In this document: positions 1-64,000 of the stretch, piece by piece | How the letters are laid out: every line of letters starts with the position of its first letter | Numbering within the stretch: position 1 is the first letter of the stretch | Origin: an uncultured Halanaerobiales bacterium | GTDB lineage: Bacteria > Bacillota > Halanaerobiia > Halanaerobiales > M55B127 | Direction of reading: 5' to 3' | Assembly (NCBI GenBank): GCA_964430875.1 | Contig: CAYSHP010000006.1 | Coordinates: 5,699 to 69,698, forward strand | Length of the DNA stretch: 64,000 nucleotides | Notes under the pieces: model-generated | Told to the model about the DNA's origin: nothing | Database searches by the model: none | What the model saw: the letters and a program-made list of their open reading frames with translations, nothing else | Made by a program: the position numbers and the translations under genes

Positions 1-567
1 AATGTTATCAGAACTATCTCCCATCAGACCTTTCATATCTATTAATTGGTCGGGTCTAAGTTCATATTTTTCTTTTACTTTTTCAATATCATATTCAACT
101 ATATCTGTTATACCCTTACGAGTATAAATTACATTTATATATTCATCAATTAACTGTAAAGCATCCCTATCACCAGTTACAATCTTTACATTTATATTTT
201 TTTGTGCAGCTTCTTTAGCCATAGTACCAATTACATCATCTGCTTCATAACCTTCTTTTTCGATGATCGGAATATTTAAAGACCTTAAAACATCTTTAAT
301 TAGATCAATCTGAGGTATTAATTCATCAGGTGTCTTTTTACGACCAGCTTTATAATCCTCATATTCTTCATGACGAAAAGTAGGTCCTTTTAAATCAAAT
401 GCTACAGCTATATGATCAGGTTTTTCTTCATCTATTATTTTAAAAAGCATTCTTGAAAATCCAAAAACAGAATTTGTGTATTCACCGGATTCGGTGGTTA
501 AGAGAGGTAAGGCATAAAAGGCTCTGTGGGCAAGGCTGTGTCCATCTAGTAGATATAATTTCTCCAT
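1..567 (-). CDS. polA: DNA polymerase I, N-terminal 5'-3' exonuclease domain (partial, continues past window start)
   Basis: Reverse-strand ATG at 567 with GAGGAG SD upstream. Translation reads MEKLYLLDGHSLAHRAFYALP..GEYTNSVFGF..GYEADDVIGT.., typical of the Pol I/FEN 5'-nuclease domain. The frame is open to position 1. Cannot distinguish full PolA from a stand-alone exonuclease. Confidence 0.8.
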   Translation of the reverse strand, partial: MEKLYLLDGHSLAHRAFYALPLLTTESGEYTNSVFGFSRMLFKIIDEEKPDHIAVAFDLKGPTFRHEEYEDYKAGRKKTPDELIPQIDLIKDVLRSLNIPIIEKEGYEADDVIGTMAKEAAQKNINVKIVTGDRDALQLIDEYINVIYTRKGITDIVEYDIEKVKEKYELRPDQLIDMKGLMGDSSDNI

Positions 568-933
568 TATATATCATCTCCTCTAAGATATTATATTCCT
601 GAAAGAATAGGAAATCCCTGCTAATATGAGAGAAGAGTAAAAATAATAAGGAATAAATATAATATCTAGGATTTAACTTTATTTTGTATTTATTATTATA
701 TGTTTATTATAAATAATGTATAAAATTTTTATAATTATTTAACTAATTAACAAGCTAAATTATATATATGCCACAAAAAAACCGCTGTTATAAAAATGAA
801 GTATAGCGATTATTTATTACCTCTTATAACTTTCTGTTATTATGAGTATTTTACTCCATTTAAAATAAAAAGTAAAGTAAATTTCTTAATTTCTAATCTT
901 TATAAAATTCTGAAAAATATGCTTGAAAAACAA

Positions 934-954
934 TTCCCGGCTAAAAGCCGGGAA
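934..954 (-). terminator. Rho-independent terminator after the Cys-rich ORF
   Basis: TTCCCGGC-TAAA-GCCGGGAA hairpin directly after the stop at 961. It is followed by a T-rich tract on the minus strand. Confidence 0.7.
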
Positions 955-960
955 TAATTC

Positions 961-1158
961 CTATGAGTGTAATTCCACAAAATATTCAATAGATCTATCA
1001 TATGTCTTTTCAGCTTCATCAGGAAAAAAACAGGCTGGTAATTCATTCATCTTTTTATGATACCTTATACATTCACAACATTTTCCTTTACGGGGACATG
1101 GTTCATATGTACAGTTACAATAATCCATATTTGCTTCATGATTTTCACAAGTTGCCAT
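961..1158 (-). CDS. Small Cys-rich protein (65 aa), function unknown
   Basis: Intact ORF with a dense Cys pattern ([25 protein letters not shown]) suggesting metal or cluster binding. It has its own terminator. Probably a conserved DUF of anaerobic Firmicutes, unverified. Confidence 0.55.
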
Positions 1159-1223
1159 ATAACCACCTCTTGATTTATTAAAGTATTTCTATAGTTTAAA
1201 TTTATAACTTTAATATTAATCTG

Positions 1224-1466
1224 TCAAGAATTGTCCATATCTTCTAAGCATTTTTTGCAAACCTGTTTTCCCATATAGTTGATAGTATTATCAGTATTAT
1301 CACAGAATAAACAACCTGGTTCATATTTCTGTAACACTATCATATCTTCTTCTATAAATATTTCTATAGAATCTTCACTTTTTAAATTTAATGAATTTCT
1401 TAATTTTTTTGGAATTACAACTCTACCCATTTCATCAATTCTTCTTAAATTACCTGTTGCTTTCAT
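1224..1466 (-). CDS. AbrB/SpoVT-family DNA-binding protein with C-terminal CxxC..CxxC zinc-ribbon-like tail
   Basis: N-terminus TGNLRRIDEMGRVVIPKKLR is the SpoVT-AbrB swapped-hairpin motif. C-terminus has CLFC..CKKC. Start moved to the Met at 1466, 6 nt after GGAGTG. Confidence 0.75.
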   Translation of the reverse strand: MKATGNLRRIDEMGRVVIPKKLRNSLNLKSEDSIEIFIEEDMIVLQKYEPGCLFCDNTDNTINYMGKQVCKKCLEDMDNS

Positions 1467-1583
1467 TACCATCACTCCAATTCTTTCTACATACTAACAT
1501 CTGATGGTAATCTCTGCAATAGAAAAATATCATTTAAAACTACAAATCAATATTTTTTGAATTAGATCATAAATTTTCTTATA

Positions 1584-2027
1584 TTATTTGTCGATTTTTA
1601 TCGGATCTCCTGCTTTAATAGTACCTCCTTTAATTACTTTAGTGAAGATACCTTCTTCAGGCATAATACATTTACCAACCTGTTTAAGTATCTCACAACC
1701 GTGATGGCATTCTTTACCAATCTGTGTTACTTCTAACTTTACTTCATTACCTATATTTAAAATAGTACCAATTGGTAATTCATATAATGTAATACCTTCA
1801 GTTGTTATATTTTCTGCAAAATCACCAAAATCAAGATTAAAGTCTAATCCCATTTCTTCCATTTTATTAATGCTTTCTATACCTAATAAACTTACTTGCC
1901 GATGCCATTTGCCGGCATGAGCATCTTCTTTTATTCCAAAATTTTCTATTAATTCCGCTTCTTTAATATCTTCCTTTTTAGTACCTTTTTCACGGCTAAT
2001 ACATACTGCTTTTACTTTTCCATCCAT
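1584..2027 (-). CDS. MOSC domain protein (molybdenum cofactor sulfurase C-terminal-like)
   Basis: Sequence VKAVCIS..GIKEDAHAG.WHRQVSLL plus position at the end of the moa operon. Start chosen at the Met immediately after the moaC stop (TAAaATG). Confidence 0.7.
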   Translation of the reverse strand: MDGKVKAVCISREKGTKKEDIKEAELIENFGIKEDAHAGKWHRQVSLLGIESINKMEEMGLDFNLDFGDFAENITTEGITLYELPIGTILNIGNEVKLEVTQIGKECHHGCEILKQVGKCIMPEEGIFTKVIKGGTIKAGDPIKIDK

Positions 2028-2028
2028 T

Positions 2029-2514
2029 TTATCTCTCACCTTCTTTTCTGATATAATGACCACTTTTCCCACCAGATTTTTCAATTAATCGAATGTCCCC
2101 TATTACCATATTTTTTTCTACAGCTTTACACATGTCATATATGGTCAAAGCAGCTGTAGATACACCATTTAAAGCTTCCATTTCTACACCAGTTTTATCA
2201 TAAGTTTTTACCGTCACTGTAATTTCAATACTATTTATCGTTTTATACTCAAAATCAACTTTTATACCACCTATAGAAATCGGATGACACATTGGAATTG
2301 TATTAGCAGTATTTTTGACAGCCATTATTGCTGCAATCTTAGCAGTATCTAAAACCGGTCCTTTTTTAATGTCATTATTTTTAATTAAATTAAGTGTTTT
2401 TTCATTCATATTTATGATACCTTTTGCAGTTGCTTTACGATTTGTCTTTGTTTTATTAGTAACATCAACCATCTGAGGATTACCATCTTTATCGATATGA
2501 CTAAACCCGCTCAT
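2029..2514 (-). CDS. moaC: Cyclic pyranopterin monophosphate synthase MoaC
   Basis: FSHID..GNPQMVDV..K..T.R.A.A, MCHP and GVEMEAL motifs typical of MoaC. GGAGG SD 8 nt before the ATG at 2514. Confidence 0.9.
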   Translation of the reverse strand: MSGFSHIDKDGNPQMVDVTNKTKTNRKATAKGIINMNEKTLNLIKNNDIKKGPVLDTAKIAAIMAVKNTANTIPMCHPISIGGIKVDFEYKTINSIEITVTVKTYDKTGVEMEALNGVSTAALTIYDMCKAVEKNMVIGDIRLIEKSGGKSGHYIRKEGER

Positions 2515-2518
2515 TGAC

Positions 2519-3466
2519 TTAACCTCCAATACTGTTCATATTTTTCTTGCTATTTTCGAAAACTTCCTCATATCCATAATGAGGGCTCTTTATTTTTATA
2601 GAATTCAATAACACTTCTTTAATTTTATCCTTATTATAAAGACCTTTATTATCATAAAGTGAAGTTTCTTCTTCTTTGAGTAAACAAGAACGAATATTCC
2701 CATCAGCAGTTAATCTTAATCGATTACAATTTTCACAAATGTTATGACTAAAAGCAGATATAAAACCTAACCGACCTTTTAGCCCTTTCACTTTATAATA
2801 GATAGCAGGTCCATTGCCTTTAACTTGCTCTGGAATTAATTTTTGATCTTTTGATATAACATTTTTTATTTCATCAATTGAGATATGATTTCCTTCTCTT
2901 TTCCCACTCCCAATAGGCATATATTCAATAAATCTTAGTATAATATCTTTTTTATTCATAAAAGATAAAAACTTATTTATATTTTTATCATTAATACCTT
3001 TAATCAATACTGTATTTACTTTAACAGGGCTTAAATTTAGTTCTTTTGCTTTATCTATACTTTTTATAACATTATCTAATTGGTCCAGGCCGGTAATTTG
3101 CTTATACTGACTTCTATCTAAGGTATCTAAACTTATATTAACACGATCTAATCCTTTTTCTTTTAATATTTTAGCTTTTTTATAAAAATTGACTCCATTA
3201 GTCGTAAGACTAATTTCTTGAATCTTATCAATTGAATTTATTCTTTCAATAAGATCTTCTAAACCCAATCTTACCAGGGGTTCTCCACCTGTGATTCTTA
3301 CCTTGGTAATTCCGATTTCAGAAGCTACTTTAGTTACTTTATAAATATCTTCATAACTCATGATATCATCATGTTTTTTTAACTGGATACCATTTTTTGG
3401 CATACAGTAAAAACACCTTAAATTACATCTATCTGTTATAGATATTCTCAGATAATTTACATCCAT
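2519..3466 (-). CDS. moaA: GTP 3',8-cyclase MoaA (radical SAM)
   Basis: YLRISITDRCNLRCFYCMP radical-SAM CxxxCxxC motif. C-terminal CxxCNRLRLTADG second-cluster motif. Confidence 0.92.
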   Translation of the reverse strand: MDVNYLRISITDRCNLRCFYCMPKNGIQLKKHDDIMSYEDIYKVTKVASEIGITKVRITGGEPLVRLGLEDLIERINSIDKIQEISLTTNGVNFYKKAKILKEKGLDRVNISLDTLDRSQYKQITGLDQLDNVIKSIDKAKELNLSPVKVNTVLIKGINDKNINKFLSFMNKKDIILRFIEYMPIGSGKREGNHISIDEIKNVISKDQKLIPEQVKGNGPAIYYKVKGLKGRLGFISAFSHNICENCNRLRLTADGNIRSCLLKEEETSLYDNKGLYNKDKIKEVLLNSIKIKSPHYGYEEVFENSKKNMNSIGG

Positions 3467-3479
3467 AATATCTTCCTTT

Positions 3480-4508
3480 CTAATCTACTTTACCAAAAGA
3501 ACAATGTGGATACTGACAAACTGGACAATTATGGCATAATCCTCCATAAGATAATTGAATTAATTTATTTTTGGTGAATTTTTCACCAGCAAGTATTCTC
3601 GGATAAACTATATCAAATACAGTTACCTCTTCAAATATTACACAAGCTGGTAAACCTAAAATGGGAATGTCATCTAAGTATGCAACCATTAATTTATTAC
3701 CTGGTAAAACAGGTACCCCATATTTTATAACATTCGCTTTAGTTTTCCTAATTCCTGCTGGAGTTACATCATCTGGATCTACTGACATACCTCCTCCAGT
3801 CAATATCACTTCTGCTCCTTGTTTTTTTAAATCAATTATTGCATCTTTAATCATATCTGGATTGTCAGGAACATATTTATGATCCAGTAATTTACCGCCC
3901 CATCTACTAAACTTTCTTTTTAAAGTAGGTAAAAACTTATCTTCTATACGACCTTTATAGACCTCATTTCCTGTAACTACTACTCCCACTTTATAATCAT
4001 TAAAAGGAATGATTTTAAACAATCTGCTGTTATTTAATATTTTTTCTACTCGCGTTATCTTCTCTTTTTCTATGGTTAAAGGATTAATTCTTACTCCTGC
4101 AATTATTTCATCTTTTTTGACTGGTACTTTATTTTGACCAGTTGTAATTAATATATCATCCTCAGTATTTGCTTTAAATAGAATACTCTTATCTATTTTT
4201 AAAATTCCATCAACTTTTGATATTAATGAAATCTTACCTTCTTGTGGTTCACTTAGTTTAATATATTTACTTTTTAATTTTTCTGCCATAATTTCAGCTG
4301 CTTCATCTTCATGTAAATTATTGTCATCAAGCTCTAATACATATATATTTTCTTTACCCATATCTTTTAATGTTTCAATATCTTCTATTTTTATTACATC
4401 GCCTTTTTTAAATCTTACCCCCTTAAATTCATCAGGGATAATCTGGGTCATATCGTGTACTATAACCTTACCAACGGCTTTATCAACTGATATTTTCTTT
4501 ATATTCAT
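3480..4508 (-). CDS. Molybdopterin-binding protein (MoCF-biosynthesis domain, MoeA/MogA-related) with C-terminal Cys cluster
   Basis: VVVTGNEV..LTGGGMSVDPDDVTPAG matches the MoaB/MogA/MoeA-domain-III signature. C-terminus has CHNCPVCQYPHC. Start set at MNIKK (GAGGTGG SD). Confidence 0.65.
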   Translation of the reverse strand: MNIKKISVDKAVGKVIVHDMTQIIPDEFKGVRFKKGDVIKIEDIETLKDMGKENIYVLELDDNNLHEDEAAEIMAEKLKSKYIKLSEPQEGKISLISKVDGILKIDKSILFKANTEDDILITTGQNKVPVKKDEIIAGVRINPLTIEKEKITRVEKILNNSRLFKIIPFNDYKVGVVVTGNEVYKGRIEDKFLPTLKRKFSRWGGKLLDHKYVPDNPDMIKDAIIDLKKQGAEVILTGGGMSVDPDDVTPAGIRKTKANVIKYGVPVLPGNKLMVAYLDDIPILGLPACVIFEEVTVFDIVYPRILAGEKFTKNKLIQLSYGGLCHNCPVCQYPHCSFGKVD

Positions 4509-5145
4509 TAATTTCCACCTCTTTTTCATTTTTAAAACTTAAAAATTGATTTCCTAAAAACCTAGCTTCTTTTATACTATGAGTTACATAAATAAAAGGA
4601 ATATCCCATTCTTTTTGTATCATTTTAATTTCTCGCATTAATTTATTTTTTAGATTATAATCTACAGAGGATAATGGTTCATCTAATAATAATAATTCAG
4701 GTTCTATCATTAATGCTCTTGCTAAAGCCACCCTTTGTTTTTCTCCTCCAGATAATGTGGTGGGATATCTATCTTTTAATTCAGATATATGAAATTTTTC
4801 CATTAACTGAACTATTTTATGAATATCTTTTGCTTTATCCCTTTTTCCATAAATTATATTTTCAAATACATTGAGGTGGGGAAAAAGAGCATAATCCTGA
4901 AATATGTAGCCTATTTTTCTTTTAAATGTTTTAACATTTATGTTTTGCTTTGCAGAATAAAGTACCTTATTATTTAGTTTTATATACCCTCTATCCGGTG
5001 TATCTAATCCCGCTAAACAGTTTAAGATAGTTGTCTTACCGGAACCAGAGGGGCCAAAGAAAACTAATATATCATTATCTAATTGAAATTTTTTATCTAT
5101 CTTTTTACATCCAAAATCTTTTATTAGTTTAAAATCAAGGACCAT
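4483..5145 (-). CDS. modC: Molybdate/tungstate ABC transporter ATP-binding protein (short form, no TOBE domain)
   Basis: Walker A GPSGSGKTT, signature LSGGEKQRVALARAL, Walker B LLLLDEP. Sits downstream of modB. Confidence 0.8.
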   Translation of the reverse strand: MVLDFKLIKDFGCKKIDKKFQLDNDILVFFGPSGSGKTTILNCLAGLDTPDRGYIKLNNKVLYSAKQNINVKTFKRKIGYIFQDYALFPHLNVFENIIYGKRDKAKDIHKIVQLMEKFHISELKDRYPTTLSGGEKQRVALARALMIEPELLLLDEPLSSVDYNLKNKLMREIKMIQKEWDIPFIYVTHSIKEARFLGNQFLSFKNEKEVEINEYKENIS

Positions 5146-5945
5146 TAATTAATCCCTCCATATTTATATAAACTTTTATTATAAAACTGTAAAATACCCA
5201 TTATTAAGATAGAAAAAATGATCATAACAATAGATACTGTAACTGCCATTTCTAAGTCCCCTGTGGTCATATTCAGATAAACAGCAACCGGTAGAGTTTC
5301 AGTTTTAAATCTAGTCGCTCCTGCTAACATTACTGTTGCTCCAAATTCCCCCATAGCCCTTGCCCAGGCTGTGGTTATACCCGTAATAATTCCATCTTTT
5401 GATAAAGGAAGTGTAATATTTTTAAAGACTTGAAAATGATTATCCCCTAATGTCATAGCAGCTTTTTCTAGTTTTGGGTCAATATTAGAAAATGCAATCT
5501 TTAAACTTCTAATTAATAATGGTGCAGCTACCACAAACTGAGCCATTACTATACCTAACCTTGTAAAAACAAAGTTTAAACCTAATTTTGCTAATTGGTT
5601 GCCCCCAATTGGGCCTAATAGTACTAAAAGGCTCAAGCCTAAAATTATCGGTGGCAATACTAAAGGTATATCTAATATGATGTCTATTAATTTTTTAAAT
5701 TTAAATTCATAACGAGACAGTACATAGGCGGTTGGTAAACCAAACAAAACAGCTAATATTACTGCACTAATTGAAGTGGTAATACTTAAAATCAATGAAA
5801 AAGTTACTTCTCGACTGTGTAATAACAGATTTAATAAATTTGTAGTTTTAATATAAAGAGTTGGTGAAATCAACACCAAAATAATAAAAATAACAAATAA
5901 AGTAAAAATTCCTGACATAATTAATTTAAAAATATTATATCTCAT
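5145..5945 (-). CDS. modB: Molybdate ABC transporter permease
   Basis: Polytopic membrane protein with the EAA-type loop (EKAAMTLG). Lies between modA and modC. Confidence 0.8.
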   Translation of the reverse strand: MRYNIFKLIMSGIFTLFVIFIILVLISPTLYIKTTNLLNLLLHSREVTFSLILSITTSISAVILAVLFGLPTAYVLSRYEFKFKKLIDIILDIPLVLPPIILGLSLLVLLGPIGGNQLAKLGLNFVFTRLGIVMAQFVVAAPLLIRSLKIAFSNIDPKLEKAAMTLGDNHFQVFKNITLPLSKDGIITGITTAWARAMGEFGATVMLAGATRFKTETLPVAVYLNMTTGDLEMAVTVSIVMIIFSILIMGILQFYNKSLYKYGGIN

Positions 5946-6712
5946 GGTTTTACCTGCTCTATTTTTATATTATAACCCCAGTTTTCAAATATTTTTCTTG
6001 ATTTTTCACTTAATACAAAATTTATGAACTTTTCAGCTAATTCTTTATTATCACTGAACTTTAATTTTCCAATACTAATTTTTTTAATAACATTTTTCTC
6101 CTTTGGAATATCAACCAAACGTAGTTTCTCTTTGCTTTCATGATAATTCGCCTTCCATACTATACCAGCTTGCGCTTGATTCATTATAATATACATTCTT
6201 ACTTTATTGACAGTTTCAGCTTTTGATATTATATTATGTTCAATCTCAGACTTTATGTTATTTTTTTGAAATATTTCTTCAGTTGTTTTACCAATAGCAG
6301 CACTGGGATCAGCTACTATTAACTTTTTATCTGGTTTTAAAAGGTCTTTAAATTTATTTATATTACCAGGATTACTTTCCGGAACTATAATCACTGGAGT
6401 ATGTTCCGCTATATTATGATAAGATTTAATAATACTTTTTTTATATAGATCACTTAAATACCAATTATCTGCAGCTATATATATATCACCTTTTTTTAGG
6501 GTTTCAATCTGGTTTTTTAATACACCTGATCCATTAAACTGTAGATGCATATCAATACCATATTCTTTTTGAAAATTGTCAGTTATCTCTTCCATTGGTT
6601 TGATTAAGCCTGCTGCTGAATATATTAATAATTTCTCATCAGCATATGTATTAGTAGTAATTAATGATAAGCTTAAAATAATAAGAACAGAAATCAATAA
6701 TTTATTCTTCAT
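5942..6712 (-). CDS. modA: Molybdate ABC transporter substrate-binding protein
   Basis: Signal peptide MKNKLLISVLIILSLSL. YSAAGL...FNGSG matches the ModA-type anion-binding pattern. Start set at 6712 (AGGAG SD). Confidence 0.8.
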   Translation of the reverse strand: MKNKLLISVLIILSLSLITTNTYADEKLLIYSAAGLIKPMEEITDNFQKEYGIDMHLQFNGSGVLKNQIETLKKGDIYIAADNWYLSDLYKKSIIKSYHNIAEHTPVIIVPESNPGNINKFKDLLKPDKKLIVADPSAAIGKTTEEIFQKNNIKSEIEHNIISKAETVNKVRMYIIMNQAQAGIVWKANYHESKEKLRLVDIPKEKNVIKKISIGKLKFSDNKELAEKFINFVLSEKSRKIFENWGYNIKIEQVKP

Positions 6713-6730
6713 ATTATTATATCTCCTTTT

Positions 6731-6762
6731 ATTCGTTATTCCCGACCACATATAGCGATATC
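6731..6762 (-). promoter_or_regulatory. Candidate ModE-type molybdate-responsive operator
   Basis: Minus strand reads ATCGCTATAT-GTGGTCGGGA-ATAACGAAT, an inverted repeat CGCTAT..ATAACG. It lies between the predicted -10 and the modA SD. It resembles the E. coli modA operator half-sites as I remember them. No modE gene is in the window. Confidence 0.35.
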
Positions 6763-6788
6763 AAAAAAATATGACTAACTTGATAAAC

Positions 6789-6817
6789 ATTATAACATAT
6801 ATAACTCAATTTATCAT
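6789..6817 (-). promoter_or_regulatory. SigA-type promoter of the mod-moa operon
   Basis: Minus strand: ATGATA, 17-nt spacer, TGtTATAAT (extended -10). About 75 nt upstream of modA. Confidence 0.5.
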
Positions 6818-6905
6818 TATATAATTAACACAAAATATCATATATATATTTAATACATTCCTATAATAAATATTATATCTGTATATTTGAATGTATAAAT
6901 AACTA

Positions 6906-6934
6906 TTGACAGGTATTAAAGGGTGTGTTAAAAT
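6906..6934 (+). promoter_or_regulatory. SigA-type promoter of nifS-nifU-mnmA
   Basis: TTGACA, 17-nt spacer, TGtTAAAAT. About 65 nt upstream of the nifS ATG. Confidence 0.55.
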
Positions 6935-7000
6935 TCAACTGTAATTCTGATTATTTTACTCAAGTTTATGTTTTGGATTATTTTAATTGGAGGTCTAAAA

Positions 7001-8170
7001 ATGAATGATATTTATTTTGATCATGCAGCAACAACCCCTATGCATCCTGAAGTCATTGAAACAGTTAATAAATATATGAAAGATTATTATGGTAACCCTT
7101 CTAGCATATATCAAACCGGCCAACAGGCTCAAAATGAAATTAGAAAAGCCAGACAAGAAATAGCTGATTATATTAATGCTGAGGATTTTAGGAAAATTAT
7201 ATTTACTAGTGGGGGTACTGAATCAGATAATCTTGCAATTAAGGGAATTGCTTTAGCCAATAAAAATAAAGGTAATCATATTATTACATCAAAAATTGAA
7301 CATCATGCTGTTTTACATACTTGTGAGTATCTAGAGAAATATCATGATTTTAATATAACTTATATAGATGTAAATGAAAAAGGTTTTATTAGTTTAGAAA
7401 ATATTAAAAATGCTGTAAATGACCAGACTATATTAGTTTCAATTATGGCTGCCAATAATGAAATTGGTAGTATTCAACCCATTAGAAAAATCGGTCATTA
7501 TTTAAATGAGAAAGAAATCTATTTCCATACTGATGCTGTCCAGGCTTTTGGCCAACTTGATATTGATGTACAAAAGATGAATATAGATCTTTTATCAGCC
7601 TCAGCTCATAAGGTAAATGGTCCCAAAGGAATTGGATTACTTTATCTTAAAAAAGGATCGAAATTAGTTCCCCAGATGAACGGTGGATCTCAAGAAAGAA
7701 ATCGTAGAGCTGGAACAGAAAACTTACCTGGTATAATGGGGTTTAAAAAGTCTGTAGAAATTTTAAAAGAAACTAAAGAAAAGAAAGTTAAAAATAATAC
7801 TTATCTACGAGACAAAATAATCAAGGGTATTGAAGAGAATATTGAGAATGTACTTTTAAATGGCCCACGAGGAGATAAACGCTTATCTAATAATATAAGC
7901 TTTTGTTTTAAAAATGTTGAAGGTGAATCTTTATTGTTGAATTTAGATATGATAGGTATTGCTTCTTCAAGTGGTTCTGCTTGTGCTTCAGGATCCGTAG
8001 ATCCTTCTCATGTCCTTTTAGCGATAGGACGCGATAAAAATACTGCACGTGGTTCACTAAGACTTTCATTAGGTATTAATAATTCAGAAAAAGAAGTAAA
8101 CATTTTAATTGATAAATTACCCGATATAATAGAGAGAATTAGAAAAATGTCACCTTTAGGTGAAAATTAA
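7001..8170 (+). CDS. nifS: Cysteine desulfurase (NifS/IscS type)
   Basis: YFDHAATTP, PLP-lysine motif SASAHKVNGPKG, active-site SSGSACASG. Start set at MNDIY (GGAGG SD). Confidence 0.92.
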   Translation: MNDIYFDHAATTPMHPEVIETVNKYMKDYYGNPSSIYQTGQQAQNEIRKARQEIADYINAEDFRKIIFTSGGTESDNLAIKGIALANKNKGNHIITSKIEHHAVLHTCEYLEKYHDFNITYIDVNEKGFISLENIKNAVNDQTILVSIMAANNEIGSIQPIRKIGHYLNEKEIYFHTDAVQAFGQLDIDVQKMNIDLLSASAHKVNGPKGIGLLYLKKGSKLVPQMNGGSQERNRRAGTENLPGIMGFKKSVEILKETKEKKVKNNTYLRDKIIKGIEENIENVLLNGPRGDKRLSNNISFCFKNVEGESLLLNLDMIGIASSSGSACASGSVDPSHVLLAIGRDKNTARGSLRLSLGINNSEKEVNILIDKLPDIIERIRKMSPLGEN

Positions 8171-8194
8171 TCTTAAAAAGGAGTTTACATAGAT

Positions 8195-8545
8195 ATGTAT
8201 ACCAAAGAAGTTATGGAACATTTTCAAAATCCTAGAAATGTTGGAGAGTTAGATAATCCAGATCTAATAGGAGAAGCAAGCAATGATTCACACGGTGATA
8301 TTATAAAATTATATATAAATACAAAAGATAATATTATTACTGATATTCGTTTTAAAACATTTGGCTGTGCAGCTGCTGTCGCGACCAGCAGTATGTTTAC
8401 AGTTTTAGCAAAAGGCAAAAAAATTAATGAAGCATTAGAAATAAGTAAACAGGATATAGCAGATGCTTTAGGAGAACTACCGAATAACAAGATGGAATGT
8501 TCCAATCTTGCACCAGATGCTTTTAAAAAAGCAGTTGAAGATTAA
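8195..8545 (+). CDS. nifU: Fe-S cluster assembly scaffold NifU/IscU
   Basis: HFQNPRNVG, conserved cluster-ligand Cys (FGCAAA.., ECSNLA). Confidence 0.9.
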   Translation: MYTKEVMEHFQNPRNVGELDNPDLIGEASNDSHGDIIKLYINTKDNIITDIRFKTFGCAAAVATSSMFTVLAKGKKINEALEISKQDIADALGELPNNKMECSNLAPDAFKKAVED

Positions 8546-8591
8546 AGAAATAAATATAAAAAAAATAAATTTAAAAGGATGAAATGTATTT

Positions 8592-9665
8592 ATGAAAAGA
8601 GTTTTAGCAGCAATGAGTGGTGGTGTGGATAGTTCTGTTACCGCTGCCTTATTAAAAGAAAAAGGTTATGAAGTAGTTGGGGGAACAATGGAAATATTTC
8701 CAGACTATGAACAAAAACCCCTTGTTGAAGGAGGTTGCTGTTCATTATCTTCTATTGAAGATGCAAAAATGGTAGCCTCTAAAATCGGCATACCCCATTA
8801 TACTTTTAATTTAAAAGATGTTTTTCAAAAAGAAGTTATAAATAATTTTGTAAATGAATATAGTCAGGGAAATACCCCTAATCCCTGTATAGTTTGTAAT
8901 AAAGAAATTAAATTTAAAGCCCTTTTAACTAAGGCTTTTCAAATTGGAGCAGATTATATTGCAACTGGTCATTATGCAAAGATAAAAAAACATGGAAATA
9001 GATATTTCCTTAAAAAAGCACTAGATAGTTATAAGGACCAAACATATATGCTGTATGGCTTTACACAACATCAATTGAAACACACATTAATGCCACTTGG
9101 TAATTATTCTAAAAAAAGAATCCGTAAGTTAGCAAAGCAAATGAATTTTTCTGTTCATAATAAACCTGATAGTCAGGAAATATGTTTTGTTGCAGATAAT
9201 GATTATACTAGATTTTTAGATGAAAATTATCCAGGAACGGGAGATAAAGGACCTATTTTAGATACTGAAGGTAATCAATTGGGAACCCATAATGGCTTAT
9301 ATAATTATACAATAGGTCAAAGAAGGGGATTAGGTATTTCTGCTTCTTATCCCCTATATGTTATCAAATTGGATAATAAAAACAATGCCGTTATAGTTGG
9401 TAAAGATAAAGATGTTTACTTTAATGGTTTGATCGCAGAAAATATTAATTATATTTCTGTTACAAAGTTAACTCAAAAAATAAATGCAAATGTTAAGATT
9501 AGATATAACAGCCCTGAATTTAAAGCAAAATTAATTCCAATAACAGAACAAAAAATTAAAGTCAAATTCGACAAAAAACAACGAGCAGTTACTCCTGGTC
9601 AATCAATAGTATTTTATGATAATGATAATGTACTAGGTGGTGGGATAATTAAAACTGCTATCTAG
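8592..9665 (+). CDS. mnmA: tRNA 2-thiouridine(34) synthase MnmA
   Basis: PP-loop AMSGGVDSS, NPCIVCN, ATGHYA, DQTYML motifs. Confidence 0.92.
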   Translation: MKRVLAAMSGGVDSSVTAALLKEKGYEVVGGTMEIFPDYEQKPLVEGGCCSLSSIEDAKMVASKIGIPHYTFNLKDVFQKEVINNFVNEYSQGNTPNPCIVCNKEIKFKALLTKAFQIGADYIATGHYAKIKKHGNRYFLKKALDSYKDQTYMLYGFTQHQLKHTLMPLGNYSKKRIRKLAKQMNFSVHNKPDSQEICFVADNDYTRFLDENYPGTGDKGPILDTEGNQLGTHNGLYNYTIGQRRGLGISASYPLYVIKLDNKNNAVIVGKDKDVYFNGLIAENINYISVTKLTQKINANVKIRYNSPEFKAKLIPITEQKIKVKFDKKQRAVTPGQSIVFYDNDNVLGGGIIKTAI

Positions 9666-9667
9666 TA

Positions 9668-10039
9668 TTAACTATCTTCTAAAATATGTTTTAGACCCTG
9701 ACCTAAAAAACAAATAACATGATCATCATCAAGGGAATAATAAACTGATCTTCCTTCCTTTCTAAATTTAACCAGTTTATTATTCCTTAATACTCTTAAT
9801 TGATGTGATATAGCTGAAGAACTCATATCCAATAACTCAGACAATTCACATACGCATAATTCACTTTCCTTGAGTGCATATAATATTTTAATTCTGGTGG
9901 GATCCCCCAGCACCTTGAATGTTTCAGCTAAGTCATATATAACCTCTTCTTTTAATTTCTGTCGTTCTAATCTTTTTACAACTTCATTGTTGGGATCAAA
10001 TACTTCACATACATCACAATATTTTTTTACTTTTCCCAT
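9668..10039 (-). CDS. ArsR/SmtB-family metalloregulator (CadC-like)
   Basis: FKVLGDPTRIKIL..ELCVCEL..SSSAISHQLRVLR wHTH motif with a CVC metal site. Start set at 10039 (GAGGAG SD). Immediately downstream of the ATPase gene. Confidence 0.85.
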   Translation of the reverse strand: MGKVKKYCDVCEVFDPNNEVVKRLERQKLKEEVIYDLAETFKVLGDPTRIKILYALKESELCVCELSELLDMSSSAISHQLRVLRNNKLVKFRKEGRSVYYSLDDDHVICFLGQGLKHILEDS

Positions 10040-10040
10040 A

Positions 10041-12416
10041 TTATTTCTCCTCATTATTTATAATTCTTGTTGAGTTCAATACAGCCAACAAGGCCACACC
10101 TACATCTGCAAACACAGCACTCCACATAGAAGCAAGACCGATTGTACCAAGAGAAAGTACTGCTATTTTCACTGTTAATGCCAAGATAATATTTTGCCAA
10201 ACAATTTTATTAGTCAATATGCTATTATCAAAGGCTGTTTTTATCTTTTCTAAGTTATCATTCATTATTACCACATCAGCAGCTTCAATTGCTGCATCAG
10301 AACCTAAGCCTCCCATTGCTATTCCTATATCAGCGCGGGCCAATACCGGTGCATCATTTATTCCATCTCCTACATAAGCGACACTACCCTCTTTTTCTTT
10401 TTTTAATATATCTTCAAACACATGAACTTTTTCATCTGGTAACATACTATAATAATATTCATCAATATTTAGCTTATCAGCAACCAGTTCGGCTTTTTTA
10501 TGATTATCACCGGTTAGCATTATTGTTGTTATATTCTGAAGTTGATCCATCAATTTATAAGAACTATCCTTAATTTTTTCAGTCACTACAAGATAACCAA
10601 CATATTTACCATCTACTGCCACGTAATTTACATTATCAATATTGTCTTGTTTTAGAGGGATTTTAATATTTTCTTTTTTAAATAACTTTTTATTACCAAT
10701 TATTACTTTTTCATCATCAACCTGAGCCTTTATACCTTCACCTGCAATTTCTTTATAATTGGCAATCTTCTCAGTAACCAACTCTCCCTGATAATATTCT
10801 CGAAGGGCTCGTGCAATTGGATGATTAGAAAAGTTTTCAACAGAGGCCACTAACTTAACTAACTTCTTTTCATTGTATTCATTTGCTGCTACTAATTCTT
10901 GAACTTTTAATTTGCCTTCTGTTAATGTACCGGATTTATCAAACACAATAGTTTTTACCTTTTTTAATTCCTCTAAATAATTACTCCCTTTCACCAATAT
11001 ACCATTTTTTGATGATTTACCAATTCCACCAAAAAATCCTAATGGAATTGAAATCATTAAAGCACAAGGACATGAGATTACAAGGAAGATTAAAGATCTA
11101 TAAAACCAAACTTTTAAAGATCCATTCAAAAACAGGACAGGTATAACTGTTACCATGACTGATAATATTACAATTATAGGAGTATATACCTTTGCAAACT
11201 TAGTTATAAACTTTTCGGTTTTTGCTTTCTTTTCAGCTGATTTTTCTACCAAATTTAAAATTTTAGCAACTGTAGAATCTTCATATTCATTGCTTACTTT
11301 TATATATAATAACCCTTCTATATTTATAACTCCACTACTAATCTCATCCCCTTTTTTTACTCTTTGCAAGGCAGATTCACCTGTTAAAGAGGAGGTATCT
11401 AAAACAGAAAAACCTTTTGTTATAATACCATCTAAAGGGACTTTTTCACCCGGTTTTACTAAAATTATTTCACCTTTTTTTATCTCGTTTGGATTAACTT
11501 TTATTATCTTATTATTTTTTGAAATATTCACATAATCAGGTTTGATATCCATTAAATCCTTAATAGATTTTCTTGAATTATCAACTGCTTTATCCTGAAA
11601 CAATTCGCCTATTCTATAAAATAACATTACGGTAACTGCTTCCGGGTATTCACCAATTATTATTGCCCCAATTGTAGCAATACTCATTAAAAAATATTCA
11701 TCAAACCAAAAACCATTTATTATATTATTGATTGCTTTTTTAATTACTACTTGCCCAATTAATATATAAGTTACTAAAAATAAAAATATACTAATAGTTT
11801 TATAATATAATCCTATATTTTCTATAAAAGCAAGATTTGCATATAAGATAGAAAATAAAAAGAGTATAGAACCAAATAATAAATTAAATAGTCTTTTCTT
11901 ATTTTGGGTTATGAAACTATTTGTTTTTCCTTTTGCCTTTTCTGATAATAACTCTGTCTTCTCTTTAACAAGCACATCATTTTCAATTCTTTTTACAATT
12001 TTTTGAATATCGTTTATATGATTATTTTCACTTTTCACTAAAAGTTTATTGCTACTAAAGTTTATATTTACATCTTTAACTCCAGGTAATTTTAGTATCT
12101 CTTTTTCAATCTTTTTACTACAATTAACACAACTTAAATTTTCAAGTTTATACTTAAATTCTTTTGATTTAGAAAACTGCGAATCAGATATCTCTAAACC
12201 TGGTTCAATCTCTTTAACTATCTTTTTAATCTTACTTTCTAAGTTTTTATTATAACTATCAATAATTAATATTAATCTTTTTGTCATTAAATTAAGGTCT
12301 GCATCTATGATTTGTGGCAGCTGAATTAATCTCTCTTCAATTTTCAAAGCACAACTAGCACAGCCAATACCATCTATTTTAAATACCAATTCATTATCAT
12401 CTTTTTTTGTGTTCAT
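10041..12416 (-). CDS. Heavy-metal-translocating P1B-type ATPase (Cd/Zn/Co-type)
   Basis: Two N-terminal HMA domains ([10 protein letters not shown]; CVNCSKKIE). CPC transmembrane motif, phosphorylation site [19 protein letters not shown]. Confidence 0.92.
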
Positions 12417-12469
12417 CGAAAACTGCCTCCTTTGTATGAATATATGTATAATTGTTCATATATTTGTTA

Positions 12470-12501
12470 AATAAATAATGGTACCTCTTATTGATACCAT
12501 T
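12470..12501 (-). terminator. Possible terminator after the M23 peptidase gene
   Basis: AATGGTA..(11 nt)..TACCATT hairpin followed by a T-rich tract on the minus strand. Confidence 0.4.
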
Positions 12502-12525
12502 ATTTTATATATTAAAATTTATCTA

Positions 12526-13476
12526 TCATCTTAAATAGTTTAAGGGGTTTACAGCCCTACTGTTTATTTGCACTTCAAAATGTAAGTGTGGCCCAGTACT
12601 ATTACCGGTGTTTCCAGATTTAGATATTACTTCATTTCTTTCAACAAATTCACCAACACTTACTAATAATTGTGAGTTATGGGCATATAGGGTTCTTAAA
12701 CCTTTACGATGTTCTATAATAACGGCTTTTCCATAACCACTTGCCCATCCACTGTAAACTACTCGACCGGCTCCGGCTGCTCTGATAGAAGTCCCAATAT
12801 AAACTGCATAGTCAACTCCCTCATGCATTCTACCCCATCTTCTTCCATAATAAGAAGAAATACGAGCATTTACAGGCGCTATCAGCATTTTTTCAAGCCT
12901 ATCCTGATAACCAAATTCAGGTTTTACACCAGGTAATAAAACTAATCGCCCTGATTCTACTTTTTCATTGAAACCGATATTATTAGAATTTCTTATGGCT
13001 GAACTTTCAATATCAAAATTATTAGCTAAACTATCAATACTCTGACCAGGACCTATTTTATAAAGTATACCTTTGATCGGAAGAATTGATAAACTATCTC
13101 CAGGTTTGATCCTATTCATATTGTCTATATTATTTGCCCCAATTAATGTATCAATATTAATATTGTGCTTTTGAGCAATTGACCAAAGCGTTTCTCCAGG
13201 TTGTACAATATGAAACTCAATCTGCTCCATCAAGCAGGGATCTAGATTATGTTCTTTTAGATAATAATTCCTTATTTTTATATCAAATATAAATTGATCA
13301 TCATTTTTATAATGTTTTTGATTATATATTTCATTAACTCTAGTGTACTTTAAATCCGTTTTATATGTATTGGTAGTTCTAACTCTTTCATTACCTAATA
13401 TCATATTAGAACTCATTATAAATACTATACTAATAATTAAAATCAAAAACATTGAAAACACATGTGTTCTACTCAA
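12526..13476 (-). CDS. LysM-domain M23 family metallopeptidase
   Basis: N-terminal membrane anchor. Two LysM repeats (HIVQPGETLWSIAQKH; YKIGPGQSIDSLANNF). M23 motifs HEGVDYA and GPHLHFEV. Confidence 0.9.
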   Translation of the reverse strand: MSRTHVFSMFLILIISIVFIMSSNMILGNERVRTTNTYKTDLKYTRVNEIYNQKHYKNDDQFIFDIKIRNYYLKEHNLDPCLMEQIEFHIVQPGETLWSIAQKHNINIDTLIGANNIDNMNRIKPGDSLSILPIKGILYKIGPGQSIDSLANNFDIESSAIRNSNNIGFNEKVESGRLVLLPGVKPEFGYQDRLEKMLIAPVNARISSYYGRRWGRMHEGVDYAVYIGTSIRAAGAGRVVYSGWASGYGKAVIIEHRKGLRTLYAHNSQLLVSVGEFVERNEVISKSGNTGNSTGPHLHFEVQINSRAVNPLNYLR

Positions 13477-13518
13477 TTTAATCCTCCTATAATTATATAA
13501 ATAAAGTAACTCTTAGCA

Positions 13519-14082
13519 TTAAATTTCTATATATTTTGGATTTACATACTCAGTTAAAATAATTTCACTATTTGTTTTGAAAAATGATTTACCGTCTTCA
13601 TACATTTGCTTTGCTAAAATTTTCAATATTATTGGAGATTCAGTACGTCTTTCACCTACTCTTCTTGCTTGTTTTTTATTTTTACTTAAATGAACATAAT
13701 TTCTCCCCATCTTTTTTATACCATCTTTTAAAATTTTTTGATAAACCTCATTTGTAGTACCATGGTATAAATAGCGAGGAGGGATTATCTCTTCATAATC
13801 TAAATTAATCCATTTAATACTATGACCATAATTCGCTTTTATACTTTTCCCGTTTTTACTATCAACGATACTAAACCTATTCTTCTTATCACTTGCAGCT
13901 AATTCTTTAATATCCCGTAATTCAATATTATTAAATCTATTGTCCTCTTTTAAAGCTTCTATTAAATCTTTTAATTTGATAGTACCATCAATTTTCATTT
14001 TAAGTTCAAAATCTTCTGGATTGTGTCTTAAAATATATGATAGGGTCTTAGATAAAGAAGTTATATATTTTTCTTTAATCAA
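13519..14082 (-). CDS. kptA: RNA 2'-phosphotransferase (Tpt1/KptA family)
   Basis: LSKTLSYILRHNPE, LYHGT, YVHLS motifs of Tpt1/KptA. Confidence 0.85.
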   Translation of the reverse strand: MIKEKYITSLSKTLSYILRHNPEDFELKMKIDGTIKLKDLIEALKEDNRFNNIELRDIKELAASDKKNRFSIVDSKNGKSIKANYGHSIKWINLDYEEIIPPRYLYHGTTNEVYQKILKDGIKKMGRNYVHLSKNKKQARRVGERRTESPIILKILAKQMYEDGKSFFKTNSEIILTEYVNPKYIEI

Positions 14083-14100
14083 ATATATGCACCTCTTATT

Positions 14101-14673
14101 TTAAGAGACTTCCTCAGCTAATTTATTATTTATTATAATATTATTGATTAAGATTGGAGATAATTTTAATGTATAAATAAAGTCATTCTCAGGTTTTTTC
14201 CAATTTTTAATATATTTTTTGTGGCTATATATTAAATATTCTAATAGGTCTTCACTATCATTGAGAATTATATTGCTTTCTGTAAAATCATTATTAAAAA
14301 AATCTTTAAATCTTGATAATTTTTTGTGAGCTTTCATTTCATAAATAAAATGTTCACCCAGATTTTCTTTGAAAAAGTCTGTGTTATGGGCATAACAAAA
14401 GAAATCAGCAATATAATGGAAAAATTCACCTAATCTCACTGCATAATCCTTGTTATTACCATAATTAAAGTTGTTCAATTCTTTAAACATTTTAACAGCT
14501 TCTTTTAAGTTTCTGTCAATATAATGTAACTTTTTATCTTTTTTAAAGTCAGGTTTTATATTACCCCAAACAAAGGTTTTTAATGGAATATCTATTTCAT
14601 AGTTTTGCTTTATATAATAGTGGATTTCTTTAGCAATTTTTACATGAGTAAAGGGATTCAAATTTTGTTCCAC
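14101..14673 (-). CDS. Hypothetical protein, His-rich (possibly zinc-dependent phospholipase C-like fold)
   Basis: Intact 190-aa ORF (GTG start) with THVKIA, GNIKPDF and FFHYIADFFCYAHN motifs. The family assignment is a guess. Confidence 0.4.
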   Translation of the reverse strand: MEQNLNPFTHVKIAKEIHYYIKQNYEIDIPLKTFVWGNIKPDFKKDKKLHYIDRNLKEAVKMFKELNNFNYGNNKDYAVRLGEFFHYIADFFCYAHNTDFFKENLGEHFIYEMKAHKKLSRFKDFFNNDFTESNIILNDSEDLLEYLIYSHKKYIKNWKKPENDFIYTLKLSPILINNIIINNKLAEEVS

Positions 14674-14879
14674 CTCTTCATTTTTTTCCTTTTTTTATTT
14701 TTTAAACATTAGTTTTTTCTATTATACCATTATTTGACCCAAAAAATCCAATATTATATATTAAAATTTAAACAATTCTATAGGGTACATTATTATAATA
14801 AGCCCACAAAAGAAAATCAATTATTAATTTTTATTGATAAAAAAGTAAATACAAATTAAATATTACATGTTTTTCTACT

Positions 14880-14908
14880 TTGACTTAAAAAACCATTTTA
14901 GATATAAT
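14880..14908 (+). promoter_or_regulatory. SigA-type promoter upstream of the ABC sugar/glycerol-phosphate importer
   Basis: TTGACT, 17-nt spacer, TATAAT. Leaves a leader of about 220 nt before the ATG at 15135. Confidence 0.5.
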
Positions 14909-15134
14909 TAAAGTGTAAATAGTTGCTCAATTATTTACTCTTTATATTATCTTAGATAATTTAACTATATACTAATTTTATTTCTTTCCTTATAGTTGAA
15001 ATATACTTATAAATATTCTTTTTCAATTCACTTAATTTATCATAATTTTTAAAATAACAAATAAATGGAGGTGGTATCCTCAACTAAATAATGGTCTGTA
15101 TAATGATCTAATAAAAAACAGGGGGTATTATTAA

Positions 15135-16439
15135 ATGAAAAAGTTAATGTCAGTTGTGTTTATTTTTGCCTTAGCATTTTCTTTTATGTTTACTTTTAAT
15201 ACTGTGCAAGCACAGAATGTTGAAATTACCTGGTGGCATGCAATGAGTGGTGGCCGTTTAGAACCTGTAAAACATTTAGTTGAAGAATTTAATAAATCAC
15301 ATCCAAATATTACTGTAAATGCTACCTTTACTGGTTCCTATCAAGAAACATTAAATAAAGCTATTACTGCTGCTAAAGCTGGAAATCCACCTAATATTAT
15401 TCAAACATATGAAGTAGGAACACAGATGATGTGGGACAGCCCTTATATTGTGCCCATTGAAGATTTAGCTGAGCCTGGTGAAGTTGATTGGGGTGACTAT
15501 TTATCTGTGGTGAGAAGGTACTATACAAACCCAGATGGCAAATTAGTTTCAATGCCCTTTAATTCTTCCACAGCTATTCTATACTATAACAAAGATATGT
15601 TTGAAAAGGCTGGCCTTGATCCAGATGATCCGCCAACAACATATGCTGAACTTACTGAAGTAGGTAATAAATTATTAGAATCAGGTGTAGTAGACCATGG
15701 TATTACTTATGGTTGGCCAACTTGGGTATTTGAACAAACCCATTACTGGACAGATAATAATTATGTAAATAATGGTAATGGTAGAGAAAAAAGAGCTACA
15801 AAAGTTTTATTCAATGAAGAACCCGGTATGAAAATTATGAAACAGTGGGCTGAATGGGAAGATGAAGGCATCTTAGTATATGGTGGACGTGAATATGAGC
15901 CAGATGCTGCTTTCATCTCTCAAAATACAGCTATGTTAGTTCAATCTACTTCTCACTTGAAAGATATTATTGAAACTTCTCCATTTGAAGTAGGAACTTC
16001 TTTCCTACCAAGACCTGAATGGGCAAATCGTGGTGGAACAACAATTGGTGGAGCTTCCTTATATATCTTTAAAGATGACCAAGAGAAAATGGATGCTGCT
16101 TGGGAATTTGTAAAATGGTTAAGCAGTACTGAGAATGCAGTTTATTGGCATAAACAAACTGGATACTTCCCAATTAGATATAGTGCTTTAACTAAACTTA
16201 TGAACCAAGGTTGGTTCTCTGAAAATCCAAACTTCTTAACTGCATTTATGCAAGTTCTAACCTCAAAAGAAAATGATGCAACAGGTGGTGCAGTAGTTGG
16301 TAGATTCCCACAAATCAGAGATATTGTGGATGAAGCTGTAACCAATATATTTGGCGATCAAATGACTGTTGAAGAAGCCCTCAACTCAGCTGCTGAAGAA
16401 GCAAATAATGTTATTGGACAATATAACGAATCACAATAA
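15135..16439 (+). CDS. ABC transporter extracellular solute-binding protein (UgpB-like, family 1)
   Basis: Signal peptide. ITWWHAMSGG..L...V..FN and YYNKDMFEKAG are typical of CUT1/UgpB-type binding proteins. Confidence 0.8.
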   Translation: MKKLMSVVFIFALAFSFMFTFNTVQAQNVEITWWHAMSGGRLEPVKHLVEEFNKSHPNITVNATFTGSYQETLNKAITAAKAGNPPNIIQTYEVGTQMMWDSPYIVPIEDLAEPGEVDWGDYLSVVRRYYTNPDGKLVSMPFNSSTAILYYNKDMFEKAGLDPDDPPTTYAELTEVGNKLLESGVVDHGITYGWPTWVFEQTHYWTDNNYVNNGNGREKRATKVLFNEEPGMKIMKQWAEWEDEGILVYGGREYEPDAAFISQNTAMLVQSTSHLKDIIETSPFEVGTSFLPRPEWANRGGTTIGGASLYIFKDDQEKMDAAWEFVKWLSSTENAVYWHKQTGYFPIRYSALTKLMNQGWFSENPNFLTAFMQVLTSKENDATGGAVVGRFPQIRDIVDEAVTNIFGDQMTVEEALNSAAEEANNVIGQYNESQ

Positions 16440-16513
16440 TTAAATAATATACAGGTGAGGTGGAGACACCTCACCTCTTAACAATATAGGAGAGCAAAAA
16501 AGGAGTTTTTATT

Positions 16514-17398
16514 ATGAATAAAAGCTATTTCAAAGAAAAAATATTACCTTATTTACTAGTTTCACCTTCAATATTAGTAATTGTAATATTTTTGGTATAT
16601 CCATTTTATCAAGCATTTAAACTTAGCTTTTTTCGTGGTGGAGCTTGGGGAACAAATCAAGTTTTTGTAGGATTAGAAAACTACATAGAACTATTTTCTT
16701 CCCCAAAATATTTAGCTAGTTTGGGACGCACCCTCCTTTTTGCAACTTTTGTAACATTAATAGGTATGGGAGTTTCCTTAGGCCTAGCCGTACTTTTAAA
16801 CCAAAAAATAAAAGGAAGATTATTTTATAGAACTGCAATAATTTGGCCTTATGCTTTATCAACTGTTATTGCAGGTGTTTTATGGGCATTACTTTTTGAC
16901 CCATCTATTGGACTTATAACCTATGTTGTAGAAGTATTAACTGGTATAGAAATTAACTGGAGAACAAATGGTAATTTAGCTTTTGTTATAATTACAATTG
17001 CTGCTGCCTGGCGTAACATTGGTTACAATGTTATTTTCTTTTTATCAGCCTTACAAAATATACCTAAACAGGTTTTAGAATCAGCTGAAATAGATGGGGC
17101 AAGTCCCTTTCAAAAATTCTTTAGGATTTCTATACCACTTATTACACCTACAATGTTCTTTTTGCTTATAATGAATTATCTTTATGCCTTCTTTAGAACA
17201 TTTGGATTAGTTGATGTTGCTACTCAAGGAGGCCCCGGGACATCAACAGAAATATTAACTTATAAACTATATAAAGATGCCTTTGTTTTCTTTGATGCTG
17301 GATCAGCTAATGCACAGTCTGTCCTACTATTCGCATTTATAGTTGGATTCACTTATCTACAATTTAAATATACTCAAAGGGGGGTCTTCTATGGCTAG
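16514..17398 (+). CDS. ABC transporter permease (UgpA-like)
   Basis: Six-TM MalF/UgpA-type permease with the EAA loop (ESAEIDGASPFQKFFRI..P). Confidence 0.85.
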   Translation: MNKSYFKEKILPYLLVSPSILVIVIFLVYPFYQAFKLSFFRGGAWGTNQVFVGLENYIELFSSPKYLASLGRTLLFATFVTLIGMGVSLGLAVLLNQKIKGRLFYRTAIIWPYALSTVIAGVLWALLFDPSIGLITYVVEVLTGIEINWRTNGNLAFVIITIAAAWRNIGYNVIFFLSALQNIPKQVLESAEIDGASPFQKFFRISIPLITPTMFFLLIMNYLYAFFRTFGLVDVATQGGPGTSTEILTYKLYKDAFVFFDAGSANAQSVLLFAFIVGFTYLQFKYTQRGVFYG

Positions 17399-18218
17399 GA
17401 AAGAAAAAATTAAAAAAATACTAATACATATTGCAATTTGGATTTCAATATTTATTATCTGCTTACCTTTAATATATGCGATAATAATTAGTACAAGAGA
17501 TCTGCAAGGTACTTTCATATCTCCCCCTAATTTGAAATTCGGGTCCAGTGCAATAAAAACATATAAGACTGCTTGGAATTCAGTTAATATGGGTAGATTA
17601 CTTATTAATTCAGGCATAGTAGCAATAACAACCAGTATAGTGAAGATAATACTAGCTATTATGGCAGCATTTGCTATTGTATTTTTTGATTTCAAAGGAA
17701 AATATGTTGCATTTGCAGCTGTCTTTTTAACACAACTATTACCAGTTCCTGTTAAAATAGTTCCAACTTTTGAATTGATGAAAACCTTTAATTGGATAGA
17801 TTCTTACTATGCTTTAACATTTCCTTACTTTGCAACAGCTACAGGAACCTTTTTGTTCCGGCAATTTTTCATGACCGTTCCAGATGATTTGGTAGATGCT
17901 GCTCGTATTGATGGATGTTCACCGATGACTTTTTTAAGAAAAGTATTAATACCTCTATCTTGGAATAATATTGGGGCTTTATTTTTAGTTGAATTTGTGT
18001 ATATGTGGAACAGATATTTATGGCCTTTAATAGTTACCAATTCAGAAGATATGAGAGTAGCTCAAATAGGTATAAAAATGCTTATGACTACCGGTTCGAT
18101 TAATAAGTGGAATATAATAATGGCAGGAGCTATTATTACACTAATTCCACCTCTTATTGTTTTACTTATTTTACAAAAAACCTTTATAGAAGGATTTGTA
18201 ATGAGAACAGGTAAATAA
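17391..18218 (+). CDS. ABC transporter permease (UgpE-like)
   Basis: EAA loop DAARIDGCSPMTFLRKVLIP. Start set at the ATG at 17391, which overlaps the upstream stop (ATGGCTAG). Confidence 0.85.
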   Translation: MARKEKIKKILIHIAIWISIFIICLPLIYAIIISTRDLQGTFISPPNLKFGSSAIKTYKTAWNSVNMGRLLINSGIVAITTSIVKIILAIMAAFAIVFFDFKGKYVAFAAVFLTQLLPVPVKIVPTFELMKTFNWIDSYYALTFPYFATATGTFLFRQFFMTVPDDLVDAARIDGCSPMTFLRKVLIPLSWNNIGALFLVEFVYMWNRYLWPLIVTNSEDMRVAQIGIKMLMTTGSINKWNIIMAGAIITLIPPLIVLLILQKTFIEGFVMRTGK

Positions 18219-18231
18219 GTAGATATTAAAT

Positions 18232-18266
18232 AAACCCCTACCACTTTATGGTAGGGGTTTATCTTG
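18232..18266 (+). terminator. Rho-independent terminator of the ugp-like operon
   Basis: AAACCCCTACC-(7 nt)-GGTAGGGGTTT hairpin followed by a T-rich run. Confidence 0.8.
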
Positions 18267-18293
18267 TTTACGTTATTAATTTTTATTTTTATT

Positions 18294-19436
18294 TTAATAT
18301 CTATTTATTGCTTCAATATTAACACCATCAGGAACTTCTTCATCAAAGACATAAACATCTCCACCATTTCTTAATGTTAATATAGCTGCATAGTTAAACA
18401 AATCATAAGTTTCATTACCGTTTTTTAGCAGGTGAACTTCCTTATTTTGTATATCAAAATATCCCTGCAATTTCTTTGAACCGTCAATTAATAATGAATA
18501 GACTTTACTATACAGTGCATCCGGAATTATTAACTTGATATCTAAAGAAGTTTTTGATGTACCTTTTAATTCCATAAATTCTTCAATAATCTCTTCTTTT
18601 TGATTTTGGATATATTCTTTTAAACTTTCCCAGGTTTTTTCATGAATTTCACTCATTTTTAGATTTTCTGGGTTTCCATTGATAAATTTATCAAAAAGGT
18701 TATTATATGAATTTACCTTTTTATAATGATGGAATAGACCTTCATCACAGTATAGTAATAAAGGAACCTCTTTATTTTTTAATTCATTTTTTATACTTTT
18801 ATCAATTCTCCTCAAATACTTTAATAAGTCTTCTTTTTCTTCTTCCATTACTATACCGCGTCCATGATAGACTGTATTTGAAGCTGATACTTTATGAGAA
18901 TGATGTTGAATATTAGTATTTTCCCCTTCATAATCAACATAATCATCCAGACTTTCTTCAACCTCATATTTTTTCAGACGAGTTATATTATCACTATTGG
19001 CTTTATAAAACTTATTAGAATGTTTACTTAAAGCCAATATATAGTATTGACTATTAAGCATCAGTTGGTTTAAAAGTGGAATAATATAGAAATGTTTACT
19101 GACTGAAACCTGATCATTAACACTATGATTAAACCTTAAATACTCAAATTTATTTTTACTAATAAACAATACCAGTCCAATTTCATGGTGATGTAGGAAA
19201 TTAATATCATTTATAAGCTCATATGCTGGTTGTAAAAATTCATCCACTTCGGACGATTTAAATCCCCATTCATTTTCAAGTTTTTTAGCGGTTTTAGATA
19301 GATGATTTTTTAGTTTGATTTCAACTTTGTGAAAGTTACCTTCTCTAGCTGCTTCGGTGGATAGATATATTGATACACAGGGCTCATCAGCTTCATTGGC
19401 CAATTCCATAACAAAATCCTTATTAACAATGGTCAT
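18294..19436 (-). CDS. Hypothetical protein, possibly bacterial eRF1-like (baeRF) family
   Basis: 380-aa ORF. The N-terminus (ANEADEPCVSIYLST..) resembles the PxVSIYxPT opening I associate with baeRF-family proteins. Unverified. Confidence 0.4.
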   Translation of the reverse strand: MTIVNKDFVMELANEADEPCVSIYLSTEAAREGNFHKVEIKLKNHLSKTAKKLENEWGFKSSEVDEFLQPAYELINDINFLHHHEIGLVLFISKNKFEYLRFNHSVNDQVSVSKHFYIIPLLNQLMLNSQYYILALSKHSNKFYKANSDNITRLKKYEVEESLDDYVDYEGENTNIQHHSHKVSASNTVYHGRGIVMEEEKEDLLKYLRRIDKSIKNELKNKEVPLLLYCDEGLFHHYKKVNSYNNLFDKFINGNPENLKMSEIHEKTWESLKEYIQNQKEEIIEEFMELKGTSKTSLDIKLIIPDALYSKVYSLLIDGSKKLQGYFDIQNKEVHLLKNGNETYDLFNYAAILTLRNGGDVYVFDEEVPDGVNIEAINRY

Positions 19437-19557
19437 TTATACCCCTCCCAATATATTTATCTAAACATCTCTTTGTATTATTATTATAACAAATTTTATT
19501 ATTTATTAACATACCAAAATATATTTAAACAGCAAAAGGGCCATTTGGCCCTTTTAA

Positions 19558-20757
19558 TTAAATATTATTATCAATAGCTAATACAGAACTATACAATACC
19601 TCAGTCCCCTTATAACAATCTTTAAGTTCAGTCCATTCATCTCTACAATGGCTTTTACCCTCTACACTTGGAACAAAAATCATACCAGTTGGAATGCTTT
19701 TAGCCATCACTTTCGCATCATGACCAGCTCCACTAGTTAAGTTCATATAATCAGTATCCATATTATTACAACTTCTCTGCAGGATATTAATTATATTTTT
19801 ATCTAATTGTATTGGTGGTTTAATAACTATTTTATCAAATTCAAATTTAATATTTTTTATCTTTTGAGTAAATTTTTTTGTTTGTTTTAAAGCATCTTCT
19901 ATTCTGTCTTGTTTGGCATCTCTAAACTCTAATAATAATTCAACCTTTTCCGGAATAACATTGACTGCTCCCGGAAACACCTTTAAATCTCCAATAGTTG
20001 CAACAAATGGTTCACCAACTTCATGAGCATATTTTTCTATTAAATTTATTAATTTAACAGCTCCTGTTAAAGCATCTTTTCGATTTAACATTGAAGTGGT
20101 ACCAGCATGATCGGATTCTCCCCAAACGGTAATTTTATAACGCATTATACCTGCTATTTTATCCACTATACCAATTTGAAAATTATTATCAATCAAATTC
20201 AGTCCTTGTTCAATATGTAATTCTAAATAAGATGCTATACTACCTTTATCACGTTTTACTTCTTTAAGATCTTCTGTTTTTAAATCATACTTCTTTAAAT
20301 TTTCTTTCAGCTTGTTATCTTTTAAATTGACATTCCCCATCATTGCTCTACTTCCGAAAGTACCACCCATGTCACTACCTTCTTCTGCATTAAAAGCTAT
20401 TATCTCAATTGGATGTTCTGTTTTTATATTATTATCATTTAGAATATTTACACATTCTAGCCCTGCTATTACACCCAAATTGCCATCAAATAGACCACCA
20501 TTGGGAACTGTATCAAGATGAGAACCAATTATTATTGAAGGCAAAGAATTATTTTCACCTTTTTTCTTTGCTATAATATTCCCTATTTTATCTATCTTTA
20601 CATCCATTTTTGCTTTAACCATTAAATTTTTTAATTCATCTGCAGCTGCATAATAGCTTTCACTAAAAGCTATCCTATCAATACCACCGTTTTCATTTTC
20701 TCCAATTTTTCCTATGTGAAAAAGATTTTCTTTAAACCTGCTTTTATTAACCAACAT
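19558..20757 (-). CDS. M20-family amidase: N-carbamoyl-L-amino-acid hydrolase / allantoate amidohydrolase
   Basis: IIGSHLDTVPNGGLFDGNLGV and ELHIEQG are signatures of the hydantoinase/carbamoylase amidase family. Confidence 0.8.
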   Translation of the reverse strand: MLVNKSRFKENLFHIGKIGENENGGIDRIAFSESYYAAADELKNLMVKAKMDVKIDKIGNIIAKKKGENNSLPSIIIGSHLDTVPNGGLFDGNLGVIAGLECVNILNDNNIKTEHPIEIIAFNAEEGSDMGGTFGSRAMMGNVNLKDNKLKENLKKYDLKTEDLKEVKRDKGSIASYLELHIEQGLNLIDNNFQIGIVDKIAGIMRYKITVWGESDHAGTTSMLNRKDALTGAVKLINLIEKYAHEVGEPFVATIGDLKVFPGAVNVIPEKVELLLEFRDAKQDRIEDALKQTKKFTQKIKNIKFEFDKIVIKPPIQLDKNIINILQRSCNNMDTDYMNLTSGAGHDAKVMAKSIPTGMIFVPSVEGKSHCRDEWTELKDCYKGTEVLYSSVLAIDNNI

Positions 20758-20787
20758 ATTGTCAACATCCCCTCAAATCCAATTAAT

Positions 20788-22167
20788 TTATTTAATACTT
20801 ACTAATTTACCCCAATCAAAATCACTATTAACATTATTATTACAATAAACTATGTTACCTCTAACTATCGTATATTTAATTTCCCCTTTTAAATTTGTAT
20901 TATCATAAAGATGAGCAATGTTTTTAGCTTTTGTATAAAAGTTTTCTTTTTTAATTACATATTTTTCATTTAAATCCAAAATTACTAAGTCCGCATCACT
21001 TCCAGTTTCTATTAAACCTTTCTGGGGATACATATTAAATATTTTAGCAGGATTTTCAGATAATAATTCAATACATCTAGAAAATTCTAATTTCCCTTCT
21101 AATACTGCATTTAGCATTAAGGGTAATCTCATTTCTATACCTGGAAAACCAGCAGGTGCATTAAAAATGTTATCTAAACCTTTTTCTTTTTCTTCTAACA
21201 GATAAGGAGCATGGTCACTACCTATAATATCAATAGTCCCATCATTTATGTACTTCCATAAATTGTCTCTATTTTCTATAGATCTCAAAGGCGGATTGCA
21301 ATTTGCATAAGGTCCTAATTTTTTTAAGTCTTCCTCTGATTTAAAAAGATAATGAGGACATGTTTCTAAAATTATGTCTTGACCTTTTTGTTTAGCGCTT
21401 TTAATTAATCTTACTGCCTCAACCGTAGAAATATGGACAAATTCTATTTGTAAATCAAAATAATCTGCCAATCTAATCAGTTTTTCTACTGTTAAAATTT
21501 CTGTAATAGGAGGTCTAGCTAATGCATGAGAAAAATAATCTGTTTTGTTATCTTTAAGTAAACTTCTTATATTATACTTTATTATCTCATTGTTTTCTGC
21601 ATGAAAAGCACAAACCTTATTAGTTTTAGCTAGTTTTTCAAATCCAGCCCAAATTTCACCATCATTTCTCATAGTTAAACCAATAAATTCTTTTTCTCTA
21701 CCTGGTTGTGGATCTTGCAAAAATGTTTTAAAGGCAACAATATTGCTTTTAGCAATTTCTTCAATACAATCTAACCTATCGAAACCAGCTGCACCATAAA
21801 AAGCAAAATCAACAATAGAATTATTCTCAGCTAAATTAATACGTTTGTTTAAGATCTCTGATGAATATGGGGGTGGAGTTGAAATTGGATGTTCAATAAA
21901 AGTTGTAACTCCTCCAGCAGCCGCTGCTTTAGAACCAGTTCTGAAATCTTCTCTTTCTGTATGGCCTGGATCTCTAAAATGCACATGGGGGTCAATAGTG
22001 CCGGGGATAATATATTTATTTTTTGCATCTATTACATTTTTAGTTTTTTCCCCTTGATAACTATTTTTAATAGCTTTTATTTTACCTTTATCTACTAAAA
22101 TATCTTTGCGGATAAATTTATCATCATAATAGATATATGCATCTTTTATATGTAAATCAATAGTCAT
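20788..22167 (-). CDS. Cyclic amidohydrolase (allantoinase/hydantoinase/dihydroorotase family)
   Basis: PGTIDPHVHFRDPG..AAAAGGVTT metal-binding motif. AFKTF is the site of the carboxylated Lys. GSDHAP present. Start set at MTIDL (GGGGGT SD). Confidence 0.8.
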   Translation of the reverse strand: MTIDLHIKDAYIYYDDKFIRKDILVDKGKIKAIKNSYQGEKTKNVIDAKNKYIIPGTIDPHVHFRDPGHTEREDFRTGSKAAAAGGVTTFIEHPISTPPPYSSEILNKRINLAENNSIVDFAFYGAAGFDRLDCIEEIAKSNIVAFKTFLQDPQPGREKEFIGLTMRNDGEIWAGFEKLAKTNKVCAFHAENNEIIKYNIRSLLKDNKTDYFSHALARPPITEILTVEKLIRLADYFDLQIEFVHISTVEAVRLIKSAKQKGQDIILETCPHYLFKSEEDLKKLGPYANCNPPLRSIENRDNLWKYINDGTIDIIGSDHAPYLLEEKEKGLDNIFNAPAGFPGIEMRLPLMLNAVLEGKLEFSRCIELLSENPAKIFNMYPQKGLIETGSDADLVILDLNEKYVIKKENFYTKAKNIAHLYDNTNLKGEIKYTIVRGNIVYCNNNVNSDFDWGKLVSIK

Positions 22168-22187
22168 AATGTAACCCCCATGCAAAT

Positions 22188-23444
22188 CTAATTTGTATCT
22201 TTAACAATATCACCATCTTTTATTATCATCATTATATTTTCAGTTTTTGTTAATGTTTCTATATTTTCGATGGGATTTTCCTTAACTATAATAATATCCG
22301 CTAATTTCCCTTCTGAAACTGTACCAATTTTATCTTCTAAGCCTAAGGCTTCAGCTGCCATTCGTGTAGAGGAATCTATTACTTCCATTTCATCCATGCC
22401 AGCTTTAACAAATTCAACTAACTCCCTAGCATTAGTTCCATGGTCTACCATAGGCATACCAGCATCTGAACCGGCAGCTATCTTAACTCCCGCTCGATAA
22501 GCACGTTTAAAACTATCCAGCCTCTTTTCTCTACTTATAAGCGCCTTTTTAATAATATAATCTGGTAATGGACAATTATCACCTAATTCTATTATTTTAC
22601 CACTATATGAAAATGTCGGTATTAAAAATATTCCTTTTTTTAACATAAACTCAATATCAGTATCTTCTAACTCTGTTCCGTGTTCCAAAGTATCACAACC
22701 ACTTTGTAAGGCTAATTTCACTCCTTTTGTTCCATGAGCATGGGCGGAAACCTTTAAACCTAAGTTATGAGCTTCAGATACAACTACTTTCATCTCTTCA
22801 TTTGTATAGGTCTGTGAATCGGGTGAAGAAGATTTTCTAAATGTTCTTCCACTTGTCATCACCTTAATTAAATCAACTCCGAGGGTAGATAATTCCCTAA
22901 TAGCTCTTCTTATTTCAGCTGGTGAATCCATTGTATGACGGCTTTTTATTTCTACACCAGGAGGGTAGACTTTAAAATCGGCCCCGGTTGGTATAACTTT
23001 ATAGCCACTAACAATCATACGGGGGCCTTCAATAAAACCTTCATTGATTCCATCTCTTATTCCTAAATCAATTAGGTTTTCAGCACCTAAATCTCTTATT
23101 GTAGTATAACCTGACATTAATGTTCTTTTAGCATTATACTGAGCCTTTACTGTTTGATAAGGCACTGGAACTGATATTAATTCCAACTCTCCTTCACCTT
23201 GATTTAATTGAATATGAGTGTGAGCATCTATTAAGCCAGGCATAACGTATTTATTTTCAGCATGAATAAATAATGTATTATTTTCATTTGGTATTTCAAC
23301 TTCATCTTTTAATCCAACTTTAGTTATTTTGTTATTTTTTATAACAATAACTGCTCCTTCAATATTATTACCATTTCCATCAAGTAAATGACCGGCATAT
23401 ATAACCTTATACTGTTTTTCATTCAACTTGATCACATCTGTCAT
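22188..23444 (-). CDS. Amidohydrolase-superfamily metal-dependent hydrolase
   Basis: PGLIDAHTHI, SAHAHG and AAGSDAG motifs. Overlaps the upstream gene by 26 nt. Confidence 0.75.
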   Translation of the reverse strand: MTDVIKLNEKQYKVIYAGHLLDGNGNNIEGAVIVIKNNKITKVGLKDEVEIPNENNTLFIHAENKYVMPGLIDAHTHIQLNQGEGELELISVPVPYQTVKAQYNAKRTLMSGYTTIRDLGAENLIDLGIRDGINEGFIEGPRMIVSGYKVIPTGADFKVYPPGVEIKSRHTMDSPAEIRRAIRELSTLGVDLIKVMTSGRTFRKSSSPDSQTYTNEEMKVVVSEAHNLGLKVSAHAHGTKGVKLALQSGCDTLEHGTELEDTDIEFMLKKGIFLIPTFSYSGKIIELGDNCPLPDYIIKKALISREKRLDSFKRAYRAGVKIAAGSDAGMPMVDHGTNARELVEFVKAGMDEMEVIDSSTRMAAEALGLEDKIGTVSEGKLADIIIVKENPIENIETLTKTENIMMIIKDGDIVKDTN

Positions 23445-24627
23445 TTAGAAGTTCTAAAGCTGTATTTACAAAAACTTTTACGCCTTGTTTTAATACCGTA
23501 TCATCAAAATCAAAGTAAGGGCTGTGTAACTGTTTTTCTTCTCCTTTTTTGCCTGTACCTAGCCACATAAAACAGGCAGGTTTTTTCTTGGCAAAGAAAG
23601 CAAAATCTTCACCAGTAGGGGCTGGTCTAACGAGTTCAACAAAATTATTTTCTCCAAGTGAGTTAATTATAGCCTTTTTTGCGCTTAAAAAAACCTTTTC
23701 ATTATTTATTAAAGGAGGATAACTAAAAATGTAATCTAATACTGCTTTCCCACCTAAACCCGAAGCAGTTTTTTCCGTTATATTCCTTAACTTTTCATAT
23801 ATTATTTCTCTTATAGAATCATCAAAGGTTCTCACTGTTCCTTCTAATGTAACGGTTTCTGGTATTGCATTATATCTTGTCCCCCCTTTGAAGACTCCGA
23901 TTGAAATAACAGCTTGTTCAAAAGGGTCAATGTTTCTACTAACGATAGTTTGTATATTACTGATTATCTCAGCTCCAATAACAATTGGATCTATACCAAG
24001 ATAGGGCTGTGAAGCATGAACCCCCTTACCTGTTATATTAATTGTAAATGGGTCAGAAGCCCCCATGATAACTCCACTTTTAGTTGCTACTTTTCCAAAT
24101 TCTAAATTAGGCCAAAGGTGCATACCTATAATAGCATCAACATCAGGTGCTTTAAGTACTTCTTCTTCTATCATATATTGAGCACCACCGCCATTAGGAG
24201 CATCTTCTTCTGCTGGTTGAAATATAATTTTAATATTACCTTTAAATTTATCTTTCATCTCATTTAAAACTTTAGCAGCCCCTAATCCCATGGCTATATG
24301 ACCATCATGACCACATGCATGCATTAGACCTTTTTCTTTAGAAGCATATTCTACATTATTTTTTTCTCCTATTTCAAGCGCATCAATATCACATCTTATT
24401 GCTATTGTTTTACAATTATTTTTTTTACCTCTTATTAATCCCACTACCCCAGTATTATAATAACCAGATTGATATTCTATGTCTAGTTCATCTAATATTT
24501 TAACTATCTTTTTAGATGTATTATGTTCTTTTCTACTAGGCTCAGGATGAGCATGAAAATACCTTCTTTTCTCTATAATCCATTTCTCATTTTCTTCAAT
24601 TAATTTATTAAATTTTTTATCCATCAC
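23419..24627 (-). CDS. M20D amidohydrolase (N-acyl-amino-acid amidohydrolase/hippuricase-like)
   Basis: YFHAHPE, MHACGHDGH and FQPAEE motifs. Confidence 0.8.
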   Translation of the reverse strand: MMDKKFNKLIEENEKWIIEKRRYFHAHPEPSRKEHNTSKKIVKILDELDIEYQSGYYNTGVVGLIRGKKNNCKTIAIRCDIDALEIGEKNNVEYASKEKGLMHACGHDGHIAMGLGAAKVLNEMKDKFKGNIKIIFQPAEEDAPNGGGAQYMIEEEVLKAPDVDAIIGMHLWPNLEFGKVATKSGVIMGASDPFTINITGKGVHASQPYLGIDPIVIGAEIISNIQTIVSRNIDPFEQAVISIGVFKGGTRYNAIPETVTLEGTVRTFDDSIREIIYEKLRNITEKTASGLGGKAVLDYIFSYPPLINNEKVFLSAKKAIINSLGENNFVELVRPAPTGEDFAFFAKKKPACFMWLGTGKKGEEKQLHSPYFDFDDTVLKQGVKVFVNTALELLNDRCDQVE

Positions 24628-24652
24628 AACCCCCTATTTTTTAATAAGAGAA

Positions 24653-26602
24653 TTATATTTCTTGATTTACCATCTGTTCTTCCTCGCTTTGTTCTAATTG
24701 ATAATCTTTAGCTTTTCTTCTGTGGTATATATATACAACTGCCCCTATTATTAATCCAGGTATCCTAAAATAAGGTTCAGGTGTGATTAATAGAAAAGCA
24801 ACTACTCCAAAAATTCCTCTTTCTATTAAAGAAAGTGGTTTTTTTAACATCCCGATTATTGTTATTGCAGCAAAGTATAATCCTATTGCTAAACTGATAG
24901 CTGAATATATATAATTACCGAGAGTAAAATCAATCATCAAAATAACAGGATTATATATAAACATATACGGTAATAATAAGCCGGCTGCACCTAATAAGAA
25001 ACCATATTGAGCAATCTTATTTGTATCTGCATTAGCAATTGCTCCCGCTGTAAAGGAAGTAAGTGCAACAGGTGGAATTACAGCTGACATAATCCCAAAA
25101 TAAAATGAGAAGAAGTGAGCAGATAAAACTGGTACACCTAATAACATTAAGGCCGGTGCTGCAATTGTAGAAGTTACTATATAACAAGCAGGTCCTGGTA
25201 ATCCCATACCTAAAATAATAGCCACTACCATTGATAAAATAGCCGTAAGTGCTAAGCTGCCACCTGCCATATCAACGATATTATAACCAATTACCTGTCC
25301 AATTCCAGTCATTCCAACCGATCCAATAATAAAGCCTACTATACCACAAATAATAGCAATTGAAGCTGCATTTCTTGCACCTTCACTTAAAGCTTGTATG
25401 ATTTGATTAAAAGACAATCTGGTTTCTTTTCTAATAGCTGCAACAGCTATGTTAGAAATTATACCAATAAATGCTGCCATTACTGGACTATAACCGATAA
25501 GTAATGAACCGATTATTAAAACTAGGGGAAGTATCAAGTGTCCTCTTTTCAAAAGGACTTCTTTTAATTTAGGTAACTTATCTTCATCTATACCCAACAA
25601 GCCCATTTTAGCTGCCCTTAAGTCTACCATATGATAAAGAGTAAAATAATAAAGTATCGAGGGAGTAATCGCAGCAATAATTATTCTATTATAAGAGATT
25701 CCGATCAAAGAACTCATTATAAAAGCTGCTGCTCCCATAATGGGCGGCATAAGAACTCCACCAGTAGAAGCAATCGCTTCAACGGCTCCAGCAAAATATG
25801 GTTTATATCCGGTTCTTTTCATGAGAGGTATAGTAAAAGAGCCTGTGGTGGCTACATTTGCCTGTGAACTTCCATTAATAGTTCCGGTCAGAGCACTTGC
25901 AAATATAGCTACTTTGGCTGGGCCTCCTCTTGCTTTTCCAGCTAATGCTGTAGCAAAGTCATTAAAAAATTCAGAAGCACCTGTTGCTTTTAAGAAACTG
26001 GCAAATAATATGAACATGAATATATAGGAGGCAGATACCATTACTGCAACTCCCAAGATTCCTTCTGAAGTCATGGTCATCCTTACTAAAATTCTTTCTA
26101 AACCAAAGCCTCTATGAGCAAAATCACCAGGCATATAAGGTCCGAAATATACATAAAATAAAAATAACACCGATAACATAGTTAAGGGTAAGCCAACAGT
26201 TCTTCTGGCTGCTTCAATTAATAATATAGCTATTACTATCCCATATAAAAAATCATATGGATTAGGTTGCATCATAGACTCTACTAATCTCATATAAGAG
26301 AAGAAAAAATAGGCTCCACAGGCTAATGCAAGTCCAAATAGTATCCAATCAATTGATGATGGCCTATTTTGAGGAGATTTTTTTGTAGCTGGTCTTGTTA
26401 AAAAAACTAATCCCATTAATAAAGTCAAATGCATAATGTTTTTCTGCACGACTCCTAAAAGACCAAAACTATTATACCAAATATGTAATAAGGAAATTAC
26501 TACAGAAAATACTAAAACAAATAATGCAATTTTACCTGAAAATTTTCTTATATTTCTTGATTCTTCTTTTGTTTTTTTCTTTTTTTTGTCTTTTTTTGCC
26601 AT
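24653..26602 (-). CDS. TRAP transporter fused permease (TAXI-type)
   Basis: About 650-aa polytopic membrane protein with a Lys-rich N-terminus. Located next to the TAXI binding protein. Start set at MAKKDKK (GGAGGG SD). Confidence 0.8.
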   Translation of the reverse strand: MAKKDKKKKKTKEESRNIRKFSGKIALFVLVFSVVISLLHIWYNSFGLLGVVQKNIMHLTLLMGLVFLTRPATKKSPQNRPSSIDWILFGLALACGAYFFFSYMRLVESMMQPNPYDFLYGIVIAILLIEAARRTVGLPLTMLSVLFLFYVYFGPYMPGDFAHRGFGLERILVRMTMTSEGILGVAVMVSASYIFMFILFASFLKATGASEFFNDFATALAGKARGGPAKVAIFASALTGTINGSSQANVATTGSFTIPLMKRTGYKPYFAGAVEAIASTGGVLMPPIMGAAAFIMSSLIGISYNRIIIAAITPSILYYFTLYHMVDLRAAKMGLLGIDEDKLPKLKEVLLKRGHLILPLVLIIGSLLIGYSPVMAAFIGIISNIAVAAIRKETRLSFNQIIQALSEGARNAASIAIICGIVGFIIGSVGMTGIGQVIGYNIVDMAGGSLALTAILSMVVAIILGMGLPGPACYIVTSTIAAPALMLLGVPVLSAHFFSFYFGIMSAVIPPVALTSFTAGAIANADTNKIAQYGFLLGAAGLLLPYMFIYNPVILMIDFTLGNYIYSAISLAIGLYFAAITIIGMLKKPLSLIERGIFGVVAFLLITPEPYFRIPGLIIGAVVYIYHRRKAKDYQLEQSEEEQMVNQEI

Positions 26603-26691
26603 CAATATCCCTCCACTAAGGGTAATATTCATAATCTAATATAAATCAATAGGACCTGATCAATTAGCTGATCAGGCCCCTATGTTATTAA

Positions 26692-27699
26692 CTACATCAT
26701 TTCTGGTGGAACTAATTCATCCGGTACATCAATACCTTGGTCTCTGTAAAATCTAACTGCACCTGCATGTAAAGGTGCTCCAGAAAGACCATTTATAGCT
26801 TCTCCAACAGTCATTACTTCCAAAGCAGCCTGTCTTTGTTTTAATTCATCTAGTTTTTCAAGATAGATTACTTCTAACATCTTATAAACTAAGTCTTCAT
26901 CAATACTCTTTTCTGCAATTAAGGAACTTTTGAATCCTACTAGGTTTAAATCTTCGTCCTGTCCAGGATACGTACCCGCAGAAATTACGATTCTAGCATA
27001 ATATGGTGCTACCTCTCTTAATTTTGCTAAATCTTCATCGGTAAATTCTACCATGCCAACTTCAGTAGGACTAGCATAAACTTGTGATACTGCTGAAGTA
27101 GGATAGCTAGCACCTAAATAACAGGCATCTATAAGATTATTTTGTAAAGCCTGTACTGAATTACTATAACCTAAATACTGATTATTAAAGTCATCAAATG
27201 TAATTCCACCTACAACTTCAAATATTGTTGGGCAGTAAAAACTTCCTCCCCCACCTGGTGGACCTACAGCAATCTTTTTGCCTGCAAAATCTGAAATCGT
27301 TTTAATTCCTGAATCTGCTCTATATACTAACTGTACAACCTCTGGATATAAAGCTGTTATATACCTTATATTTGTTATTTCATTGCCTTCATAGTTTCCC
27401 ACTCCACGGTAAGCTTGAGAAGCAGGTACACTACCGGCAATTGCCATTTTGATTTCCTGATTTTTAAGCATCTCTAGATTTTCAGCACTTCCTCCAGATG
27501 TGTGTGCTGAAAATTGAACACCTGTACTTTCTGAGAGTTGATTATCTAATACAGTAGCTATAGCTACACCGGCTGGATAAAAAGTACCACCTGTAGAACC
27601 TGTGGCAATTCCTATAAATTCCTTACCTGATACCATTGGTACTGCTAATAATATTACCAAAATACTTATTAATAAAACTTTAATTAATCTATTATTCAC
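26692..27699 (-). CDS. TAXI-family TRAP transporter solute-binding protein
   Basis: Signal peptide plus the TGSTGGTFYPAGVAIA hallmark of TAXI proteins. Confidence 0.85.
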   Translation of the reverse strand: MNNRLIKVLLISILVILLAVPMVSGKEFIGIATGSTGGTFYPAGVAIATVLDNQLSESTGVQFSAHTSGGSAENLEMLKNQEIKMAIAGSVPASQAYRGVGNYEGNEITNIRYITALYPEVVQLVYRADSGIKTISDFAGKKIAVGPPGGGGSFYCPTIFEVVGGITFDDFNNQYLGYSNSVQALQNNLIDACYLGASYPTSAVSQVYASPTEVGMVEFTDEDLAKLREVAPYYARIVISAGTYPGQDEDLNLVGFKSSLIAEKSIDEDLVYKMLEVIYLEKLDELKQRQAALEVMTVGEAINGLSGAPLHAGAVRFYRDQGIDVPDELVPPEMM

Positions 27700-27794
27700 T
27701 ACTCAATTCCTCCTTTGATTTTTAACATAAATATTTTCAAATAACTTCTTTAATGCTCTCTACTCTCTAAGAATCACCTCCCAAAATAATATTA

Positions 27795-28571
27795 TTAGGA
27801 AATTTCTAATAAACTTATTTTATTTGAAATCTTTTCAGCTGTTTCTTTTACATCTTTAATTATTTTATCCAAACCAAATTTTTTAATCCGTTCTTCTGGC
27901 CCGGCTAGACTTAAACCATAGTTTAAACTACCATCTTGATCTAAAATTGGAGCTCCAATCCCTATTGCACCTTTATCTACTTCACCCCAGCTTATTATAT
28001 AACCCTTTTCTCTTATATCTTTTAGCTGTTTTTTTAAGATATCTGGATCAGTTATAGTATTTTCTGTATAATTTTTAAGTCTGTTAGATAAAACCTTTTC
28101 TATCTCCTCTTCACCTGCAAAAGCCAAAAGTATTTTGCCTGTAGCACCAGCATGTAAAGGAGTAGTATGTCCAGCTTTAGATGATAATTTTATTTTGTTT
28201 TTAGTTTCAACTTTTTCTATACAAACTCCGCCTATATTAGTATAAACAGATAAAAGAACAGCTTCACCTGTTTTGTCTCTTAATTTTTCCATTTCTTCAA
28301 TTGCAATATCTTTATGATTATATTGTTTTCTCATCTTGTGGGCAATTTCTAGAACCCTATATCCTAATTTATATTTTTGACTTTCACTATCTTGTATTAA
28401 TATTTCTTCTTTTTTTAATGTTTTTACTATTCGATGAACTGTACTTTTATTTAAATTAAGTGCTCTCGCTATTTCTGATATTCCTAGATACTTAATATTT
28501 TCTTCATATAAATCTAAAATCTTAAATGCTCTTTTTATGGAGTTAATATAATTTCTTTTACCACTATCCAA
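27795..28571 (-). CDS. IclR-family transcriptional regulator
   Basis: N-terminal wHTH (SIKRAFKILD..ISEIARALNLNKSTVHRIVKTL) and a C-terminal IclR effector domain. Confidence 0.88.
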   Translation of the reverse strand: MDSGKRNYINSIKRAFKILDLYEENIKYLGISEIARALNLNKSTVHRIVKTLKKEEILIQDSESQKYKLGYRVLEIAHKMRKQYNHKDIAIEEMEKLRDKTGEAVLLSVYTNIGGVCIEKVETKNKIKLSSKAGHTTPLHAGATGKILLAFAGEEEIEKVLSNRLKNYTENTITDPDILKKQLKDIREKGYIISWGEVDKGAIGIGAPILDQDGSLNYGLSLAGPEERIKKFGLDKIIKDVKETAEKISNKISLLEIS

Positions 28572-28671
28572 AATATCACCCCTGTTTATAATAATGGAAC
28601 GGTGTTTATATATTATATACTACACAAAATCACTTATTCCTCCTTATAATTATAAATTTTTTTAATAATAT

Positions 28672-28706
28672 AAAAAAAGCCCCTTTCAGATATTTAAAAA
28701 GGGACT
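28672..28706 (-). terminator. Rho-independent terminator after alaX-like gene
   Basis: Minus strand: CCCTTT-(loop)-AAAGGG hairpin followed by GCTTTTTTTAT. Confidence 0.6.
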
Positions 28707-28736
28707 CGCAAAAAAGGTTATTTTATTGTATGTTTT

Positions 28737-29936
28737 TTATAATATATTTTTAACTATTTCAAAACCTTTATCTACAGCTTCTTTAACTTTTTTTACTTTA
28801 TTTCCCCCACCTTGAGCTTTTATACTATTTCCTCCACCACGTCCATCAATATATTCTAAAGGTGTCTTTATTATTTCATTCATCTTAATTTCTGCAATAT
28901 TTTCTGATTTTGAGAATAAAAGTCGAGCAGTAGATGCTTCTTGTTGTCCAAAAATACATATAATATCATCATTTTTTGTTATTATATCAGATAACCACTG
29001 TACATCATTATAGGTAGTATCTTTAAATACCTCTTTTATTACCTTTTTGTCTTTAATTATATCTGCTTTATTTAATAAATCATCAGCCTTAAATGCTAGA
29101 AGTTTTTTGTTCATATCTTTAATTTTTTCATCTTTTTCATCTAATTCAGCCTTGATTCTTTTTATTTCACTAATTAATTCTTCATTAGGGACAGAGGTAA
29201 TATCTCTTAACTTTGTAATTATATCATTCTTAAAGTTATAGTCCTTTAAGGCTCTATTACCACAAACAAAGTCTATTCTTAGTCCACCTTTATAGTTATC
29301 AACATTTACTATCTTAATCATACCTAATTCTGCCGTACTCTTAAGATGGGTCCCACCACAAGGAGAATAATCCATCTCACCGATCTTAATTACCCTGATA
29401 TTTTCATTTACTGTTGGTTCTTTTCTTAAATTTAAGTCTTTTAAATCATCAGAATTGGGATATAAAGTTTCAACTTCTTTGTTATTATAAATATAATCAT
29501 TTACCATTTTTTCAACCAGATCAATTTTGTTTTTATTAATCTGCTGATCTAAATCTATACGCAAACTATCTTTAGATAAATTAAAGCCAACGGTATTTAA
29601 GTTGAATTGATTTTTGAAAACTGCTGATAAAAGATGTTGACCTGTATGCTGCTGCATAAAATCAAACCTTCTAGTCCAATCCACTTTACAGGCTAAGCCT
29701 TTTTTCTTTTGTGGCTTTTTGCTCAGTACATGTATTACTTCATCATTATCTTTATAAACCATATTGACATCTATTCCAGCAATTTCACCTTTGTCAGAAG
29801 GTTGACCTCCCCCTTCGGGATAAAAGCAAGTTTGGTTTAAGATAACATGGTATTTATCTTCTTTTTTTTCAATTGATAAGACATCTGCTTTAAATTCTGC
29901 CTGGTAAGGGTTTTTTTCATATAATTTTTCTGTCAT
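28737..29936 (-). CDS. Alanyl-tRNA editing protein AlaX-L (AlaRS second-additional domain + DHHA1)
   Basis: HTGQHLLS and CGGTHL zinc/editing motifs. C-terminal GGGN..AQGGG is DHHA1-like. Start set at MTEKLY (AGGTGA SD). Confidence 0.85.
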   Translation of the reverse strand: MTEKLYEKNPYQAEFKADVLSIEKKEDKYHVILNQTCFYPEGGGQPSDKGEIAGIDVNMVYKDNDEVIHVLSKKPQKKKGLACKVDWTRRFDFMQQHTGQHLLSAVFKNQFNLNTVGFNLSKDSLRIDLDQQINKNKIDLVEKMVNDYIYNNKEVETLYPNSDDLKDLNLRKEPTVNENIRVIKIGEMDYSPCGGTHLKSTAELGMIKIVNVDNYKGGLRIDFVCGNRALKDYNFKNDIITKLRDITSVPNEELISEIKRIKAELDEKDEKIKDMNKKLLAFKADDLLNKADIIKDKKVIKEVFKDTTYNDVQWLSDIITKNDDIICIFGQQEASTARLLFSKSENIAEIKMNEIIKTPLEYIDGRGGGNSIKAQGGGNKVKKVKEAVDKGFEIVKNIL

Positions 29937-29946
29937 AATATCACCT

Positions 29947-30450
29947 TTATTTATTATTTTTGTCATTATCATTGACATCTTCGAATTCTACATCTACATA
30001 ATCATCATTTTTATTATCTTTCTCATTTTTAAAGTCTGAATGAAATTGGAAATTACCAGTAGTTTTAAATTGATTGCTATTAATATATTTTTTAAATAGA
30101 TTTGTAGCTAAACGAGCAAAAATTGGTCTAGTAAAAGGTATTATTAATAAGAAACCTGTAATATCTGTAATAACCCCCGGAGTTAATAGGGTCACTCCCC
30201 CTATTAGAATTAATAATGCTTCCACCATATCACTGGTCGGAATCTGTCCTCTTGCTAATTTTTCCCTTAGTTTAGTTACTACAATTAAACCCTGATTCCG
30301 GGCTAAGGTAACTCCTACTATGCCGGTAATAGCTACTAAAGCAATTGTGGGAAGCACTCCAATATAACTACCAATTTCAATTAATAATGCTAATTCTATA
30401 ATTGGAACAATTGTAAATATTAAAAGTAATCTTATAAAAATATTTATCAC
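29947..30450 (-). CDS. fxsA: FxsA-family membrane protein
   Basis: LLIFTIVPIIELALLIEIGSYIG N-terminus typical of FxsA, with an acidic C-terminal tail. Confidence 0.8.
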   Translation of the reverse strand: MINIFIRLLLIFTIVPIIELALLIEIGSYIGVLPTIALVAITGIVGVTLARNQGLIVVTKLREKLARGQIPTSDMVEALLILIGGVTLLTPGVITDITGFLLIIPFTRPIFARLATNLFKKYINSNQFKTTGNFQFHSDFKNEKDNKNDDYVDVEFEDVNDNDKNNK

Positions 30451-30466
30451 CTTCTAATTATTTATA

Positions 30467-31723
30467 TTAAAATTCTCTTAACGCTTCTGTAGGTTCTAAT
30501 TTAGCTGCTCGACGGGCAGGAATTACACATGCTATTGTAACAACAATCAATCCTAATATAAAGCCAAATAACATGTTTTGATAAGTAAATACCGGATACA
30601 TAGTGGAACTAATGAAGATATCAGAACTGAATCCCTCTAGGGTGGAACCAAAATCAATACCTATCTTACTCATTACATTAGTTATGATCCCCCCCATAAC
30701 AGCTCCAATAAAACTTCCTATTCCTCCCATGATAGCTCCTTCTATTAGAAATAGATACAAAATTTCTCTTTTTTCAAGCCCTAGAGCACTCATCATACCT
30801 ATTTCTCTGGTTCTTTCATTTACAATCATAATCATTGTATTTATTATAACAACACTTGCTAAGATAACCAAGAAAATATAGATAAAATTATAAATGTTTT
30901 TTGCTAATTCTAGCCAACCAATTATACCACCGACTGCATTATAAGGTGAAATTATATACTTACTAACATTTTCTTGTGTAAATATTTGTTCTATATTACT
31001 TACTATTTGCGGAGTATTATCACGATGGTCAGCAAATACTAATAGCTCTGTGGTCTGTCCCTGTAATAATAGTAACCGTTGGGCCTGATCAAAGGGAATA
31101 TAAAACAAAGTTTCATTTAACTTTTGTAATGGACTATTTATTTGACCTACAATCTGAAAAGTTGCACCATTAAAGGAGTTAAAAGAATTATTAAATACTA
31201 AGGTAACTTTTTCTCCTACTTCTTTATTTAATTTATTTATTAAATCTGCACCCATGATTACTTCCATTTTACCCATTTCAACCATTCTGCCTTTATCTAT
31301 CTGTTTATCTATATCTGTTTCTTTTATTTCCTTTTGGGGATCTACTCCCCAGCCAATCATGTTTATTAATTCATCTTCAGAAGTAGTAATTGCTCCAAAT
31401 TTAATTCTAGGAACTACAGTCTCAGCATGTTCAATTTCATATATGTTTTGTATCATTTCATTTAAACTTTTATCTCCATAACCATCAACTGTATCAGTGA
31501 GTGATAAAATTCTACCCTCTAACTGATAGTCCTGTTCAATTATTTTAATATGACCGGTATCATATTGAATAGTATCTGAATAGGTTTCATTAACCATCCC
31601 CAAGATAAAACCGCGAGCAAATATTACCACCATTACTGCAAATGCAATTGCAATTATAGAAACTAGAGTTCTCAATCGATGTCGGGCTAAATTTTTATAT
31701 GCTAATCTTAAAAAATATTTCAT
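30467..31723 (-). CDS. ABC transporter permease, FtsX/MacB/LolE-like
   Basis: N-terminal TM, large extracytoplasmic domain, C-terminal FtsX 3-TM bundle, ending PARRAAKLEPTEALR. Confidence 0.85.
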   Translation of the reverse strand: MKYFLRLAYKNLARHRLRTLVSIIAIAFAVMVVIFARGFILGMVNETYSDTIQYDTGHIKIIEQDYQLEGRILSLTDTVDGYGDKSLNEMIQNIYEIEHAETVVPRIKFGAITTSEDELINMIGWGVDPQKEIKETDIDKQIDKGRMVEMGKMEVIMGADLINKLNKEVGEKVTLVFNNSFNSFNGATFQIVGQINSPLQKLNETLFYIPFDQAQRLLLLQGQTTELLVFADHRDNTPQIVSNIEQIFTQENVSKYIISPYNAVGGIIGWLELAKNIYNFIYIFLVILASVVIINTMIMIVNERTREIGMMSALGLEKREILYLFLIEGAIMGGIGSFIGAVMGGIITNVMSKIGIDFGSTLEGFSSDIFISSTMYPVFTYQNMLFGFILGLIVVTIACVIPARRAAKLEPTEALREF

Positions 31724-31733
31724 TTATGTACAC

Positions 31734-32972
31734 CTACCTTCTATAAATTGCCTGAACAGGATCTTTTTTAGCGGCCCATCTAGCAGGCAATATACTTGCT
31801 AACATAGAACCGAAAATTGCAAAGAAAAACATATATACAAATGTTCCAATATTCCAACCACCATATATAGTACTAATTATTGGAATACCATATTCAGAAA
31901 TATCCATATTCATTATAGCTCCGAAATCTAGTCCATATATTGACATTAGATATACAGAAATAGCTCCTAAGATTACTCCTAAAGTACCCCCAATTAGTCC
32001 AATCCAGGTCGATTCCAGCACAAAAGAAAATATTATTTCTCTTTCTTTTAAACCTAATGCTTTCATCATTCCTATTTCTTCCATTCTTTCTAAAGCTGAT
32101 AAAATCACAATATTTATTATGCCTATTGCTGCAATTGTTAGTACTATTATCAAAATCAAAGCATTACCAGACTGTTTAGCCTTTGTTATACTGACCTCAT
32201 CAAGGTCTTTCCAGGAATATACACTTAAATTACTGTTAAAATCATTTAATTCACTCTGAAAATTACTAATTATAGAATTGTTGAAATTTTGAGTATTCAA
32301 TCTCATTATATAATGAGTAACTTTATTATCTACATTTAAGGTATCTTGGGCTATATCTAAAGGAACAAATACTATATTTTGATTAATATTGGGATTAGGT
32401 GTATTAATTAAACCGCTTATTTCTGCATCAATGGTGTTAAAGGTATCATTTTCTGTTCTAGTTAATAATGTTATATAATCACCCAATTCTAATTTCATAA
32501 TCTCTGCTAATCTTTTCCCGATTACAGTCTTATTTTCTCCCATTTGAAACATTTCACCTTCAACTATATAATCTTCATAATTTAAGACACTAAATGTTTT
32601 ATCAGGTTCAATTCCTCTCCCCATCACAGGAGTTTCATTTACTCCATCATTTAGTCTTACTTGAAAGTTAAGCTGGGGAGCATGGTCCTGATATCCTTCA
32701 ATTTCTCTCAATTTTTGATTCAACTTTTCATTATTATTAATCATATTTTCTAAAGGTAGTTCTTCCTTTTCAGACCAATAATTAGGGTTAGCAACCTGCA
32801 CATGTCCATATTCATAGTCTATAATATTTTGAAAAACCATATCGTTCATACCAATCAACATAGAATCAAAGGTAATATAAAAGAAGATAGCCCATGCTAT
32901 AATAGCAGCGGTAATTAAGGTCCTTCTTTTATGCCTCCATAAATTTTTTAAAGAAAGTTTAACTAAAAACAT
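31734..32972 (-). CDS. ABC transporter permease, FtsX/MacB/LolC-like
   Basis: Same architecture as its neighbour, ending PARWAAKKDPVQAI. Confidence 0.85.
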   Translation of the reverse strand: MFLVKLSLKNLWRHKRRTLITAAIIAWAIFFYITFDSMLIGMNDMVFQNIIDYEYGHVQVANPNYWSEKEELPLENMINNNEKLNQKLREIEGYQDHAPQLNFQVRLNDGVNETPVMGRGIEPDKTFSVLNYEDYIVEGEMFQMGENKTVIGKRLAEIMKLELGDYITLLTRTENDTFNTIDAEISGLINTPNPNINQNIVFVPLDIAQDTLNVDNKVTHYIMRLNTQNFNNSIISNFQSELNDFNSNLSVYSWKDLDEVSITKAKQSGNALILIIVLTIAAIGIINIVILSALERMEEIGMMKALGLKEREIIFSFVLESTWIGLIGGTLGVILGAISVYLMSIYGLDFGAIMNMDISEYGIPIISTIYGGWNIGTFVYMFFFAIFGSMLASILPARWAAKKDPVQAIYRR

Positions 32973-33666
32973 TCACCTCTTCCCTCCTTTCATCCTTAGT
33001 AATCAGACCATCTTTTAATTCAATCTCTCTTTTAGCATAATCCATTACTAAGGGGTCATGGGTTGAAAACAAAAAGGTGGTATGTAGTTCATCATTCATT
33101 TTTAACATTACTTTTAATACATCTTCACTGGTTTTAGAATCAAGATTGGCTGATGGTTCATCTGCTAATACTAATTTAGGTTCTTTGACTAGAGCTCTAG
33201 CAATAGCGACTCTTTGCTTTTGACCACCCGAAAGTTCGTTAGGCATCCTATCTTCTAAATCAGCTAAACCTACTAAATCTAATATATGCATTACTTTTTC
33301 ATGAATCTCATTTTTAGAAAGATGTTCTAATATTTTTATAGCAAATTCCACATTTTCATAAGCAGTAAGGACTGGTATAAGATTATAACTTTGAAAGACA
33401 AAGCCTATATTTTCCCTTCTAATTGTAGATAATTCTTTTTTGCTAAGATCTGCTATATTATTATCATTAAAGATTATATCTCCTTCTGTTGGTTTATCTA
33501 AACATCCAATCACATTTAATAAAGTCGTTTTACCTGAACCCGAAGGTCCAAATACAGTTGTAAATTCACTCTTTTCAATCTCTAAATTTATGCCTCTTAA
33601 AGCCGGCACGTTGATCTCTCCTTGATGATAAATCTTGGTAATATCCTTTAATTTTAATAAACTCAT
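32959..33666 (-). CDS. ABC transporter ATP-binding protein (MacB/LolD type)
   Basis: GPSGSGKTTLLN, LSGGQKQRVAIARAL, LVLADEP. Start set at MSLLKL (GAGGTGA SD). Confidence 0.88.
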   Translation of the reverse strand: MSLLKLKDITKIYHQGEINVPALRGINLEIEKSEFTTVFGPSGSGKTTLLNVIGCLDKPTEGDIIFNDNNIADLSKKELSTIRRENIGFVFQSYNLIPVLTAYENVEFAIKILEHLSKNEIHEKVMHILDLVGLADLEDRMPNELSGGQKQRVAIARALVKEPKLVLADEPSANLDSKTSEDVLKVMLKMNDELHTTFLFSTHDPLVMDYAKREIELKDGLITKDERREEVNVFS

Positions 33667-33667
33667 T

Positions 33668-34303
33668 TTATTTATCACCTCTCTTGGCTTTAATGCCATT
33701 CTCAATAATCTCTATTAAAACATCAATCACTTCCATTATATCCTCATTTAAACCTTCCTCAGCATAAATAAAATCACTTAAAGAATAATTAATATTTGTT
33801 AAAAATTTAGCAGTAAATTCAGGGTCAATGTCTTCTTTGACATCGCCTCTTTTAATTGCATCTTTTAGTATCTTTTTAAAAAAATGATTACTTTGTGGCT
33901 TTAAATCTTCTTTAATTTTATTACAAACCTCACAGTTACTATTCATTAAATCATTACCAATAGAAACAAGATTAGGGTTTTCTTTTGCAAACTTAATACC
34001 ACCTTCATATAATTTTTTTAAAAACTCAAAAAAATTGAGTTGTGAAGGTTTTTTAAGAACTTTTTGGTCGATATATTTTAATTTTCTTTGACTTATAATT
34101 TCAATTATATATTTGTATAAATCCCCTTTACCTGTAAAATATTGATAAAAGCTACCACTAGCAATATCGGCTTTATTGATAATACTGGTAACACTAGCTT
34201 TATGAAATGTATTTTGGGAAAACTCATCTATAGCTGCTTCAATTATTCTATTTTGTTTTTCTTTATCTAAATTATAAAATGTACTTTTAGGCATTTTAAC
34301 CAC
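33668..34303 (-). CDS. TetR/AcrR-family transcriptional regulator
   Basis: N-terminal HTH (IIEAAIDEFSQNTFHKASVTSIINKADIASGSFYQYF). Confidence 0.85.
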   Translation of the reverse strand: MVKMPKSTFYNLDKEKQNRIIEAAIDEFSQNTFHKASVTSIINKADIASGSFYQYFTGKGDLYKYIIEIISQRKLKYIDQKVLKKPSQLNFFEFLKKLYEGGIKFAKENPNLVSIGNDLMNSNCEVCNKIKEDLKPQSNHFFKKILKDAIKRGDVKEDIDPEFTAKFLTNINYSLSDFIYAEEGLNEDIMEVIDVLIEIIENGIKAKRGDK

Positions 34304-34441
34304 CTCCGCATGAATGTGAATTCATCTTCATGTGACTTTATATTCATTATACACCCAAAAAAATATAAAAGCAAATAAAAAAAACCCTATCCAATAAAAG
34401 ATTATTAAAGCCTTTTTAATTGAATAAGAGTAAAAAATTAT

Positions 34442-35857
34442 TTATTTTTTTACCCAAATAGACCAACCTTTATCTTCTTGAGCTTTCACTTTAAAGTTTC
34501 CAATTCCATTTTCATTAGTTTTTATCTCATCTTTAAAATGACCGGTAATATCATAATAAACAGTATTTTCATTTTTGGCATCAATCTCTTTTTTTATAAC
34601 ATCACCCTTATCTGATAATGTCATTAACATTACTAAACCTGTATCTTCATCTTCACCTTCACGCACATAACAATAGGTCCTTTTATCAGTTGCATCACTT
34701 TCATATCCTTGACCATAAGCATATCTATGTCTGGCGTTAATGATTGGTTTTATACCCTCTGACATCTTTCTAGTGTAAAAGTCTTTCCAATATACAGTGG
34801 GTATACCTTCTTCTCTTAATAAAATATAAGCATAAGCCTGATATTTATAATGTGATATTGATTCTACACCTTTGTCTTGATTATCACGGTCCGTATCATG
34901 AGTATCAATAAAAGTAACCGCTCTATCTTTATATCCCTCTTGGTTTACAAGCCCACTTGATTTAAACTCGTTCATATCTATATTATCATTTTTCATCTTT
35001 ACAAAGCTAGACCTTAAAGGATAATCAAAAACTTTTAATTTATCACTATCAATTTCATTTAGATATTCGATTAATTTTTTTTCATCCTCTATCCAAGCTT
35101 CTCCTCCAAAAAATATATTACGATCATTACTTGTATCAACTTCACTAATGAAATAATTAACGAATTCATTATCAATATGTTTGATAGCATCGAGTCTAAA
35201 CCCATCAAACTTTAAATCATTTATAACCCATTTACCCCATCTGAATACATCTTTTCTAACATTTTCATTATTATAGTCTAAGTCAGCTCCCATTAAAAAA
35301 TCTCCACCATAGGCCCAATCCCAATCTTTGCCTTCAAAAAGATACTTGCCAATCTCATCAGATCTTTCATTCCAATCAACACCATCAAAAGATTTCCAAT
35401 TTAATTTATAATCACTATATTTACCATCACGTCCGGCAAAGTTAAATTTTGTCCAGACTTCAGCTTCACTACCATTTTTAAGTTTTACCGTCTCTGTCTC
35501 ATCTGCTCCAAATCTATGGTTTAAAACAGCATCAAAGTATACCTTAATATCACTATTATGTAAAGATTCAATTGCTGCCATCAGCTCATCTTTTGTCCCA
35601 TATTTAGTACGAACTGTACCTTTTTGCTCAAATTCACCTAAATCCCAAAGATCATATACTCCATAACCTACATCAAAGGTGCCAGCATTGCCTTTAGTAG
35701 CAGGCGGAATCCACACCGAAGTAAAACCACATTCTTTTAACTCTTTAGCTTTTTCATTTAATAATTTCCACAAATCACATTCTTCTGGAAACTTCTCTTT
35801 ATATTCGCCTTCACACATTTCCCAATAAAAAGCCTGCAGCAGAGTTTCATTTTCCAT
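34442..35857 (-). CDS. Cytoplasmic alpha-amylase (GH13)
   Basis: LLQAFYWE, DAVLNHR, GFRLDAIKH, GEAW and FIDTHD conserved GH13 regions. No signal peptide. Confidence 0.88.
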   Translation of the reverse strand: MENETLLQAFYWEMCEGEYKEKFPEECDLWKLLNEKAKELKECGFTSVWIPPATKGNAGTFDVGYGVYDLWDLGEFEQKGTVRTKYGTKDELMAAIESLHNSDIKVYFDAVLNHRFGADETETVKLKNGSEAEVWTKFNFAGRDGKYSDYKLNWKSFDGVDWNERSDEIGKYLFEGKDWDWAYGGDFLMGADLDYNNENVRKDVFRWGKWVINDLKFDGFRLDAIKHIDNEFVNYFISEVDTSNDRNIFFGGEAWIEDEKKLIEYLNEIDSDKLKVFDYPLRSSFVKMKNDNIDMNEFKSSGLVNQEGYKDRAVTFIDTHDTDRDNQDKGVESISHYKYQAYAYILLREEGIPTVYWKDFYTRKMSEGIKPIINARHRYAYGQGYESDATDKRTYCYVREGEDEDTGLVMLMTLSDKGDVIKKEIDAKNENTVYYDITGHFKDEIKTNENGIGNFKVKAQEDKGWSIWVKK

Positions 35858-35872
35858 ATATATCACCTACAA

Positions 35873-37015
35873 TTAAAATAGATTATAGCCCTGAATAGTT
35901 CTTGTTATTTTATCATGAAAATACTTAGACCCAAGCCTTACCAATAAATTTTGTATAAATTTTGGTGAGGACCATAAAATTGTCCGATACAATTTTGCTC
36001 GCTTTAAATTGCTATTTATTTCATGATTAATTCTTCTTTTATATAAATTAGTATTATCAGTACCTTTTTGAAATAACTCATCTATTACTTCACTAACAAT
36101 TAGAGCACTTTTATGAGCATAATAGATCCCTTCTCCTGTTAAAGGATCCACAAAATTAGCGGCGTCTCCGATTAAAAAAGTGTTTTTATAAACCGGTTTT
36201 TCCAGATAATTACCAAAAGGTAAAGGCCACCCTTTAATATTTGACTCTGTTATCTCTAAATTAATAAGTTTTAGATAACTTTGGAATAATTTTTTAAAAT
36301 TACTATTTTTTCTTTTTAATCCCCCTAAACCAACTGTAATATTATCTTGTTTGGGAAATACCCATCCATATCCCCAATTTATAACTCCAAAGTATAAAAT
36401 GGGTTCTTTTAAATCAAAATTAAATTTTTCTCTAGGTACTTCAATTTCAAGTGTAATACTTTGATTGTTTTTTATAAAACTAGATTTTTTCAATTTTCTT
36501 TTAGTTAATAATTTATTGCGTATTTTGCTATTTGCACCATCTGCGGCTATTATATAATTTGCTCTTAACTTTTCTTTTTTATCAGTAATTATGGTATTTT
36601 TTTTGAAATCAATATCATTCACTTTAGTATTTTCTTTTATCTTAATATTTTTCTTTTTTATAGATCTTAAAAGATAATTATCATAAACATTTCTCTTTAC
36701 AAGATGAAATTTGTCCTTCATATTATTATTTGTAATAAGTTTATCCTTAAAGTATATTTTATAGGAATCAGAAATATAATTTATTACTTTATCTTTTTTT
36801 AAATCTTTTACATTAAAATTATAAATATCCGATAATATATTTAATGTTTTTTTAGTTAATAACCCCCCACATAACTTATTTCTCGGAAATTTTTTCTTAT
36901 CAATTATCAAGACCTCATAACCTTTCTTATCTAATAGATAAGCGGCCGTAGTTCCAGCTGGACCTCCCCCTACTATTATCACATCATAATTATATTCTAT
37001 TTTATTATATTTCAT
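35873..37015 (-). CDS. FAD-dependent oxidoreductase, geranylgeranyl reductase family
   Basis: YDVIIVGGGPAGTTAA dinucleotide fold, LCGG, and GDAANFVDPLTGEGI. Confidence 0.75.
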   Translation of the reverse strand: MKYNKIEYNYDVIIVGGGPAGTTAAYLLDKKGYEVLIIDKKKFPRNKLCGGLLTKKTLNILSDIYNFNVKDLKKDKVINYISDSYKIYFKDKLITNNNMKDKFHLVKRNVYDNYLLRSIKKKNIKIKENTKVNDIDFKKNTIITDKKEKLRANYIIAADGANSKIRNKLLTKRKLKKSSFIKNNQSITLEIEVPREKFNFDLKEPILYFGVINWGYGWVFPKQDNITVGLGGLKRKNSNFKKLFQSYLKLINLEITESNIKGWPLPFGNYLEKPVYKNTFLIGDAANFVDPLTGEGIYYAHKSALIVSEVIDELFQKGTDNTNLYKRRINHEINSNLKRAKLYRTILWSSPKFIQNLLVRLGSKYFHDKITRTIQGYNLF

Positions 37016-37173
37016 GAAAATCACCCTATTTAATTATGTGTTTAATATTCCATTTATATTTAAACTTTGAGATTTAATAATGAATTCCTTTTTAATTTAT
37101 CATAAATTTTAATCTAATTAAAATATTTTTATATCTATTAAAAAAAAGACCCCCATTGGGGTCACTATATAAA

Positions 37174-38670
37174 CTAACTATTATGCTTTGCAAAGTCATC
37201 CTTGAGACTATAATATATACTTTTATATCTCTCATAATTGTTTTTGTAGATATCGTGATTATCTCTATGTGGTTTAACAATTTTTTTAATTTTTATAAAC
37301 CTTTTTTCTGCTTTTTCAAAACTAGCAAAAACACCTGTTCCAATACCGGCCAATAAGGCAGCTCCGAAGGCAGGTCCTTCTTCAATATTTATCAAAAATA
37401 TCTCTTTTTGGATAACATCAGCTAAAATTTGACACCATAAACTACTTTTTGCCCCTCCACCTATTACTCTTATTTCATCAATATTAGCCACTTTACTTTT
37501 AATCAGTTCATAAGAATCTCTTAATCCAAAAGTTACACCTTCCATAGTACTCCGCACAATATGCCTTATATCATGTTTGTTTGATAAACCAAAATATACT
37601 CCTCTGGCATTCGAATCAGCATGAGGTGTCCTTTCTCCATTTAGATAAGGTAAAAATATTACTCCTTCACTCCCAGGCGGAGAGCTTTTAGCTAGTTCAT
37701 TTAATTTTTTGATACTATATTTACCATCATACATCTTATCTTTCAACCAATTAAAGGAACCAGCCGCTGAAAGCATAACACCCATCATATAGTATTTATC
37801 TGGATAGGCATGATTGAATAGGTGAATTCTTCCTTTTTTATCGGGAGTAGGTTTATCATTTTGAGCTAAAACAACACCCGAAGTACCTATACTAAACATC
37901 AGTCTACCATCTTTTATTATTCCACTGCCGACTGCCCCACATGCATTATCAGCCCCTCCAGCTACAACTGGTGTACCTTCTTTTAAACCGGTTAATATTT
38001 CAACATCCTTTGTTATATATCCAGCAATATCAGTGGAATTAAGTACTTCTGGTAATATTTCTGGGCTTATATCTAATAATTTCAATAGTTTTTTTGACCA
38101 CACTTTTTTCTTTACATTTAGTAGTAATGTGCCAGCATCATCTGATACTTCACTTTTTATTTGACCGGTTAATTTATATCGAATATAATCTTTTGGCAGC
38201 ATTATATGTCTTATCTTTTTATAATTTTCTGGTTCATTTTTCCTTATCCATAGTAACTTTGGGGCAGTGAAACCTTCTAAGGCAGGATTAGATACAAGTC
38301 CAATTAGATTAGTAAGACCATCAATTTTTTCATAAATTTGCTCACACTGTCTAGTTGTTCTGGTATCATTCCATAAAATAGCTGGTCTTATTACCTTTTT
38401 ATTTTCATCTAACATAACCAAACTATGCATCTGTCCGGATAGGCTAAGCCCTTTTATCTTAGAAGCATCTAAAGAATTTTTTTCTATAATAGTTTTCAAA
38501 GCCTGCTGAGTAGATTGCCACCAATCATTAGGCTCTTGTTCAGACCAACCTTGTTTAGGTGAATATAGTGGATATGAGTTTGTTTCACTAGCAATAATTC
38601 TTCCATCAGAAGATAATATGATAACTTTTACATTGCTTGTTCCAATATCAATACCAATTACATAAGACAT
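37174..38670 (-). CDS. xylB: Xylulokinase
   Basis: FGGY kinase motifs (GIDIGTSNVK, GGGAKS). Immediately downstream of xylA. Start set at MSYVIG. Confidence 0.88.
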   Translation of the reverse strand: MSYVIGIDIGTSNVKVIILSSDGRIIASETNSYPLYSPKQGWSEQEPNDWWQSTQQALKTIIEKNSLDASKIKGLSLSGQMHSLVMLDENKKVIRPAILWNDTRTTRQCEQIYEKIDGLTNLIGLVSNPALEGFTAPKLLWIRKNEPENYKKIRHIMLPKDYIRYKLTGQIKSEVSDDAGTLLLNVKKKVWSKKLLKLLDISPEILPEVLNSTDIAGYITKDVEILTGLKEGTPVVAGGADNACGAVGSGIIKDGRLMFSIGTSGVVLAQNDKPTPDKKGRIHLFNHAYPDKYYMMGVMLSAAGSFNWLKDKMYDGKYSIKKLNELAKSSPPGSEGVIFLPYLNGERTPHADSNARGVYFGLSNKHDIRHIVRSTMEGVTFGLRDSYELIKSKVANIDEIRVIGGGAKSSLWCQILADVIQKEIFLINIEEGPAFGAALLAGIGTGVFASFEKAEKRFIKIKKIVKPHRDNHDIYKNNYERYKSIYYSLKDDFAKHNS

Positions 38671-38692
38671 ATTATATCCTTCCTTCTTAAAT

Positions 38693-40018
38693 TTAATCAC
38701 TTTCAAAAAGATAATGGTTCAAGATGGATTCTAACATTTCTTGTCTACCTGAACTAGTTTTAACTTCTGTTTCCTGTTTTAATATATAATTATTTAAAGT
38801 ATCAAAATCTTCTTTACCGTTTTTAATCTTAAGCCCTATACCCTTATTATAACTTTGATATCTCTTATCAATAAAATCCTCAAAAACCCGCTCTTTTAAC
38901 ATTTTATCGGCAATTTTTAAGCCTTTAGCATAACTATCCATACCCAGGATATGTCCATAAAATAAATCAACTGGATCTTTGGAAGGCCTTCTAACTTTTG
39001 CATCAAAGTTTAAACCACCAGGACTAATACCCCCATTTTTTAATATCTCATACATAGCTAAAATAGTCATATAAATGTTAGATGGATATTGATCAGTATC
39101 CCATCCCAATAAAGAGTCACCTTGATTTATATCAATACTACCCAATAAATTATTAATCCGAGCTAATCTTAATTCGTGCTGAAAGTTATGCCCAGCTAAA
39201 GTTGCATGGTTTGCTTCAATATTAATTTTAAAGTACTTTTCTAAGTTATATTTTCTTAAAAAAGCTATTACATTAGCTACATCAAAGTCATATTGATGTT
39301 TAGTTGGCTCTTTAGGTTTTGGTTCTATTAAAAATTGCCCTTTAAAACCTATTTTTGCAGCATGTTCTACTGCCATTTCAAAAAAACGAGCCATATTATC
39401 CTGTTCTAACTTCATATTTGTATTTAAGAGGGTCTCATATCCTTCTCGTCCACCCCAAAATACATAGTTTTCTCCTCCCAGATATTTTGTTATTTCAATT
39501 GCTTTTTTTACCTGAGCAGCAGCATATGCAAATACATCAGCATCACAAGAAGTAGCAGCTCCATTTGCATAGCGAGGATGACTAAATAAATTAGCAGTCC
39601 CCCATAGAAGTTTTATGTTAGTTTCTTCCATTAAACTTTTAATCTTTTCTACTACCTTGTCTAAGTTATAATTAGTTTCTTTTAAGTTATCACCAGCTGG
39701 AGCAATATCTCTATCGTGAAAACAAAAATAGTTTACACCTAATTTATCCATAAATTCAAATGCTCCATCTGCTTTAATTTGAGCCGCTTCCATAGGATCC
39801 TTAATACCATTCCATGGTTTTTTTAAAGTCCCATTACCAAAAGGGTCGCTCCCATCATGACAAAATGTATGCCAATAAGCAACAGCAAATCTTAAAATGT
39901 CTTTCATCTTTTGGCCTCTTACTTCTTCTTCAGGGTTATAATATTTATATGATAATAGGTTGTTGCTTTTTTTGCCTTCATACTTTATTCTTGGTAATTC
40001 AGGAAATATTTCACCCAT
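38693..40018 (-). CDS. xylA: Xylose isomerase (class II)
   Basis: [25 protein letters not shown] and [12 protein letters not shown] signatures. Confidence 0.93.
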
Positions 40019-40110
40019 AATAATCCTCCTTTACATATTATATTCATTTAAATTTTTACTATTGTATTGTATTTTTTATAATATATTCTGTATAATAGAA
40101 GTGTGGAAAG

Positions 40111-40136
40111 GGGCACTTAGTTTTTACTAAGTGCCC
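40111..40136 (-). terminator. Hairpin between sugar-ABC operon and xylA
   Basis: 11-bp perfect stem GGGCACTTAGT/ACTAAGTGCCC. The U-tract on the minus strand is weak, while the T-run is on the plus strand. Orientation and function uncertain. Confidence 0.4.
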
Positions 40137-40160
40137 TTCTTTTTTATGTTAATTTCCTTT

Positions 40161-41132
40161 TTAGAATACTGAATCTGGGAAATAATAATTTTCTGCATTT
40201 TCTTCAGTTACTAATTCTGCTCTTAGTATTACTTCAGAAGGTAATTCATTTTGGTAAAATCCGTCTAATGTTTCATTTTGCATTGCTTTTACAGCCATAC
40301 TAACACCTGTAGCTATCATTGATGGGGGATATGTTACATCTGCTCTTACAAGTGGGTGGCCTTCCATTACCATTTTAACTATATCTTTGGAACCAGCTCC
40401 ACCTAAGAACAATTTAATGTCATCTCTACCAGACTCTTCATAGGCCTGTAAAACACCCTTTAAGACGTCATCATCTTGAGCCCAAACTGCATCAATTTTG
40501 TCATACTTTTGTAAGTAATTTTCCATTATTTCTAAACCTTTTTGTGTTGACCAGTTAGCAGGTTGTGAATCCATTATAGTAATACCGGGATATTGTTCCA
40601 TTACTTTTTCAAAAGCCTCTACCCTTTGAGTATTAATTACACAGGGAATACCTTCTAATACAACAATATCTCCTTCACCGCTTAATTCTTTAGCCATCCA
40701 TTCGGCACTAACTCTACCTAAACCAGGATTATCTCCAGCTACATAAATATCAGCAACAGGTTCGGTTAAACCCCTATCAACTGATACTACATAGATCCCC
40801 TCTTCTGAGGCTTGTTTTACAATAGGTGTTAAAGGAGCAGAATCATGTGCTAATATTACAAGAGCATCTATTTCTTTGATCATTAAGTCCTCAACAACAC
40901 TCACCTGAGTAGCAGGTGAATCAGCGGTTTCTAAAAAGAATTTAACATTATCAGTCTTTGCCTCCCAATCTTCAATAGCCTGTTGTGCCCAATATACCAC
41001 TCCACCGGTCCAACCATGGTCAGCTGAAGGAATAGTAACACCAATTCTAATTTCATCCTGAGCAAAAGATACAACAGTTAAACTTAATGAAAAGACCAAT
41101 ACTAGAGTTAAAATTAATGCTAATTTTTTCAT
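40161..41132 (-). CDS. Sugar ABC transporter substrate-binding protein (RbsB/periplasmic-binding-protein type I)
   Basis: Signal peptide followed by a PBP-I fold pattern (IGVTIPSADHGW.., VSVDRG). Confidence 0.8.
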   Translation of the reverse strand: MKKLALILTLVLVFSLSLTVVSFAQDEIRIGVTIPSADHGWTGGVVYWAQQAIEDWEAKTDNVKFFLETADSPATQVSVVEDLMIKEIDALVILAHDSAPLTPIVKQASEEGIYVVSVDRGLTEPVADIYVAGDNPGLGRVSAEWMAKELSGEGDIVVLEGIPCVINTQRVEAFEKVMEQYPGITIMDSQPANWSTQKGLEIMENYLQKYDKIDAVWAQDDDVLKGVLQAYEESGRDDIKLFLGGAGSKDIVKMVMEGHPLVRADVTYPPSMIATGVSMAVKAMQNETLDGFYQNELPSEVILRAELVTEENAENYYFPDSVF

Positions 41133-41206
41133 TTTAATCTTTTACCTCCCTTTTTTTATTAAAAAAATATTTTCATTCATACCCCCTTTTTAAAATGATT
41201 ATAAAA

Positions 41207-42187
41207 CTATTCTTTTTTCCTTTGAATTAAGACAGCACCAATAATTACCAGTCCTTTGACAGTACCTTGTAAATAAGGTGAAACTCCCATCATATTAAGC
41301 ATATTATTGACAATACCTAATATGATAGCACCAATTAATGTTCCGACCACAGAACCACTTCCACCAGACATAGCCGTGCCGCCAATTATTACAGCTGCAA
41401 TGGCATCTAATTCATAACCAGTACCAGCCCCCGAGGAACTAATGGAATTCAGACGAGAAGATAATAAAATAGCTGTAATTCCAACATTGATCCCCACTAT
41501 TACATAGGCAAAAAACTTTGTTAATTTAACTTTAATAGCTGAATAGCGAGCAACTTTTTGATTAGAGCCTACTGCACATATGTATCTACCATATTTGGTA
41601 TGATTGAGTACTATACTGTAAAGTATAGTTAATCCAAAAAATATCCAGACCGGAATTGGTAGTTTTAATAAATAACCCATACCTAGTTCCGGGAAGATAG
41701 TGCTGGTGGACCTAAATTCACTTGCATCACTAATATATAAGGTTAGCGATCTAAAAATAGACATAGTACCAAGGGTCACAATGAAGGGAGCAACATTCCA
41801 TTTTGTTATTATTACACCATTTATTGCACCTAAAACTAGTCCAAATAGGATACCAGCTATTATTGCCATGAAAATTGCAAATATACCACCACCAAAATAA
41901 TTAAGTGTCATAATCACAATTCCGCCCACTAATGCTGTCATGGAACCAACTGATAAATCAATTCCAGCCGAAATAATTACAAAAGTCATACCTAAGGCAA
42001 TAATACCGGTATAGGAAACCTGTCTTAATATATTAGTTAAGTTTCTAAACTTTAAAAAATAAGGACTGGCAAAAGAAGAAATAATAAAAAGTACAACCAA
42101 AGCTATTAAAGGGCCATATTTTTCAAAGTTTATTTTTTTTAATAAATCCCAGAAGTTCTTCTTTTCTTTTTCTATTTTATTTTTCAA
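41207..42187 (-). CDS. Sugar ABC transporter permease (RbsC/AraH family)
   Basis: Polytopic membrane protein with the GIDLSVGS motif. Confidence 0.85.
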   Translation of the reverse strand: MKNKIEKEKKNFWDLLKKINFEKYGPLIALVVLFIISSFASPYFLKFRNLTNILRQVSYTGIIALGMTFVIISAGIDLSVGSMTALVGGIVIMTLNYFGGGIFAIFMAIIAGILFGLVLGAINGVIITKWNVAPFIVTLGTMSIFRSLTLYISDASEFRSTSTIFPELGMGYLLKLPIPVWIFFGLTILYSIVLNHTKYGRYICAVGSNQKVARYSAIKVKLTKFFAYVIVGINVGITAILLSSRLNSISSSGAGTGYELDAIAAVIIGGTAMSGGSGSVVGTLIGAIILGIVNNMLNMMGVSPYLQGTVKGLVIIGAVLIQRKKE

Positions 42188-42189
42188 TT

Positions 42190-43695
42190 TTAAATAGCAC
42201 CTCTCTTTACACCTGTAGCATGATACATTATTTCTTCTTCATTTATATGTTCATCTTCTAATATACCAGTAATAGAACCTGATCTCATAACAACCACACG
42301 TGTGCACATTCCAATTATTTCTTCTAATTCAGAAGAAATAAATATTACTGAAATTCCTGATTGAACTAATTCATGAATGAAATTAAATATTTCCATCTTG
42401 GCATTTACATCAATACCTCGAGTTGGTTCATCAAATATGAAAATATTAGGTTCAGTATCTAAACTCTTTGCTAAAGATACTTTCTGCTGATTGCCACCAC
42501 TTAAATACTCTAATGCAATATCCAAGGAAGGTGCTTGTATATTAAATTCATCTACATAATATCTTGCTTTCTCTTTTACTTTTTTGTGATTAATTAAAAT
42601 TTTAGTATAATTTTTAAGTGATATTAATGTTATATTACTAGGAACATTAAAATTAGTTAAGATGCCTACTCCCTGTCTATCTTCTGGTAAATAAGCTATA
42701 TCATTTTTTACCGCTTTAGAAGGAGAATCTATAATTACCTTTTCCCCGTTTATAAATATTTCACCACTACTTTTTTCTCTAATCCCAATAATAGTTTCTG
42801 CTAATTCTGTTCTACCTGCTCCTACTAAGCCTGAAAATCCTAATATTTCACCTTTTTTTAAATCAAAGTTGATATTTTCTAATAGACCCTCTACATTTAG
42901 GTTTTTTACTTCTAAAACTTTCTCTTCACCTGCTTTTACTTTAGAGGGAAACATCTGATTTAACTCTCTACCCACCATTCTATTGGCCATTTCTTTTTCA
43001 TCTAAGTCATCCGCCTCTTCTAGACAGATAAATTCACCATCTCTTAACACCATAACACGATCACAAATTTCTTTAACTTCTTTTAAGTTATGAGAGATGT
43101 ATATTATAGTAATATCTTGACTTACTAAATCCTTCATCAATTTAAAGAGAGTTTTTACTTCAAAGGGAGTTAAGACTGTAGTAGGTTCATCCATTATTAA
43201 AAGTTTAGAATTATAGGCAACTGCTTTGGCAATTTCAACCATTTGTTTTTGAGCTACACTTAAATTACTAATTTTTTCATTAGGATCAATTTCTGTTTCT
43301 AAGACTTTTAAAAATTTATTGGTTTCTTTACGCATTTTATCCTTATCTAATAGAAATCTATTTTTTTGATACTCTTTACCTAAAAATATATTTTCATAAA
43401 CATTTAAATCATTGATTAAGTTAAACTCCTGAGGAATTGTATTAATACCAATATTTTTGGCTTTTTGTACATCCATATCTACCTTTTTACCTTGAAAAAA
43501 CACTTCTCCTTTGGTCTGTTGATATATACCATTTAATATTTTGATAAAGGTAGATTTGCCAGCTCCATTTTCCCCAATAATACCGAATATTTCGCCTTTT
43601 TTGATTTCAATATTTATATCATCTAATACTCTGACACCAGAAAATTCTTTGGCAATATTTTTTGTTTTAACTAAAACTTCATGCAAGTTAATCAC
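42190..43695 (-). CDS. Sugar ABC transporter ATP-binding protein (tandem ATPase, RbsA type)
   Basis: Two nucleotide-binding halves (GENGAGKST; second signature LSGGNQQKV). Confidence 0.88.
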   Translation of the reverse strand: MINLHEVLVKTKNIAKEFSGVRVLDDINIEIKKGEIFGIIGENGAGKSTFIKILNGIYQQTKGEVFFQGKKVDMDVQKAKNIGINTIPQEFNLINDLNVYENIFLGKEYQKNRFLLDKDKMRKETNKFLKVLETEIDPNEKISNLSVAQKQMVEIAKAVAYNSKLLIMDEPTTVLTPFEVKTLFKLMKDLVSQDITIIYISHNLKEVKEICDRVMVLRDGEFICLEEADDLDEKEMANRMVGRELNQMFPSKVKAGEEKVLEVKNLNVEGLLENINFDLKKGEILGFSGLVGAGRTELAETIIGIREKSSGEIFINGEKVIIDSPSKAVKNDIAYLPEDRQGVGILTNFNVPSNITLISLKNYTKILINHKKVKEKARYYVDEFNIQAPSLDIALEYLSGGNQQKVSLAKSLDTEPNIFIFDEPTRGIDVNAKMEIFNFIHELVQSGISVIFISSELEEIIGMCTRVVVMRSGSITGILEDEHINEEEIMYHATGVKRGAI

Positions 43696-43732
43696 CTACT
43701 CTCTGCGGTAATTAGCAATTTTATTATTATAT

Positions 43733-44722
43733 TTAACCCTTCATTGCATCATCAAAGGCTGCTTCATTAGGTTTGAAATCAACACTTCTTACAAACTCTA
43801 AGGCTTCTTGTGCACCGTAAATTCTATCCATTCCAGAATCTTCCCATTCTACTGATAAAGGTCCATTATAGCCAATATTATTTAACTCTCTAATAATATC
43901 TTCAAAATTAACGTCCCCATGTCCTAAAGACCTAAAGTTCCAACCCCTTTTAGTATCCCCAAAGGGTAAATGCGATCCTAGTATACCCGCTTTACCATCT
44001 AAGGTAACAGCAGCGTCTTTCATATGAACATGATAAATTTTATCTGGAAAATCTCTAATTAAAAGATGTGGTGTAACTCCCTGCCAGATTAAATGACTGG
44101 GATCAAAATTAATACCTAAGGTTTTTCTATGATTAAATACTTTAAATAATTTTTCTGTTGTGTAATAATCATAAGCAATTTCAGTAGGATGTATTTCAAG
44201 AGCAAACTTAACTTCATTTTCATCAAAAACATCAAATATTGGTGACCAAAGTTCTACTATTTCCTGATAAGCATTTTCAACTATTTCTTCTGATGTCTGT
44301 GGAAAAGAATAAAAGTACTTCCACACCGGTGATCCAGTAAAACCATTTACTACTTTTACGCCCATATTTTTAGCAGCTTTAGCTGTATATTTCATTTCCT
44401 GGATTGCCCAATCTTTAATTGCTTTAGAGTCTCCTTTTACTTCATCGGGCACAAAATTATCTAGCCTGGGATCATATAAAGCCCCTACACACTGTCCTGC
44501 CAAATGTGCTCCCAAAGCATGACATTCTAAATCATATTTTTTAAGTAACTCTTTTTTCTTTTTAACATATTCTTTATCTTCGGCTGCTTTTTTTACCTCC
44601 ATATGGTCTCCCCAACAAGCAATTTCCAATCCATCGTATCCTAGATCACTCATTAATTTACATACTTCTTCAAATTCCAAATCTGCCCATTGTCCGGTAA
44701 AGATTGTAACTGGTCTTCCCAT
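43733..44722 (-). CDS. Sugar phosphate isomerase/epimerase (xylose isomerase-like TIM barrel)
   Basis: YDGLEI.., EIHP, HVHMKD and WEDSG motifs typical of the AP-endonuclease-2/TIM family. Confidence 0.75.
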   Translation of the reverse strand: MGRPVTIFTGQWADLEFEEVCKLMSDLGYDGLEIACWGDHMEVKKAAEDKEYVKKKKELLKKYDLECHALGAHLAGQCVGALYDPRLDNFVPDEVKGDSKAIKDWAIQEMKYTAKAAKNMGVKVVNGFTGSPVWKYFYSFPQTSEEIVENAYQEIVELWSPIFDVFDENEVKFALEIHPTEIAYDYYTTEKLFKVFNHRKTLGINFDPSHLIWQGVTPHLLIRDFPDKIYHVHMKDAAVTLDGKAGILGSHLPFGDTKRGWNFRSLGHGDVNFEDIIRELNNIGYNGPLSVEWEDSGMDRIYGAQEALEFVRSVDFKPNEAAFDDAMKG

Positions 44723-44754
44723 TATTTATTCCTCCTCATATAAATGGTTAAATA

Positions 44755-45927
44755 TTAGAATTTAATCCAAGTAGAATCTGCTTCATCACTATCCACAGTC
44801 TTATTTATAAATCTAACCCCCTGTGCTCCTTCACGCGCTGTTGGAAACTTAATATTGAGATCTTTATAATCAGTTCCACTTTTTTTGTCCAATAAAGTAT
44901 CTTCAAAACTTGTGTAAATGTTAGAAAACGCTTCATAATAACCTTCAGGATGTCCAGCTGGTATTCTAGGTAAATCATTAGCTAAAGGATAAAGTTCATC
45001 CCTACCTCTTGATAATATTTCAGTTGGTTTATTTAGATAAGATACCTTTAATTCATTTGGATGTTCCTGATGCCATTCAATAGATCCTTTCGTACCATAA
45101 ATTCTTACTTTTAAATCATTATCATGACCAACCGCAACCTGAGAACACCAATAAACTCCCGTTGCACCACCTTTATATTTAATTAAAATTTCAGCATTAT
45201 CATCTAACTCTCTACCTTTTCCAAATCTATCAAGATTAGCACATAAAGTATCAATATTAAGGTCGGTTATATAAGAAACCATATTTTCTAAATGACTTCC
45301 AATATCGCCCACACAATTAGCCCGGCCGGCCATTTTGGGATCAGTTCGCCAAGAAGCCTGCTTATTACCCGCTTTTTCAGCTAAAGTAGCCAACCAATCT
45401 TGTGAATATTCACCAATTACTACTCTAATATCTCCGATGTCACCTCTTTTGACCATTTCCCTGGCATGTTTAACCATTGGATAACCTGTATAAGTATATG
45501 TAACACAAAATAATAGTTCGTTTTTCTTAGCTATTTCATCTAGTTCATCTGCTTCTTCGTAAGTGAAGGTAAGTGGCTTATCACAAACAACATTGATTCC
45601 TTTTTCTAAAAATAACTTAGCTATTTCATAATGTAAGTAATTAGGAGTTACTATCGAAACAAAGTCAATAGGATCTTCTCTTTTAGATTCTTTTTCAGCC
45701 ATATCTTCATATGTTTTATAAAGCCTATCCTCCGTTAGACCAAGACTTTTCCCTGTGTTCTTGGTATTTTCATAATCTCTTGAAAAACAACCTGTTACAA
45801 GACATGCTTTTTTATCAAAGACTGCTGCTTTGCGATGTACTTCACCAATAAAAGAACCTGAGCCTCCACCCACCATACCATACCTTAAAACTTTTGAAGA
45901 CTTGACACTTTCCTTACCTTCAATCAT
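44755..45927 (-). CDS. Gfo/Idh/MocA-family NAD(P)-dependent oxidoreductase
   Basis: N-terminal Rossmann motif RYGMVGGGSGSFIG and EKP-like CDKPL motif. Confidence 0.8.
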   Translation of the reverse strand: MIEGKESVKSSKVLRYGMVGGGSGSFIGEVHRKAAVFDKKACLVTGCFSRDYENTKNTGKSLGLTEDRLYKTYEDMAEKESKREDPIDFVSIVTPNYLHYEIAKLFLEKGINVVCDKPLTFTYEEADELDEIAKKNELLFCVTYTYTGYPMVKHAREMVKRGDIGDIRVVIGEYSQDWLATLAEKAGNKQASWRTDPKMAGRANCVGDIGSHLENMVSYITDLNIDTLCANLDRFGKGRELDDNAEILIKYKGGATGVYWCSQVAVGHDNDLKVRIYGTKGSIEWHQEHPNELKVSYLNKPTEILSRGRDELYPLANDLPRIPAGHPEGYYEAFSNIYTSFEDTLLDKKSGTDYKDLNIKFPTAREGAQGVRFINKTVDSDEADSTWIKF

Positions 45928-46011
45928 CTTAATCCTCCTTTGTAATATTTAAAATTATTTTGCCAATTTTTTAATATTTATTAATTTTCTGAAATTTATA
46001 TTAATAAAAAG

Positions 46012-47196
46012 TTAACTTCTGTTTTCTACTAACATATTTTTATTAAATATTATCTTAGCAAGTCCATACACAGTTGCTAATTCTCCTAATTTACTATATT
46101 TAACTTCAACCTTATCATAGTTTAGAGCTAAAGTTTTCTCATTTATTGTTTTCTTTATTTCTGGATCTAAATACTCTTTTATCTTTAAAATATTTCCCCC
46201 AATAACCATTAAGTCTGGACTTAAACTATTAATTATATTTGCTAATCCAATTCCTATATTCTCCCCTACATTTTTGAAAAGTTTAATTATCTCTTCATTT
46301 TGTTTATTATCTTTGATTTTTTCATAAATTTGATCAATATTTAAAGATTTATCTGCTGTAATTTCAACATATCGGTCATATATATAATTTTCTGATGCTA
46401 GAGTTTCCCAACAACCTTTATTTCCACAATGACAGCTTCTTTGAGATTCACTTTCTATAATGATATGGCCAAATTCACCTGCATTGCCAGAAGCACCTCG
46501 ATAAAGTTTACCATTAAATATTAAGCCACACCCTATACCTTCATTAATTGATACATAAACCATATTAATTTCTTTATCATAATTAAATTCTTTCTCCCCA
46601 ATTCCCGCTGCATTCGCTTCATTTTCAACAAAAATGGGAACTTTAAATTTTTCATTCATATATTCACTTATTTTTTCTTCTTTCCAGCCTAAATTAGGAG
46701 CAAATTCAAGCAAATCTCTATCTTTATTAACAAGACCAGGTACTGCAAAGCCAATACCTAATAGATCATACTCATCTATATTTCTTTTATCCATTATCTT
46801 TTTTATATTATCAACAATTTTTTCTAAAATATCATCTGGAGTGTTTTTCTTCTCAATATAGAATTCAATTTTTTGTTCAACCTTTAATTTTAAGTTAAAC
46901 GAGACAATTCTAACCTTACTTACCTCTATATCTACTCCTATAATGTAACCCTTATTGGGATTGATTGTTAAAAATACTGGTTTTCTCCCACCTGATGAAA
47001 GGCCTTTTTCTTTTTCTATTACAAACCCTTCTTCAATTAAGGTTTTTACATGGTTAGATATTGTAGCAGCACTATATTCTGTTTTTTCTGACAATTCTTT
47101 ACGAGAAATTGGTCCATATTCATTGATCAGTCTCAATATACTAGACTGATTTAAGTTTTTAATAAATTTAGAATTTCCTATTTTAATCTTATCCAT
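46012..47196 (-). CDS. ROK-family transcriptional regulator (XylR-like)
   Basis: N-terminal wHTH (ILRLINEYGPISRKELSEKT.YSAATISNHVKTL) and ROK zinc motif CHCGNKGCWE. Start set at MDKIK. Confidence 0.85.
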   Translation of the reverse strand: MDKIKIGNSKFIKNLNQSSILRLINEYGPISRKELSEKTEYSAATISNHVKTLIEEGFVIEKEKGLSSGGRKPVFLTINPNKGYIIGVDIEVSKVRIVSFNLKLKVEQKIEFYIEKKNTPDDILEKIVDNIKKIMDKRNIDEYDLLGIGFAVPGLVNKDRDLLEFAPNLGWKEEKISEYMNEKFKVPIFVENEANAAGIGEKEFNYDKEINMVYVSINEGIGCGLIFNGKLYRGASGNAGEFGHIIIESESQRSCHCGNKGCWETLASENYIYDRYVEITADKSLNIDQIYEKIKDNKQNEEIIKLFKNVGENIGIGLANIINSLSPDLMVIGGNILKIKEYLDPEIKKTINEKTLALNYDKVEVKYSKLGELATVYGLAKIIFNKNMLVENRS

Positions 47197-47405
47197 AGTT
47201 ATTACCCTTTCAAAACTTAATTTAATACTTAATTTAACACTTAAAATAACTAACATATGTATATTTCTTTTTATTTCATTATTTTCCTGCATAAATTTCA
47301 AATTTTTTTATTTTTTTTAGTTTTTAACATAAAAAAACCCTTATAGTAAATAGATTATTAATATTCAATCTCTCTACCATAAGGGGAGTATGTCATATTT
47401 TATTA

Positions 47406-48344
47406 TTAGCTTTTATATTTTTTTATTTTTTCAAATATTTCTTTAACAGATAAAATTTCATCAACTTTCCATAAACCTTCACCTGTAAAAAATACACCTT
47501 CTTCTAAATCACCTTTTCTACCTTTCAACAAAGCATCTCTAATACAAAATTCTTTAGTACATTTCTTTAAACAGTTGTCACAATTTACCGGTTCAGGGGC
47601 TACACCATTTTTTATTAATTCTGTAAATCTAGTTTTTATTGCATTAGCAGGTAATCCAACCGAACTCATGATTTGAACTATATCCTTCTTTTGAGCTTCT
47701 ACACATAACTTCTTGAAATTATCTGCTATATTAGCTTCTTCACTTGCTAAAAATCTTGTTCCCATCTGCACACCATCAAGCCCTAATTTAAACATATTAT
47801 CTACATCTTCTGGTGTCACAATATCACCGGCTCCAATAACCGGTATACTAATTTTATCTTTTATCCTTTTTATAAGGGGTAAGGCATCTTCATCTGTACC
47901 GAGGTGTCCGCCTGCATCTCCCCCTTCTATAACAATTGCATCTGCACCTAGTTTTTCAGAAATTTTAGCTAATCTAAGTGATGAAACAATTGGTATTATG
48001 GGTATATCATATTTTTTTCCAATCGTAAACATATCTCTTGAAAAACCTGCTCCAGAAATTATTACATCAATACCTGCTTCTACAGAAGCAGTTATTAACT
48101 TTTTGAACTCTTTAGCAGCAAACATTATGTTAACACCTAATATGCCATCTGTCATACTCTTTGCTTTTTTAATTTCGGCTTTTAATTCATCTACCGGTAA
48201 GGCAGTTCCAGCTATAACACCGATACCACCTTCATTAGCTACTGCACTTGCTAGTTTAGCCATAGATATTCTAATGGCCATACCGCCCTGTATAATAGGG
48301 TATTTAGGAACCAAATCTCCTATCTTTAATTTTGGAAATTTCAT
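47406..48344 (-). CDS. Nitronate monooxygenase / FabK-like FMN oxidoreductase
   Basis: PIIQGGMA, GGIGVIAG and GADAIVIEG..AGGH motifs. Confidence 0.8.
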   Translation of the reverse strand: MKFPKLKIGDLVPKYPIIQGGMAIRISMAKLASAVANEGGIGVIAGTALPVDELKAEIKKAKSMTDGILGVNIMFAAKEFKKLITASVEAGIDVIISGAGFSRDMFTIGKKYDIPIIPIVSSLRLAKISEKLGADAIVIEGGDAGGHLGTDEDALPLIKRIKDKISIPVIGAGDIVTPEDVDNMFKLGLDGVQMGTRFLASEEANIADNFKKLCVEAQKKDIVQIMSSVGLPANAIKTRFTELIKNGVAPEPVNCDNCLKKCTKEFCIRDALLKGRKGDLEEGVFFTGEGLWKVDEILSVKEIFEKIKKYKS

Positions 48345-48480
48345 TATTTATTCTCCTTGTTTAAAATAATAATCAAACCTTAATACTGATTAATTATAAC
48401 ATATATATAATTATTATCAATGTTATCAAGTTTTTCTAATTTTTATTAATGCTGATTTTTTGATTAATTATACACCTAAT

Positions 48481-48509
48481 AAAAATTAAACAGCTTTAAA
48501 GCTGTTTAA
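48481..48509 (-). terminator. Terminator after regulator R1 (core CAGCTTTAAAGCTG)
   Basis: 24-nt perfect palindrome TTAAACAGCTTTAAAGCTGTTTAA, 6 nt after the stop. Followed by TTTTT on the minus strand. Confidence 0.75.
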
Positions 48510-48515
48510 TTTAAT

Positions 48516-49661
48516 TTATACATTTTGAAAATTAATTTGTAACTCTTTTTCATCTATTCCAGTCTCTGAACAAATCGAATCACATACTCTTTTTAATACT
48601 TTAGAAGCATTAGATTTAGTTAATTCTAATAACAACATCAAATATTGATCTTTGTCCCATTTTGTTATTATATCTCCCTTTCTTAATTCAGTCTCTAATG
48701 TTTTCTCAATATAATATATGTTATTATTTATAAAATTTTGATTATCAAATTTTATATATGCCAAAAATATTGACTTATTATTTCTTTCTGCTCTTCTTTT
48801 TTCTAATTTATAAATCATTCTAAAGATATCATTAGAACATATAAATGCTCCCCTAATATTATCTCTTTCATTTAATTTATCTTGTATTATATTTAGATAA
48901 TTCTTATCAAAATTTTTATTATATAACTCTTCTAACTTTGGCATATTACTCAAATCTAAATTTTTATTAAATAATTCTTTTGCATATTTATAATGAGATC
49001 TAGCATGTCCAATTTTACCAAGCTCTAATAGAGAAGACATATAAATGGTGTGTATTTCTTCTTCTAATGGTTCAATATTAAAACTTTTTTCACAGACCTC
49101 TATTATTTTTTCATGCCGGTCATATTCTTTTAATAGTTTAATATATTCTATTACATTTTCAATATAATACCAGTGATAATTATTTCTACTGGGTATAACC
49201 CAATCATAGTACGGTATCTCGGGCAAATAATCTCCATTATACATATTAAAGGCTTGTTCATAATATTCAAACGCTTCTATTGGTTTTTCTTTACTGACTA
49301 AATTTGCTTTTTTACATAAGTTGATAAACTCTTCAATATCTAACCAATATTCTGATTCTTTATTAAAAAAACATCTTCCCTGACAGTTTATAATGTATTG
49401 GCAATCTTTTTCTTTTGAATTTAAATTTTTCCTTAACCTATACACAAGATTTGTTACTGTATGTGTAGGGTTTTTTATATTCTGGTCAGGCCAAAGATTA
49501 TTCATAATAATTTCAGGATGTATATTTTTCCCTCTTTCTGTTATTAAGTATTTAAATAATAGCCATGGTTTATCATTTGATCTATTATGCGGAGATAATA
49601 GATTACCATTACATTTAACCTTGAATTCACCTAAAGTATAAATCCTTAAAGGTTCATCCAT
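48516..49661 (-). CDS. Regulator R1: SARP/BTAD-type transcriptional activator with C-terminal degenerate GGDEF-like domain
   Basis: N-terminal OmpR/PhoB-type wHTH (YTLGEFKV..KPWLLFKYL..VTNLVYRLRKNL). BTAD-like helical repeat (WLDIEEF..YNGDYLPE..W...R). C-terminal LRKGDIITKWDKDQYLMLL aligns to RxxD-x5-GGDEF-xxLL. Start set at MDEPL (49661, GGGGTGA SD), matching paralog R2. Confidence 0.7.
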   Translation of the reverse strand: MDEPLRIYTLGEFKVKCNGNLLSPHNRSNDKPWLLFKYLITERGKNIHPEIIMNNLWPDQNIKNPTHTVTNLVYRLRKNLNSKEKDCQYIINCQGRCFFNKESEYWLDIEEFINLCKKANLVSKEKPIEAFEYYEQAFNMYNGDYLPEIPYYDWVIPSRNNYHWYYIENVIEYIKLLKEYDRHEKIIEVCEKSFNIEPLEEEIHTIYMSSLLELGKIGHARSHYKYAKELFNKNLDLSNMPKLEELYNKNFDKNYLNIIQDKLNERDNIRGAFICSNDIFRMIYKLEKRRAERNNKSIFLAYIKFDNQNFINNNIYYIEKTLETELRKGDIITKWDKDQYLMLLLELTKSNASKVLKRVCDSICSETGIDEKELQINFQNV

Positions 49662-49926
49662 AAAATCACCCCTTTCAGTGGTTTTTGGGGTAACTGTATA
49701 TGGTATAGAAATGAGAGTTAATAAATTAATAAAAGCTATAGTAAATACAATGAAAAAACATTGCAAGAAAAATTTATCATTATCTTTACCATAGCTTAAA
49801 TTTAAATATATATATTTTTAATTCTCTTTTATAAGTTAACTTTAATTATATCACGAAATTTTTATTTAATCAATATAAATATACTAAATTTTGTTAATTA
49901 TACATTCGATATAAGATTAACTTGTG

Positions 49927-49942
49927 ATAATCATATGATTAT
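49927..49942. promoter_or_regulatory. 16-bp perfect palindrome ATAATCATATGATTAT, preceded by CTTGTGAT
   Basis: Read directly in the R1/A1 divergent intergenic region. Function unknown. Confidence 0.3.
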
Positions 49943-50025
49943 TTTTACTATTAATATATTAAGAACTTCTATATATACAATCTAATTACTTTTATGGAAA
50001 ATATTTATTAAAAAAATTAATTTAT

Positions 50026-50040
50026 TTGTGATTATCACAA
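50026..50040. promoter_or_regulatory. Palindrome TTGTGAT-T-ATCACAA, candidate operator about 180 bp upstream of gene A1
   Basis: 15-bp palindrome. The 9-mer TTTGTGATT recurs at the equivalent distance upstream of gene B1 (54555). Confidence 0.35.
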
Positions 50041-50206
50041 GACATAGAAATGATACCTAAGTGCTATTATTAAAACAAGCAGGGAATTTATAAAAATATA
50101 AAAAAAGGAGGGGGTTGAAAAATAAGTTTTATGCCGGTGATTATTGGGCGGACCGAATTAAGTAGTTTGGTATCTTAAAATAAAAAAACATAAGGAGTGT
50201 TAAATA

Positions 50207-50839
50207 ATGAAAAAATTAGGTATTGGTATATTTGTTTTGATGTTTATTGTATTGGTAGCTATGCCAGTTTTAGCTCTTAATGAGTTAGTTGATATTGATG
50301 ATTCTACTTTATGCTATCCTGATTTCTGGACATGGGTAGACGACCGTGATGATAATAGTGTTGACAAAGACTTATTTGATGATAAAGATATGGTTGATTT
50401 TGATGTAAAATTCTGTGGTTTAGGTCAAGGTTTAGGTGGCCAAAGTGTAAATGGTGTAATGTTTATGGAAAAAAATTATGAAAGATCCGATGTAATTAAT
50501 GGTGGTTCATATGCAAATGCTCATGGCATAGTAACCACTCAAATGTCATCTGGTAATTCAAATTTACAATCTGCTGCTATTTATGCAGATGTTAAATACT
50601 TGGGTGATATTGACCTAGTACCAGTAGGACAAAGTGTTAATGGAGTATTATTCCTAGAAAAAGGTTATATGAGATATGATATGATAGGTGGCGGCGCATT
50701 CGCTAATGCTGTTGGTATTATAACAACTCAACTATCCTCAGGTAATGCAAATCTACAACAAGCTATTGTTGATATAGAAGTAAATCCATCTGTTTTCTGT
50801 CATCCAGCTCCAGCTCCAATTTGCCCATGTAGCAAATAG
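50207..50839 (+). CDS. A1: secreted two-repeat N/Q/G-rich protein (candidate fibre subunit)
   Basis: Signal peptide ..AMPVLA|LNE. Acidic Asp-rich linker. Two 52-aa repeats with 63-aa period (GQSVNGV.F.EK.Y.R.D.I.GG.[YF]ANA.GI.TTQ.SSGN.NLQ). Cys-rich tail CHPAPAPICPCSK. AAGGAG SD. Confidence 0.8.
   Translation: MKKLGIGIFVLMFIVLVAMPVLALNELVDIDDSTLCYPDFWTWVDDRDDNSVDKDLFDDKDMVDFDVKFCGLGQGLGGQSVNGVMFMEKNYERSDVINGGSYANAHGIVTTQMSSGNSNLQSAAIYADVKYLGDIDLVPVGQSVNGVLFLEKGYMRYDMIGGGAFANAVGIITTQLSSGNANLQQAIVDIEVNPSVFCHPAPAPICPCSK
50438..50782 (+). repeat. Tandem coding repeat in A1 (2 x about 156 nt, period 189 nt)
   Basis: Residues 78-129 and 141-192 align with more than 60% identity. Confidence 0.85.
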
Positions 50840-50852
50840 TTTGATATAAAAT

Positions 50853-50885
50853 GCAGGGTATTTGATATACCCTGCTCTAGTTTCC
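50853..50885 (+). terminator. Intra-operon hairpin/attenuator after A1
   Basis: GCAGGGTAT-TTGAT-ATACCCTGC located 14 nt after the stop. Weak T tract. The counterpart after B1 has the same GCAGGGT/ACCCTGC core. Confidence 0.55.
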
Positions 50886-50927
50886 TTGTTAAGTATAGTA
50901 GAATAATTCTTATAAGGAGGAAAATTT

Positions 50928-51626
50928 ATGAAAGTTGATAAAATAATATTTATAAACATCTTAATAATATTATTGGTTTTCAGTATAAGTGGATTTACCT
51001 TTGCTGACAACGTTAGCTTTAGGATTTTTTCCTCCGGTATGAGAATTAATACTACTGTTGAAAGTATCGCTGAATTAAGGTTTAAAAATGTCGTCAAACA
51101 AAAATATGATATAAGCTGTGGATCAGCCGCCTTAGCTACTATATTTCAATTTAATTATAACGATGAGGTAAGTGAACAAGAAATCATCGATATGATTTTG
51201 GGAATTAAAAATATTAGTAGTCTAAAAAATGAATCTGGTTTTAATCTGCTAGATTTAAAAATGGCTGCAGAGTTTTTTGGATACACAGCTCATGGTTTAA
51301 AAGGTAGTCTTGCAGCTATTAGTAAAATTAATTTGCCAATGATTGTTCTCTTAGAAGCACCTCAGGGTCCTCATTTTGTAGTAGTTAGAAAAATCAATGA
51401 AGACTCTGTACAAGTGGCTGACCCTGCTTTGGGTAATCAGTCCATTAAAATTGATAAGTTTGAAAAACAATGGAATAATATATTATTGGCAATTGAAAGC
51501 CGAAATAAAGTCTTAAATGATAATCTTGAAGTTTATGAAATACCTCTTATAACAGGAGGAAAAGATATTATGAGGACTTTAAATGATAGTTGGACAAGAA
51601 TACCTTTTAACCATATAGAATTTTAG
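50928..51626 (+). CDS. A2: periplasmic C39-family cysteine peptidase
   Basis: Signal peptide ..FTFA|DNV. Q58-x5-C64 (KQKYDISCGSAALATIFQ), and H149 (GPHFVVV) with D165 exactly 16 residues later (VADPALG). These are the C39 catalytic set and spacing. AGGAGG SD. Confidence 0.85.
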   Translation: MKVDKIIFINILIILLVFSISGFTFADNVSFRIFSSGMRINTTVESIAELRFKNVVKQKYDISCGSAALATIFQFNYNDEVSEQEIIDMILGIKNISSLKNESGFNLLDLKMAAEFFGYTAHGLKGSLAAISKINLPMIVLLEAPQGPHFVVVRKINEDSVQVADPALGNQSIKIDKFEKQWNNILLAIESRNKVLNDNLEVYEIPLITGGKDIMRTLNDSWTRIPFNHIEF

Positions 51627-51673
51627 ACTAGGATATATTATAATAATCTCTTTAAAAGTTAAGGAGGGGGATA

Positions 51674-52051
51674 ATGAAAAACACATTTAAAATCAGTGGT
51701 TTGTTGTTTATGATTCTTATGTTAATACTCTTATCACCTTCTATAACAGCTGCTGATTTCCCCGCAGAATTTGAAAAGGTTTCTGATTCTGAATTGGCTG
51801 CTATAGAAGGAATGGGAAATATATTTGAAATTGTCGAAATTGCAGAAAACGGTTATGAGTTTAGCTATAGTGGAAATAGAGACAATGCTTTCCAAAATGC
51901 CTCAGGTATTATTAGTGTCAGCAATGTTTCTGGTAATGGTAATACAGTTCAAAATATCATAGACCTAAAAGTATGGATTATGAATATTAATGGAAACATA
52001 AATATTGATATTGATGATCTTGGACAATATCTTCAAGAAATGAATTTATAA
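51674..52051 (+). CDS. A3: small secreted one-repeat protein with double-glycine-type leader motif after the signal peptide
   Basis: Signal peptide ..SITA|ADFP. VSDSELAAIEGMG resembles LSxxELxxIxGG. One copy of the NAFxNAxGI..V.N.SGN.N..QN repeat. GGAGGGGG SD. Confidence 0.8.
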   Translation: MKNTFKISGLLFMILMLILLSPSITAADFPAEFEKVSDSELAAIEGMGNIFEIVEIAENGYEFSYSGNRDNAFQNASGIISVSNVSGNGNTVQNIIDLKVWIMNINGNINIDIDDLGQYLQEMNL

Positions 52052-52067
52052 ATAAAGAATGTTTTCA

Positions 52068-52101
52068 ACCCTCCATTTTTAAGGATGGAGGGTCCTTTTT
52101 T
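52068..52101 (+). terminator. Intra-operon terminator/attenuator between A3 and A4
   Basis: ACCCTCCAT-(8 nt)-ATGGAGGGT followed by CCTTTTTTAC. A similar CCTCCAT/ATGGRGG hairpin sits between B3 and B4. Confidence 0.7.
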
Positions 52102-52171
52102 ACTATAATTAAAAAGGATTAATAATATTAATAGCGAATTATAATTTATAAAATTGAGAGGAGTATAACTT

Positions 52172-53059
52172 ATGAAAAAAATATTAGTCTTTTTATTTAC
52201 TTTGCTTCTTTTTTTAATTTTTATTAATTTTAGTATAGGAGAAATAGTACAGGCCAAAAGTCCCTTTGAAATAGATGTCAGTTTATCTTATTTACATAGT
52301 TCAAATAATAGATTAGCGGTATCAGGTTATAGTGTAATTGAAGTATTAAATGTAGGAAAATTTGAAGTTAGAAAAATAAATAGAGATATACTATCAACAA
52401 ATATAAGATTAAGACACACCACACCTGAAACTAGTGTCGAATTGATAATACCTTATACCTTTAGAAGAGATGAAATTATTAAGTATGCAGATGTGGATTC
52501 TGACACAAATGAACCGACTAGAGAAGTATTAAGCGGGAATGGTTTGGGTGATATACTTTTAAATATACAAACAGATATCAAATATGGTGATGTACATCTG
52601 CAAAATACTCAAGTAAATCTAGGATTGAAAACTTCTACGGGTAAATGGTATGATCCTAAATCAGGTATGTCATTTACATCTGGTCATTATGGATTCAAAT
52701 TGGGTATATCACATATGATACCTATTGATCCCATAGTACTATTTGGAAGTACTAATTATTTTTGGAATATAAAACAATATAATGTAGATCCTGGAGATTC
52801 AATACAATATTCAATGGGGGTAGCCTATGCATTAACACAAAATTTCTCTGTTAATGCCCGCTTTGAGCATACTTTAACAGGAAGTACAGTAAATAATGGA
52901 AGAACAGTTATAGAATCAAGTTCTAATTCTGCAACTTTATATATGGGAGGAAGTTATGTTTCACAAAAAGGTGTTCCCTTTGATGTAATAATAGGTACTG
53001 GTTTAACTGAAGATGCTGCCGATTTCTCTTTTCAACTTAGTAGACCATTTTATTTCTAA
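52172..53059 (+). CDS. A4: small outer-membrane beta-barrel protein (candidate export pore)
   Basis: Signal peptide ..IVQA|KSP. Alternating amphipathic strands throughout. C-terminal beta-signal ..FQLSRPFYF ends in Phe. Size and pattern recall the 'MetA-pathway/transporter' OM barrel family (unverified). Confidence 0.75.
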   Translation: MKKILVFLFTLLLFLIFINFSIGEIVQAKSPFEIDVSLSYLHSSNNRLAVSGYSVIEVLNVGKFEVRKINRDILSTNIRLRHTTPETSVELIIPYTFRRDEIIKYADVDSDTNEPTREVLSGNGLGDILLNIQTDIKYGDVHLQNTQVNLGLKTSTGKWYDPKSGMSFTSGHYGFKLGISHMIPIDPIVLFGSTNYFWNIKQYNVDPGDSIQYSMGVAYALTQNFSVNARFEHTLTGSTVNNGRTVIESSSNSATLYMGGSYVSQKGVPFDVIIGTGLTEDAADFSFQLSRPFYF

Positions 53060-53093
53060 CTTTGTATAGATTGATAATTAAATATCTTTAGAT

Positions 53094-53121
53094 AAAAAGC
53101 AGCTTTAAAGCTGCTTTTTTT
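53094..53121. terminator. Bidirectional terminator shared by A4 (+) and regulator R2 (-)
   Basis: 18-nt palindrome AGCAGCTTTAAAGCTGCT flanked by an A-run and a T-run. Same CAGCTTTAAAGCTG core as the hairpin at 48486-48509. Confidence 0.8.
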
Positions 53122-54277
53122 ATATGCTATCAAAATTATATCTAATATCTTCCTTATTTATTTTAAGTTCTTCTTTAATCTCTTCTTTCAATCTTTTTAT
53201 AACTTTATTTACATCTGCTCTAGACATATCCTTAAGTAACATTAAATACTTATCAAAATCCCACCGAGTAATAACATCTCCTTTTCTTAATTCTTTTTCA
53301 ATAATATTTTCTACAATATAATCATTTTGTTTTAAAATATTTTCATTTTCAAATTTTAAATAACTAATAAAAACCGGTTTATCTCTCCTTTCATTCCGTC
53401 TCTCTTCTAATTCGTAAATCATTCTAAATATATCATTTTTACAACTAAAGGCCCCTTTGATATTATTTCTATTTTTTAGTTCTCCTTGAATATCATTAAT
53501 AAAATTATTATTTTTCTTATTATTTTCCGTAAAAATATTATTAAGTTTAGGTGATTTACTTATATCTAAATTTTCACTGAAAAGATTATTGGCATAATTA
53601 TAATGTGATCTAGCATGTGCATGCTCTCCTAACTTAATTAAAGCATCTAAATAATTACTATGAAGTTCTTCTTCATAAGATTCTATATTTAAAGCTTTTT
53701 CAGCTATTGACTCTATTTCTCTATATCTTTCATATTTTTTCAATAAATTAATGAATTCTAGAACTTTTTCAACAAATAACCAGTGGTAATTATTTCGATA
53801 AGGTATAACCCACTCTTGATAAGGTATTTCTGGTAAATAATCTCCTTGATATAAGTTTAAGGCCTCTTTATATAAAGGTATCGCTTGGGCTGGATTATTC
53901 TTTTTTAACTTAGTTGCTTTTTTACTCATTGCAATAAATTCTTCGATATCTAACCAATAGTTTGCATCCTGATTAAAAAAGCAGTTCCCATTAGAGTTGA
54001 TTATATATTGATCACTTTCTTCATTATTAAATAAATTTAGTTGTTTTCTTAATCTGTATACTAAATTTGTAATAGCATGTTTGGGTTTTTTAATATTCTT
54101 TTTAGGCCAAAGATCATTACTAATAACTTCAGAATGTAAGTTTTTTTCTTTTCCAGTAATTAAATATTTGAAAAATAACCACGGTTTTGAATTAAATTTT
54201 TCTTTGGGAGATAATATTTTGCCCTTATATTCAACTTTAAACTTACCTAAGGTATAAATTTCTAATATGTTATCCAT
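53120..54277 (-). CDS. Regulator R2: SARP/BTAD-type activator with degenerate GGDEF-like C-terminus (paralog of R1)
   Basis: YTLGKFKV..KPWLFFKYL..ITNLVYRLRKQL, then WLDIEEF..YQGDYLPE. C-terminal LRKGDVITRWDFDKYLMLL. GGTGGGG SD. Confidence 0.7.
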   Translation of the reverse strand: MDNILEIYTLGKFKVEYKGKILSPKEKFNSKPWLFFKYLITGKEKNLHSEVISNDLWPKKNIKKPKHAITNLVYRLRKQLNLFNNEESDQYIINSNGNCFFNQDANYWLDIEEFIAMSKKATKLKKNNPAQAIPLYKEALNLYQGDYLPEIPYQEWVIPYRNNYHWLFVEKVLEFINLLKKYERYREIESIAEKALNIESYEEELHSNYLDALIKLGEHAHARSHYNYANNLFSENLDISKSPKLNNIFTENNKKNNNFINDIQGELKNRNNIKGAFSCKNDIFRMIYELEERRNERRDKPVFISYLKFENENILKQNDYIVENIIEKELRKGDVITRWDFDKYLMLLKDMSRADVNKVIKRLKEEIKEELKINKEDIRYNFDSI

Positions 54278-54554
54278 AATACCCCACCAATTTATCTTTT
54301 TGGATAACTAATGTCTAGAATAATAATTACTTTTTAAAAATAAATAATATAAATTTCTTGTGAATACCTATCTTCATTTCTTTTAAATTAATTTTAACAA
54401 ACCTTAGTAATTTTATCAAGTTTTATTATCATATGTTATCTTATAAATCTAATAATGATTTTTTCATGAGTATTTTATGATTAAATAAATAATTTATCCC
54501 ACTATAAGTATATTAAAACTTATAATTACCATATTTTAAATTCATCTGTTAAAT

Positions 54555-54573
54555 TTTGTGATTTTCATGTGAG
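54555..54573. promoter_or_regulatory. TTTGTGATT-containing element (TGTGA-N6-TGTGA) about 190 bp upstream of B1
   Basis: Shares the 9-mer TTTGTGATT with the locus-A palindrome, at a similar distance from the start codon. Confidence 0.3.
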
Positions 54574-54659
54574 TTTGTTGTAATTATTTTCTGATAAGTG
54601 GTTGTTATGATATAAGCAAGCTGAATTGAAAACAAAATAATTAACTCGAAAGGTAGAAA

Positions 54660-54722
54660 CAAAAATATTTAATTACTTCCTTTTGGAATTATTGAGTTTT
54701 CAATTCAAAAATATTTAATTAC
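54660..54722 (+). repeat. 17-bp perfect direct repeat CAAAAATATTTAATTAC (x2, 46 bp apart) in the B1 leader
   Basis: Copies at 54660-54676 and 54706-54722. A 12-bp inverted repeat TGAATTGAAAAC / GTTTTCAATTCA (54622-54633 / 54696-54707) brackets the first copy. Confidence 0.5.
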
Positions 54723-54744
54723 AAAAACTTAGGAGGGTTTTAAA

Positions 54745-55257
54745 ATGAGAAAATTGTTAGGTATTGGCACTGCATTGATGGTTCTGATGGTATTAGTCGC
54801 TGTTCCAGCTGTAGCCCAGGAGGCATTTAATAATGAAGAAATGCCCGGCTATTATTATGGGGAAGATGTAATCTTTGATGATGCTGAGACTGAAGAAATT
54901 TATATCGGAGAAGAAATCTATTACAGAGATGATCTTATTACCAATAATGCCTTCCGAGATGCACTAGGTATAACAACCGTTCAACAAGCTGCTGGTAATG
55001 CTAGTGTTTTAGAAAGTAATGTTACTATTGAAGGCTTAGAAGAAGCAGATGAATTTGAATTAAGCGCTCAGGAAGTTGAAGTAGAAGAAGTACTAATTAT
55101 GGAAAGAGACTATACCAGAGTTGATACAATATCTGGTAACGCTTTCCGTAATGCAACTGGTATTACTACTGTTCAACAAGCTGCTGGTAATGCAAATGTC
55201 GTTCAATCTAATGTAGAGGTAAATATTGGAGCAGCCTTTGCAGCTCCCGAACTATAA
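54745..55257 (+). CDS. B1: secreted two-repeat N/Q/G-rich protein (paralogous role to A1)
   Basis: Signal peptide ..VPAVA|QEA. Highly acidic. Two repeats (..D.I..NAFR[DN]A.GITTVQQAAGNA.V..SNV) with 64-aa period. AGGAGGG SD. Confidence 0.8.
   Translation: MRKLLGIGTALMVLMVLVAVPAVAQEAFNNEEMPGYYYGEDVIFDDAETEEIYIGEEIYYRDDLITNNAFRDALGITTVQQAAGNASVLESNVTIEGLEEADEFELSAQEVEVEEVLIMERDYTRVDTISGNAFRNATGITTVQQAAGNANVVQSNVEVNIGAAFAAPEL
54916..55221 (+). repeat. Tandem coding repeat in B1
   Basis: Residues about 58-95 and 117-159. The core NAFR.A.GITTVQQAAGNA is identical in both copies. Confidence 0.85.
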
Positions 55258-55270
55258 CAAGAACAAATAA

Positions 55271-55300
55271 AGCAGGGTGTAATCACCCTGCTTTTCTATT
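55271..55300 (+). terminator. Intra-operon terminator/attenuator after B1
   Basis: AGCAGGGTG-TAAT-CACCCTGCT followed by TTTTCTATTTAT. Confidence 0.7.
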
Positions 55301-55327
55301 TATCAATGTAAAAGGGGAGAATTTAAA

Positions 55328-56023
55328 ATGAAAAACAAAAAACCTTTAATTATTATTATCATTTTATTTTTAATATTCAGTACAGTTGGTTTAGTCAAAG
55401 CAGGAAATGTAAAATTTCAGGTGTTCTCCTCTGGCCCTACAATAACTAGAAATATAAAAAGTAAAACTGAAATTAAATTTCATAAAATAGTTAAACAGAA
55501 ATATGATGTAAGTTGTGGCTCAGCTTCATTAGCAACCATATTTCAATATTACTATAATGATGAAATTTCAGAACAAGAAATAATAAATATAATAAAAAAC
55601 ATTAAAAATATTGACACTTTAAAAAATAGTGCTGGTTTTACTTTATTAGATTTAAAGATGGCTGCTGAGTTTTTAGGTTATAAAGCTTATGGTCTAAAAG
55701 GAGATATTAAAGCCATAAGAAAATTAGATCTACCAATAATTGTGCTTCTTAATTCCCCTAAAGGACCTCACTTTGTAGTTATTAAAGAAGTTAAAACCAA
55801 TTCTGTAAAAATAGCGGATCCAGCTCTTGGAAATTTAAATCTTAGTATTGAAAAATTTAAATCACAATGGAATAAAACATTACTAGCAATAGAAAGTAAA
55901 AATAGTATTGGAAATAATAATTTCAGCAGTTTTGAAAAGCCTAATTTACCACAAGAAAATCATATATTTAATTTAATTGAAAATAATTGGACTAGATTAC
56001 CAAAAGATCATAAAGAATTTTAA
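55328..56023 (+). CDS. B2: periplasmic C39-family cysteine peptidase (paralog of A2)
   Basis: Signal peptide ..LVKA|GNV. Q57-x5-C63 (KQKYDVSCGSASLATIFQ). GPHFVVI with Asp 16 residues after His (IADPALG). Confidence 0.85.
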   Translation: MKNKKPLIIIIILFLIFSTVGLVKAGNVKFQVFSSGPTITRNIKSKTEIKFHKIVKQKYDVSCGSASLATIFQYYYNDEISEQEIINIIKNIKNIDTLKNSAGFTLLDLKMAAEFLGYKAYGLKGDIKAIRKLDLPIIVLLNSPKGPHFVVIKEVKTNSVKIADPALGNLNLSIEKFKSQWNKTLLAIESKNSIGNNNFSSFEKPNLPQENHIFNLIENNWTRLPKDHKEF

Positions 56024-56069
56024 TTTATCTGGTTTTTAAATTGTAAAAATGAAAGGTAGGAGGGAGATC

Positions 56070-56441
56070 ATGCATAAAAAATTAATTGTTAAATTGATTA
56101 TGTCGGTATTAATGGTCTCAATTATTATAACTCCTATTTCAGCTGCCGAAATTCCCGAAGGGTTAAATAGTTTAAATGAAAAGGAATTATCAGGTATTAG
56201 AGGTATGGGGCAAAATTTTAGTATAGAACAAATAAATTCATCAAATGTAAAATTTAGATACAGTAGTAATAAAGATAACGCCTTTAAACATGCCTCAGGA
56301 GTTATGAATATAACAAATGTTTCCGGAAATGAAAATACAATAAATAATGTAGTAGACCTAAAGATTAATATCTATAATATTGAAGAAGTTGAAAATCTTG
56401 AACTATCTGATATTAAAAATATGGTCAATCTTAAAAATTAA
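56070..56441 (+). CDS. B3: small secreted one-repeat protein with double-glycine-type leader motif (paralog of A3)
   Basis: Start set at MHKKL (GGAGGGAG SD). Signal peptide ..PISA|AEIP. LNEKELSGIRGMG motif. Repeat DNAFKHASGVMNITNVSGNENTINN. Confidence 0.78.
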   Translation: MHKKLIVKLIMSVLMVSIIITPISAAEIPEGLNSLNEKELSGIRGMGQNFSIEQINSSNVKFRYSSNKDNAFKHASGVMNITNVSGNENTINNVVDLKINIYNIEEVENLELSDIKNMVNLKN

Positions 56442-56455
56442 TGGTTAATAAAAGA

Positions 56456-56486
56456 ATATCCTCCATTAATATGGGGGATATTTTTA
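56456..56486 (+). terminator. Intra-operon terminator/attenuator between B3 and B4
   Basis: ATATCCTCCAT-TAAT-ATGGGGGATAT (one G.U/mismatch) followed by TTTTTAC. Confidence 0.7.
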
Positions 56487-56521
56487 CTTAGTATTTAATA
56501 AATGATCTGGGGGTAAACAAA

Positions 56522-57391
56522 ATGAAAAAGCATATAATAATTTTTTCTTTATTAATAATGTTTTTATTCTCAAGCTTTATTTTGCAAACAAACTTTAGTC
56601 AAGCAAAAAGTCCCTTTGAAATAGAAATAGGTACTTCTTATTCGCATAGTTCTAATAACAGATTAAATGTGAGTGGATATAGTGTAGTTGAAGTGGTAAA
56701 TATAGGAAAGCTGGAAGTTAGAAAAATCAGAAGGGATATTTTGACTTCCAATTTAAAATTAAGATATAAAAATCAAAGATCAAGTTTTGAAATAGTAATA
56801 CCTTATAAAGTACAAAGAAAAAGTGTAATAAAATATGCGGACACTACTGAAAATGGAGAACCCACTGAAAAAATAAAAACTTCTCATGGTTTAGGCGATG
56901 TTATGATCAATTTAAATACAAATATTAAAAGCAAAAATACTAAATTTAATATAGGAGTTAAAACAACTACCGGGCAGGAATATGGTAATGAAACCGATAT
57001 GAATTTTGGTTCTAATTATTATGGTTTAAAATTAGGCATAAGTCATATAAAACAATTAGATCCTGTAGTCTTTTTTGGCAGTGTAAATTACTTTTGGAAT
57101 ATAGAAAAAGATAATTATAATCCAGGTGATACATTACAATATTCTTTAGGCTTAGCATATGCTTTAAGTCAAAACTTATCTTTAAACACTAGAATCGAAC
57201 AGTCTATAACTTCTAGTTCATATCAAAATAATGACAAAATAATTGGTACCAGTATAAATGCATCCTCCTTATATTTAGGAACTAATTATACAAATCAAAG
57301 TGGCTCTTCCTTTAATTTTCTTATTGGTCTTGGTCTATCTGAAGATTCTGTTGATTATTCTCTACAAATAAATAAGCCATATTATTTTTAA
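56522..57391 (+). CDS. B4: small outer-membrane beta-barrel protein (paralog of A4)
   Basis: Signal peptide ..FSQA|KSP. Same N-terminal KSPFEI.. block as A4. C-terminus ..LQINKPYYF. Confidence 0.75.
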   Translation: MKKHIIIFSLLIMFLFSSFILQTNFSQAKSPFEIEIGTSYSHSSNNRLNVSGYSVVEVVNIGKLEVRKIRRDILTSNLKLRYKNQRSSFEIVIPYKVQRKSVIKYADTTENGEPTEKIKTSHGLGDVMINLNTNIKSKNTKFNIGVKTTTGQEYGNETDMNFGSNYYGLKLGISHIKQLDPVVFFGSVNYFWNIEKDNYNPGDTLQYSLGLAYALSQNLSLNTRIEQSITSSSYQNNDKIIGTSINASSLYLGTNYTNQSGSSFNFLIGLGLSEDSVDYSLQINKPYYF

Positions 57392-57410
57392 CAAATAATA
57401 TGGCTAAAGA

Positions 57411-59195
57411 TCAATTTCTGTTTTTCATTTCATACATGAAGTAATCAGCTTCTTTAAAGACCTCTTCAAGTTCTGTTTTGTGATCCTTTTTTACTCCGAA
57501 ACCAGTAGATATACTAATCGGAAACTCATATTTTTCATCTAATTTATTAACATTGGTTTGTATCCTTTGTTCTATTTTTTTAACTTCATCTTCGTCTGTT
57601 TGAGGGAGTAAAATTGCAAATTCATCTCCTCCCACCCGAGCAAGTATATCTTCTTGTCTTACTGCATTGTCTATCTCACTAGCAACTAGATTAATATATT
57701 TATCGCCTCTGGCATGACCAAATTTATCATTTACTTTTTTCAAACCATCAATATCAGACATAATAATACTAATTGGTAGTAACCTTGAATTATCTAACCT
57801 TTCCATTTCACTTTCGAAATATCTTCTATTATATAATCCAGTCATTTGATCATGAAAAGATAAGTATTTAATCTCTTCTTCTTCTTTTTTTCTTTGGGTA
57901 ATATCATTATAAATTGCATATAAGCCAATTTGACCTTCTTTTAAACTAATTGGGAAAGCATGTATTGTAACATCTACTGTTTTACCTTCTTTTGTTTTGC
58001 GAACCGATTCTTTTTCAATGTCCTGATTATTTAAGACTTTTTTAGTATAATTTTGTCCTTCTTCTTTTTTAGTTTCAGGCACTATTAGATCATCTATGTT
58101 TTTATCTTTTGCTTCTGATTGTGAATAACCAAATAAATTCTCAAAACTTTTATTTATCTTAAGGATTTGATTTTCATTATCTAAAAGAGCAATTGCCTCA
58201 GTTGACTCATCGAATAATTGTTGAAAGAATGCTTTTTGTCTTCTTAACTTTCTTTCAGTTTCTTTTCTTTCAGTTATGTCATTATATATGGCATATATCC
58301 CTATTTGGCCTTTACCTAATTTTATGGGAAAAGAATGCATGGAAACAAAAATTCTTTTACCCTCTTTTGTCTTTCTAATTGTTTCTAACTTCACTTCTTT
58401 GCCTGCAATATTTTTTTTGGTATTATTAATGCCTTCTTCTATTTTTTCTTCGGGAGTTATCAGATCATCTATGTTCTTCCCTTTAATCTCTTTTGCCTGA
58501 TAACCAAATACTTTTTCAAAACTTTTATTTACTTTAATAATCTTGCTTTTATTATCTAAGAGAGCAATTGCTTCGGTTGACTCATTAAACAATTGTTGGA
58601 AATATGCTTGATGTTCTTTTAATCTTTTTTCAACATCTTTTCTATAAAAGGCTTCTGTGATATTCAAAAGATAATTTAATACTTTTTTATCTTCTTTACT
58701 AAAATTAACATCTCTATTTTCATCAATATCTAAAGTTATGCCACCTACTGCTTGCTCTTTAAAGTATAAATCAAAAGTAATGGAATCTTTAATTGGTTTT
58801 GATGCCTCTTCTAATTTTGAATAAGTATTATTATCGGTTGAGTCTTTTGTAATATCTATTACTTCACTAATAATAGAGACTTGATTTTTGCGGTCAGACA
58901 GCTGAAATACACTCTCATCTATTGCAATCTGTTTAAGCACAGCAAGATTATGTCCAACAGTATCTAAAAATTTTACTTTACCATCTACATATTTATAAAC
59001 ACTACCATAATCAGCCTTTTTGATTAAATTCATAGCTGTCTTTAAGAGTTTTGACCAAAATATTTTTTCATCTTCAATACTTATTTCATTGAGTTTATTA
59101 GAAAAATTGATAATTCTTTCAAAACTCTTGTTTAATTCATTAACTCTCTTATTTAGCTGTTTAATTTTCTCTTTTAATTCAGCAATTTCATGCAT
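57411..59195 (-). CDS. Diguanylate cyclase: coiled-coil/GAF-like N-terminus, tandem PAS, GGDEF with I-site
   Basis: Two roughly 113-aa PAS units (QQLF[ND]ESTEAIALLDN..). LTGLYNRRYF, DIDGLKKVNDKFGH, and RQED-x5-GGDEF (active A-site plus RxxD I-site). Confidence 0.9.
   Translation of the reverse strand: MHEIAELKEKIKQLNKRVNELNKSFERIINFSNKLNEISIEDEKIFWSKLLKTAMNLIKKADYGSVYKYVDGKVKFLDTVGHNLAVLKQIAIDESVFQLSDRKNQVSIISEVIDITKDSTDNNTYSKLEEASKPIKDSITFDLYFKEQAVGGITLDIDENRDVNFSKEDKKVLNYLLNITEAFYRKDVEKRLKEHQAYFQQLFNESTEAIALLDNKSKIIKVNKSFEKVFGYQAKEIKGKNIDDLITPEEKIEEGINNTKKNIAGKEVKLETIRKTKEGKRIFVSMHSFPIKLGKGQIGIYAIYNDITERKETERKLRRQKAFFQQLFDESTEAIALLDNENQILKINKSFENLFGYSQSEAKDKNIDDLIVPETKKEEGQNYTKKVLNNQDIEKESVRKTKEGKTVDVTIHAFPISLKEGQIGLYAIYNDITQRKKEEEEIKYLSFHDQMTGLYNRRYFESEMERLDNSRLLPISIIMSDIDGLKKVNDKFGHARGDKYINLVASEIDNAVRQEDILARVGGDEFAILLPQTDEDEVKKIEQRIQTNVNKLDEKYEFPISISTGFGVKKDHKTELEEVFKEADYFMYEMKNRN
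57888..58601 (-). repeat. Tandem PAS-domain duplication inside the cyclase gene (period 125 aa)
   Basis: Residues 199-311 and 324-436 are about 60% identical. Confidence 0.8.
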
Positions 59196-59301
59196 ACGAT
59201 GGGCTCCTAATTAGTGAAGTTAATATCATTATAAATTTAATGAATTCTAATTTCAAGAATTTACATTATTTTCTAGTTATAAATTATAAATAAATCTTAC
59301 T

Positions 59302-59886
59302 TTATTTAAGTATAGATCTAAATAGTTTAAGGTTGTTTTCCAATTTATTTACCTTCATTAAATCTTTTAAAGCATTAATATAGTCTTCTTTTTTAATACC
59401 TGATAAGATATCTTGTTTTAAAATCTCTGCTAATAATACAACATTTTGCATTCTTGTGTCATCAAGGTCTTCTTTATAGACTTCAATTACCTCTGCGTTT
59501 AACTTTTCCGCTGCTTTATTAATATCCACTTTTTTTACTTCATTAGTATTTTCTAATCTTACATCTAAAGTTTGCCAGGAAGTATTATAATATATTAAAG
59601 TTCCAGCCTCTTTTAAATAACTTTGTAAACCTCTTAAAGCTTCTGTTCTTTCTAAAGCTATAACAATATCAGCAGTACCTTTTTGAATTAAAGGTGAATA
59701 TATGCCTTTTCCTACCCTAAGGTGAGATTGAACAGTCCCGCCTCTTTGGGCTAAACCATGTGTATCTACACCTCTAACATTTAATTTAGCATAATCTGCT
59801 GCTCTTATTAGAACTTCACTCAATAGGCCAATTCCTTGACCACCTACTCCAATCATGTAAATATTTATTCTATCCTTATTTTCCAT
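59302..59886 (-). CDS. iorB: Indolepyruvate:ferredoxin oxidoreductase subunit beta
   Basis: IGVGGQGIGL N-terminus, about 190 aa, directly downstream of iorA. Confidence 0.85.
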   Translation of the reverse strand: MENKDRINIYMIGVGGQGIGLLSEVLIRAADYAKLNVRGVDTHGLAQRGGTVQSHLRVGKGIYSPLIQKGTADIVIALERTEALRGLQSYLKEAGTLIYYNTSWQTLDVRLENTNEVKKVDINKAAEKLNAEVIEVYKEDLDDTRMQNVVLLAEILKQDILSGIKKEDYINALKDLMKVNKLENNLKLFRSILK

Positions 59887-59889
59887 TAT

Positions 59890-61770
59890 TTACTTCCCTC
59901 CTTTTTGTTTTATACCAATAGCATCTGTTGGACAGGTTTGTAAACAAGATCCATCTCCAATACAAAGATCCTCATTTACAGTAACTCTACCCTCTTCATC
60001 TATACTAAAGGAAGGACAACCAAATTCTTGTACACACTCATGGATTTGCCTGCATATTTCTTGGTCAATATTAGCCTTATTATCCTTATATGAACCGTCC
60101 CTTCTGGCTACCCTGGTAAACTTTAACATACAAGGATGAGTAGCAATCACAACACTAAAGCCTTTTTCATTTACCGCTTTTTTCATGATTTCAGTTAATT
60201 TAGATTGAGCATAAGTATCTATTCGATATACATTTTCTACCCCAAAACCTTCCAACATTTCTTTAATTGAAACTGGTTTTACCTCTTCATTGAAGTTTTC
60301 ACCGGTTCCAGGATGGTTTTGATGGCCCGTCATAGCTGTAGTTCCATTTTCCATTATTACTAATGTTAAATTATGATCATTAAATACAGCATTTACAATA
60401 CCCGGTAATCCTGCATGGAACATAGTAGAATCACCTAAAAATGATACTACTTTTCTATCTTCATTAAATAATGATAGACCTGTACCAGTTGAAGTGGAAT
60501 GTCCCATAGAAAGTAAGACTTCTCCCATCTCATAAGGCGGTAAAAATCCGAGGGTATGACACCCTATATCAGCTACAGTTATATCTTCATCAGATAAAGC
60601 TTTTTTAATTGCATAAAAAGCGGATCTATGTCCACAGCCCGGACATAATTGAGCCGGACGATTTTCTACATCTTCTGAAAATCTGATTAAATCCTTTTCT
60701 TTAAAAGTGTCTGGCCAGGTCTTAGCCATCACTTCTTGTACTTTATCAGGGGTATATTCATTAATCCAATCTTCTATATCAACTTTTCCAATTATATTAC
60801 TTTTAACTCCTTCTTCAAAGGCAATAACCTTAATTTCTTTTTCTAATACATTATCTAATTCCTCTAATACTTTTACTTCTTTATGCTCTCTTAAAAATTC
60901 AGTTATTACTTTTCTAGGTAAAGGATATATTATACCGAGTTTCAATATATCTGCTTTATCATCCATATCTTCCATTACATCACGTAATGATAGATATGGT
61001 ACTCCCATTGTAATAATACCTCTCTTTTTATTATTATTATCTATTATTTCGTTTAGATTAGATTGGTCAGCATAATCTTTAAATTCTTCTATCCTTTTTA
61101 AGGCTCTCCTTTTCATCGGAAAAACTTTAGAAGTTATCGGAACATAATTTTCATTATTACTAGAAAATCTAGGCGTTTTATCAAAATCCTTTTGTGTATA
61201 ATCACTAAATTTAACTTTTTGTTTTGCGTGACAGACATGTGTACTTAATCTTAATATGACCGGCATTTCTCTTTCTTGGGAAAGAGCCGCTGCTTCTTTA
61301 TAATATTCATAAACCTCTTGTGGATTAGATGGTTCAAAAATTGGCATATAGGAAAGATGGCCATAATGTCTGTTATCCTGTTCATTTTGTGATGAATTAG
61401 CTCCTGGGTCATCACCAATAACCACTACCATTCCTCCCTTTAATTTCATCAAAGGAAGCTGAACAAAGCTATCTGCAGCCACATTTAATCCTACACTTTT
61501 AAAAAATACAGTAGAAAAATGTCCATTTACAGCCGCCCCAAAAGCAATCTCAGTAGCTACCTTTTCATTTGTTGAAAATTCAAAGTAAAATGGACGCTTT
61601 TCTTTAGGTATACTTCTGATTGCCTCAGCCGTTTCTGGCATTGGTGAGCCGGGATAAGAAGTAACAACTCTAGTACCTGATTCAACCATAGCTCTAACAA
61701 GGGCAGTATTACCAATCACAATTTCTGAAAATGCATCTCCTTTTAATAATATATCTCCCATCGTTTTCAT
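59890..61770 (-). CDS. iorA: Indolepyruvate:ferredoxin oxidoreductase subunit alpha
   Basis: TPP-binding GDSTMFHAG, CPGCGH, and C-terminal ferredoxin-type Cys clusters (..CIGDGSCLQTCP). Confidence 0.88.
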   Translation of the reverse strand: MKTMGDILLKGDAFSEIVIGNTALVRAMVESGTRVVTSYPGSPMPETAEAIRSIPKEKRPFYFEFSTNEKVATEIAFGAAVNGHFSTVFFKSVGLNVAADSFVQLPLMKLKGGMVVVIGDDPGANSSQNEQDNRHYGHLSYMPIFEPSNPQEVYEYYKEAAALSQEREMPVILRLSTHVCHAKQKVKFSDYTQKDFDKTPRFSSNNENYVPITSKVFPMKRRALKRIEEFKDYADQSNLNEIIDNNNKKRGIITMGVPYLSLRDVMEDMDDKADILKLGIIYPLPRKVITEFLREHKEVKVLEELDNVLEKEIKVIAFEEGVKSNIIGKVDIEDWINEYTPDKVQEVMAKTWPDTFKEKDLIRFSEDVENRPAQLCPGCGHRSAFYAIKKALSDEDITVADIGCHTLGFLPPYEMGEVLLSMGHSTSTGTGLSLFNEDRKVVSFLGDSTMFHAGLPGIVNAVFNDHNLTLVIMENGTTAMTGHQNHPGTGENFNEEVKPVSIKEMLEGFGVENVYRIDTYAQSKLTEIMKKAVNEKGFSVVIATHPCMLKFTRVARRDGSYKDNKANIDQEICRQIHECVQEFGCPSFSIDEEGRVTVNEDLCIGDGSCLQTCPTDAIGIKQKGGK

Positions 61771-62035
61771 CTAATCACTCCCCCTTAGATATTAAAGTAA
61801 AATGGGTATATTATTTCACTTACATCTTATATATTATTTATTCTTTTACACTTCTATTATTCCTTTAAAAATATATGATAAGAAAATAATTTGCAATATT
61901 TGTTTGTCCAAAAGGTAATTCTATTGTATAATAAAAAATATAAAGAATCTTTATTAATCTACTAACCATTGAATAAGTTATTAATCAAGCAATTATATAT
62001 AATAAAATAATCCCTGATGAAAGGTGATTAATAAT

Positions 62036-63430
62036 ATGAAATCAATAAACAAAAAAGATAAAATAAATCTTTGGAAGAACATAGAAAGCATAGACCTCTT
62101 ATATGAAAAAATTAAAAATATGGAAAGTAATAAAAATATAGAGAGTTTTAATCTAACATTATATTTATTTGACTTTAAAGAACTTAACCTAAGTTACTCT
62201 GATTATATAAAATTATTCAGTAAAATAATATCAATTTTAAAAAATTATTCTAATAAATATGTTGAGTTATACTGTTTGGAGCAAGATAAGATAATTTTGT
62301 TTAATGAAAAACAAACTATAAATTCTAAAATAAAGAATATGTTAAAAAGTAGAAAATTTAATATTGATAATAAAAAATTATCCTTATCTCCTCAAATTGC
62401 AAGTGTTAATTGGCCTCGGGATGGTAATGATTTTGATAGTTTATTAGAAAAATTATTGACAAAAATTAAAAATGATAATTCTGACATTAATTACCCAATT
62501 CTGTCTTCTCGACCAGGAAGTGTATTTATTAATAAAAAGGATGACTTTTTGGACAAAGTTGAAAAAATATCAACTCAGCTTTATCTAATAGATAAAGATA
62601 AAAATATTGAAATAATTAAACAAAATATTATTGCTGATAGAACTTTTCAGGTAAGAGGTGGGGAAAAAGGCAACTTTGAATTATTTTATATACTTGCCGG
62701 AAAAGTAGTTTATGAAGAAGAAAATATAGTTTTAACTAAAGGTGATTCTATAAGTGCCCGAAGTGGTGAACAAGAAAAATATTTTAAAACAATAACAGAT
62801 ACCACTTTACTTTATATAACTTCTAATCCAATCTTTGCTAGTGAGCAAAGAAGAATAAAAGAACTTATATCTCTAAATGAAAAAATTGAAGAAAAAGATG
62901 TAGAAACAAGAGAACACTGTGATCGGCTGCAAAAATTAAGTCGTTTAACAGCTATTGAATTAAGCTTAGAAGAGAAAAAAATATTTAATCTCGGTTTCGC
63001 TTCTTTTTTACATGATATTGGAAAAGCAAAAGTACCTTCCTCATTACTACAAAAACCTGACAAGTTAACTAAAAAAGAATGGGAACTTATGAAAAAACAC
63101 ACTAAATGGGGTAAAGAAATTATTTTAGAACATTTTAATAAAAGTTATTTTCATAAAATAGCTGAAATAATTAATCAACACCATGAAAGGTGGGACGGTT
63201 TCGGTTATCCCAAAGGTTTATCGGGAAATGAAATCTTAATTGAAGCTCAAATTTTAAGTGTAGTTGATGCTTTTGATGCTATGACTTATGAAAGACCCTA
63301 TCAAAGGGCTTTTAGTCGTAAAGAAGCTATCGAAGAAATTAAATTTGAAAAAGAAAAACAATTTTCTCCTAAGGCAGTAGAAGCATTTTTAAAAGCTGAA
63401 CAAAAGTTTTTTGAAAAAAATAGTCAATAG
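62036..63430 (+). CDS. HD-GYP domain protein (c-di-GMP phosphodiesterase-type) with central cupin-like domain
   Basis: HDIGKAKVP and HHERWDGFGYPKGL HD-GYP signatures. Central GGEKGNFELFYILAGKV..GDSI is a cupin-like beta-barrel. Start set at MKSINK (AGGTGA SD 8 nt upstream). Confidence 0.85.
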   Translation: MKSINKKDKINLWKNIESIDLLYEKIKNMESNKNIESFNLTLYLFDFKELNLSYSDYIKLFSKIISILKNYSNKYVELYCLEQDKIILFNEKQTINSKIKNMLKSRKFNIDNKKLSLSPQIASVNWPRDGNDFDSLLEKLLTKIKNDNSDINYPILSSRPGSVFINKKDDFLDKVEKISTQLYLIDKDKNIEIIKQNIIADRTFQVRGGEKGNFELFYILAGKVVYEEENIVLTKGDSISARSGEQEKYFKTITDTTLLYITSNPIFASEQRRIKELISLNEKIEEKDVETREHCDRLQKLSRLTAIELSLEEKKIFNLGFASFLHDIGKAKVPSSLLQKPDKLTKKEWELMKKHTKWGKEIILEHFNKSYFHKIAEIINQHHERWDGFGYPKGLSGNEILIEAQILSVVDAFDAMTYERPYQRAFSRKEAIEEIKFEKEKQFSPKAVEAFLKAEQKFFEKNSQ

Positions 63431-63494
63431 AAAAAATTTTAACCTTTGTTTTAAAATTAGATATAGTCAATATATAGTTTACTATGTATATAGA

Positions 63495-63562
63495 TAAAAA
63501 AATACTTATACTAATCAACCCTTAGAAAAATATATTGGGATGATAGTATAAGTTATTATTTT
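63495..63562. terminator. Bidirectional terminator between the convergent HD-GYP gene and small secreted-protein gene
   Basis: About 17-bp imperfect stem ACTTATACTAATCAACCC/GGGATGATAGTATAAGT, flanked by an A-run and a T-run. Confidence 0.6.
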
Positions 63563-63583
63563 AATTTCCACCTTAAATTAATG

Positions 63584-63826
63584 TTATTTTCCGGCTACCA
63601 CTATTGGATTATCAGCATTACCATTTTCAGCAGCATCTGGCAATATTTGCAGAAATAAGATTACTAATTCTCCTAAATATTCAGTTATTGAACCATCGTA
63701 CTCAACCAAAACTTTTACACCAGCTGAATTTTGGGGAGCCTTTCCCTCAACTTCTGCAAAAGCTACAGCAGAAAAGGAAATTAGTAATGCAATCATCATT
63801 AAAAAAATTATCGAGTGTTTTAACAT
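63584..63826 (-). CDS. Small secreted protein (80 aa), function unknown, riboswitch-controlled
   Basis: Strong SD AAAGGAGGG 6 nt before the ATG. Signal peptide ..SAVAFA|EVE. Sits directly behind a GEMM-I aptamer. Confidence 0.7.
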   Translation of the reverse strand: MLKHSIIFLMMIALLISFSAVAFAEVEGKAPQNSAGVKVLVEYDGSITEYLGELVILFLQILPDAAENGNADNPIVVAGK

Positions 63827-63831
63827 TTTTT

Positions 63832-63920
63832 CCCTCCTTTATAACCCGGCTATCTGTTTTAATCAGACCCGTGGCTTTGTGTCTCCACCTCTCGATGGAT
63901 TTACCCTACTGGAGGAACAG
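63832..63920 (-). promoter_or_regulatory. c-di-GMP-I (GEMM-I) riboswitch
   Basis: Minus strand: ..CCUCCAGUAGGGUAAAUCCAUCGAGAGGUGGAGACACAAAGCCACGGGUCUGAUUAAAACAGAUAGCCGGGUUAUAAAGGAGG. This aligns block-for-block with the Vc2 aptamer as I remember it (CAGGGCAAACC-stem-GAAA-stem-GGGACGCAAAGCC-hairpin-GUAGCGGGGUUACC). It includes a GNRA loop (GAGA). Confidence 0.75.
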
Positions 63921-63923
63921 AAT

Positions 63924-63948
63924 AAAAAAATGCCTCTTAAAAAGAGAC
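63924..63948 (-). terminator. Terminator hairpin upstream of the GEMM-I aptamer, with a competing antiterminator
   Basis: Minus strand: GUCUCUU-UUU-AAGAGGC followed by AUUUUUUUAUU. The CUCUU arm can alternatively pair with an upstream AAGAG (63942-63972 region). Confidence 0.6.
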
Positions 63949-64000
63949 AGGTATAAAATCCTGTTCCCTCTTCGGCAACTCAGGCAACCATAACCTTTAT

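What the first reader, a model, noticed from the sequence alone, without database searches (positions are those of the whole stretch)
48481..57391. Two diverged tandem copies of a 'regulator + secreted repeat protein + periplasmic C39 peptidase + small leader-bearing repeat protein + OM beta-barrel' module: candidate novel Fap/curli-like fibre or peptide-export system
**Seen in the sequence.** The same five-gene layout occurs twice back to back, as R1-A1-A2-A3-A4 (48516-53059) and R2-B1-B2-B3-B4 (53120-57391).
- All four structural proteins in each copy have Sec signal peptides.
- Genes 1 and 3 share an N/Q/G-rich repeat.
- Gene 2 has a complete C39 catalytic set.
- Gene 4 has the hallmarks of a small OM barrel (amphipathic strands, terminal Phe).
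- The copies are clearly paralogous but well diverged, so both appear to have been retained over a long period.

**Established knowledge.** The Pseudomonas fapABCDEF functional-amyloid operon combines repeat amyloid subunits (FapB/C) with a C39-like peptidase (FapD) and an OM pore (FapF). Curli subunits use Q-x-G-x-G-N-x-A-x3-Q repeats.

**Inference.** This is an analogous envelope-spanning fibre or peptide secretion pathway in a diderm Firmicute. No ABC/T1SS partner and no CsgG/E/F-type components are present. I cannot match the gene set to a named system from memory.
Basis: partly seen in the sequence, partly recalled or inferred. Interest (0 to 1): 0.9.

Follow-up and report, generated by a model that had tools for sequence, protein, structure and literature searches.

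The report
Duplicated minimal Fap amyloid-export operon
Two back-to-back, long-diverged copies of a stripped-down relative of the Pseudomonas Fap functional-amyloid secretion system lie in an uncultured Halanaerobiales bacterium; the machine is a known kind, but this minimal form could help show what the Fap protease cuts.

Summary
In detail: two paralogous five-gene modules (regulator plus four Sec-exported proteins) lie in tandem at 48516-57391.

The modules are homologous to Fap, not merely analogous, and they keep the fapB/C-fapD-fapE-fapF gene order.
- **Gene 1** is a FapB/C-type subunit (Pfam FapBC) with two repeats instead of three.
- **Gene 2** is a periplasmic FapD-type C39 peptidase with Cys, His and Asp intact.
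- **Gene 3** is a miniature FapE: a Sec signal, a double-glycine-type propeptide (ELxxIxGMG) and one Fap repeat.
- **Gene 4** is a FapF barrel (E 8.5e-55 to PDB 5o67; TM 0.76). It lacks the coiled coil and plug helix that Pseudomonas FapF needs for secretion.
- **The regulator** is a SARP-type activator fused to a degenerate GGDEF domain that keeps the RxxD I-site. It sits next to heptamer repeats at 11-nt spacing.

The duplication is old. It is syntenic in two related assemblies. The close family occurs only in Halanaerobiales MAGs.

The FapE-type leader recurs in Nitrospirales-type clusters and in Aeromonas FapE. This points to FapE as the unresolved FapD substrate.

Verdict: a new variant of a known system, of moderate interest. 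Amyloid formation, cleavage and c-di-GMP control are inferred, not shown.

The parts
48516..49661 (-). R1: SARP-type activator (OmpR-type winged helix + BTAD) with a C-terminal degenerate GGDEF domain that keeps the RxxD I-site
   Evidence: Pfam Trans_reg_C 3.5e-8 and BTAD 2.5e-14, with a partial GGDEF match. The family profile hits AfsR 8hvr (E 5e-7) and diguanylate cyclase 4urg (E 2.6e-5). The R and D of RKGD are invariant in 7 of 7 homologues.
49923..50070 (+). Candidate regulator sites and promoter of module A. Heptamers at 11-nt period: TGTGATA 49923 and TATGATT 49934; TGTGATT 50027, CAAGACA 50038 and AATGATA 50049. Extended -10 TGcTATTAT at 50062-50070.
   Evidence: Read from the sequence. 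The pattern hits only the two R/gene-1 intergenic regions in the whole window. The layout equals the classical 11-bp SARP site (PMC10972967). This is an inference; binding was not tested.
50207..50839 (+). A1: FapB/C-type amyloid subunit, with a Sec signal, an acidic N-region, two imperfect repeats and a Cys-rich tail
   Evidence: Two roughly 63-aa repeats. 28% identical to B1. Close relatives P0105 and P0112 carry Pfam FapBC. Cys count.
50853..50875 (+). Terminator-like hairpin directly after gene 1 (core GCAGGGT..ACCCTGC)
   Evidence: Same position and same core after B1 and after both gene-1 orthologues in L001.
50928..51626 (+). A2: periplasmic FapD-type C39 cysteine peptidase (Cys64, His149, Asp165)
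   Evidence: Pfam Peptidase_C39 2.3e-24. The best NCBIfam hit is C39_FapD, 7.2e-38. Alignment to PCAT1.
51674..52051 (+). A3: miniature FapE-like protein, made of a Sec signal, a double-glycine-type propeptide (VSDSELAAIEGMG, residues 36-48, nt 51779-51817) and one Fap repeat
   Evidence: It sits at the FapE position of the operon. G-M-G is invariant in 10 of 10 orthologues. It aligns with short FapE-like proteins and with Aeromonas FapE. The repeat is shared with gene 1.
52068..52093 (+). Terminator-like hairpin directly after gene 3
52172..53059 (+). A4: FapF-type outer-membrane beta-barrel without coiled coil or plug helix
   Evidence: NCBIfam FapF 4.7e-15 over profile positions 122-420. 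Pfam Phenol_MetA_deg. The family profile hits FapF 5o67 at 8.5e-55.
53120..54277 (-). R2: paralogue of R1 (53% identity)
54557..54611 (+). Candidate regulator sites and promoter of module B. Heptamers TGTGATT 54557, TGTGAGT 54568, TGTAATT 54579 and TCTGATA 54590, then extended -10 TGtTATGAT at 54603-54611.
   Evidence: The first two heptamers and the -10 are conserved in 5 orthologous loci; the third and fourth vary.
54622..54707 (+). Long conserved hairpin in the 5' UTR of B1
   Evidence: The 12-bp outer stem is conserved in 5 loci, with one U-A to U-G change. There is little covariation.
54745..55257 (+). B1: FapB/C-type amyloid subunit, with a Sec signal, an acidic N-region, two imperfect repeats and no Cys
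   Evidence: Identical to P0092 (HKL12162.1, Halanaerobiales bacterium), which has a precomputed Pfam PF27129 FapBC hit. NCBIfam FapB 1.1e-5.
55269..55294 (+). Terminator-like hairpin directly after gene 1
55328..56023 (+). B2: periplasmic FapD-type C39 peptidase (Cys63)
   Evidence: Pfam 4.4e-26. NCBIfam FapD 2.3e-34.
56049..56441 (+). B3: miniature FapE-like protein; propeptide LNEKELSGIRGMG (residues 42-54, nt 56172-56210)
56452..56485 (+). Terminator-like hairpin directly after gene 3
56522..57391 (+). B4: FapF-type outer-membrane barrel without coiled coil or plug helix
   Evidence: NCBIfam FapF 1.8e-20. AF2 model pLDDT 83.8. The best Foldseek hits are FapF 5o65/5o67/5o68 (E 3e-17, TM 0.76), then COG4313 4rl8.
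57411..59195 (-). PAS-PAS-GGDEF diguanylate cyclase, convergent neighbour, syntenic in relatives (context; a possible c-di-GMP source)
   Evidence: Pfam GGDEF 5e-39 with two PAS domains. Same neighbour in L001, L002 and L005.

Best explanation
Each module is a compact Fap-type functional-amyloid (fibre) secretion and assembly operon, read as fap(B/C)-fapD-fapE-fapF.

**Shown**
- Homology of genes 1, 2 and 4 to FapB/C, FapD and FapF.
- Gene 3 sits at the FapE position and has FapE's architecture.
- Signal peptides on all four proteins.
- An intact C39 triad.
- A conserved double-glycine-type leader in gene 3.
- An old, syntenic duplication.

**Inferred mechanism**
1. All four proteins cross the inner membrane through Sec.
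2. The gene-4 barrel inserts in the outer membrane of this diderm Firmicute.
3. The periplasmic C39 peptidase removes the propeptide of the mini-FapE, at or next to the invariant G-M-G.
4. That cleavage licenses export through the barrel, which here has no plug helix and no periplasmic coiled coil.
5. The two-repeat gene-1 subunit is exported unfolded and polymerises outside the cell into a cross-beta fibre. The one-repeat mini-FapE acts as a minor, anchoring or nucleating subunit.
6. Hairpins after genes 1 and 3 raise the ratio of subunit transcript to machinery transcript.
7. Each module is switched on by its own divergent SARP-type activator. The activator binds 11-nt-spaced TGTGAnT heptamers over the -35 region. 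It probably senses c-di-GMP through the RxxD site of its dead GGDEF domain.
8. The two modules probably make two different fibres: a Cys-rich A1 type and a Cys-free B1 type.
For: **Gene 4**
- The family profile hits FapF crystal structures only, at E 8.5e-55.
- The AF2 model (pLDDT 83.8) matches FapF best, at TM 0.76, ahead of COG4313.

**Gene 2**
- FapD is the top NCBIfam hit, at 7e-38 and 2e-34.
- The catalytic residues are aligned.

**Gene 1**
- B1 is identical to a database protein that carries Pfam FapBC, and 32 of 33 homologues carry it.
- NCBIfam FapB matches 7 of 8 orthologues.

**Gene 3**
- It has the same operon position as FapE in every related cluster.
- It shares the architecture and leader motif with short FapE-like proteins and with Aeromonas FapE. 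The Aeromonas protein matches NCBIfam FapE at 2e-12.
- G-M-G is invariant in 10 of 10 orthologues.

**Literature**
- FapD's catalytic Cys is required for secretion, and FapE is the only Fap protein whose N-terminus is lost (PMC5557850).

**Regulation**
- The regulator has a SARP domain plus a degenerate GGDEF domain with invariant RxxD.
- Heptamer repeats occur only in the two divergent intergenic regions.
- GGDEF and HD-GYP-type genes lie next to the locus here and in L015.

**Duplication**
- Trees place the duplication before the divergence of the sampled Halanaerobiales.

**Cell envelope**
- Halanaerobiales have an LPS outer membrane (PMC5007114).
Against: - There is no experimental evidence for amyloid formation, secretion, cleavage or c-di-GMP binding.
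- Gene 3 reaches the FapE model only faintly (E 0.02). It reaches distant FapE-like proteins only through the repeat (hhalign probability 58%). Its assignment rests on position, architecture and motif.
- The residue before the last Gly is Met (Gln or Ala in relatives, Arg in Aeromonas). Known C39 sites have Gly, Ala or Ser at -1.
- Gene 1 has two repeats. Three repeats are reported as almost universal in Fap (PMC12392863, PMC12822426).
- There is no second FapB/C gene and no FapA.
- The coiled coil and plug are reported as critical for secretion in Pseudomonas (PMC5557850) and are absent here, so gating must differ.
- The B1 monomer model has low confidence (pLDDT 52.7).
- All NCBIfam scores lie below the equivalog cut-offs. 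The canonical Aeromonas operon also falls below them.
Confidence: 0.8

Rival explanations
1. The locus is a leader-peptide processing and export pathway for a small secreted peptide or protein, of the bacteriocin, signal or adhesin kind. The C39 peptidase matures gene 3 (and perhaps gene 1), and the barrel simply releases soluble products. No fibre is made.
For: - Gene 3 has a good double-glycine-type leader.
- C39 domains classically mature bacteriocins. The next NCBIfam hits after FapD and FilB are peptide-cleaving ABC exporters.
- The amyloid state is untested, and the B1 model has low confidence.
Against: - No ABC transporter or T1SS partner is present, and the peptidase itself carries a Sec signal.
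- The cargo proteins carry FapBC repeats.
- The barrel is specifically FapF-like.
- The gene order equals the fap order.
Confidence: 0.08
2. The modules belong to the poorly characterised Fil-type 'putative pilus' systems of Acinetobacter (FilB C39 peptidase plus FilC barrel) rather than to Fap, and they build a non-amyloid pilus.
For: NCBIfam FilB (2e-27 and 9e-30) and FilC (1e-5 and 5e-8) are the second-best hits for genes 2 and 4.
Against: - FapD and FapF score better for every protein.
- The canonical Aeromonas FapD and FapF hit FilB and FilC at similar levels, so these hits only reflect family relatedness.
- Genes 1 and 3 carry Fap repeats.
- No paper on FilB/FilC was found in the library.
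Confidence: 0.05
3. Gene 4 is a COG4313/Phenol_MetA_deg-type uptake channel for hydrophobic substrates, and the neighbouring genes are functionally unrelated or accessory to uptake.
For: - A4 passes the Pfam Phenol_MetA_deg threshold (27.4 bits against 22).
- COG4313 channel 4rl8 is the second structural match.
- FapF is thought to derive from such channels (PMC6173800).
Against: - The sequence profile hits only FapF in the PDB, at 8.5e-55.
- The barrel is always linked to C39, FapBC and FapE-like genes in relatives from several lineages.
- PMC6173800 states that C39 peptidases have not been reported in COG4313 operons.
Confidence: 0.03

Closest known systems
Pseudomonas Fap functional-amyloid system (fapABCDEF; FapF structures 5o65/5o67/5o68)
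   Same: - Same component families in the same order: FapB/C-type repeat subunit, periplasmic C39 peptidase FapD, FapE-type minor subunit with a processed N-terminus and a C-terminal Fap-like repeat, and a FapF 12-stranded barrel.
- All components are Sec-exported.
- The E111/R157-equivalent residues and the C-terminal PYYF are kept.
   Different: - One subunit gene per module instead of FapB plus FapC.
- Two repeats instead of three.
- No FapA.
- FapE is shrunk to about 125 aa (215 aa in the Aeromonas FapE read here; 247 positions in the NCBIfam FapE model).
- FapF lacks the coiled coil and the plug helix A89-G101, which are critical in Pseudomonas (PMC5557850).
- Two tandem, diverged operons, whereas only 3 genomes with two clusters were reported (PMC12392863).
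- Host is a diderm Firmicute.
- The regulator is a SARP/dead-GGDEF protein. A sigma-54-type activator gene lies next to the Aeromonas fap operon (L020) and next to the fap-like clusters L010 and L016.
Uncharacterised short Fap-like clusters in Nitrospirales, Methylomirabilis-type and other metagenomic contigs (L009, L010, L014, L019)
   Same: - Same order: FapBC, C39, small FapE-like protein, FapF-like barrel.
- The small protein has a Sec signal plus a double-glycine leader and one C-terminal repeat.
   Different: - The leader is canonical ...ELxxIRGG.
- There are one to three FapBC genes with more repeats.
- The barrels are longer (304-461 aa in L009, L010, L014 and L019), and those read have N-terminal extensions that include a plug-like segment.
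- GC content is high.
- Neighbouring regulator genes differ (sigma-54 activator in L010, GerE-type in L014).
Curli (csgBAC/csgDEFG, type VIII secretion)
   Same: Functionally analogous: extracellular nucleation-precipitation of a repeat-containing amyloid subunit exported unfolded through a dedicated outer-membrane channel.
   Different: No sequence relationship was found. There were no Curlin_rpt, CsgG, CsgE or CsgF hits. The channel fold differs, and curli has no C39 peptidase.
Peptidase-containing ABC transporters (PCAT1, ComA, bacteriocin exporters)
   Same: The C39 fold and catalytic triad. The substrates carry an amphipathic leader that ends in a Gly-containing site.
   Different: In those systems the peptidase is cytoplasmic and fused to an ABC exporter. 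Here it is a free-standing periplasmic enzyme with its own Sec signal, and the leader follows a Sec signal peptide.
SARP-family activators (AfsR, ActII-ORF4, DnrI, EmbR)
   Same: An OmpR-type winged helix plus BTAD. The candidate sites are heptamer direct repeats in 11-bp units that overlap the -35 region, as described for SARPs (PMC10972967).
   Different: The C-terminal sensor is a catalytically dead GGDEF domain that retains the RxxD I-site. The target is a fibre operon in a Firmicute, not an antibiotic cluster in an actinomycete.

Membership tests
Fap functional-amyloid system | Subunit with FapB/C imperfect repeats (Pfam PF27129 FapBC) | tested here: met
   - B1 is identical to P0092, which has a precomputed PF27129 hit, and 32 of 33 homologues carry it.
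- NCBIfam FapB is weak but present in 7 of 8 orthologues.
- PF27129 is not in the local Pfam copy (no hit).
Fap functional-amyloid system | Two subunit genes (FapB nucleator plus FapC major), each with three repeats | tested here: not met
   There is one FapBC gene per module with two repeats. Three repeats are reported as almost universal (PMC12392863, PMC12822426).
Fap functional-amyloid system | Periplasmic C39 peptidase FapD with catalytic Cys and His | tested here: met
   - FapD is the best NCBIfam hit, at 7e-38 and 2e-34, although below the equivalog cut-off of 330 bits.
- Aeromonas FapD is also below that cut-off, at 249 bits.
- The triad is aligned.
- A Sec signal is present.
Fap functional-amyloid system | FapE: minor subunit encoded between fapD and fapF, with a processed N-terminus and a C-terminal Fap-like repeat | tested here: inconclusive
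   - Position, signal, leader motif and single repeat all agree.
- The FapE HMM reaches gene 3 only at E 0.02.
- hhalign to short FapE-like proteins gives probability 58%.
Fap functional-amyloid system | FapF 12-stranded outer-membrane barrel | tested here: met
   E 8.5e-55 to 5o67. Foldseek TM 0.76 to 5o65, at E 3e-17.
Fap functional-amyloid system | FapF N-terminal trimeric coiled coil and helical plug | tested here: not met
   - The mature protein starts at the first barrel strand.
- The alignment to the K83-F406 construct begins at chain residue 31. By my offset estimate (a 334-residue chain against the 324 residues K83-F406) that is about residue 103, just after plug helix A89-G101 (PMC5557850).
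Fap functional-amyloid system | Gene order fap(B)C-D-E-F | tested here: met
   The order was compared with the Aeromonas fapBCDEF operon.
Fap functional-amyloid system | FapA chaperone | tested here: not met
   There is no extra ORF in the module. Absence of FapA is the commonest natural variant (PMC6173800), so this carries little weight.
Fap functional-amyloid system | The product forms extracellular amyloid fibrils | not testable with these tools
   The AF2 monomer model of B1 has low confidence (pLDDT 52.7). It shows two sets of four predicted strands.
Curli (type VIII secretion) | CsgA/B curlin repeats and CsgG/E/F export components | tested here: not met
   No Curlin_rpt or Csg family hit at E <= 0.1 for any of the ten proteins.
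PCAT / bacteriocin type I export | C39 domain fused to, or partnered with, an ABC transporter | tested here: not met
   Gene 2 is 231-232 aa and consists of a Sec signal plus a C39 domain only. There is no ABC gene in the locus.
Acinetobacter Fil putative pilus system | FilB and FilC as the best-matching models | tested here: not met
   FilB and FilC are second to FapD and FapF and far below their cut-offs. The canonical Aeromonas Fap proteins give the same secondary hits.
SARP transcriptional activators | OmpR-type winged helix plus BTAD; heptamer direct repeats in 11-bp units at the target promoter | tested here: met
   - Domains.
- Repeats were seen in the sequence and are conserved.
- Binding itself was not tested.
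c-di-GMP receptors with degenerate GGDEF domains (I-site type) | GGDEF fold with RxxD five residues upstream of a degenerate GG(D/E)EF | tested here: met
   RKGD-VITRW-DFDKY is in register with RRSD-VVGRY-DGDEF of 3ezu. The R and D are invariant in 7 of 7 homologues. Ligand binding is not testable here.

The most novel reading that the evidence does not exclude
The Halanaerobiales modules represent the irreducible core of the Fap pathway: one subunit, one peptidase, one propeptide-bearing mini-FapE and a bare barrel.
- The only processing step would be C39 removal of a double-glycine-type propeptide from FapE.
- That cleavage, rather than a plug or coiled-coil gate, would license secretion.
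- The same leader in Nitrospirales-type clusters and in Aeromonas FapE would then identify FapE as the general, so far unproven, FapD substrate.
- In addition, the regulators would be a new class of c-di-GMP-sensing SARP activators.
Probability: 0.3. Interest if true: 0.7.

Novelty: new variant of a known kind. Interest (0 to 1): 0.5.

Why it matters
**For the Fap field**
- The substrate of FapD and the way FapF is gated are still open (PMC6173800, PMC5557850).
- This natural minimal version carries a clear, conserved leader on its FapE-like protein.
- It lacks the FapF domains thought to be essential.
- It therefore gives a small, four-gene system for testing both questions directly.

**For diderm Firmicutes**
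- It adds an outer-membrane fibre-export pathway. I found no description of one in the searched literature.
- Whether the pathway was inherited or acquired is not known.

**For regulation**
- It suggests a SARP activator coupled to a c-di-GMP I-site.

**Practical relevance**
- From general knowledge, not tested here: Halanaerobiales thrive in hypersaline industrial settings, where biofilms matter.

Tried and rejected
**Searches that gave nothing useful**
- An Rfam scan of 48300-57600 found only sub-threshold chance hits, so there is no riboswitch, c-di-GMP class included.
- A PDB profile search with gene 1 gave no FapC or other meaningful hit.
- The AF2 model of B1 had too low a confidence to search with.
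- The genome scan with the 19-sequence alignment failed for lack of a conserved stretch and was repeated with 12 sequences.
- Literature searches for FilB/FilC, for Fap in Halanaerobium, for FapF in diderm Firmicutes and for FapD/FapE leader cleavage found nothing specific.
- The supplements of the two 2025 surveys and of the 2018 review do not name Halanaerobiales in the text held.

**Things I could not establish**
- I could not fetch a Pseudomonas FapE. An Aeromonas caviae fap operon, found through the plasmid collection, was used as the canonical reference instead.
- The organisms behind L015, L016 and L017 could not be named.

**Readings considered and rejected**
- Curli-like system.
- ABC/T1SS bacteriocin export.
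- COG4313 uptake channel.
- A recent or degenerate duplication. All ten ORFs are intact, and the A and B clades pre-date species divergence.

Full report
**1. Observation**

The region holds ten intact ORFs in the reported layout. Two minus-strand regulators, R1 (48516-49661) and R2 (53120-54277), are each followed, after 545 and 467 nt of intergenic DNA, by four plus-strand genes: A1-A4 (50207-53059) and B1-B4 (54745-57391).

Pairwise identities between the copies are 53% (R), 28% (gene 1), 54% (gene 2), 40% (gene 3) and 49% (gene 4). Genes 1 and 3 share a repeat (hhalign probability 92%). All eight structural proteins begin with a typical Sec signal, read from the translations.

**2. Component identities**

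*Gene 4.*
- The best NCBIfam hit is FapF, covering only the barrel part of the model (positions 122-420 of 420).
- A profile of the family hits nothing in the PDB except the FapF crystal structures, at E 8.5e-55.
- An AF2 model of B4 (pLDDT 83.8) superposes best on FapF (TM 0.76, E 3e-17). The COG4313 channel comes second.

*Gene 2.*
- It carries a Peptidase_C39 domain, and FapD is the top NCBIfam hit.
- Aligned to PCAT1, Gln58, Cys64, His149 and Asp165 are in place.

*Gene 1.*
- B1 is 100% identical to NCBI protein HKL12162.1 from a 'Halanaerobiales bacterium' MAG.
- That protein, and 32 of 33 homologues, have a precomputed hit to Pfam PF27129 FapBC.
- This family is missing from the local Pfam copy, which explains the empty result.

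*Gene 3.*
- It has no significant family hit (FapE E 0.02).
- It lies where fapE lies, between the peptidase and the barrel, in every related cluster I fetched:
  - Nitrospirales-type and other high-GC contigs (L009, L010, L014, L019);
  - three further minimal modules (L015, L016, L017);
  - the canonical fapBCDEF operon of Aeromonas caviae (L020).
- The gene set is therefore fap(B/C)-fapD-fapE-fapF.

**3. The gene-3 leader**

Behind the Sec signal, all ten Halanaerobiales gene-3 proteins carry [LVI]-x-[DE]-x-[ET]-L-x-x-[IV]-x-G-M-G, with G-M-G invariant. The hydrophobic and acidic positions match the classical double-glycine leader (-12, -8, -7, -4, -2; from general knowledge of C39 substrates).

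The motif recurs outside this group:
- The three other minimal modules have ELSEVSGQG, ELSGIAGMG and ELDSVVGAG.
- Essentially all of the 59 short FapE-like proteins from Nitrospirales, Methylomirabilis-type and similar sources have a canonical ...SDxELxxIRGG.
- Aeromonas FapE, confirmed by the NCBIfam FapE model at 2e-12, has LADGELAHLRGR at the same place.

In the joint alignment, E40, L41, G46 and G48 (A3 numbering) are invariant or nearly so, although overall identity is about 20-38%.

The literature says that the FapD substrate is undetermined, that FapD's catalytic Cys is required for secretion, and that FapE is the only Fap protein whose N-terminus disappears (PMC5557850, PMC6173800). 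It also says that Fap proteins lack canonical C39 sites. The conserved leader described here is therefore a concrete candidate site. Cleavage itself is inferred.

**4. What is missing or different**

- The mature gene-4 protein starts at the first barrel strand.
  - Its alignment to the K83-F406 crystal construct begins just after the plug helix A89-G101.
  - There is no coiled coil.
  - Both elements are reported as critical for FapC secretion in Pseudomonas (PMC5557850).
- Gene 1 has two repeats, not the 'almost universal' three. There is one subunit gene per module and no FapA (PMC12392863, PMC12822426).
- The A1 type carries 4-6 Cys and a Cys/His-rich tail. The B1 type has none.
- The AF2 model of B1 has low confidence (52.7) and shows two sets of four strands. 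It neither supports nor refutes a defined monomer fold.

**5. Regulation (inferred)**

*The regulators.*
- R1 and R2 have an OmpR-type winged helix plus BTAD.
- As a profile they hit the SARP AfsR (E 5e-7) and diguanylate cyclases (E 2.6e-5).
- The C-terminal domain is a GGDEF fold whose active site reads DFDKY or DKDQY.
- The RxxD I-site sits five residues upstream. It is in register with solved cyclases and invariant in 7 of 7 homologues, including one at 21% identity.

*Candidate binding sites.*
- Upstream of B1 lie TGTGATT, TGTGAGT, TGTAATT and TCTGATA at exact 11-nt spacing (54557-54596).
- They end 9 nt before an extended -10, TGtTATGAT.
- A similar arrangement precedes A1 (50027-50070).
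- In the B-type loci the first two heptamers and the -10 are conserved; the third and fourth vary.
- The motif pair occurs nowhere else in the 64-kb window.
- This is the classical SARP site layout (PMC10972967).

*Neighbours.* A PAS-PAS-GGDEF cyclase (57411-59195) and an HD-GYP-type protein (62024-63430) flank the locus here and in relatives. L015 also has GGDEF and HD_5 neighbours.

*Transcript structure.*
- Terminator-like hairpins follow gene 1 and gene 3 in both modules and in L001. This is consistent with higher expression of the fibre subunits.
- No known riboswitch was found.

**6. Distribution and age**

- In the set of 185,579 species-representative genomes, the close family of gene 4 is found in five loci, all from uncultured Halanaerobiales MAGs.
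- In the protein collection there are about 13 clusters at 49% identity or more.
- L001/L002 carry the same tandem pair between the same neighbours. L005, whose contig starts inside module 1, holds genes 2-4 of module 1 and the whole of module 2, with the same downstream neighbours.
- Neighbour-joining trees of the regulator and of gene 2 put L001 module 1 with window module A. The gene-4 tree leaves L001 module 1 unresolved between the A and B clades. In all three trees the single-module L015 branches outside the tandem pair.
- The duplication therefore pre-dates the divergence of these species.
- Similar four-gene modules with 51-52% GC (L016, L017) show that the minimal form is not confined to low-GC genomes. 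Their hosts could not be named.
- Halanaerobiales possess an LPS outer membrane (PMC5007114), so an outer-membrane barrel makes sense.

**7. Comparison with what is known, and novelty**

- Fap was first thought to be restricted to Proteobacteria (PMC3792158).
- Later surveys noted FapD/FapF pairs in five additional phyla (PMC6173800). They also noted amyloid operons in Desulfobacterota, Nitrospirota 'and even Bacillota' (PMC12822426).
- Pfam's FapBC model already recognises these subunits. The presence of a Fap relative here is therefore not categorically new.
- I found no description in the library searched of:
  - the minimal architecture;
  - the plug-less barrel;
  - the conserved FapE leader across phyla;
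  - the tandem duplicated operons, each with its own SARP/dead-GGDEF regulator.
- I rate it a new variant of a known kind, with interest about 0.5.

**8. Limits**

- Everything beyond homology, synteny and motif conservation is inference.
- No Pseudomonas FapE sequence was available, so Aeromonas served as the canonical reference.
- Signal peptides were judged by eye.
- Multimer modelling was not available.

Noticed in passing
window 50853-50875, 55269-55294 (after gene 1); 52068-52093, 56452-56485 (after gene 3); L001 4267-4294, 8708-8741, 5472-5500: GC-rich terminator-like hairpins sit directly after both fibre-subunit genes in both modules and in the orthologous locus. The hairpins after gene 1 share the core GCAGGGT..ACCCTGC. 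They are probably attenuators or mRNA stabilisers that set subunit-to-machinery stoichiometry.
   Followed up: partly
window 54622-54707: A long hairpin lies in the 5' UTR of B1. Its 12-bp outer stem is conserved in five loci, with one U-A to U-G change. There is little covariation and no Rfam match. Its function is unknown.
   Followed up: partly
window 49923-49940, 50027-50055, 54557-54596: TGTGAnT-like heptamers occur in exact 11-nt register, ending 9 nt upstream of extended -10 elements. The pattern occurs only in the two regulator/gene-1 intergenic regions of the 64-kb window.
   Followed up: partly
window 50207-50839 (A1) and relatives P0105-P0112: A1-type subunits carry 4-6 cysteines and Cys/His-rich C-terminal tails (FCHPAPAPICPCSK; KPHHHHGGGCK in relatives). 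B1-type subunits have no Cys. This may mean metal binding or cross-linking, which is unusual for a strict anaerobe's extracellular fibre.
   Followed up: no
window 57411-59195 and 62024-63430: A PAS-PAS-GGDEF diguanylate cyclase and an HD-GYP-type (HD_5) protein flank the locus in conserved synteny. A more distant module (L015) also has GGDEF and HD_5 neighbours.
   Followed up: partly
L015 1679-2179 (-) and gene-1 repeats in the window: The first half of the Fap repeat (ISGNAFqNAtGI) has the same hydrophobic spacing as the FapE leader (LSxxELxxIxGM). In L015, one repeat of an extra FapBC gene even reads VSDTALEDVTGG. This hints that FapD may also bind the repeats, or that the leader and the repeat share an origin.
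   Followed up: no
L013 (Paraburkholderia sp. contig SCRP01000033.1) 7001-13155: This is another variant. A FapF-like barrel is divergent from a C39 peptidase, two proteins with GG-type leaders (LTPQQLDNMRGG, MTTDQLDEHRGG) and two 410-aa Gly-rich proteins without a FapBC hit.
   Followed up: no
window 50928-51626, 55328-56023 and orthologues: All gene-2 peptidases of the minimal modules end in a conserved ...EF C-terminus after a roughly 35-residue tail beyond the C39 domain. This may be a docking motif.
   Followed up: no
window 50100-50164: A strong Shine-Dalgarno-like AAAGGAGGGGG is followed by a possible 16-codon ORF (TTG start at 50114) in the A1 leader region. A similar GGAGGGG element is present in L001 and L015.
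   Followed up: no
L020 (NZ_AP026896.1, 'plasmid pKAM479_3', 4.94 Mb): This PLSDB 'plasmid' record of Aeromonas caviae is chromosome-sized. It carries a canonical fapBCDEF operon next to a sigma-54 activator and an IS element. Only 18 features are annotated in the whole record.
   Followed up: no

What the first reader, a model, noticed from the sequence alone, without database searches (positions are those of the whole stretch)
48642..48683. SARP/BTAD regulators whose C-terminus looks like a degenerate GGDEF domain retaining the RxxD I-site: candidate c-di-GMP-responsive activators
**Seen in the sequence.** R1 and R2 each have an OmpR-type wHTH plus a BTAD-like helical region, followed by a domain of about 115 aa.
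- R1: GAFICSNDIFRMIYKLEKRRAERNNKSIFLAYIKFDN...LRKGDIITKWDKDQYLMLLLELTKSNASKVLKRV.
- R2 (53246-53287): ...LRKGDVITRWDFDKYLMLLKDMSRADVNKVIKRL.

This lines up with the GGDEF fold pattern (F..L..E..R..R......L...DID... R-x-x-D-x5-GGDEF-xxLL......A....RI). In both, the GGDEF motif is replaced (DKDQY / DFDKY) and the substrate-binding KxxND..GH..GD segment is shortened. RKGD is kept exactly 5 residues upstream.

**Established knowledge.** Degenerate GGDEF domains with an intact RxxD I-site act as c-di-GMP receptors (for example PelD, PopA).

**Inference.** R1/R2 couple c-di-GMP sensing to SARP-type activation of the adjacent operons. I do not recall this domain combination having been described.
Basis: inference. 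Interest (0 to 1): 0.75.

Follow-up and report, generated by a model that had tools for sequence, protein, structure and literature searches.

The report
SARP activators with dead GGDEF sensor
Two neighbouring regulators combine a SARP-type DNA-binding activator with a truncated, catalytically dead diguanylate-cyclase domain that keeps only its c-di-GMP-binding pocket; they belong to a large uncharacterised family found next to biofilm-fibre genes, so they are strong but untested candidates for a new class of c-di-GMP-responsive transcription factor.

Summary
R1 (48516-49661, -) and R2 (53120-54277, -) each consist of an OmpR-type wHTH, a BTAD domain and a ~120-aa C-terminal domain.

- **Fold.** The family profile of the C-terminal domain hits only GGDEF proteins in the PDB (E down to 6e-9). 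The AlphaFold model (pLDDT 93.5) matches GGDEF structures almost exclusively. The N-terminal half matches AfsR and EmbR.
- **Dead enzyme.** The domain is truncated and has no GG[DE]EF motif in any member.
- **I-site kept.** Across 78 relatives (median 29% identity), the R and D of RxxD are the only invariant columns. The arginines equivalent to PleD R390 and R313 are 96% conserved.
- **Family.** About 2,200 clusters, nearly all ~400 aa, mostly Clostridia. Genes sit beside TasA/BsaA-SipW, sortase-adhesin or, in Halanaerobiales, Fap-amyloid operons.
- **Operator.** TGTGAY direct repeats at 11-bp spacing lie 10 bp upstream of a -10 box in front of these target genes.
- **Local context.** A diguanylate cyclase, an HD-GYP protein and a c-di-GMP-I riboswitch lie nearby.

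No paper describing this domain fusion was found. c-di-GMP binding remains an inference. Verdict: new variant of a known kind, readily testable.

The parts
48516..49661 (-). R1: SARP-dGGDEF regulator, 381 aa. The real start is ATG 49661; the mechanical ORF extends to the TTG at 49766.
   Evidence: ORF. Homologues start at MDxxLEIYTLG. A conserved GGGGTGA RBS lies directly upstream of the ATG. AF2 full-length model pLDDT 90.2.
49374..49565 (-). R1 OmpR-type winged-helix DNA-binding domain (residues 33-96)
   Evidence: Pfam Trans_reg_C, 33.8 bits against a cutoff of 26.2. Foldseek match to the AfsR SARP module and to EmbR.
48918..49343 (-). R1 BTAD (bacterial transcriptional activator) domain (residues 107-248)
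   Evidence: Pfam BTAD E 2.5e-14. Foldseek hits 8k60/8hvr with TMt 0.75-0.77.
48519..48878 (-). R1 truncated, degenerate GGDEF domain (residues ~262-381)
48672..48683 (-). R1 RKGD (R327-D330) = I-site RxxD
48642..48656 (-). R1 DKDQY (residues 336-340), at the position of the GG[DE]EF catalytic motif
48588..48590 (-). R1 R358, equivalent to PleD R390 (primary I-site arginine on helix alpha3)
   Evidence: Nearly invariant. 74/77 conserved. Mapping.
48783..48785 (-). R1 R293, equivalent to PleD R313 / WspR R198 (secondary, cross-linking I-site arginine)
   Evidence: Nearly invariant. 74/77 conserved.
53120..54277 (-). R2: paralogous SARP-dGGDEF regulator, 385 aa (about half of residues identical to R1)
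53123..53482 (-). R2 truncated, degenerate GGDEF domain (residues ~266-385)
   Evidence: AF2 pLDDT 93.5. Foldseek hits GGDEF. Pfam and PDB hits.
53276..53287 (-). R2 RKGD (R331-D334) = I-site RxxD. DFDKY at 53246-53260 replaces GGDEF. R362 (53192-53194) and R297 (53387-53389) are the further I-site arginines.
54557..54595 (+). Four direct repeats at 11-bp spacing (TGTGAT / TGTGAG / TGTAAT / TCTGAT) in the promoter of Fap operon 2. The proximal repeat ends 10 bp before the -10 box.
54606..54611 (+). -10-like TATGAT of Fap operon 2, with no good -35
   Evidence: Sequence. Conserved in orthologous promoters.
54456..54481 (+). Distal set of three TGAT/TGAG repeats at 11-bp spacing
50027..50054 (+). 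Repeats in 11-bp register in the promoter of Fap operon 1 (TGTGAT 50027, weak CAAGAC 50038, AATGAT 50049). The -10 TATTAT is at 50065-50070. A distal pair lies at 49923-49939.
50207..53059 (+). Fap-like amyloid operon 1: FapB/C-like repeat protein, C39 peptidase (FapD-like), small repeat protein, FapF-like outer-membrane barrel. Probable target of R1.
54745..57391 (+). Fap-like amyloid operon 2, same gene order. Probable target of R2.
57411..59195 (-). PAS-PAS-GGDEF diguanylate cyclase with intact RQED I-site and GGDEF motif. Possible local c-di-GMP source.
   Evidence: Pfam GGDEF E 5e-39. Synteny conserved in L004, L005, L007 and L036.
62024..63430 (+). Cupin-like + HD-GYP-type (HD_5) protein, probable c-di-GMP phosphodiesterase
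   Evidence: Pfam HD_5 E 2.5e-34. HHERWDGFGYP motif.
63837..63915 (-). c-di-GMP-I riboswitch, which shows the organism uses c-di-GMP signalling
   Evidence: Rfam RF01051, 60.3 bits against a gathering score of 35.

Best explanation
R1 and R2 are SARP-family transcription activators: an OmpR-type winged helix plus a BTAD domain, built like AfsR and EmbR. Their C-terminal sensor is a truncated, catalytically dead GGDEF domain. It has lost every active-site residue but keeps the complete allosteric c-di-GMP pocket (I-site): RxxD plus the two arginines that contact the ligand in PleD and WspR.

**Shown computationally.**
- Domain identities.
- Invariance of the I-site.
- Family size and architecture.
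- Tandem TGTGAY hexamers at 11-bp spacing, with the proximal hexamer ending 10 bp upstream of a -10 box that lacks a -35. These lie in front of the divergent Fap-amyloid operons here, and in front of TasA/BsaA-SipW, sortase-adhesin, EPS and small-protein genes in relatives.

**Inferred.**
- Several protomers bind head-to-tail on these repeats and recruit RNA polymerase, as AfsR does.
- An intercalated c-di-GMP dimer binds the I-site. It bridges the primary site of one protomer to the secondary arginine of the next, as in PleD and WspR.
- This stabilises the active oligomer, so that high c-di-GMP turns on matrix-fibre genes.
- The sign of the effect (activation rather than inhibition) is the least certain step.
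For: **Fold and homology.**
- The C-terminal family profile against the PDB lists GGDEF proteins for 31 of 32 chains at E<=1, with a best E of 6e-9 covering profile positions 18-121.
- 37/46 members hit Pfam GGDEF.
- AF2 model pLDDT 93.5. Foldseek returns GGDEF domains at 49 of the top 50 ranks, TMq 0.5-0.77.
- The family HMM reciprocally hits the true PAS-GGDEF cyclases in the loci, with E between about 2.5e-7 and 4e-9.

**SARP module.**
- Pfam hits.
- Foldseek top hits are AfsR in the transcription initiation complex (8k60, 8hvr; TMt 0.75-0.77) and EmbR.

**I-site.**
- RxxD aligns with RxxD, and DKDQY/DFDKY aligns with GG[DE]EF, in SiaD, TM1788, the window's own cyclase and PleD.
- Among 78 distinct relatives from one-genome-per-species data (median 29% identity), R and D are the only invariant columns.
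- The R390 and R313 equivalents are each 74/77 and rank 5th and 6th in conservation.
- No member has GG[DE]EF.

**Operator.**
- TGA sites on the fap-coding strand show a lag-11 peak: 15 pairs, against at most 6 at any lag other than the multiples of 11 (lag 22 has 10). No such peak appears on the other strand.
- In 18 REG-downstream intergenic regions of other lineages, the 5-mer self-match at lag 11 is 58, against at most 28 at other lags.
- TGTGAY-N5-TGTGAB occurs 20 times in 1.01 Mb, against about 1 in shuffles. 18 of these are intergenic and lie upstream of matrix genes.

**Context.**
- 27/50 loci with adequate flank carry TasA/BsaA, SipW, sortase or Fap genes within 7 kb.
- The window barrel hits only FapF in the PDB.
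- A cyclase, an HD-GYP protein and a c-di-GMP-I riboswitch lie within 10 kb.
- The Fap leaders contain no riboswitch.
Against: - There are no binding data of any kind.
- R1 and R2 themselves score below Pfam's GGDEF gathering threshold (16.4-21.9 bits against 23.8).
- The domain lacks the last third of a canonical GGDEF domain: a median of 26 residues follow the R390 equivalent. Pocket geometry could therefore differ.
- The I-site arginines are common in GGDEF domains in general, so part of their presence is inheritance.
- An invariant Cys (GAFxC) and a near-invariant Glu have no role in the c-di-GMP model. They could point to another ligand or a redox input.
- Cyclase adjacency is seen only in the closely related Halanaerobiales loci.
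- The inter-domain arrangement is uncertain (pTM 0.64).
The PleD mapping is independently consistent with the ungapped PDB stretch.
Confidence: 0.58

Rival explanations
1. The dead GGDEF domain is a ligand-independent module. It would act as an oligomerisation or scaffold domain, or as a docking surface for a partner protein such as the neighbouring PAS-GGDEF cyclase. The RxxD/Arg cluster would be conserved for protein-protein or intramolecular contacts with the BTAD domain.
For: - GGDEF domains dimerise, and other transcription regulators carry GGDEF-like domains with no known nucleotide ligand. Pfam GGDEF_2 (PucR/CdaR-type, from my own knowledge) is hit by 4 family members.
- A cyclase is syntenic in the Halanaerobiales.
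- The conserved Cys and Glu are unexplained by c-di-GMP binding.
Against: - The only invariant columns are exactly the two ligand-contacting residues of the I-site.
- The two further ligand-contacting arginines follow closely in conservation.
- From my own knowledge, degenerate GGDEF domains that do not bind c-di-GMP (LapD, FimX, CsrD) have generally lost RxxD.
- Cyclase adjacency is absent outside the Halanaerobiales.
Confidence: 0.2
2. The retained pocket binds a different nucleotide, for example pGpG, 3'3'-cGAMP, c-di-AMP, (p)ppGpp or GTP. The regulators would then report a signal other than c-di-GMP.
For: - A PDB entry of PleD with both c-di-GMP and ppGpp (9g85) appears among the hits. The title does not say where ppGpp binds, so this is only weak support for alternative ligands.
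- The domain is truncated and diverged, and the second and third RxxD residues are biased to K/R and G. This could retune specificity.
- From my own knowledge, Firmicutes use c-di-AMP widely.
Against: - From my own knowledge, all characterised RxxD I-sites bind c-di-GMP.
- The organism has c-di-GMP machinery and a c-di-GMP-I riboswitch next door.
- The target genes are classic c-di-GMP outputs, namely matrix fibres, adhesins and EPS.
- GTP-site residues are all lost.
Confidence: 0.15
3. The GGDEF resemblance is a chance or generic ferredoxin-like similarity, and the RKGD motif is coincidental.
For: R1 and R2 alone are below the Pfam threshold. Sequence identity to solved GGDEF domains is only 10-21%.
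Against: - Profile E 6e-9, with hits almost exclusively to GGDEF.
- 37/46 members hit PF00990.
- 49 of the top 50 Foldseek hits are GGDEF.
- Motif-for-motif register with RxxD-N5-GGDEF.
Confidence: 0.02

Closest known systems
SARP regulators (AfsR, EmbR, ActII-ORF4/DnrI) of actinomycetes
   Same: - OmpR-type wHTH plus BTAD module, with a structural match to AfsR in the RNA polymerase complex and to EmbR.
- Tandem direct repeats at 11-bp (one helical turn) spacing abutting a -10 box without a -35.
- A variable C-terminal sensor is a known theme: FHA in EmbR, NOD/TPR in AfsR (my own knowledge).
   Different: - Found in Clostridia, Halanaerobiales and Thermotogae, not actinomycetes.
- The sensor is a dead GGDEF domain.
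- Targets are matrix-fibre, adhesin and EPS genes, not antibiotic clusters.
- The repeat is the hexamer TGTGAY.
Degenerate-GGDEF I-site c-di-GMP receptors (PelD, PopA, SgmT, B. subtilis YdaK, Listeria PssE)
   Same: The catalytic motif is lost, RxxD lies five residues upstream of the former GGDEF position, and the accompanying arginine is retained. Outputs relate to the biofilm matrix. PopA's I-site logic is summarised in PMC12564702; the other examples come from my own knowledge.
   Different: - Those proteins act post-translationally, on glycosyltransferase activation, protein localisation or kinase sequestration. None carries a DNA-binding domain.
- Here the domain is fused to a transcription activator.
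- It is truncated after beta4.
c-di-GMP-responsive transcription factors (FleQ, VpsT, VpsR, BldD, MrkH, Clp, BrlR, CuxR)
   Same: The proposed logic is the same: c-di-GMP controls oligomerisation or activity of a DNA-binding protein that switches matrix genes on or off. BldD (PMC4151990) is dimerised by the ligand itself.
   Different: None of these senses the ligand through a GGDEF I-site, and none is a SARP. They use AAA+, REC, PilZ, cNMP or MerR-type sites. The 2025 effector review contains no occurrence of SARP or OmpR.
PucR/CdaR-type regulators with a GGDEF_2 (PF17853) domain
   Same: A transcription regulator carrying a diverged GGDEF-like domain. Four family members give weak GGDEF_2 hits.
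   Different: - Different DNA-binding domain (HTH_30) and different domain order.
- No conserved RxxD I-site and no c-di-GMP link known (my own knowledge).
- This family matches PF00990 much better: 37 members against 4.
GSU1771 of Geobacter sulfurreducens (REC-SARP biofilm regulator)
   Same: A SARP-family regulator outside the actinomycetes that controls biofilm and extracellular structures (PMC10599522).
   Different: Its input is an N-terminal receiver domain (phosphorylation), not a C-terminal GGDEF-derived domain.

Membership tests
SARP (Streptomyces antibiotic regulatory protein) family | N-terminal OmpR-type winged-helix DNA-binding domain | tested here: met
   Pfam Trans_reg_C scores 33.8 bits for R1 (cutoff 26.2) and 18.3 bits for R2 (sub-threshold). 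Structural superposition on AfsR and EmbR spans this region.
SARP (Streptomyces antibiotic regulatory protein) family | BTAD helical activator domain following the wHTH | tested here: met
   Pfam BTAD E 2.5e-14 and 1.9e-15. Foldseek to 8k60/8hvr gives TMt 0.75-0.77, rmsd ~3.6 A over ~250 columns.
SARP (Streptomyces antibiotic regulatory protein) family | Binding to tandem direct repeats at 11-bp periodicity overlapping the -35 region of target promoters | tested here: inconclusive
   Sites with this geometry are present and conserved next to the genes. Physical binding cannot be tested here.
SARP (Streptomyces antibiotic regulatory protein) family | Transcriptional activation through RNA polymerase contacts | not testable with these tools
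   Needs in vitro transcription or reporter assays.
GGDEF domain (PF00990) superfamily | Significant sequence-profile match | tested here: inconclusive
   R1 and R2 alone score 16.4-21.9 bits, below the 23.8 gathering score. The family profile gives E 6e-9 to solved GGDEF domains, and 37/46 members hit PF00990 at E<0.01.
GGDEF domain (PF00990) superfamily | GGDEF (palm-like beta-alpha-alpha-beta-beta-alpha-beta) fold | tested here: met
   AF2 pLDDT 93.5. 49 of the top 50 Foldseek PDB hits are GGDEF domains, TMq up to 0.77.
GGDEF domain (PF00990) superfamily | Complete ~160-aa domain including alpha4/beta5 and later elements | tested here: not met
   The Pfam match covers only profile positions 59-120 of 161. 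The model ends after beta4. A median of 26 residues follow the R390 equivalent.
Active diguanylate cyclases | GG[DE]EF catalytic motif, with the metal- and substrate-binding Asp, Lys and Asn residues | tested here: not met
   The motif is DKDQY in R1 and DFDKY in R2. No GG[DE]EF occurs in 79 relatives; the commonest forms are NESQF/NESQY. Where the family profile aligns to SiaD, the family's 'LTLT' occupies the place of the metal-binding 'LDVD'.
Degenerate-GGDEF I-site c-di-GMP receptors (PelD/PopA/YdaK/PssE type) | RxxD exactly five residues upstream of the former GGDEF position | tested here: met
   for the sequences. Register confirmed. R 78/78 and D 78/78.
Degenerate-GGDEF I-site c-di-GMP receptors (PelD/PopA/YdaK/PssE type) | Additional ligand-contacting arginines (PleD R390 and R313 / WspR R198 equivalents) | tested here: met
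   R97 and R32 of the C-terminal alignment are each 74/77. Mapping used PleD and WspR sequences from memory. The window's own cyclase serves as a tool-derived control.
Degenerate-GGDEF I-site c-di-GMP receptors (PelD/PopA/YdaK/PssE type) | Measured c-di-GMP binding that depends on the I-site | not testable with these tools
   Requires DRaCALA, ITC or MST with wild-type and R/D-to-A proteins.
Fap functional-amyloid system (for the neighbouring operons) | FapB/C repeat subunit, FapD C39 peptidase and FapF outer-membrane barrel in one operon | tested here: met
   - The orthologous repeat proteins carry Pfam FapBC PF27129.
- Peptidase_C39 E 2e-24 and 4e-26.
- The barrel hits NCBIfam FapF at E 4.7e-15, below the equivalog cutoff.
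- The barrel hits only FapF in the PDB, E 1.5e-10.
- FapA and FapE equivalents are not identified.

The most novel reading that the evidence does not exclude
This is a previously unrecognised, large family of c-di-GMP-responsive transcription activators (about 2,000 clusters at 50% identity).

- A SARP DNA-binding module is switched by a GGDEF domain reduced to its I-site.
- An intercalated c-di-GMP dimer would cross-link promoter-bound protomers on TGTGAY repeats.
- The family would act as the master switch for protein-fibre biofilm matrices across Clostridia, Halanaerobiales and Thermotogae: TasA/BsaA-SipW fibres, sortase-assembled adhesins, Fap amyloid and EPS.
- In these lineages essentially no protein transcription-factor effector of c-di-GMP is known.
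Probability: 0.5. Interest if true: 0.82.

Novelty: new variant of a known kind. Interest (0 to 1): 0.7.

Why it matters
**A missing effector in anaerobic Firmicutes.** c-di-GMP signalling in these bacteria is mostly explained by riboswitches and a few PilZ or I-site receptors. A transcription factor that reads c-di-GMP directly is missing from this picture.

**A ready-made candidate.** The family has defined ligand-site residues to mutate and a defined operator (TGTGAY at 11-bp spacing, 10 bp from the -10 box). It also has a coherent regulon of biofilm-matrix genes.

**New uses of known parts.**
- A GGDEF domain stripped down to its allosteric site, acting as a sensor cassette for DNA-binding proteins.
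- SARP activators at work far outside actinomycete secondary metabolism.
- Fap-type amyloid operons in diderm Firmicutes.

**Practical relevance.** Relatives occur in syntrophic and digester Clostridia (Syntrophomonas and others), where aggregation and biofilm formation determine process performance.

Tried and rejected
- **The search for related loci with the whole-family alignments A1 and A2.** This failed because no stretch was conserved enough. A 13-sequence subset (A3) worked.
- **phmmer of the R1 N-terminal half against the PDB.** It found nothing. The SARP relationship was shown by fold comparison of the full-length model instead.
- **Generic repeat finder on the two intergenic regions.** It did not report the short 11-bp-spaced hexamers. 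They emerged from aligning orthologous promoters and were then tested by lag analysis and a pattern census. The first pattern test was derived from the same region, so it is circular and I do not rely on it.
- **Riboswitch control of the Fap operons.** Rejected: no Rfam family reached a meaningful score between 49500 and 54800. The only riboswitch in the window is at 63837-63915.
- **Residual cyclase activity in some members.** Rejected: no GG[DE]EF in 79 relatives.
- **Cyclase adjacency as a family-wide feature.** Rejected: it holds only in the Halanaerobiales loci plus one or two others.
- **AFDB fold search.** The library was unavailable.
- **Surface clustering of the I-site residues.** Model coordinates are not exposed by the tools, so this could not be measured.
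Full report
**1. What is at the coordinates.**

Window 48642-48683(-) translates to RKGDIITKWDKDQY, and 53246-53287(-) to RKGDVITRWDFDKY. These lie near the C-termini of two paralogous ORFs.
- R1 is the mechanical ORF 48516-49766.
  - Homologue alignment and a conserved GGGGTGA ribosome-binding site put the real start at ATG 49661.
  - This gives a 381-aa protein.
- R2 is 53120-54277, 385 aa.

Both hit Pfam BTAD (E ~1e-14 to 1e-15). Trans_reg_C is above the cutoff for R1 and below it for R2. Each gene is divergent from a four-gene operon on the + strand.

**2. The C-terminal domain is a GGDEF domain.**

Single-sequence searches give weak but specific hits:
- Pfam GGDEF, E 1.6e-4 to 8e-3, below the gathering score.
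- NCBIfam diguanylate cyclase SiaD, E 4e-7.
- The six best PDB sequences are all GGDEF proteins.

I collected 59 homologues, aligned them (A1), and cut out the C-terminal ~120-140 residues (A2).
- The A2 profile matches solved GGDEF domains with E down to 6e-9, over almost its whole length.
  - 31 of the 32 chains listed at E<=1 are GGDEF proteins.
  - The exception is a designed helical oligomer at E 0.9.
- 37 of 46 members individually hit PF00990.
- AlphaFold2 on A2 gives pLDDT 93.5 with a beta-alpha-beta-alpha-alpha-beta-beta-alpha-beta topology.
- Foldseek against the PDB returns GGDEF domains at 49 of the first 50 ranks, TMq 0.5-0.77.
- Reciprocally, the family HMM picks up the genuine PAS-GGDEF cyclases in the fetched loci, with E between about 2.5e-7 and 4e-9.

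The domain is incomplete. The Pfam match covers profile positions ~59-120 of 161. The model ends after beta4. A median of 26 residues follow the last conserved arginine.

**3. Dead active site, intact I-site.**

In the HMM alignments the family's LRKGDV-x3-W-xxxQ[YF] lines up with:
- LREYDLCGRWGGEEF of SiaD;
- RRSDVVARYGGDEF of TM1788;
- RQEDILARVGGDEF of the window's own cyclase.

I fetched 77 loci from a collection with one genome per species and aligned 79 distinct C-terminal domains. Median pairwise identity is 29%.

| Position (R2 C-terminal numbering) | Conservation | Equivalent |
|---|---|---|
| R66 | 78/78 | PleD R359 |
| D69 | 78/78 | PleD D362 |
| R97 | 74/77 | PleD R390 |
| R32 | 74/77 | PleD R313 / WspR R198 |

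- R66 and D69 are the only invariant columns. R97 and R32 rank 5th and 6th.
For PleD it agrees with the ungapped 66-109 to 352-395 stretch reported for PDB entry 2wb4.
- No member has GG[DE]EF; the commonest forms are NESQF/NESQY.
- Where the family profile aligns to SiaD, the family's 'LTLT' occupies the place of the metal-binding 'LDVD'.

**4. The N-terminal half is a SARP module.**

The full-length R1 model has pLDDT 90.2 and pTM 0.64. Its best Foldseek matches are:
- the SARP domain of AfsR inside the Streptomyces transcription initiation complex (8k60, 8hvr; TMt 0.75-0.77, rmsd ~3.6 A over ~250 columns);
- EmbR (2ff4, 2fez);
- then GGDEF proteins for the C-terminus.

**5. Family size and distribution.**

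An exhaustive profile search of 1.84 billion cluster representatives found 2,202 proteins at E<=1e-10. The listed top hits are nearly all ~395-425 aa with the domain at the C-terminus. The shorter ones look like fragments.

Genome hits come from Halanaerobiales, many Syntrophomonadaceae, Clostridium, Anoxynatronum buryatiense (a cultured isolate), Dethiobacter, Gracilibacter, Peptococcaceae, Oscillospiraceae and Thermotogaceae. Two paralogues per locus are frequent, as in the window.

**6. What the family sits next to.**

I clustered all ORFs of the 82 sequences held (81 loci plus the window) and annotated representatives. The recurrent neighbours are:
- BsaA/TasA-family SipW-dependent biofilm matrix proteins;
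- SipW signal peptidases;
- DUF5305 proteins;
- sortases together with large secreted proteins;
- an unannotated ~80-90-aa cytoplasmic protein ('small93', 23 loci);
- in the Halanaerobiales, the four-gene operon seen here.

Of 50 loci with at least 4 kb of flank, 27 have TasA/SipW/sortase/Fap-type genes within 7 kb.

The window operons are Fap-type functional-amyloid operons:
- The orthologous repeat proteins carry Pfam FapBC.
- The second gene is a C39 peptidase, like FapD.
- The barrel hits NCBIfam FapF (E 4.7e-15).
- In the PDB the barrel hits only FapF (E 1.5e-10).

**7. Operator sites.**

Aligning the orthologous regulator-fapBC intergenic regions shows conserved hexamers spaced by exactly 11 bp on the fap strand.

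| Promoter | Hexamers in 11-bp register | -10 box |
|---|---|---|
| Fap operon 2 | TGTGAT 54557, TGTGAG 54568, TGTAAT 54579, TCTGAT 54590 | TATGAT 54606-54611 |
| Fap operon 1 | TGTGAT 50027, weak CAAGAC 50038, AATGAT 50049 | TATTAT 50065-50070 |

- In each promoter the proximal hexamer ends 10 bp before a -10-like box, and there is no -35.
- Across the eight intergenic regions, TGA sites give 15 pairs at lag 11 and 10 at lag 22. Every other lag gives 6 or fewer, and the opposite strand shows no peak.
- Independently, in 18 regulator-downstream intergenic regions from other lineages the 5-mer self-match count is 58 at lag 11, against at most 28 elsewhere.
  - The repeats are visibly TGTGAC/T.
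  - An example is TGTGACTGAAATGTGACTCTGATGTGAC in L026.
- L018 and L015 show the same 10-bp distance to TATTAT/TATGAT.
- A strict pattern, TGTGAY-N5-TGTGA[CTG], occurs 20 times in 1.01 Mb, against about 1 in shuffles.
  - 18 occurrences are intergenic.
  - They lie 16-750 bp upstream of small93, TasA/BsaA, SipW operons, sortase-substrate proteins, FapBC and an EPS sugar transferase.
- This is the SARP hallmark (my own knowledge of ActII-ORF4, DnrI and AfsR), and it defines a matrix regulon.

**8. c-di-GMP context.**

- Directly after Fap operon 2 lies an intact PAS-PAS-GGDEF cyclase (57411-59195; Pfam E 5e-39).
- A cupin-like/HD-GYP-type protein is at 62024-63430.
- A c-di-GMP-I riboswitch is at 63837-63915 (60.3 bits).
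- The cyclase and HD-GYP synteny is conserved in four related Halanaerobiales loci, but not outside that order.
- No riboswitch lies in the Fap leaders. Protein-level sensing is therefore a plausible route for c-di-GMP control of these operons.

**9. Mechanism.**

*Shown computationally:* domain identities, the dead active site, the invariant I-site, the operator geometry, and the matrix-gene regulon.

*Inferred:*
- Several protomers bind head-to-tail on the 11-bp repeats and recruit RNA polymerase, as AfsR does.
- An intercalated c-di-GMP dimer binds R/D/R of one dGGDEF domain and the R32-equivalent of a neighbour, as in PleD and WspR product inhibition.
- This stabilises the oligomer, so that high c-di-GMP activates matrix genes.
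- The sign of the effect is a guess based on the usual c-di-GMP logic.

*Rivals:* a ligand-free oligomerisation or docking domain, another nucleotide ligand, or chance resemblance. The last is effectively excluded.

**10. Novelty.**

Full-text searches found no description of this fusion or of a SARP-type c-di-GMP effector. The term sets searched were:
- BTAD + GGDEF;
- SARP + c-di-GMP + GGDEF;
- degenerate GGDEF + RxxD + DNA-binding domain + transcriptional activator;
- SipW/TasA/BsaA + SARP/BTAD.

A 2025 effector review contains no occurrence of SARP or OmpR. The nearest published SARP with a biofilm role is the REC-SARP GSU1771 of Geobacter. The parts are known (the SARP module and I-site receptors such as PelD, PopA, YdaK and PssE). 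The combination and its regulon are new, so I rate it a new variant of a known kind.

**11. Verdict.**

- c-di-GMP binding is untested.
- Confidence in the full mechanism is ~0.58. Confidence in the architecture, the I-site conservation and the SARP-type control of adjacent matrix genes is about 0.9.
- Interest: 0.7.

Noticed in passing
window 50207-53059 and 54745-57391 (+): Two tandem copies of a Fap-type functional-amyloid operon: a FapB/C-like repeat protein, a C39 peptidase, a small secreted protein with a related repeat, and a FapF-like barrel. The host is a Halanaerobiales-like low-GC genome. As far as I know, Fap systems are described only in Proteobacteria. No FapA or clear FapE equivalent was identified.
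   Followed up: partly
window 63837-63915 (-): A c-di-GMP-I riboswitch (Rfam 60.3 bits). It sits just upstream of an 80-aa ORF with a signal peptide (63584-63826) that has no Pfam match.
   Followed up: partly
window 54622-54707 (+): A conserved 21-nt-arm hairpin (TGAATTGAAAACAAAATAATT ... AATTATTGAGTTTTCAATTCA). It lies in the 5' leader of Fap operon 2, between the -10 box and the RBS, and is present in four of five orthologous leaders. No Rfam match; function unknown.
   Followed up: partly
L025 11344-11890; L012 11433-11923; L015 1416-1965; L023 11528-12076 and others (23 loci): An unannotated cytoplasmic protein family of ~80-90 aa with the motif FLIRVQFRQNxSWQGxIxWLxxxKxxxFRSLLEL. It is usually the first gene downstream of the regulator and directly behind TGTGAY repeats. 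It often occurs as two tandem paralogues or as a fused two-domain protein. No Pfam or NCBIfam hit. It is absent from the window. It could be a co-regulator.
   Followed up: partly
R1 residue C275 (window 48837-48839) and R2 residue C279 (window 53441-53443): A cysteine in the GAFxC strand that opens the degenerate GGDEF domain is conserved in 77/78 relatives. A glutamate on helix alpha1 is conserved in 73/77. Neither has a role in the I-site model. Possible redox input or second ligand.
   Followed up: no
window 49662-49766 (-): Public protein sets carry a 416-aa version of R1 (P0012) that starts at the upstream TTG and adds a hydrophobic 35-residue extension. Alignment and the conserved RBS indicate this is an over-extended gene call.
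   Followed up: yes
L042 10862-11848 (+): A SipW-type signal peptidase fused to an N-terminal receiver (REC) domain, next to the regulator and TasA/BsaA genes. This is an unusual architecture that suggests phosphorylation control of matrix-protein processing.
   Followed up: no
L038 15577 (+): A perfect TGTGAC-N5-TGTGAC repeat 252 bp upstream of a bacterial sugar-transferase-like gene. This suggests the regulon extends to exopolysaccharide synthesis in some Clostridium genomes.
   Followed up: no
L065, L066, L067, L072, L073, L075: In the most distant relatives (including Thermotogaceae and uncultured Bacillota) the regulator sits next to a ~510-aa secreted protein and a secretin-like protein, not TasA or Fap genes. 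These were not annotated further.
   Followed up: no

Follow-up and report, generated by a model that had tools for sequence, protein, structure and literature searches.

Fap, the functional amyloid of Pseudomonas, is a model functional amyloid and is known as a biofilm and virulence factor and as a biomaterial scaffold. The outer-membrane protein FapF of Pseudomonas is a trimeric, 12-stranded barrel. Double-glycine leaders, which occur in class II bacteriocins, lantibiotics and competence peptides, are cut by the C39 domains of PCAT/AMS ABC exporters.

The literature describes Fap as evolutionarily 'fixed', essentially proteobacterial, and built on three repeats per subunit (PMC3792158, PMC12822426). 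Three repeats have been called 'almost universal' (PMC12822426), and FapB with two repeats occurs in Aeromonas and Acidithiobacillus (PMC3792158). One ~52-residue repeat makes up one cross-beta layer in the cryo-EM structure of FapC (PMC12392863). In Pseudomonas, the catalytic Cys of FapD and the coiled coil and plug of FapF are required for secretion, and FapE is a minor fibre-associated component that is also essential for secretion and whose N-terminus is missing in vivo (PMC5557850). The substrate of FapD has been left open in published work, in which the Pseudomonas Fap proteins are said to be without canonical C39 sites (PMC5557850, PMC6173800). We found no paper describing a system like the present one in the literature on Fap together with Halanaerobiales or Limnochordia, on a double-glycine leader in FapE, or on PF27129, and the review supplements checked do not mention Halanaerobiales or Bacillota.

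The window, i.e. the whole stretch of 64,000 nucleotides analysed here, comes from an uncultured Halanaerobiales bacterium. This Firmicute is halophilic and diderm, with an outer membrane.

Our analysis indicates, with high probability, that this DNA contains two tandem paralogous minimal Fap-type operons, A and B, each with the order subunit-fapD-fapE-fapF (numbered 1 to 4) and with its own divergently transcribed BTAD-type regulator (Table 1). As in Pseudomonas (fapABCDEF), the genes follow the order subunit, D, E, F; the subunit repeat, FapD, FapE and FapF are homologous, and the components are predicted to be Sec-exported. FapA is absent from both loci, which is also the commonest variant in Proteobacteria (PMC3792158). 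However, a single subunit gene with two repeats is present per operon, whereas Pseudomonas has a separate pair, fapB and fapC, with three repeats each. The tandem duplication, the BTAD regulator with a degenerate GGDEF-like tail in each copy, and the host, which is not a proteobacterium, are further differences. The scores of all NCBIfam Fap models were far below their curated cut-offs (e.g. 25 bits for FapB against a cut-off of 190).

Table 1. Positions in the window of the genes, repeats, leaders and hairpins of loci A and B.
Feature	Position (nt)	Strand	Residues and basis of assignment
Locus A regulator: Trans_reg_C + BTAD/SARP + degenerate GGDEF-like C-terminal domain	48516-49766	-	Pfam
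A1, putative two-repeat FapB/C-type subunit	50207-50839	+	PF27129 on homologues, repeat HMM, hhalign
A1 repeat 1 (A1r1)	50441-50608	+	aa 79-134; repeat HMM domain aa 81-130
A1 repeat 2 (A1r2)	50630-50797	+	aa 142-197; repeat HMM domain aa 144-193
Terminator-like hairpin directly after A1	50853-50875	+	
A2, secreted C39 cysteine peptidase, FapD-like	50928-51626	+	Pfam Peptidase_C39 2.3e-24; NCBIfam FapD 7.2e-38
A3, putative mini-FapE: Sec signal + double-glycine-type leader + one Fap-type repeat	51674-52051	+	hhalign; NCBIfam FapE
A3 leader-like segment ADFPAEFEKVSDSELAAIEGM	51752-51814	+	aa 27-47; predicted C39 cut after G-M
A3 single repeat	51821-51988	+	aa 50-105; repeat alignment + HMM
Terminator-like hairpin after A3	52068-52093	+	
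A4, FapF-type outer-membrane beta-barrel	52172-53059	+	NCBIfam FapF 4.7e-15; Pfam Phenol_MetA_deg 4.2e-6
Locus B regulator, paralogue of locus A regulator	53120-54277	-	BTAD 1.9e-15, GGDEF 4.8e-4
B1, putative two-repeat FapB/C-type subunit	54745-55257	+	NCBIfam FapB 1.1e-5; PF27129; hhalign
B1 repeat 1 (B1r1)	54883-55050	+	aa 47-102; repeat alignment + HMM
B1 repeat 2 (B1r2)	55075-55242	+	aa 111-166; repeat alignment + HMM
Terminator-like hairpin after B1	55269-55294	+	
B2, FapD-like C39 peptidase	55328-56023	+	Pfam Peptidase_C39 4.4e-26; NCBIfam FapD 2.3e-34
B3, putative mini-FapE	56049-56441	+	hhalign vs FapE family; leader motif alignment
B3 leader EIPEGLNSLNEKELSGIRGM	56148-56207	+	
B3 single repeat	56214-56381	+	aa 56-111
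Terminator-like hairpin after B3	56452-56485	+	
B4, FapF-type barrel	56522-57391	+	PDB 5o67 E 4.9e-15; NCBIfam FapF 1.8e-20

The repeat and the two-repeat subunits

The original prediction described six copies of one motif, two each in A1 and B1 and one each in A3 and B3. All six were confirmed at these places, and the span 50438-50782 covers both A1 copies. The motif is thus real, but the unit comprises ~50 residues and is longer than the ~25-residue core proposed at first; its consensus is xExxxxxEKxYxRxDxIxGNAFxxAxGITTVQxSSGNANxLQSNVxVxxx. Its invariant residues are G, G and N, with a G-x8-GN spacing, and pairwise identity is 15-57%. A hold-out HMM built from 21 A1/B1-type repeats, with A3 and B3 excluded, recovered both A3 (E 7.5e-9) and B3 (E 2e-5) and gave no further match beyond A1, B1, A3 and B3 among the 107 ORFs of 60 aa or more in the window.

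These repeats had been taken for curlin-like ones. A curli-type system with CsgA/CsgB-like subunits has one superficial feature in its favour, a Q/N/G-rich motif between alternating hydrophobic residues, and it shares with the present loci secreted, N/Q/G-rich imperfect repeats, a major subunit with a minor partner and, here as judged from homology, unfolded export across the outer membrane. However, there is no sequence relationship. Pfam Curlin_rpt (PF07012) gave no match at E <= 1, the regular expression S/N-X5-Q-X-G-X2-N-X-A-X3-Q was found in 0/6 copies, and the repeat of ~50 residues is about twice as long as that of curli (19-23). The neighbouring genes are homologues of FapD and FapF, with no CsgG, CsgE or CsgF homologue in the locus; the channel is of another type, and curli has no C39 peptidase. 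We therefore give the curli reading almost no credence.

The A1/B1 repeat is, as judged by profile comparison, the imperfect repeat of FapB/C, because three lines of evidence point to it. Pfam PF27129 'FapBC' is present on every A1 and B1 homologue, a family name taken from precomputed annotations only. NCBIfam FapB matched 27 of the 29 A1/B1-family members, all under the curated cut-off. By hhalign the A1/B1 family aligned with FapB-like proteins over 110 columns (probability 98.8%, E 1.3e-16), the two repeats corresponding to repeats 2 and 3 of these proteins. A Pfam scan with a model set that does not include FapBC left A1, B1, A3 and B3 unmatched. When 1.84 billion representatives were searched with the repeat profile, 945 matches at E <= 1e-3 were obtained, many of them three-repeat proteins of ~200 aa, and NCBIfam FapB matched 19/19 of those scanned (best E 1.6e-36). 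Exactly two repeats, as in A1 and B1, were present in all 19 homologues found by homology search.

None of the six copies fitted the strict Fap repeat pattern X15-G-X4-N-X3-G-X6-N-X7 (PMC3792158). They retain the G-x8-G spacing, but the first conserved N of the core, unlike in Pseudomonas Fap, is replaced by Q in A1 and B1 or by S/T in A3 and B3, and the last N is replaced by A in A1. A1, B1 and a profile of 23 repeats, searched by sequence against the PDB, retrieved neither FapC nor CsgA, and only insignificant beta-helix lyases. The AF2 model of B1 was weak (pTM 0.3; mean pLDDT 47 with 19 sequences and 65 with 29), and within this limit it showed a strand-strand-loop-long-strand pattern common to both repeats. 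Foldseek against the PDB ranked FapC (9u4u) first, without significance (E 2.5, TM 0.16). The weak fold matches were to beta-solenoids in general.

A1, B1, A3 and B3 had been proposed to be secreted, and by inspection each of them begins with a signal-peptide-like segment. The reported acidity holds for the mature proteins (net charge -16 for A1 and -26 for B1, both with a pI of about 4.05), but in A1 it had been assigned to the wrong part: the acidic part is the N-terminal arm, with 16 D/E in 54 residues, and the inter-repeat linker has 2 in 13. We also confirmed the Cys-rich tail of A1, which A1 orthologues share; B1 is free of Cys. A1 contains five Cys in total, including those of the C-terminal CHPAPAPICPC, and A1-type proteins have two conserved Cys at the N-terminal side. 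We infer amyloid formation by A1 and B1 from homology. Together with A3 and B3 they look like secreted subunits of a functional-amyloid-type fibre, in which the minor partner has fewer repeats and export is served by an operon of its own.

The C39 peptidase, mini-FapE and its leader

A2 and B2 scored above the Pfam threshold for Peptidase_C39, and each has a signal peptide as judged by inspection. The catalytic residues of A2 (Q58/C64/H149/D165) are intact and align to the peptidase domain of PCAT1, with the catalytic Cys position covered; both in fold and in catalytic residues A2 and B2 resemble the C39 domains of PCAT/AMS exporters. However, the peptidase here is predicted to be a free periplasmic protein, and export is proposed to use an outer-membrane barrel in place of an ABC transporter. 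The best NCBIfam model for A2 and B2 was FapD, which in A2 (7.2e-38) beat FilB (2.3e-27).

A3 and B3 lie in the position of fapE, between fapD and fapF. In public gene calls B3 starts at 56070 (123 aa). By hhalign, A3/B3 matched the FapE family at 96.3% (E 1.5e-9) across the leader and the first repeat; 20 of the 21 members of the family used in this comparison match NCBIfam FapE (best 1.5e-100). NCBIfam FapE was also matched, weakly, by 8/10 members of the A3/B3 family; every match fell in the C-terminal part of the model, inside positions 152-240 (196-231 for A3). A3 and B3 are thus, by homology, shortened FapE proteins of about half size: canonical FapE has about 245-300 aa whereas these have about 125, with the leader and one repeat kept. 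The original prediction had also drawn a parallel with FapC/FapB. This named the right system, Fap, but mispaired the proteins, since the one-repeat A3 and B3 are of FapE type. A role for A3/B3 as FapB-type nucleators was ruled out by the same homology to FapE.

Behind the Sec signal, A3 and B3 carry the motif [LV]xxxELxx[IV]xG[MAQ]G. It was found in 10/10 members of the A3/B3 family with the spacing of double-glycine leaders (consensus LSxxELxxIxGG), i.e. with hydrophobic residues at -4/-7/-12/-15, G at -2, and E at -8 in 9/10 members. Two features differ from double-glycine leaders. The leader of A3/B3 sits behind a Sec signal, and its position -1 is M, A or Q (G-M, G-A or G-Q, not G-G), whereas double-glycine leaders have G, A or S there and canonical FapE has K, R or G. 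None of the leader models run on the A3/B3 family passed at its own threshold; the sub-threshold matches were TIGR01847 for one member (12.9 bits against a cut-off of 15.7) and lantibiotic-leader models for another (E 0.004-0.1). A1 and B1 were also considered for a C39 site and rejected: A1 has a GLGG that lacks the helix pattern of a leader, and no such site occurs in B1.

Such a leader could suggest a module for export of a bacteriocin or signalling peptide. The C39 peptidase would then cleave A3/B3 as the leader-bearing precursor, which would leave through the barrel, and A1/B1 would be accessory or immunity proteins and not fibre subunits. The double-glycine-type leader itself, the sub-threshold bacteriocin or lantibiotic leader matches of two family members and the intact C39 catalytic residues are consistent with this. 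However, the core of A3/B3 is homologous to FapE, amyloid-like repeat included, this repeat is common to A1/B1, and A1/B1 are FapBC-family proteins. Moreover, a Sec signal precedes the leader, the peptidase is itself Sec-exported and not fused to an ABC exporter, and the cassette has no ABC transporter. An export module of this kind is very improbable.

Under the Fap reading, the leader of A3/B3 has a counterpart in canonical FapE. It aligns with the conserved FapE motif SDxELxxxRG[KR], and 32 FapE candidates, taken as the ORFs between fapD and fapF in metagenome loci, have a conserved ELxxxRG[K/R/G] at the matching site. The mini-FapE leader ELxx[ILMV]xG-x thus appears to be represented at the same site of the canonical candidates. 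Since the leader is like those of C39 substrates and lies at the site of the canonical FapE motif, FapE is likely to be a substrate of FapD.

Barrels, regulators and distribution of the cassette

FapF structures in the PDB (5o65, 5o67 and 5o68) were matched across the whole mature protein with E about 5e-15, B4 aa 29-289 being aligned to chain positions 33-334 of 5o67. The NCBIfam FapF match of A4 was restricted to model positions 122-420. N-terminal alignment showed that A4 and B4 are without the periplasmic coiled coil, the linker and the plug helix, unlike Pseudomonas FapF; their mature N-terminus lies only 1-3 residues ahead of the first barrel strand. In metagenome loci, canonical FapF homologues have the coiled coil and a conserved plug motif. 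The COG4313/Phenol_MetA_deg channels (e.g. Pput2725) are similar in that they have a barrel without a coiled coil, and A4 is above the Pfam threshold for Phenol_MetA_deg. However, the PDB matches of A4/B4 were to FapF, none at E <= 1 being a COG4313 structure, and C39 peptidases are not reported in COG4313 operons (PMC6173800).

The Fil system of Acinetobacter (FilB/FilC) likewise has a C39 peptidase that is secreted and an outer-membrane protein related to FapF. The loci might have borrowed an export pair like FapD/FapF for a non-amyloid Fil-type fibre or pilus, or for a soluble beta-solenoid adhesin. A2 and B2 match NCBIfam FilB (2e-27 and 9e-30), A4 and B4 match FilC (1e-5 and 5e-8), FapD-FapF pairs co-occur outside complete Fap operons (PMC6173800), and the weak fold matches are to beta-solenoids generally. 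But for the peptidases and barrels the Fil models scored below those of FapD and FapF, and the subunits bear the FapB/C repeat itself. A stable monomeric solenoid would also be unlikely with only two repeats. We regard a Fil-type fibre or adhesin as improbable, and retain the Fap-type reading.

The regulator of locus A matched BTAD (3e-14), the winged-helix Trans_reg_C (4.5e-8) and GGDEF (0.011) in Pfam, and its actual start probably lies at MDEPLRIYTLG, close to nt 49661. The locus B regulator is closely similar (phmmer 4.9e-139). A PAS-GGDEF cyclase adjoins the region. With this cyclase as a neighbour and a degenerate GGDEF-like tail in the regulators, control of the cassette by c-di-GMP is possible.

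Terminator-like sites were observed 7 times against 1.9 expected, and 4 of the 7 follow A1, A3, B1 and B3. The hairpin after A1 could be an attenuator that sets subunit excess. Promoter-like hexamers were not enriched (59 against 55 in shuffled sequence), so no promoter is claimed.

In the genome scan, relatives were confined to MAGs of uncultured Halanaerobiales and one Limnochordia MAG. Cassette and regulator were conserved in related Halanaerobiales loci of sufficient length and in the Limnochordia MAG, and regulator orthologues adjoin the cassette in other loci.

Proposed mechanism and significance

All four operon products would enter the periplasm via Sec-type signals, which were read by inspection. 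The steps that follow are drawn from homology. The periplasmic A2/B2 would recognise the bacteriocin-like leader of A3/B3 and cut it after G-[M/A/Q]. Mini-FapE, once processed, and A1/B1, highly acidic and still unfolded, might then exit through the bare barrel of A4/B4. At the cell surface, by analogy with the FapC fibril, each ~50-residue repeat would form one cross-beta layer and the subunits would stack into a fibre, for which the single repeat of mini-FapE may serve as a cell-proximal template or anchor. The hairpins after the subunit genes and the dedicated regulators may set stoichiometry and timing.

We tentatively propose, at somewhat less than even confidence, that this is the smallest natural Fap machine, that the FapE leader is the recognition and cleavage site of FapD and its removal licenses secretion, and that the coiled coil and plug are later proteobacterial additions. 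Such a machine would consist of one two-repeat subunit, FapD, mini-FapE and a FapF without plug or coiled coil, and its hosts would be diderm Bacillota (Halanaerobiales and Limnochordia).

For engineered amyloid materials, these strongly acidic subunits with two repeats, whose source organism lives in high salt, could offer compact building units. A conserved and duplicated minimal Fap would show that FapA, a separate nucleator gene, the third repeat and most of FapE are dispensable, and would mark the coiled coil and the plug of FapF as dispensable as well. Finally, the match between the leader-like motif and the motif of FapE suggests a substrate for FapD, with a precise site that could be mutated in Pseudomonas too.

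Subunits and their repeat

Our analysis revealed two paralogous four-gene cassettes, A and B, on the + strand between 50.2 and 57.4 kb of the window. The repeat motif of the original prediction is real and was found six times, twice in each of A1 and B1 and once in each of A3 and B3. Its proposed core of about 25 residues proved too short, the unit being about 50 residues long. The three invariant positions are a G and, eight residues on, G-N; Y-x-R-x-D-x-I stands before the NAF core. When a profile made from A1/B1-type repeats alone was run on the 107 ORFs of the window, it recovered A3 (E 7.5e-9) and B3 (E 2e-5) and no further match. This indicates that the motif common to the four proteins is not due to chance.

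Features of the two loci and their surroundings
Feature	Positions	Strand	Remarks
Upstream flank	46012-48344		housekeeping-like genes
Regulator of locus A	48516-49766	-	divergent, ahead of cassette
23-nt element, two copies	49916-49938 / 50020-50042		upstream of A1
A1	50207-50839	+	two-repeat subunit
A2	50928-51626	+	C39 peptidase
A3	51674-52051	+	one-repeat mini-FapE
A4	52172-53059	+	FapF-type barrel
Regulator of locus B	53120-54277	-	divergent, ahead of cassette
17-nt direct repeat	54660-54676 / 54706-54722		46 nt apart, upstream of B1
B1	54745-55257	+	two-repeat subunit
B2	55328-56023	+	C39 peptidase
B3	56049-56441	+	one-repeat mini-FapE; longest ORF, 130 aa (start at 56070, 123 aa, MHKKL..., in public gene calls of some assemblies with the same sequence)
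B4	56522-57391	+	FapF-type barrel
PAS-PAS-GGDEF diguanylate cyclase	57411-59195	-	594 aa; directly 3' of locus B, convergent with B4
Downstream flank	59302-61770		housekeeping-like genes

The precomputed Pfam family PF27129, named FapBC, covers A1, B1 and all their database relatives, and NCBIfam FapB gave weak matches in 27 of 29 members of the A1/B1 family. The repeat profile had 945 matches at E <= 1e-3 among 1.84 billion representative proteins, and about 120 of the best 150 span the full repeat core. Many matches were proteins of about 200 residues with three repeats; all 19 of those aligned and scanned matched FapB, and 18 also FapC. Compared profile against profile with these FapB-like proteins, the A1/B1 family gave a probability of 98.8% (E 1.3e-16), its two repeats aligning with their repeats 2 and 3. 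The original prediction was thus right as to class, functional amyloid, but wrong in naming the curli family, which sequence and gene context rule out. A non-amyloid alternative, be it a Fil-type pilus or a solenoid adhesin, is less likely, since Fap models score above Fil models and the subunit belongs to the FapBC family.

Very long proteins among the matches, with P0022 (1500 aa), P0024 (3063 aa) and P0029 (1653 aa) as examples beside about 30 more, carry 10-39 copies of the Fap-type repeat. About 27 other top matches cover model positions 16-38 only and could be false positives from BspA-type leucine-rich repeats, which Dueholm et al. had pointed out before (PMC3792158).

AlphaFold modelling, proposed with the original prediction, gave a strand-strand-loop-long-strand pattern in each repeat of both AF2 models, although with pLDDT 47 and 65 their quality ranged from poor to moderate. 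In the Foldseek ranking the FapC fibril came top and beta-solenoids next, none significantly. These models lend weak support to a Fap-type fibre fold.

The claimed acidity was borne out for the mature proteins (net -16 in A1, -26 in B1), but A1 owes it to its N-terminal arm rather than to the inter-repeat linker. Such extreme acidity would suit extracellular proteins of a halophile, and may delay aggregation before export. The Cys-rich tail of A1 is likewise real, and conserved. A-type subunits (A1 and the relatives P0002-P0005, P0019 and P0023) have conserved Cys at both ends, in LCxPDFW and xxCGxG at the N-terminus and FCHPAPAPICxxC at the C-terminus; in one relative the C-terminal sequence is HHHHGGGCK, and B-type subunits lack Cys. 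Head-to-tail disulfide stapling or metal binding are possible roles.

Peptidase, barrel and mini-FapE

A2 and B2 are C39 cysteine peptidases above the Pfam threshold (E 2e-24 and 4e-26). FapD was their best NCBIfam model (7e-38 and 2e-34), and their catalytic Gln/Cys/His/Asp have aligned counterparts in the PCAT1 peptidase domain. A4 and B4 matched the solved FapF barrel (5o65/5o67/5o68) over the whole mature length (E about 5e-15), as well as NCBIfam FapF. Unlike canonical homologues, they start at the first barrel strand, without the trimeric coiled coil, linker and plug motif that secretion needs in Pseudomonas (PMC5557850).

A3 and B3 form a small family for which no Pfam assignment was found. 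Of its 10 members, 8 gave weak NCBIfam FapE matches, each of them falling in the N/Q-rich C-terminal part of the model. For comparison, 80 fapB-containing metagenome loci, mostly of canonical fapB(C)DEF layout, were used; the ORF between fapD and fapF was taken as FapE candidate in 32 of them, and 21 were aligned, 20 of which are FapE by NCBIfam (best E 1.5e-100). The A3/B3 family matched the FapE family with a probability of 96.3% (E 1.5e-9), from the signal peptide through the post-signal motif to the first FapE repeat. On these homologies, each cassette reads subunit-fapD-fapE-fapF.

Right behind the Sec signal, all ten A3/B3-family proteins contain [FL]xx[VLI]xxxELxx[IV]xG[M/A/Q]G, with E replaced by G in one. 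Counted from an assumed cut after G-[M/A/Q], the motif has Gly at -2 and Glu at -8, and its hydrophobic residues occupy -4, -7, -12 and -15. The double-glycine leader consensus of C39 substrates is LSxxELxxIxGG, and the A3/B3 pattern appears to be of this type. Leader-containing models gave sub-threshold matches in two family members: TIGR01847 bacteriocin_sig scored 12.9 bits against a cut-off of 15.7, and mersacidin-type and lacticin-481-type lantibiotic models gave E 0.004 and 0.024. A bacteriocin-type module is unlikely, since the protein with the leader is homologous to FapE and shares the subunit repeat, and the cassette lacks an ABC exporter.

At the same position, the 32 metagenome FapE candidates conserve [QE][LV][ST]DxELxxxRG[K/R], which hhalign aligns with the A3/B3 motif; two of them, short FapEs of 173-176 aa, show a true RGG. 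The longer form, [QE][LV][ST]DxELxxxRG[K/R][F/Y]V, has invariant L, R and G in the 21 aligned candidates, which come from metagenome loci L008-L087 (e.g. L083 8420-9154, L046 4039-4845, L077 8513-9043, L087 8458-8979). In L077, FapF retains a plug-like segment while the coiled coil is missing, so that intermediate 'mini' Fap systems do occur outside Bacillota-type loci.

Previous studies have indicated that secretion needs the catalytic Cys of FapD and that the N-terminal ~70 residues of FapE go undetected in vivo; their authors saw no canonical C39 sites in Fap proteins and left the FapD substrate undetermined (PMC5557850, PMC6173800). According to a 2025 review, FapD merely 'is thought to' process FapE and FapF. 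Together with these data, the motif makes the leader-like segment of A3/B3 a concrete candidate for the FapD cleavage site.

Regulators and surroundings

Both regulators consist of a winged helix, a BTAD/SARP domain and a C-terminal degenerate GGDEF-like domain of about 100 aa, with W-D-K-D-Q-Y and W-D-F-D-K-Y in place of the motif. This domain presumably lacks activity and may serve as a nucleotide sensor. The regulator adjoins the cassette in other loci too, that of Limnochordia included. The PAS-PAS-GGDEF cyclase next to locus B and the degenerate regulator tails suggest that the fibres are under c-di-GMP control. The cyclase also neighbours B1 on other contigs.

Terminator-like hairpins lie directly after A1, A3, B1 and B3; these are four of 7 such sites found, against 1.9 expected. 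The 23-nt element upstream of A1 contains TTGTGATnATCA, and its second copy forms the palindrome TTGTGATTATCACAA; the perfect direct repeat CAAAAATATTTAATTAC lies just 5' of the ribosome-binding site of B1. These are candidate regulator sites in a very AT-rich region, where they may arise by chance.

The flanks, judged by their translations, appear to encode a ROK-family regulator, a nitronate-monooxygenase-like flavoprotein and indolepyruvate:ferredoxin oxidoreductase subunits; no mobile-element genes adjoin the two loci among the flanking genes of the window. G+C across the loci (27-31%) resembles the rest of the window, so that recent acquisition is not indicated.

A probable minimal Fap system in Halanaerobiales

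The literature presents Fap as a system found essentially in Proteobacteria, whose gene layout (fapABCDEF/fapBCDEF) is very stable and whose FapB and FapC nearly always have three repeats each (PMC3792158, PMC6173800, PMC12822426). By contrast, each operon of the window has a single subunit gene with two repeats, as have 19 of 19 homologues from the homologous-protein search. None of the repeats fits the published strict Fap regex, the first conserved Asn being Gln, Ser or Thr. FapE has about 125 residues rather than 245-300, and FapA is absent, a loss also common in Proteobacteria. The cassette is moreover duplicated in tandem with its own regulator per copy, and the same duplication is present in a second MAG (L002 and L005). 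Another Halanaerobiales MAG, Soudan_4 (L007), differs in having two different subunit genes, 6569-7258 (-) and 8001-8501 (+), one encoding 229 aa, around a single D-E-F set.

The sequence itself shows Sec-type signals on all components, a peptidase with its active site intact, mini-FapE with a leader-like segment and a repeat common to subunit and mini-FapE. By homology with Pseudomonas Fap, the subunits would be exported unfolded via the FapF barrel. Each ~50-residue repeat would form one cross-beta layer (FapC layers have ~52 residues; PMC12392863), and the two-layer subunits would stack into a fibre, with processed mini-FapE serving to initiate or anchor it.

A Halanaerobiales MAG encodes a protein identical to B1. 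Scanning one genome per GTDB species with two peptide patterns, which may miss divergent members, found relatives only in six uncultured Halanaerobiales MAG loci and one Limnochordia MAG; both groups are counted among diderm Firmicutes. Our literature search found no paper linking Fap to either, and a December 2025 review mentions the detection of curli and/or Fap operons 'even' in Bacillota but gives no detail. The loci are best read as a new, minimal form of the known Fap functional-amyloid system in a phylum where it was unexpected, with a testable candidate site for FapD as a by-product.
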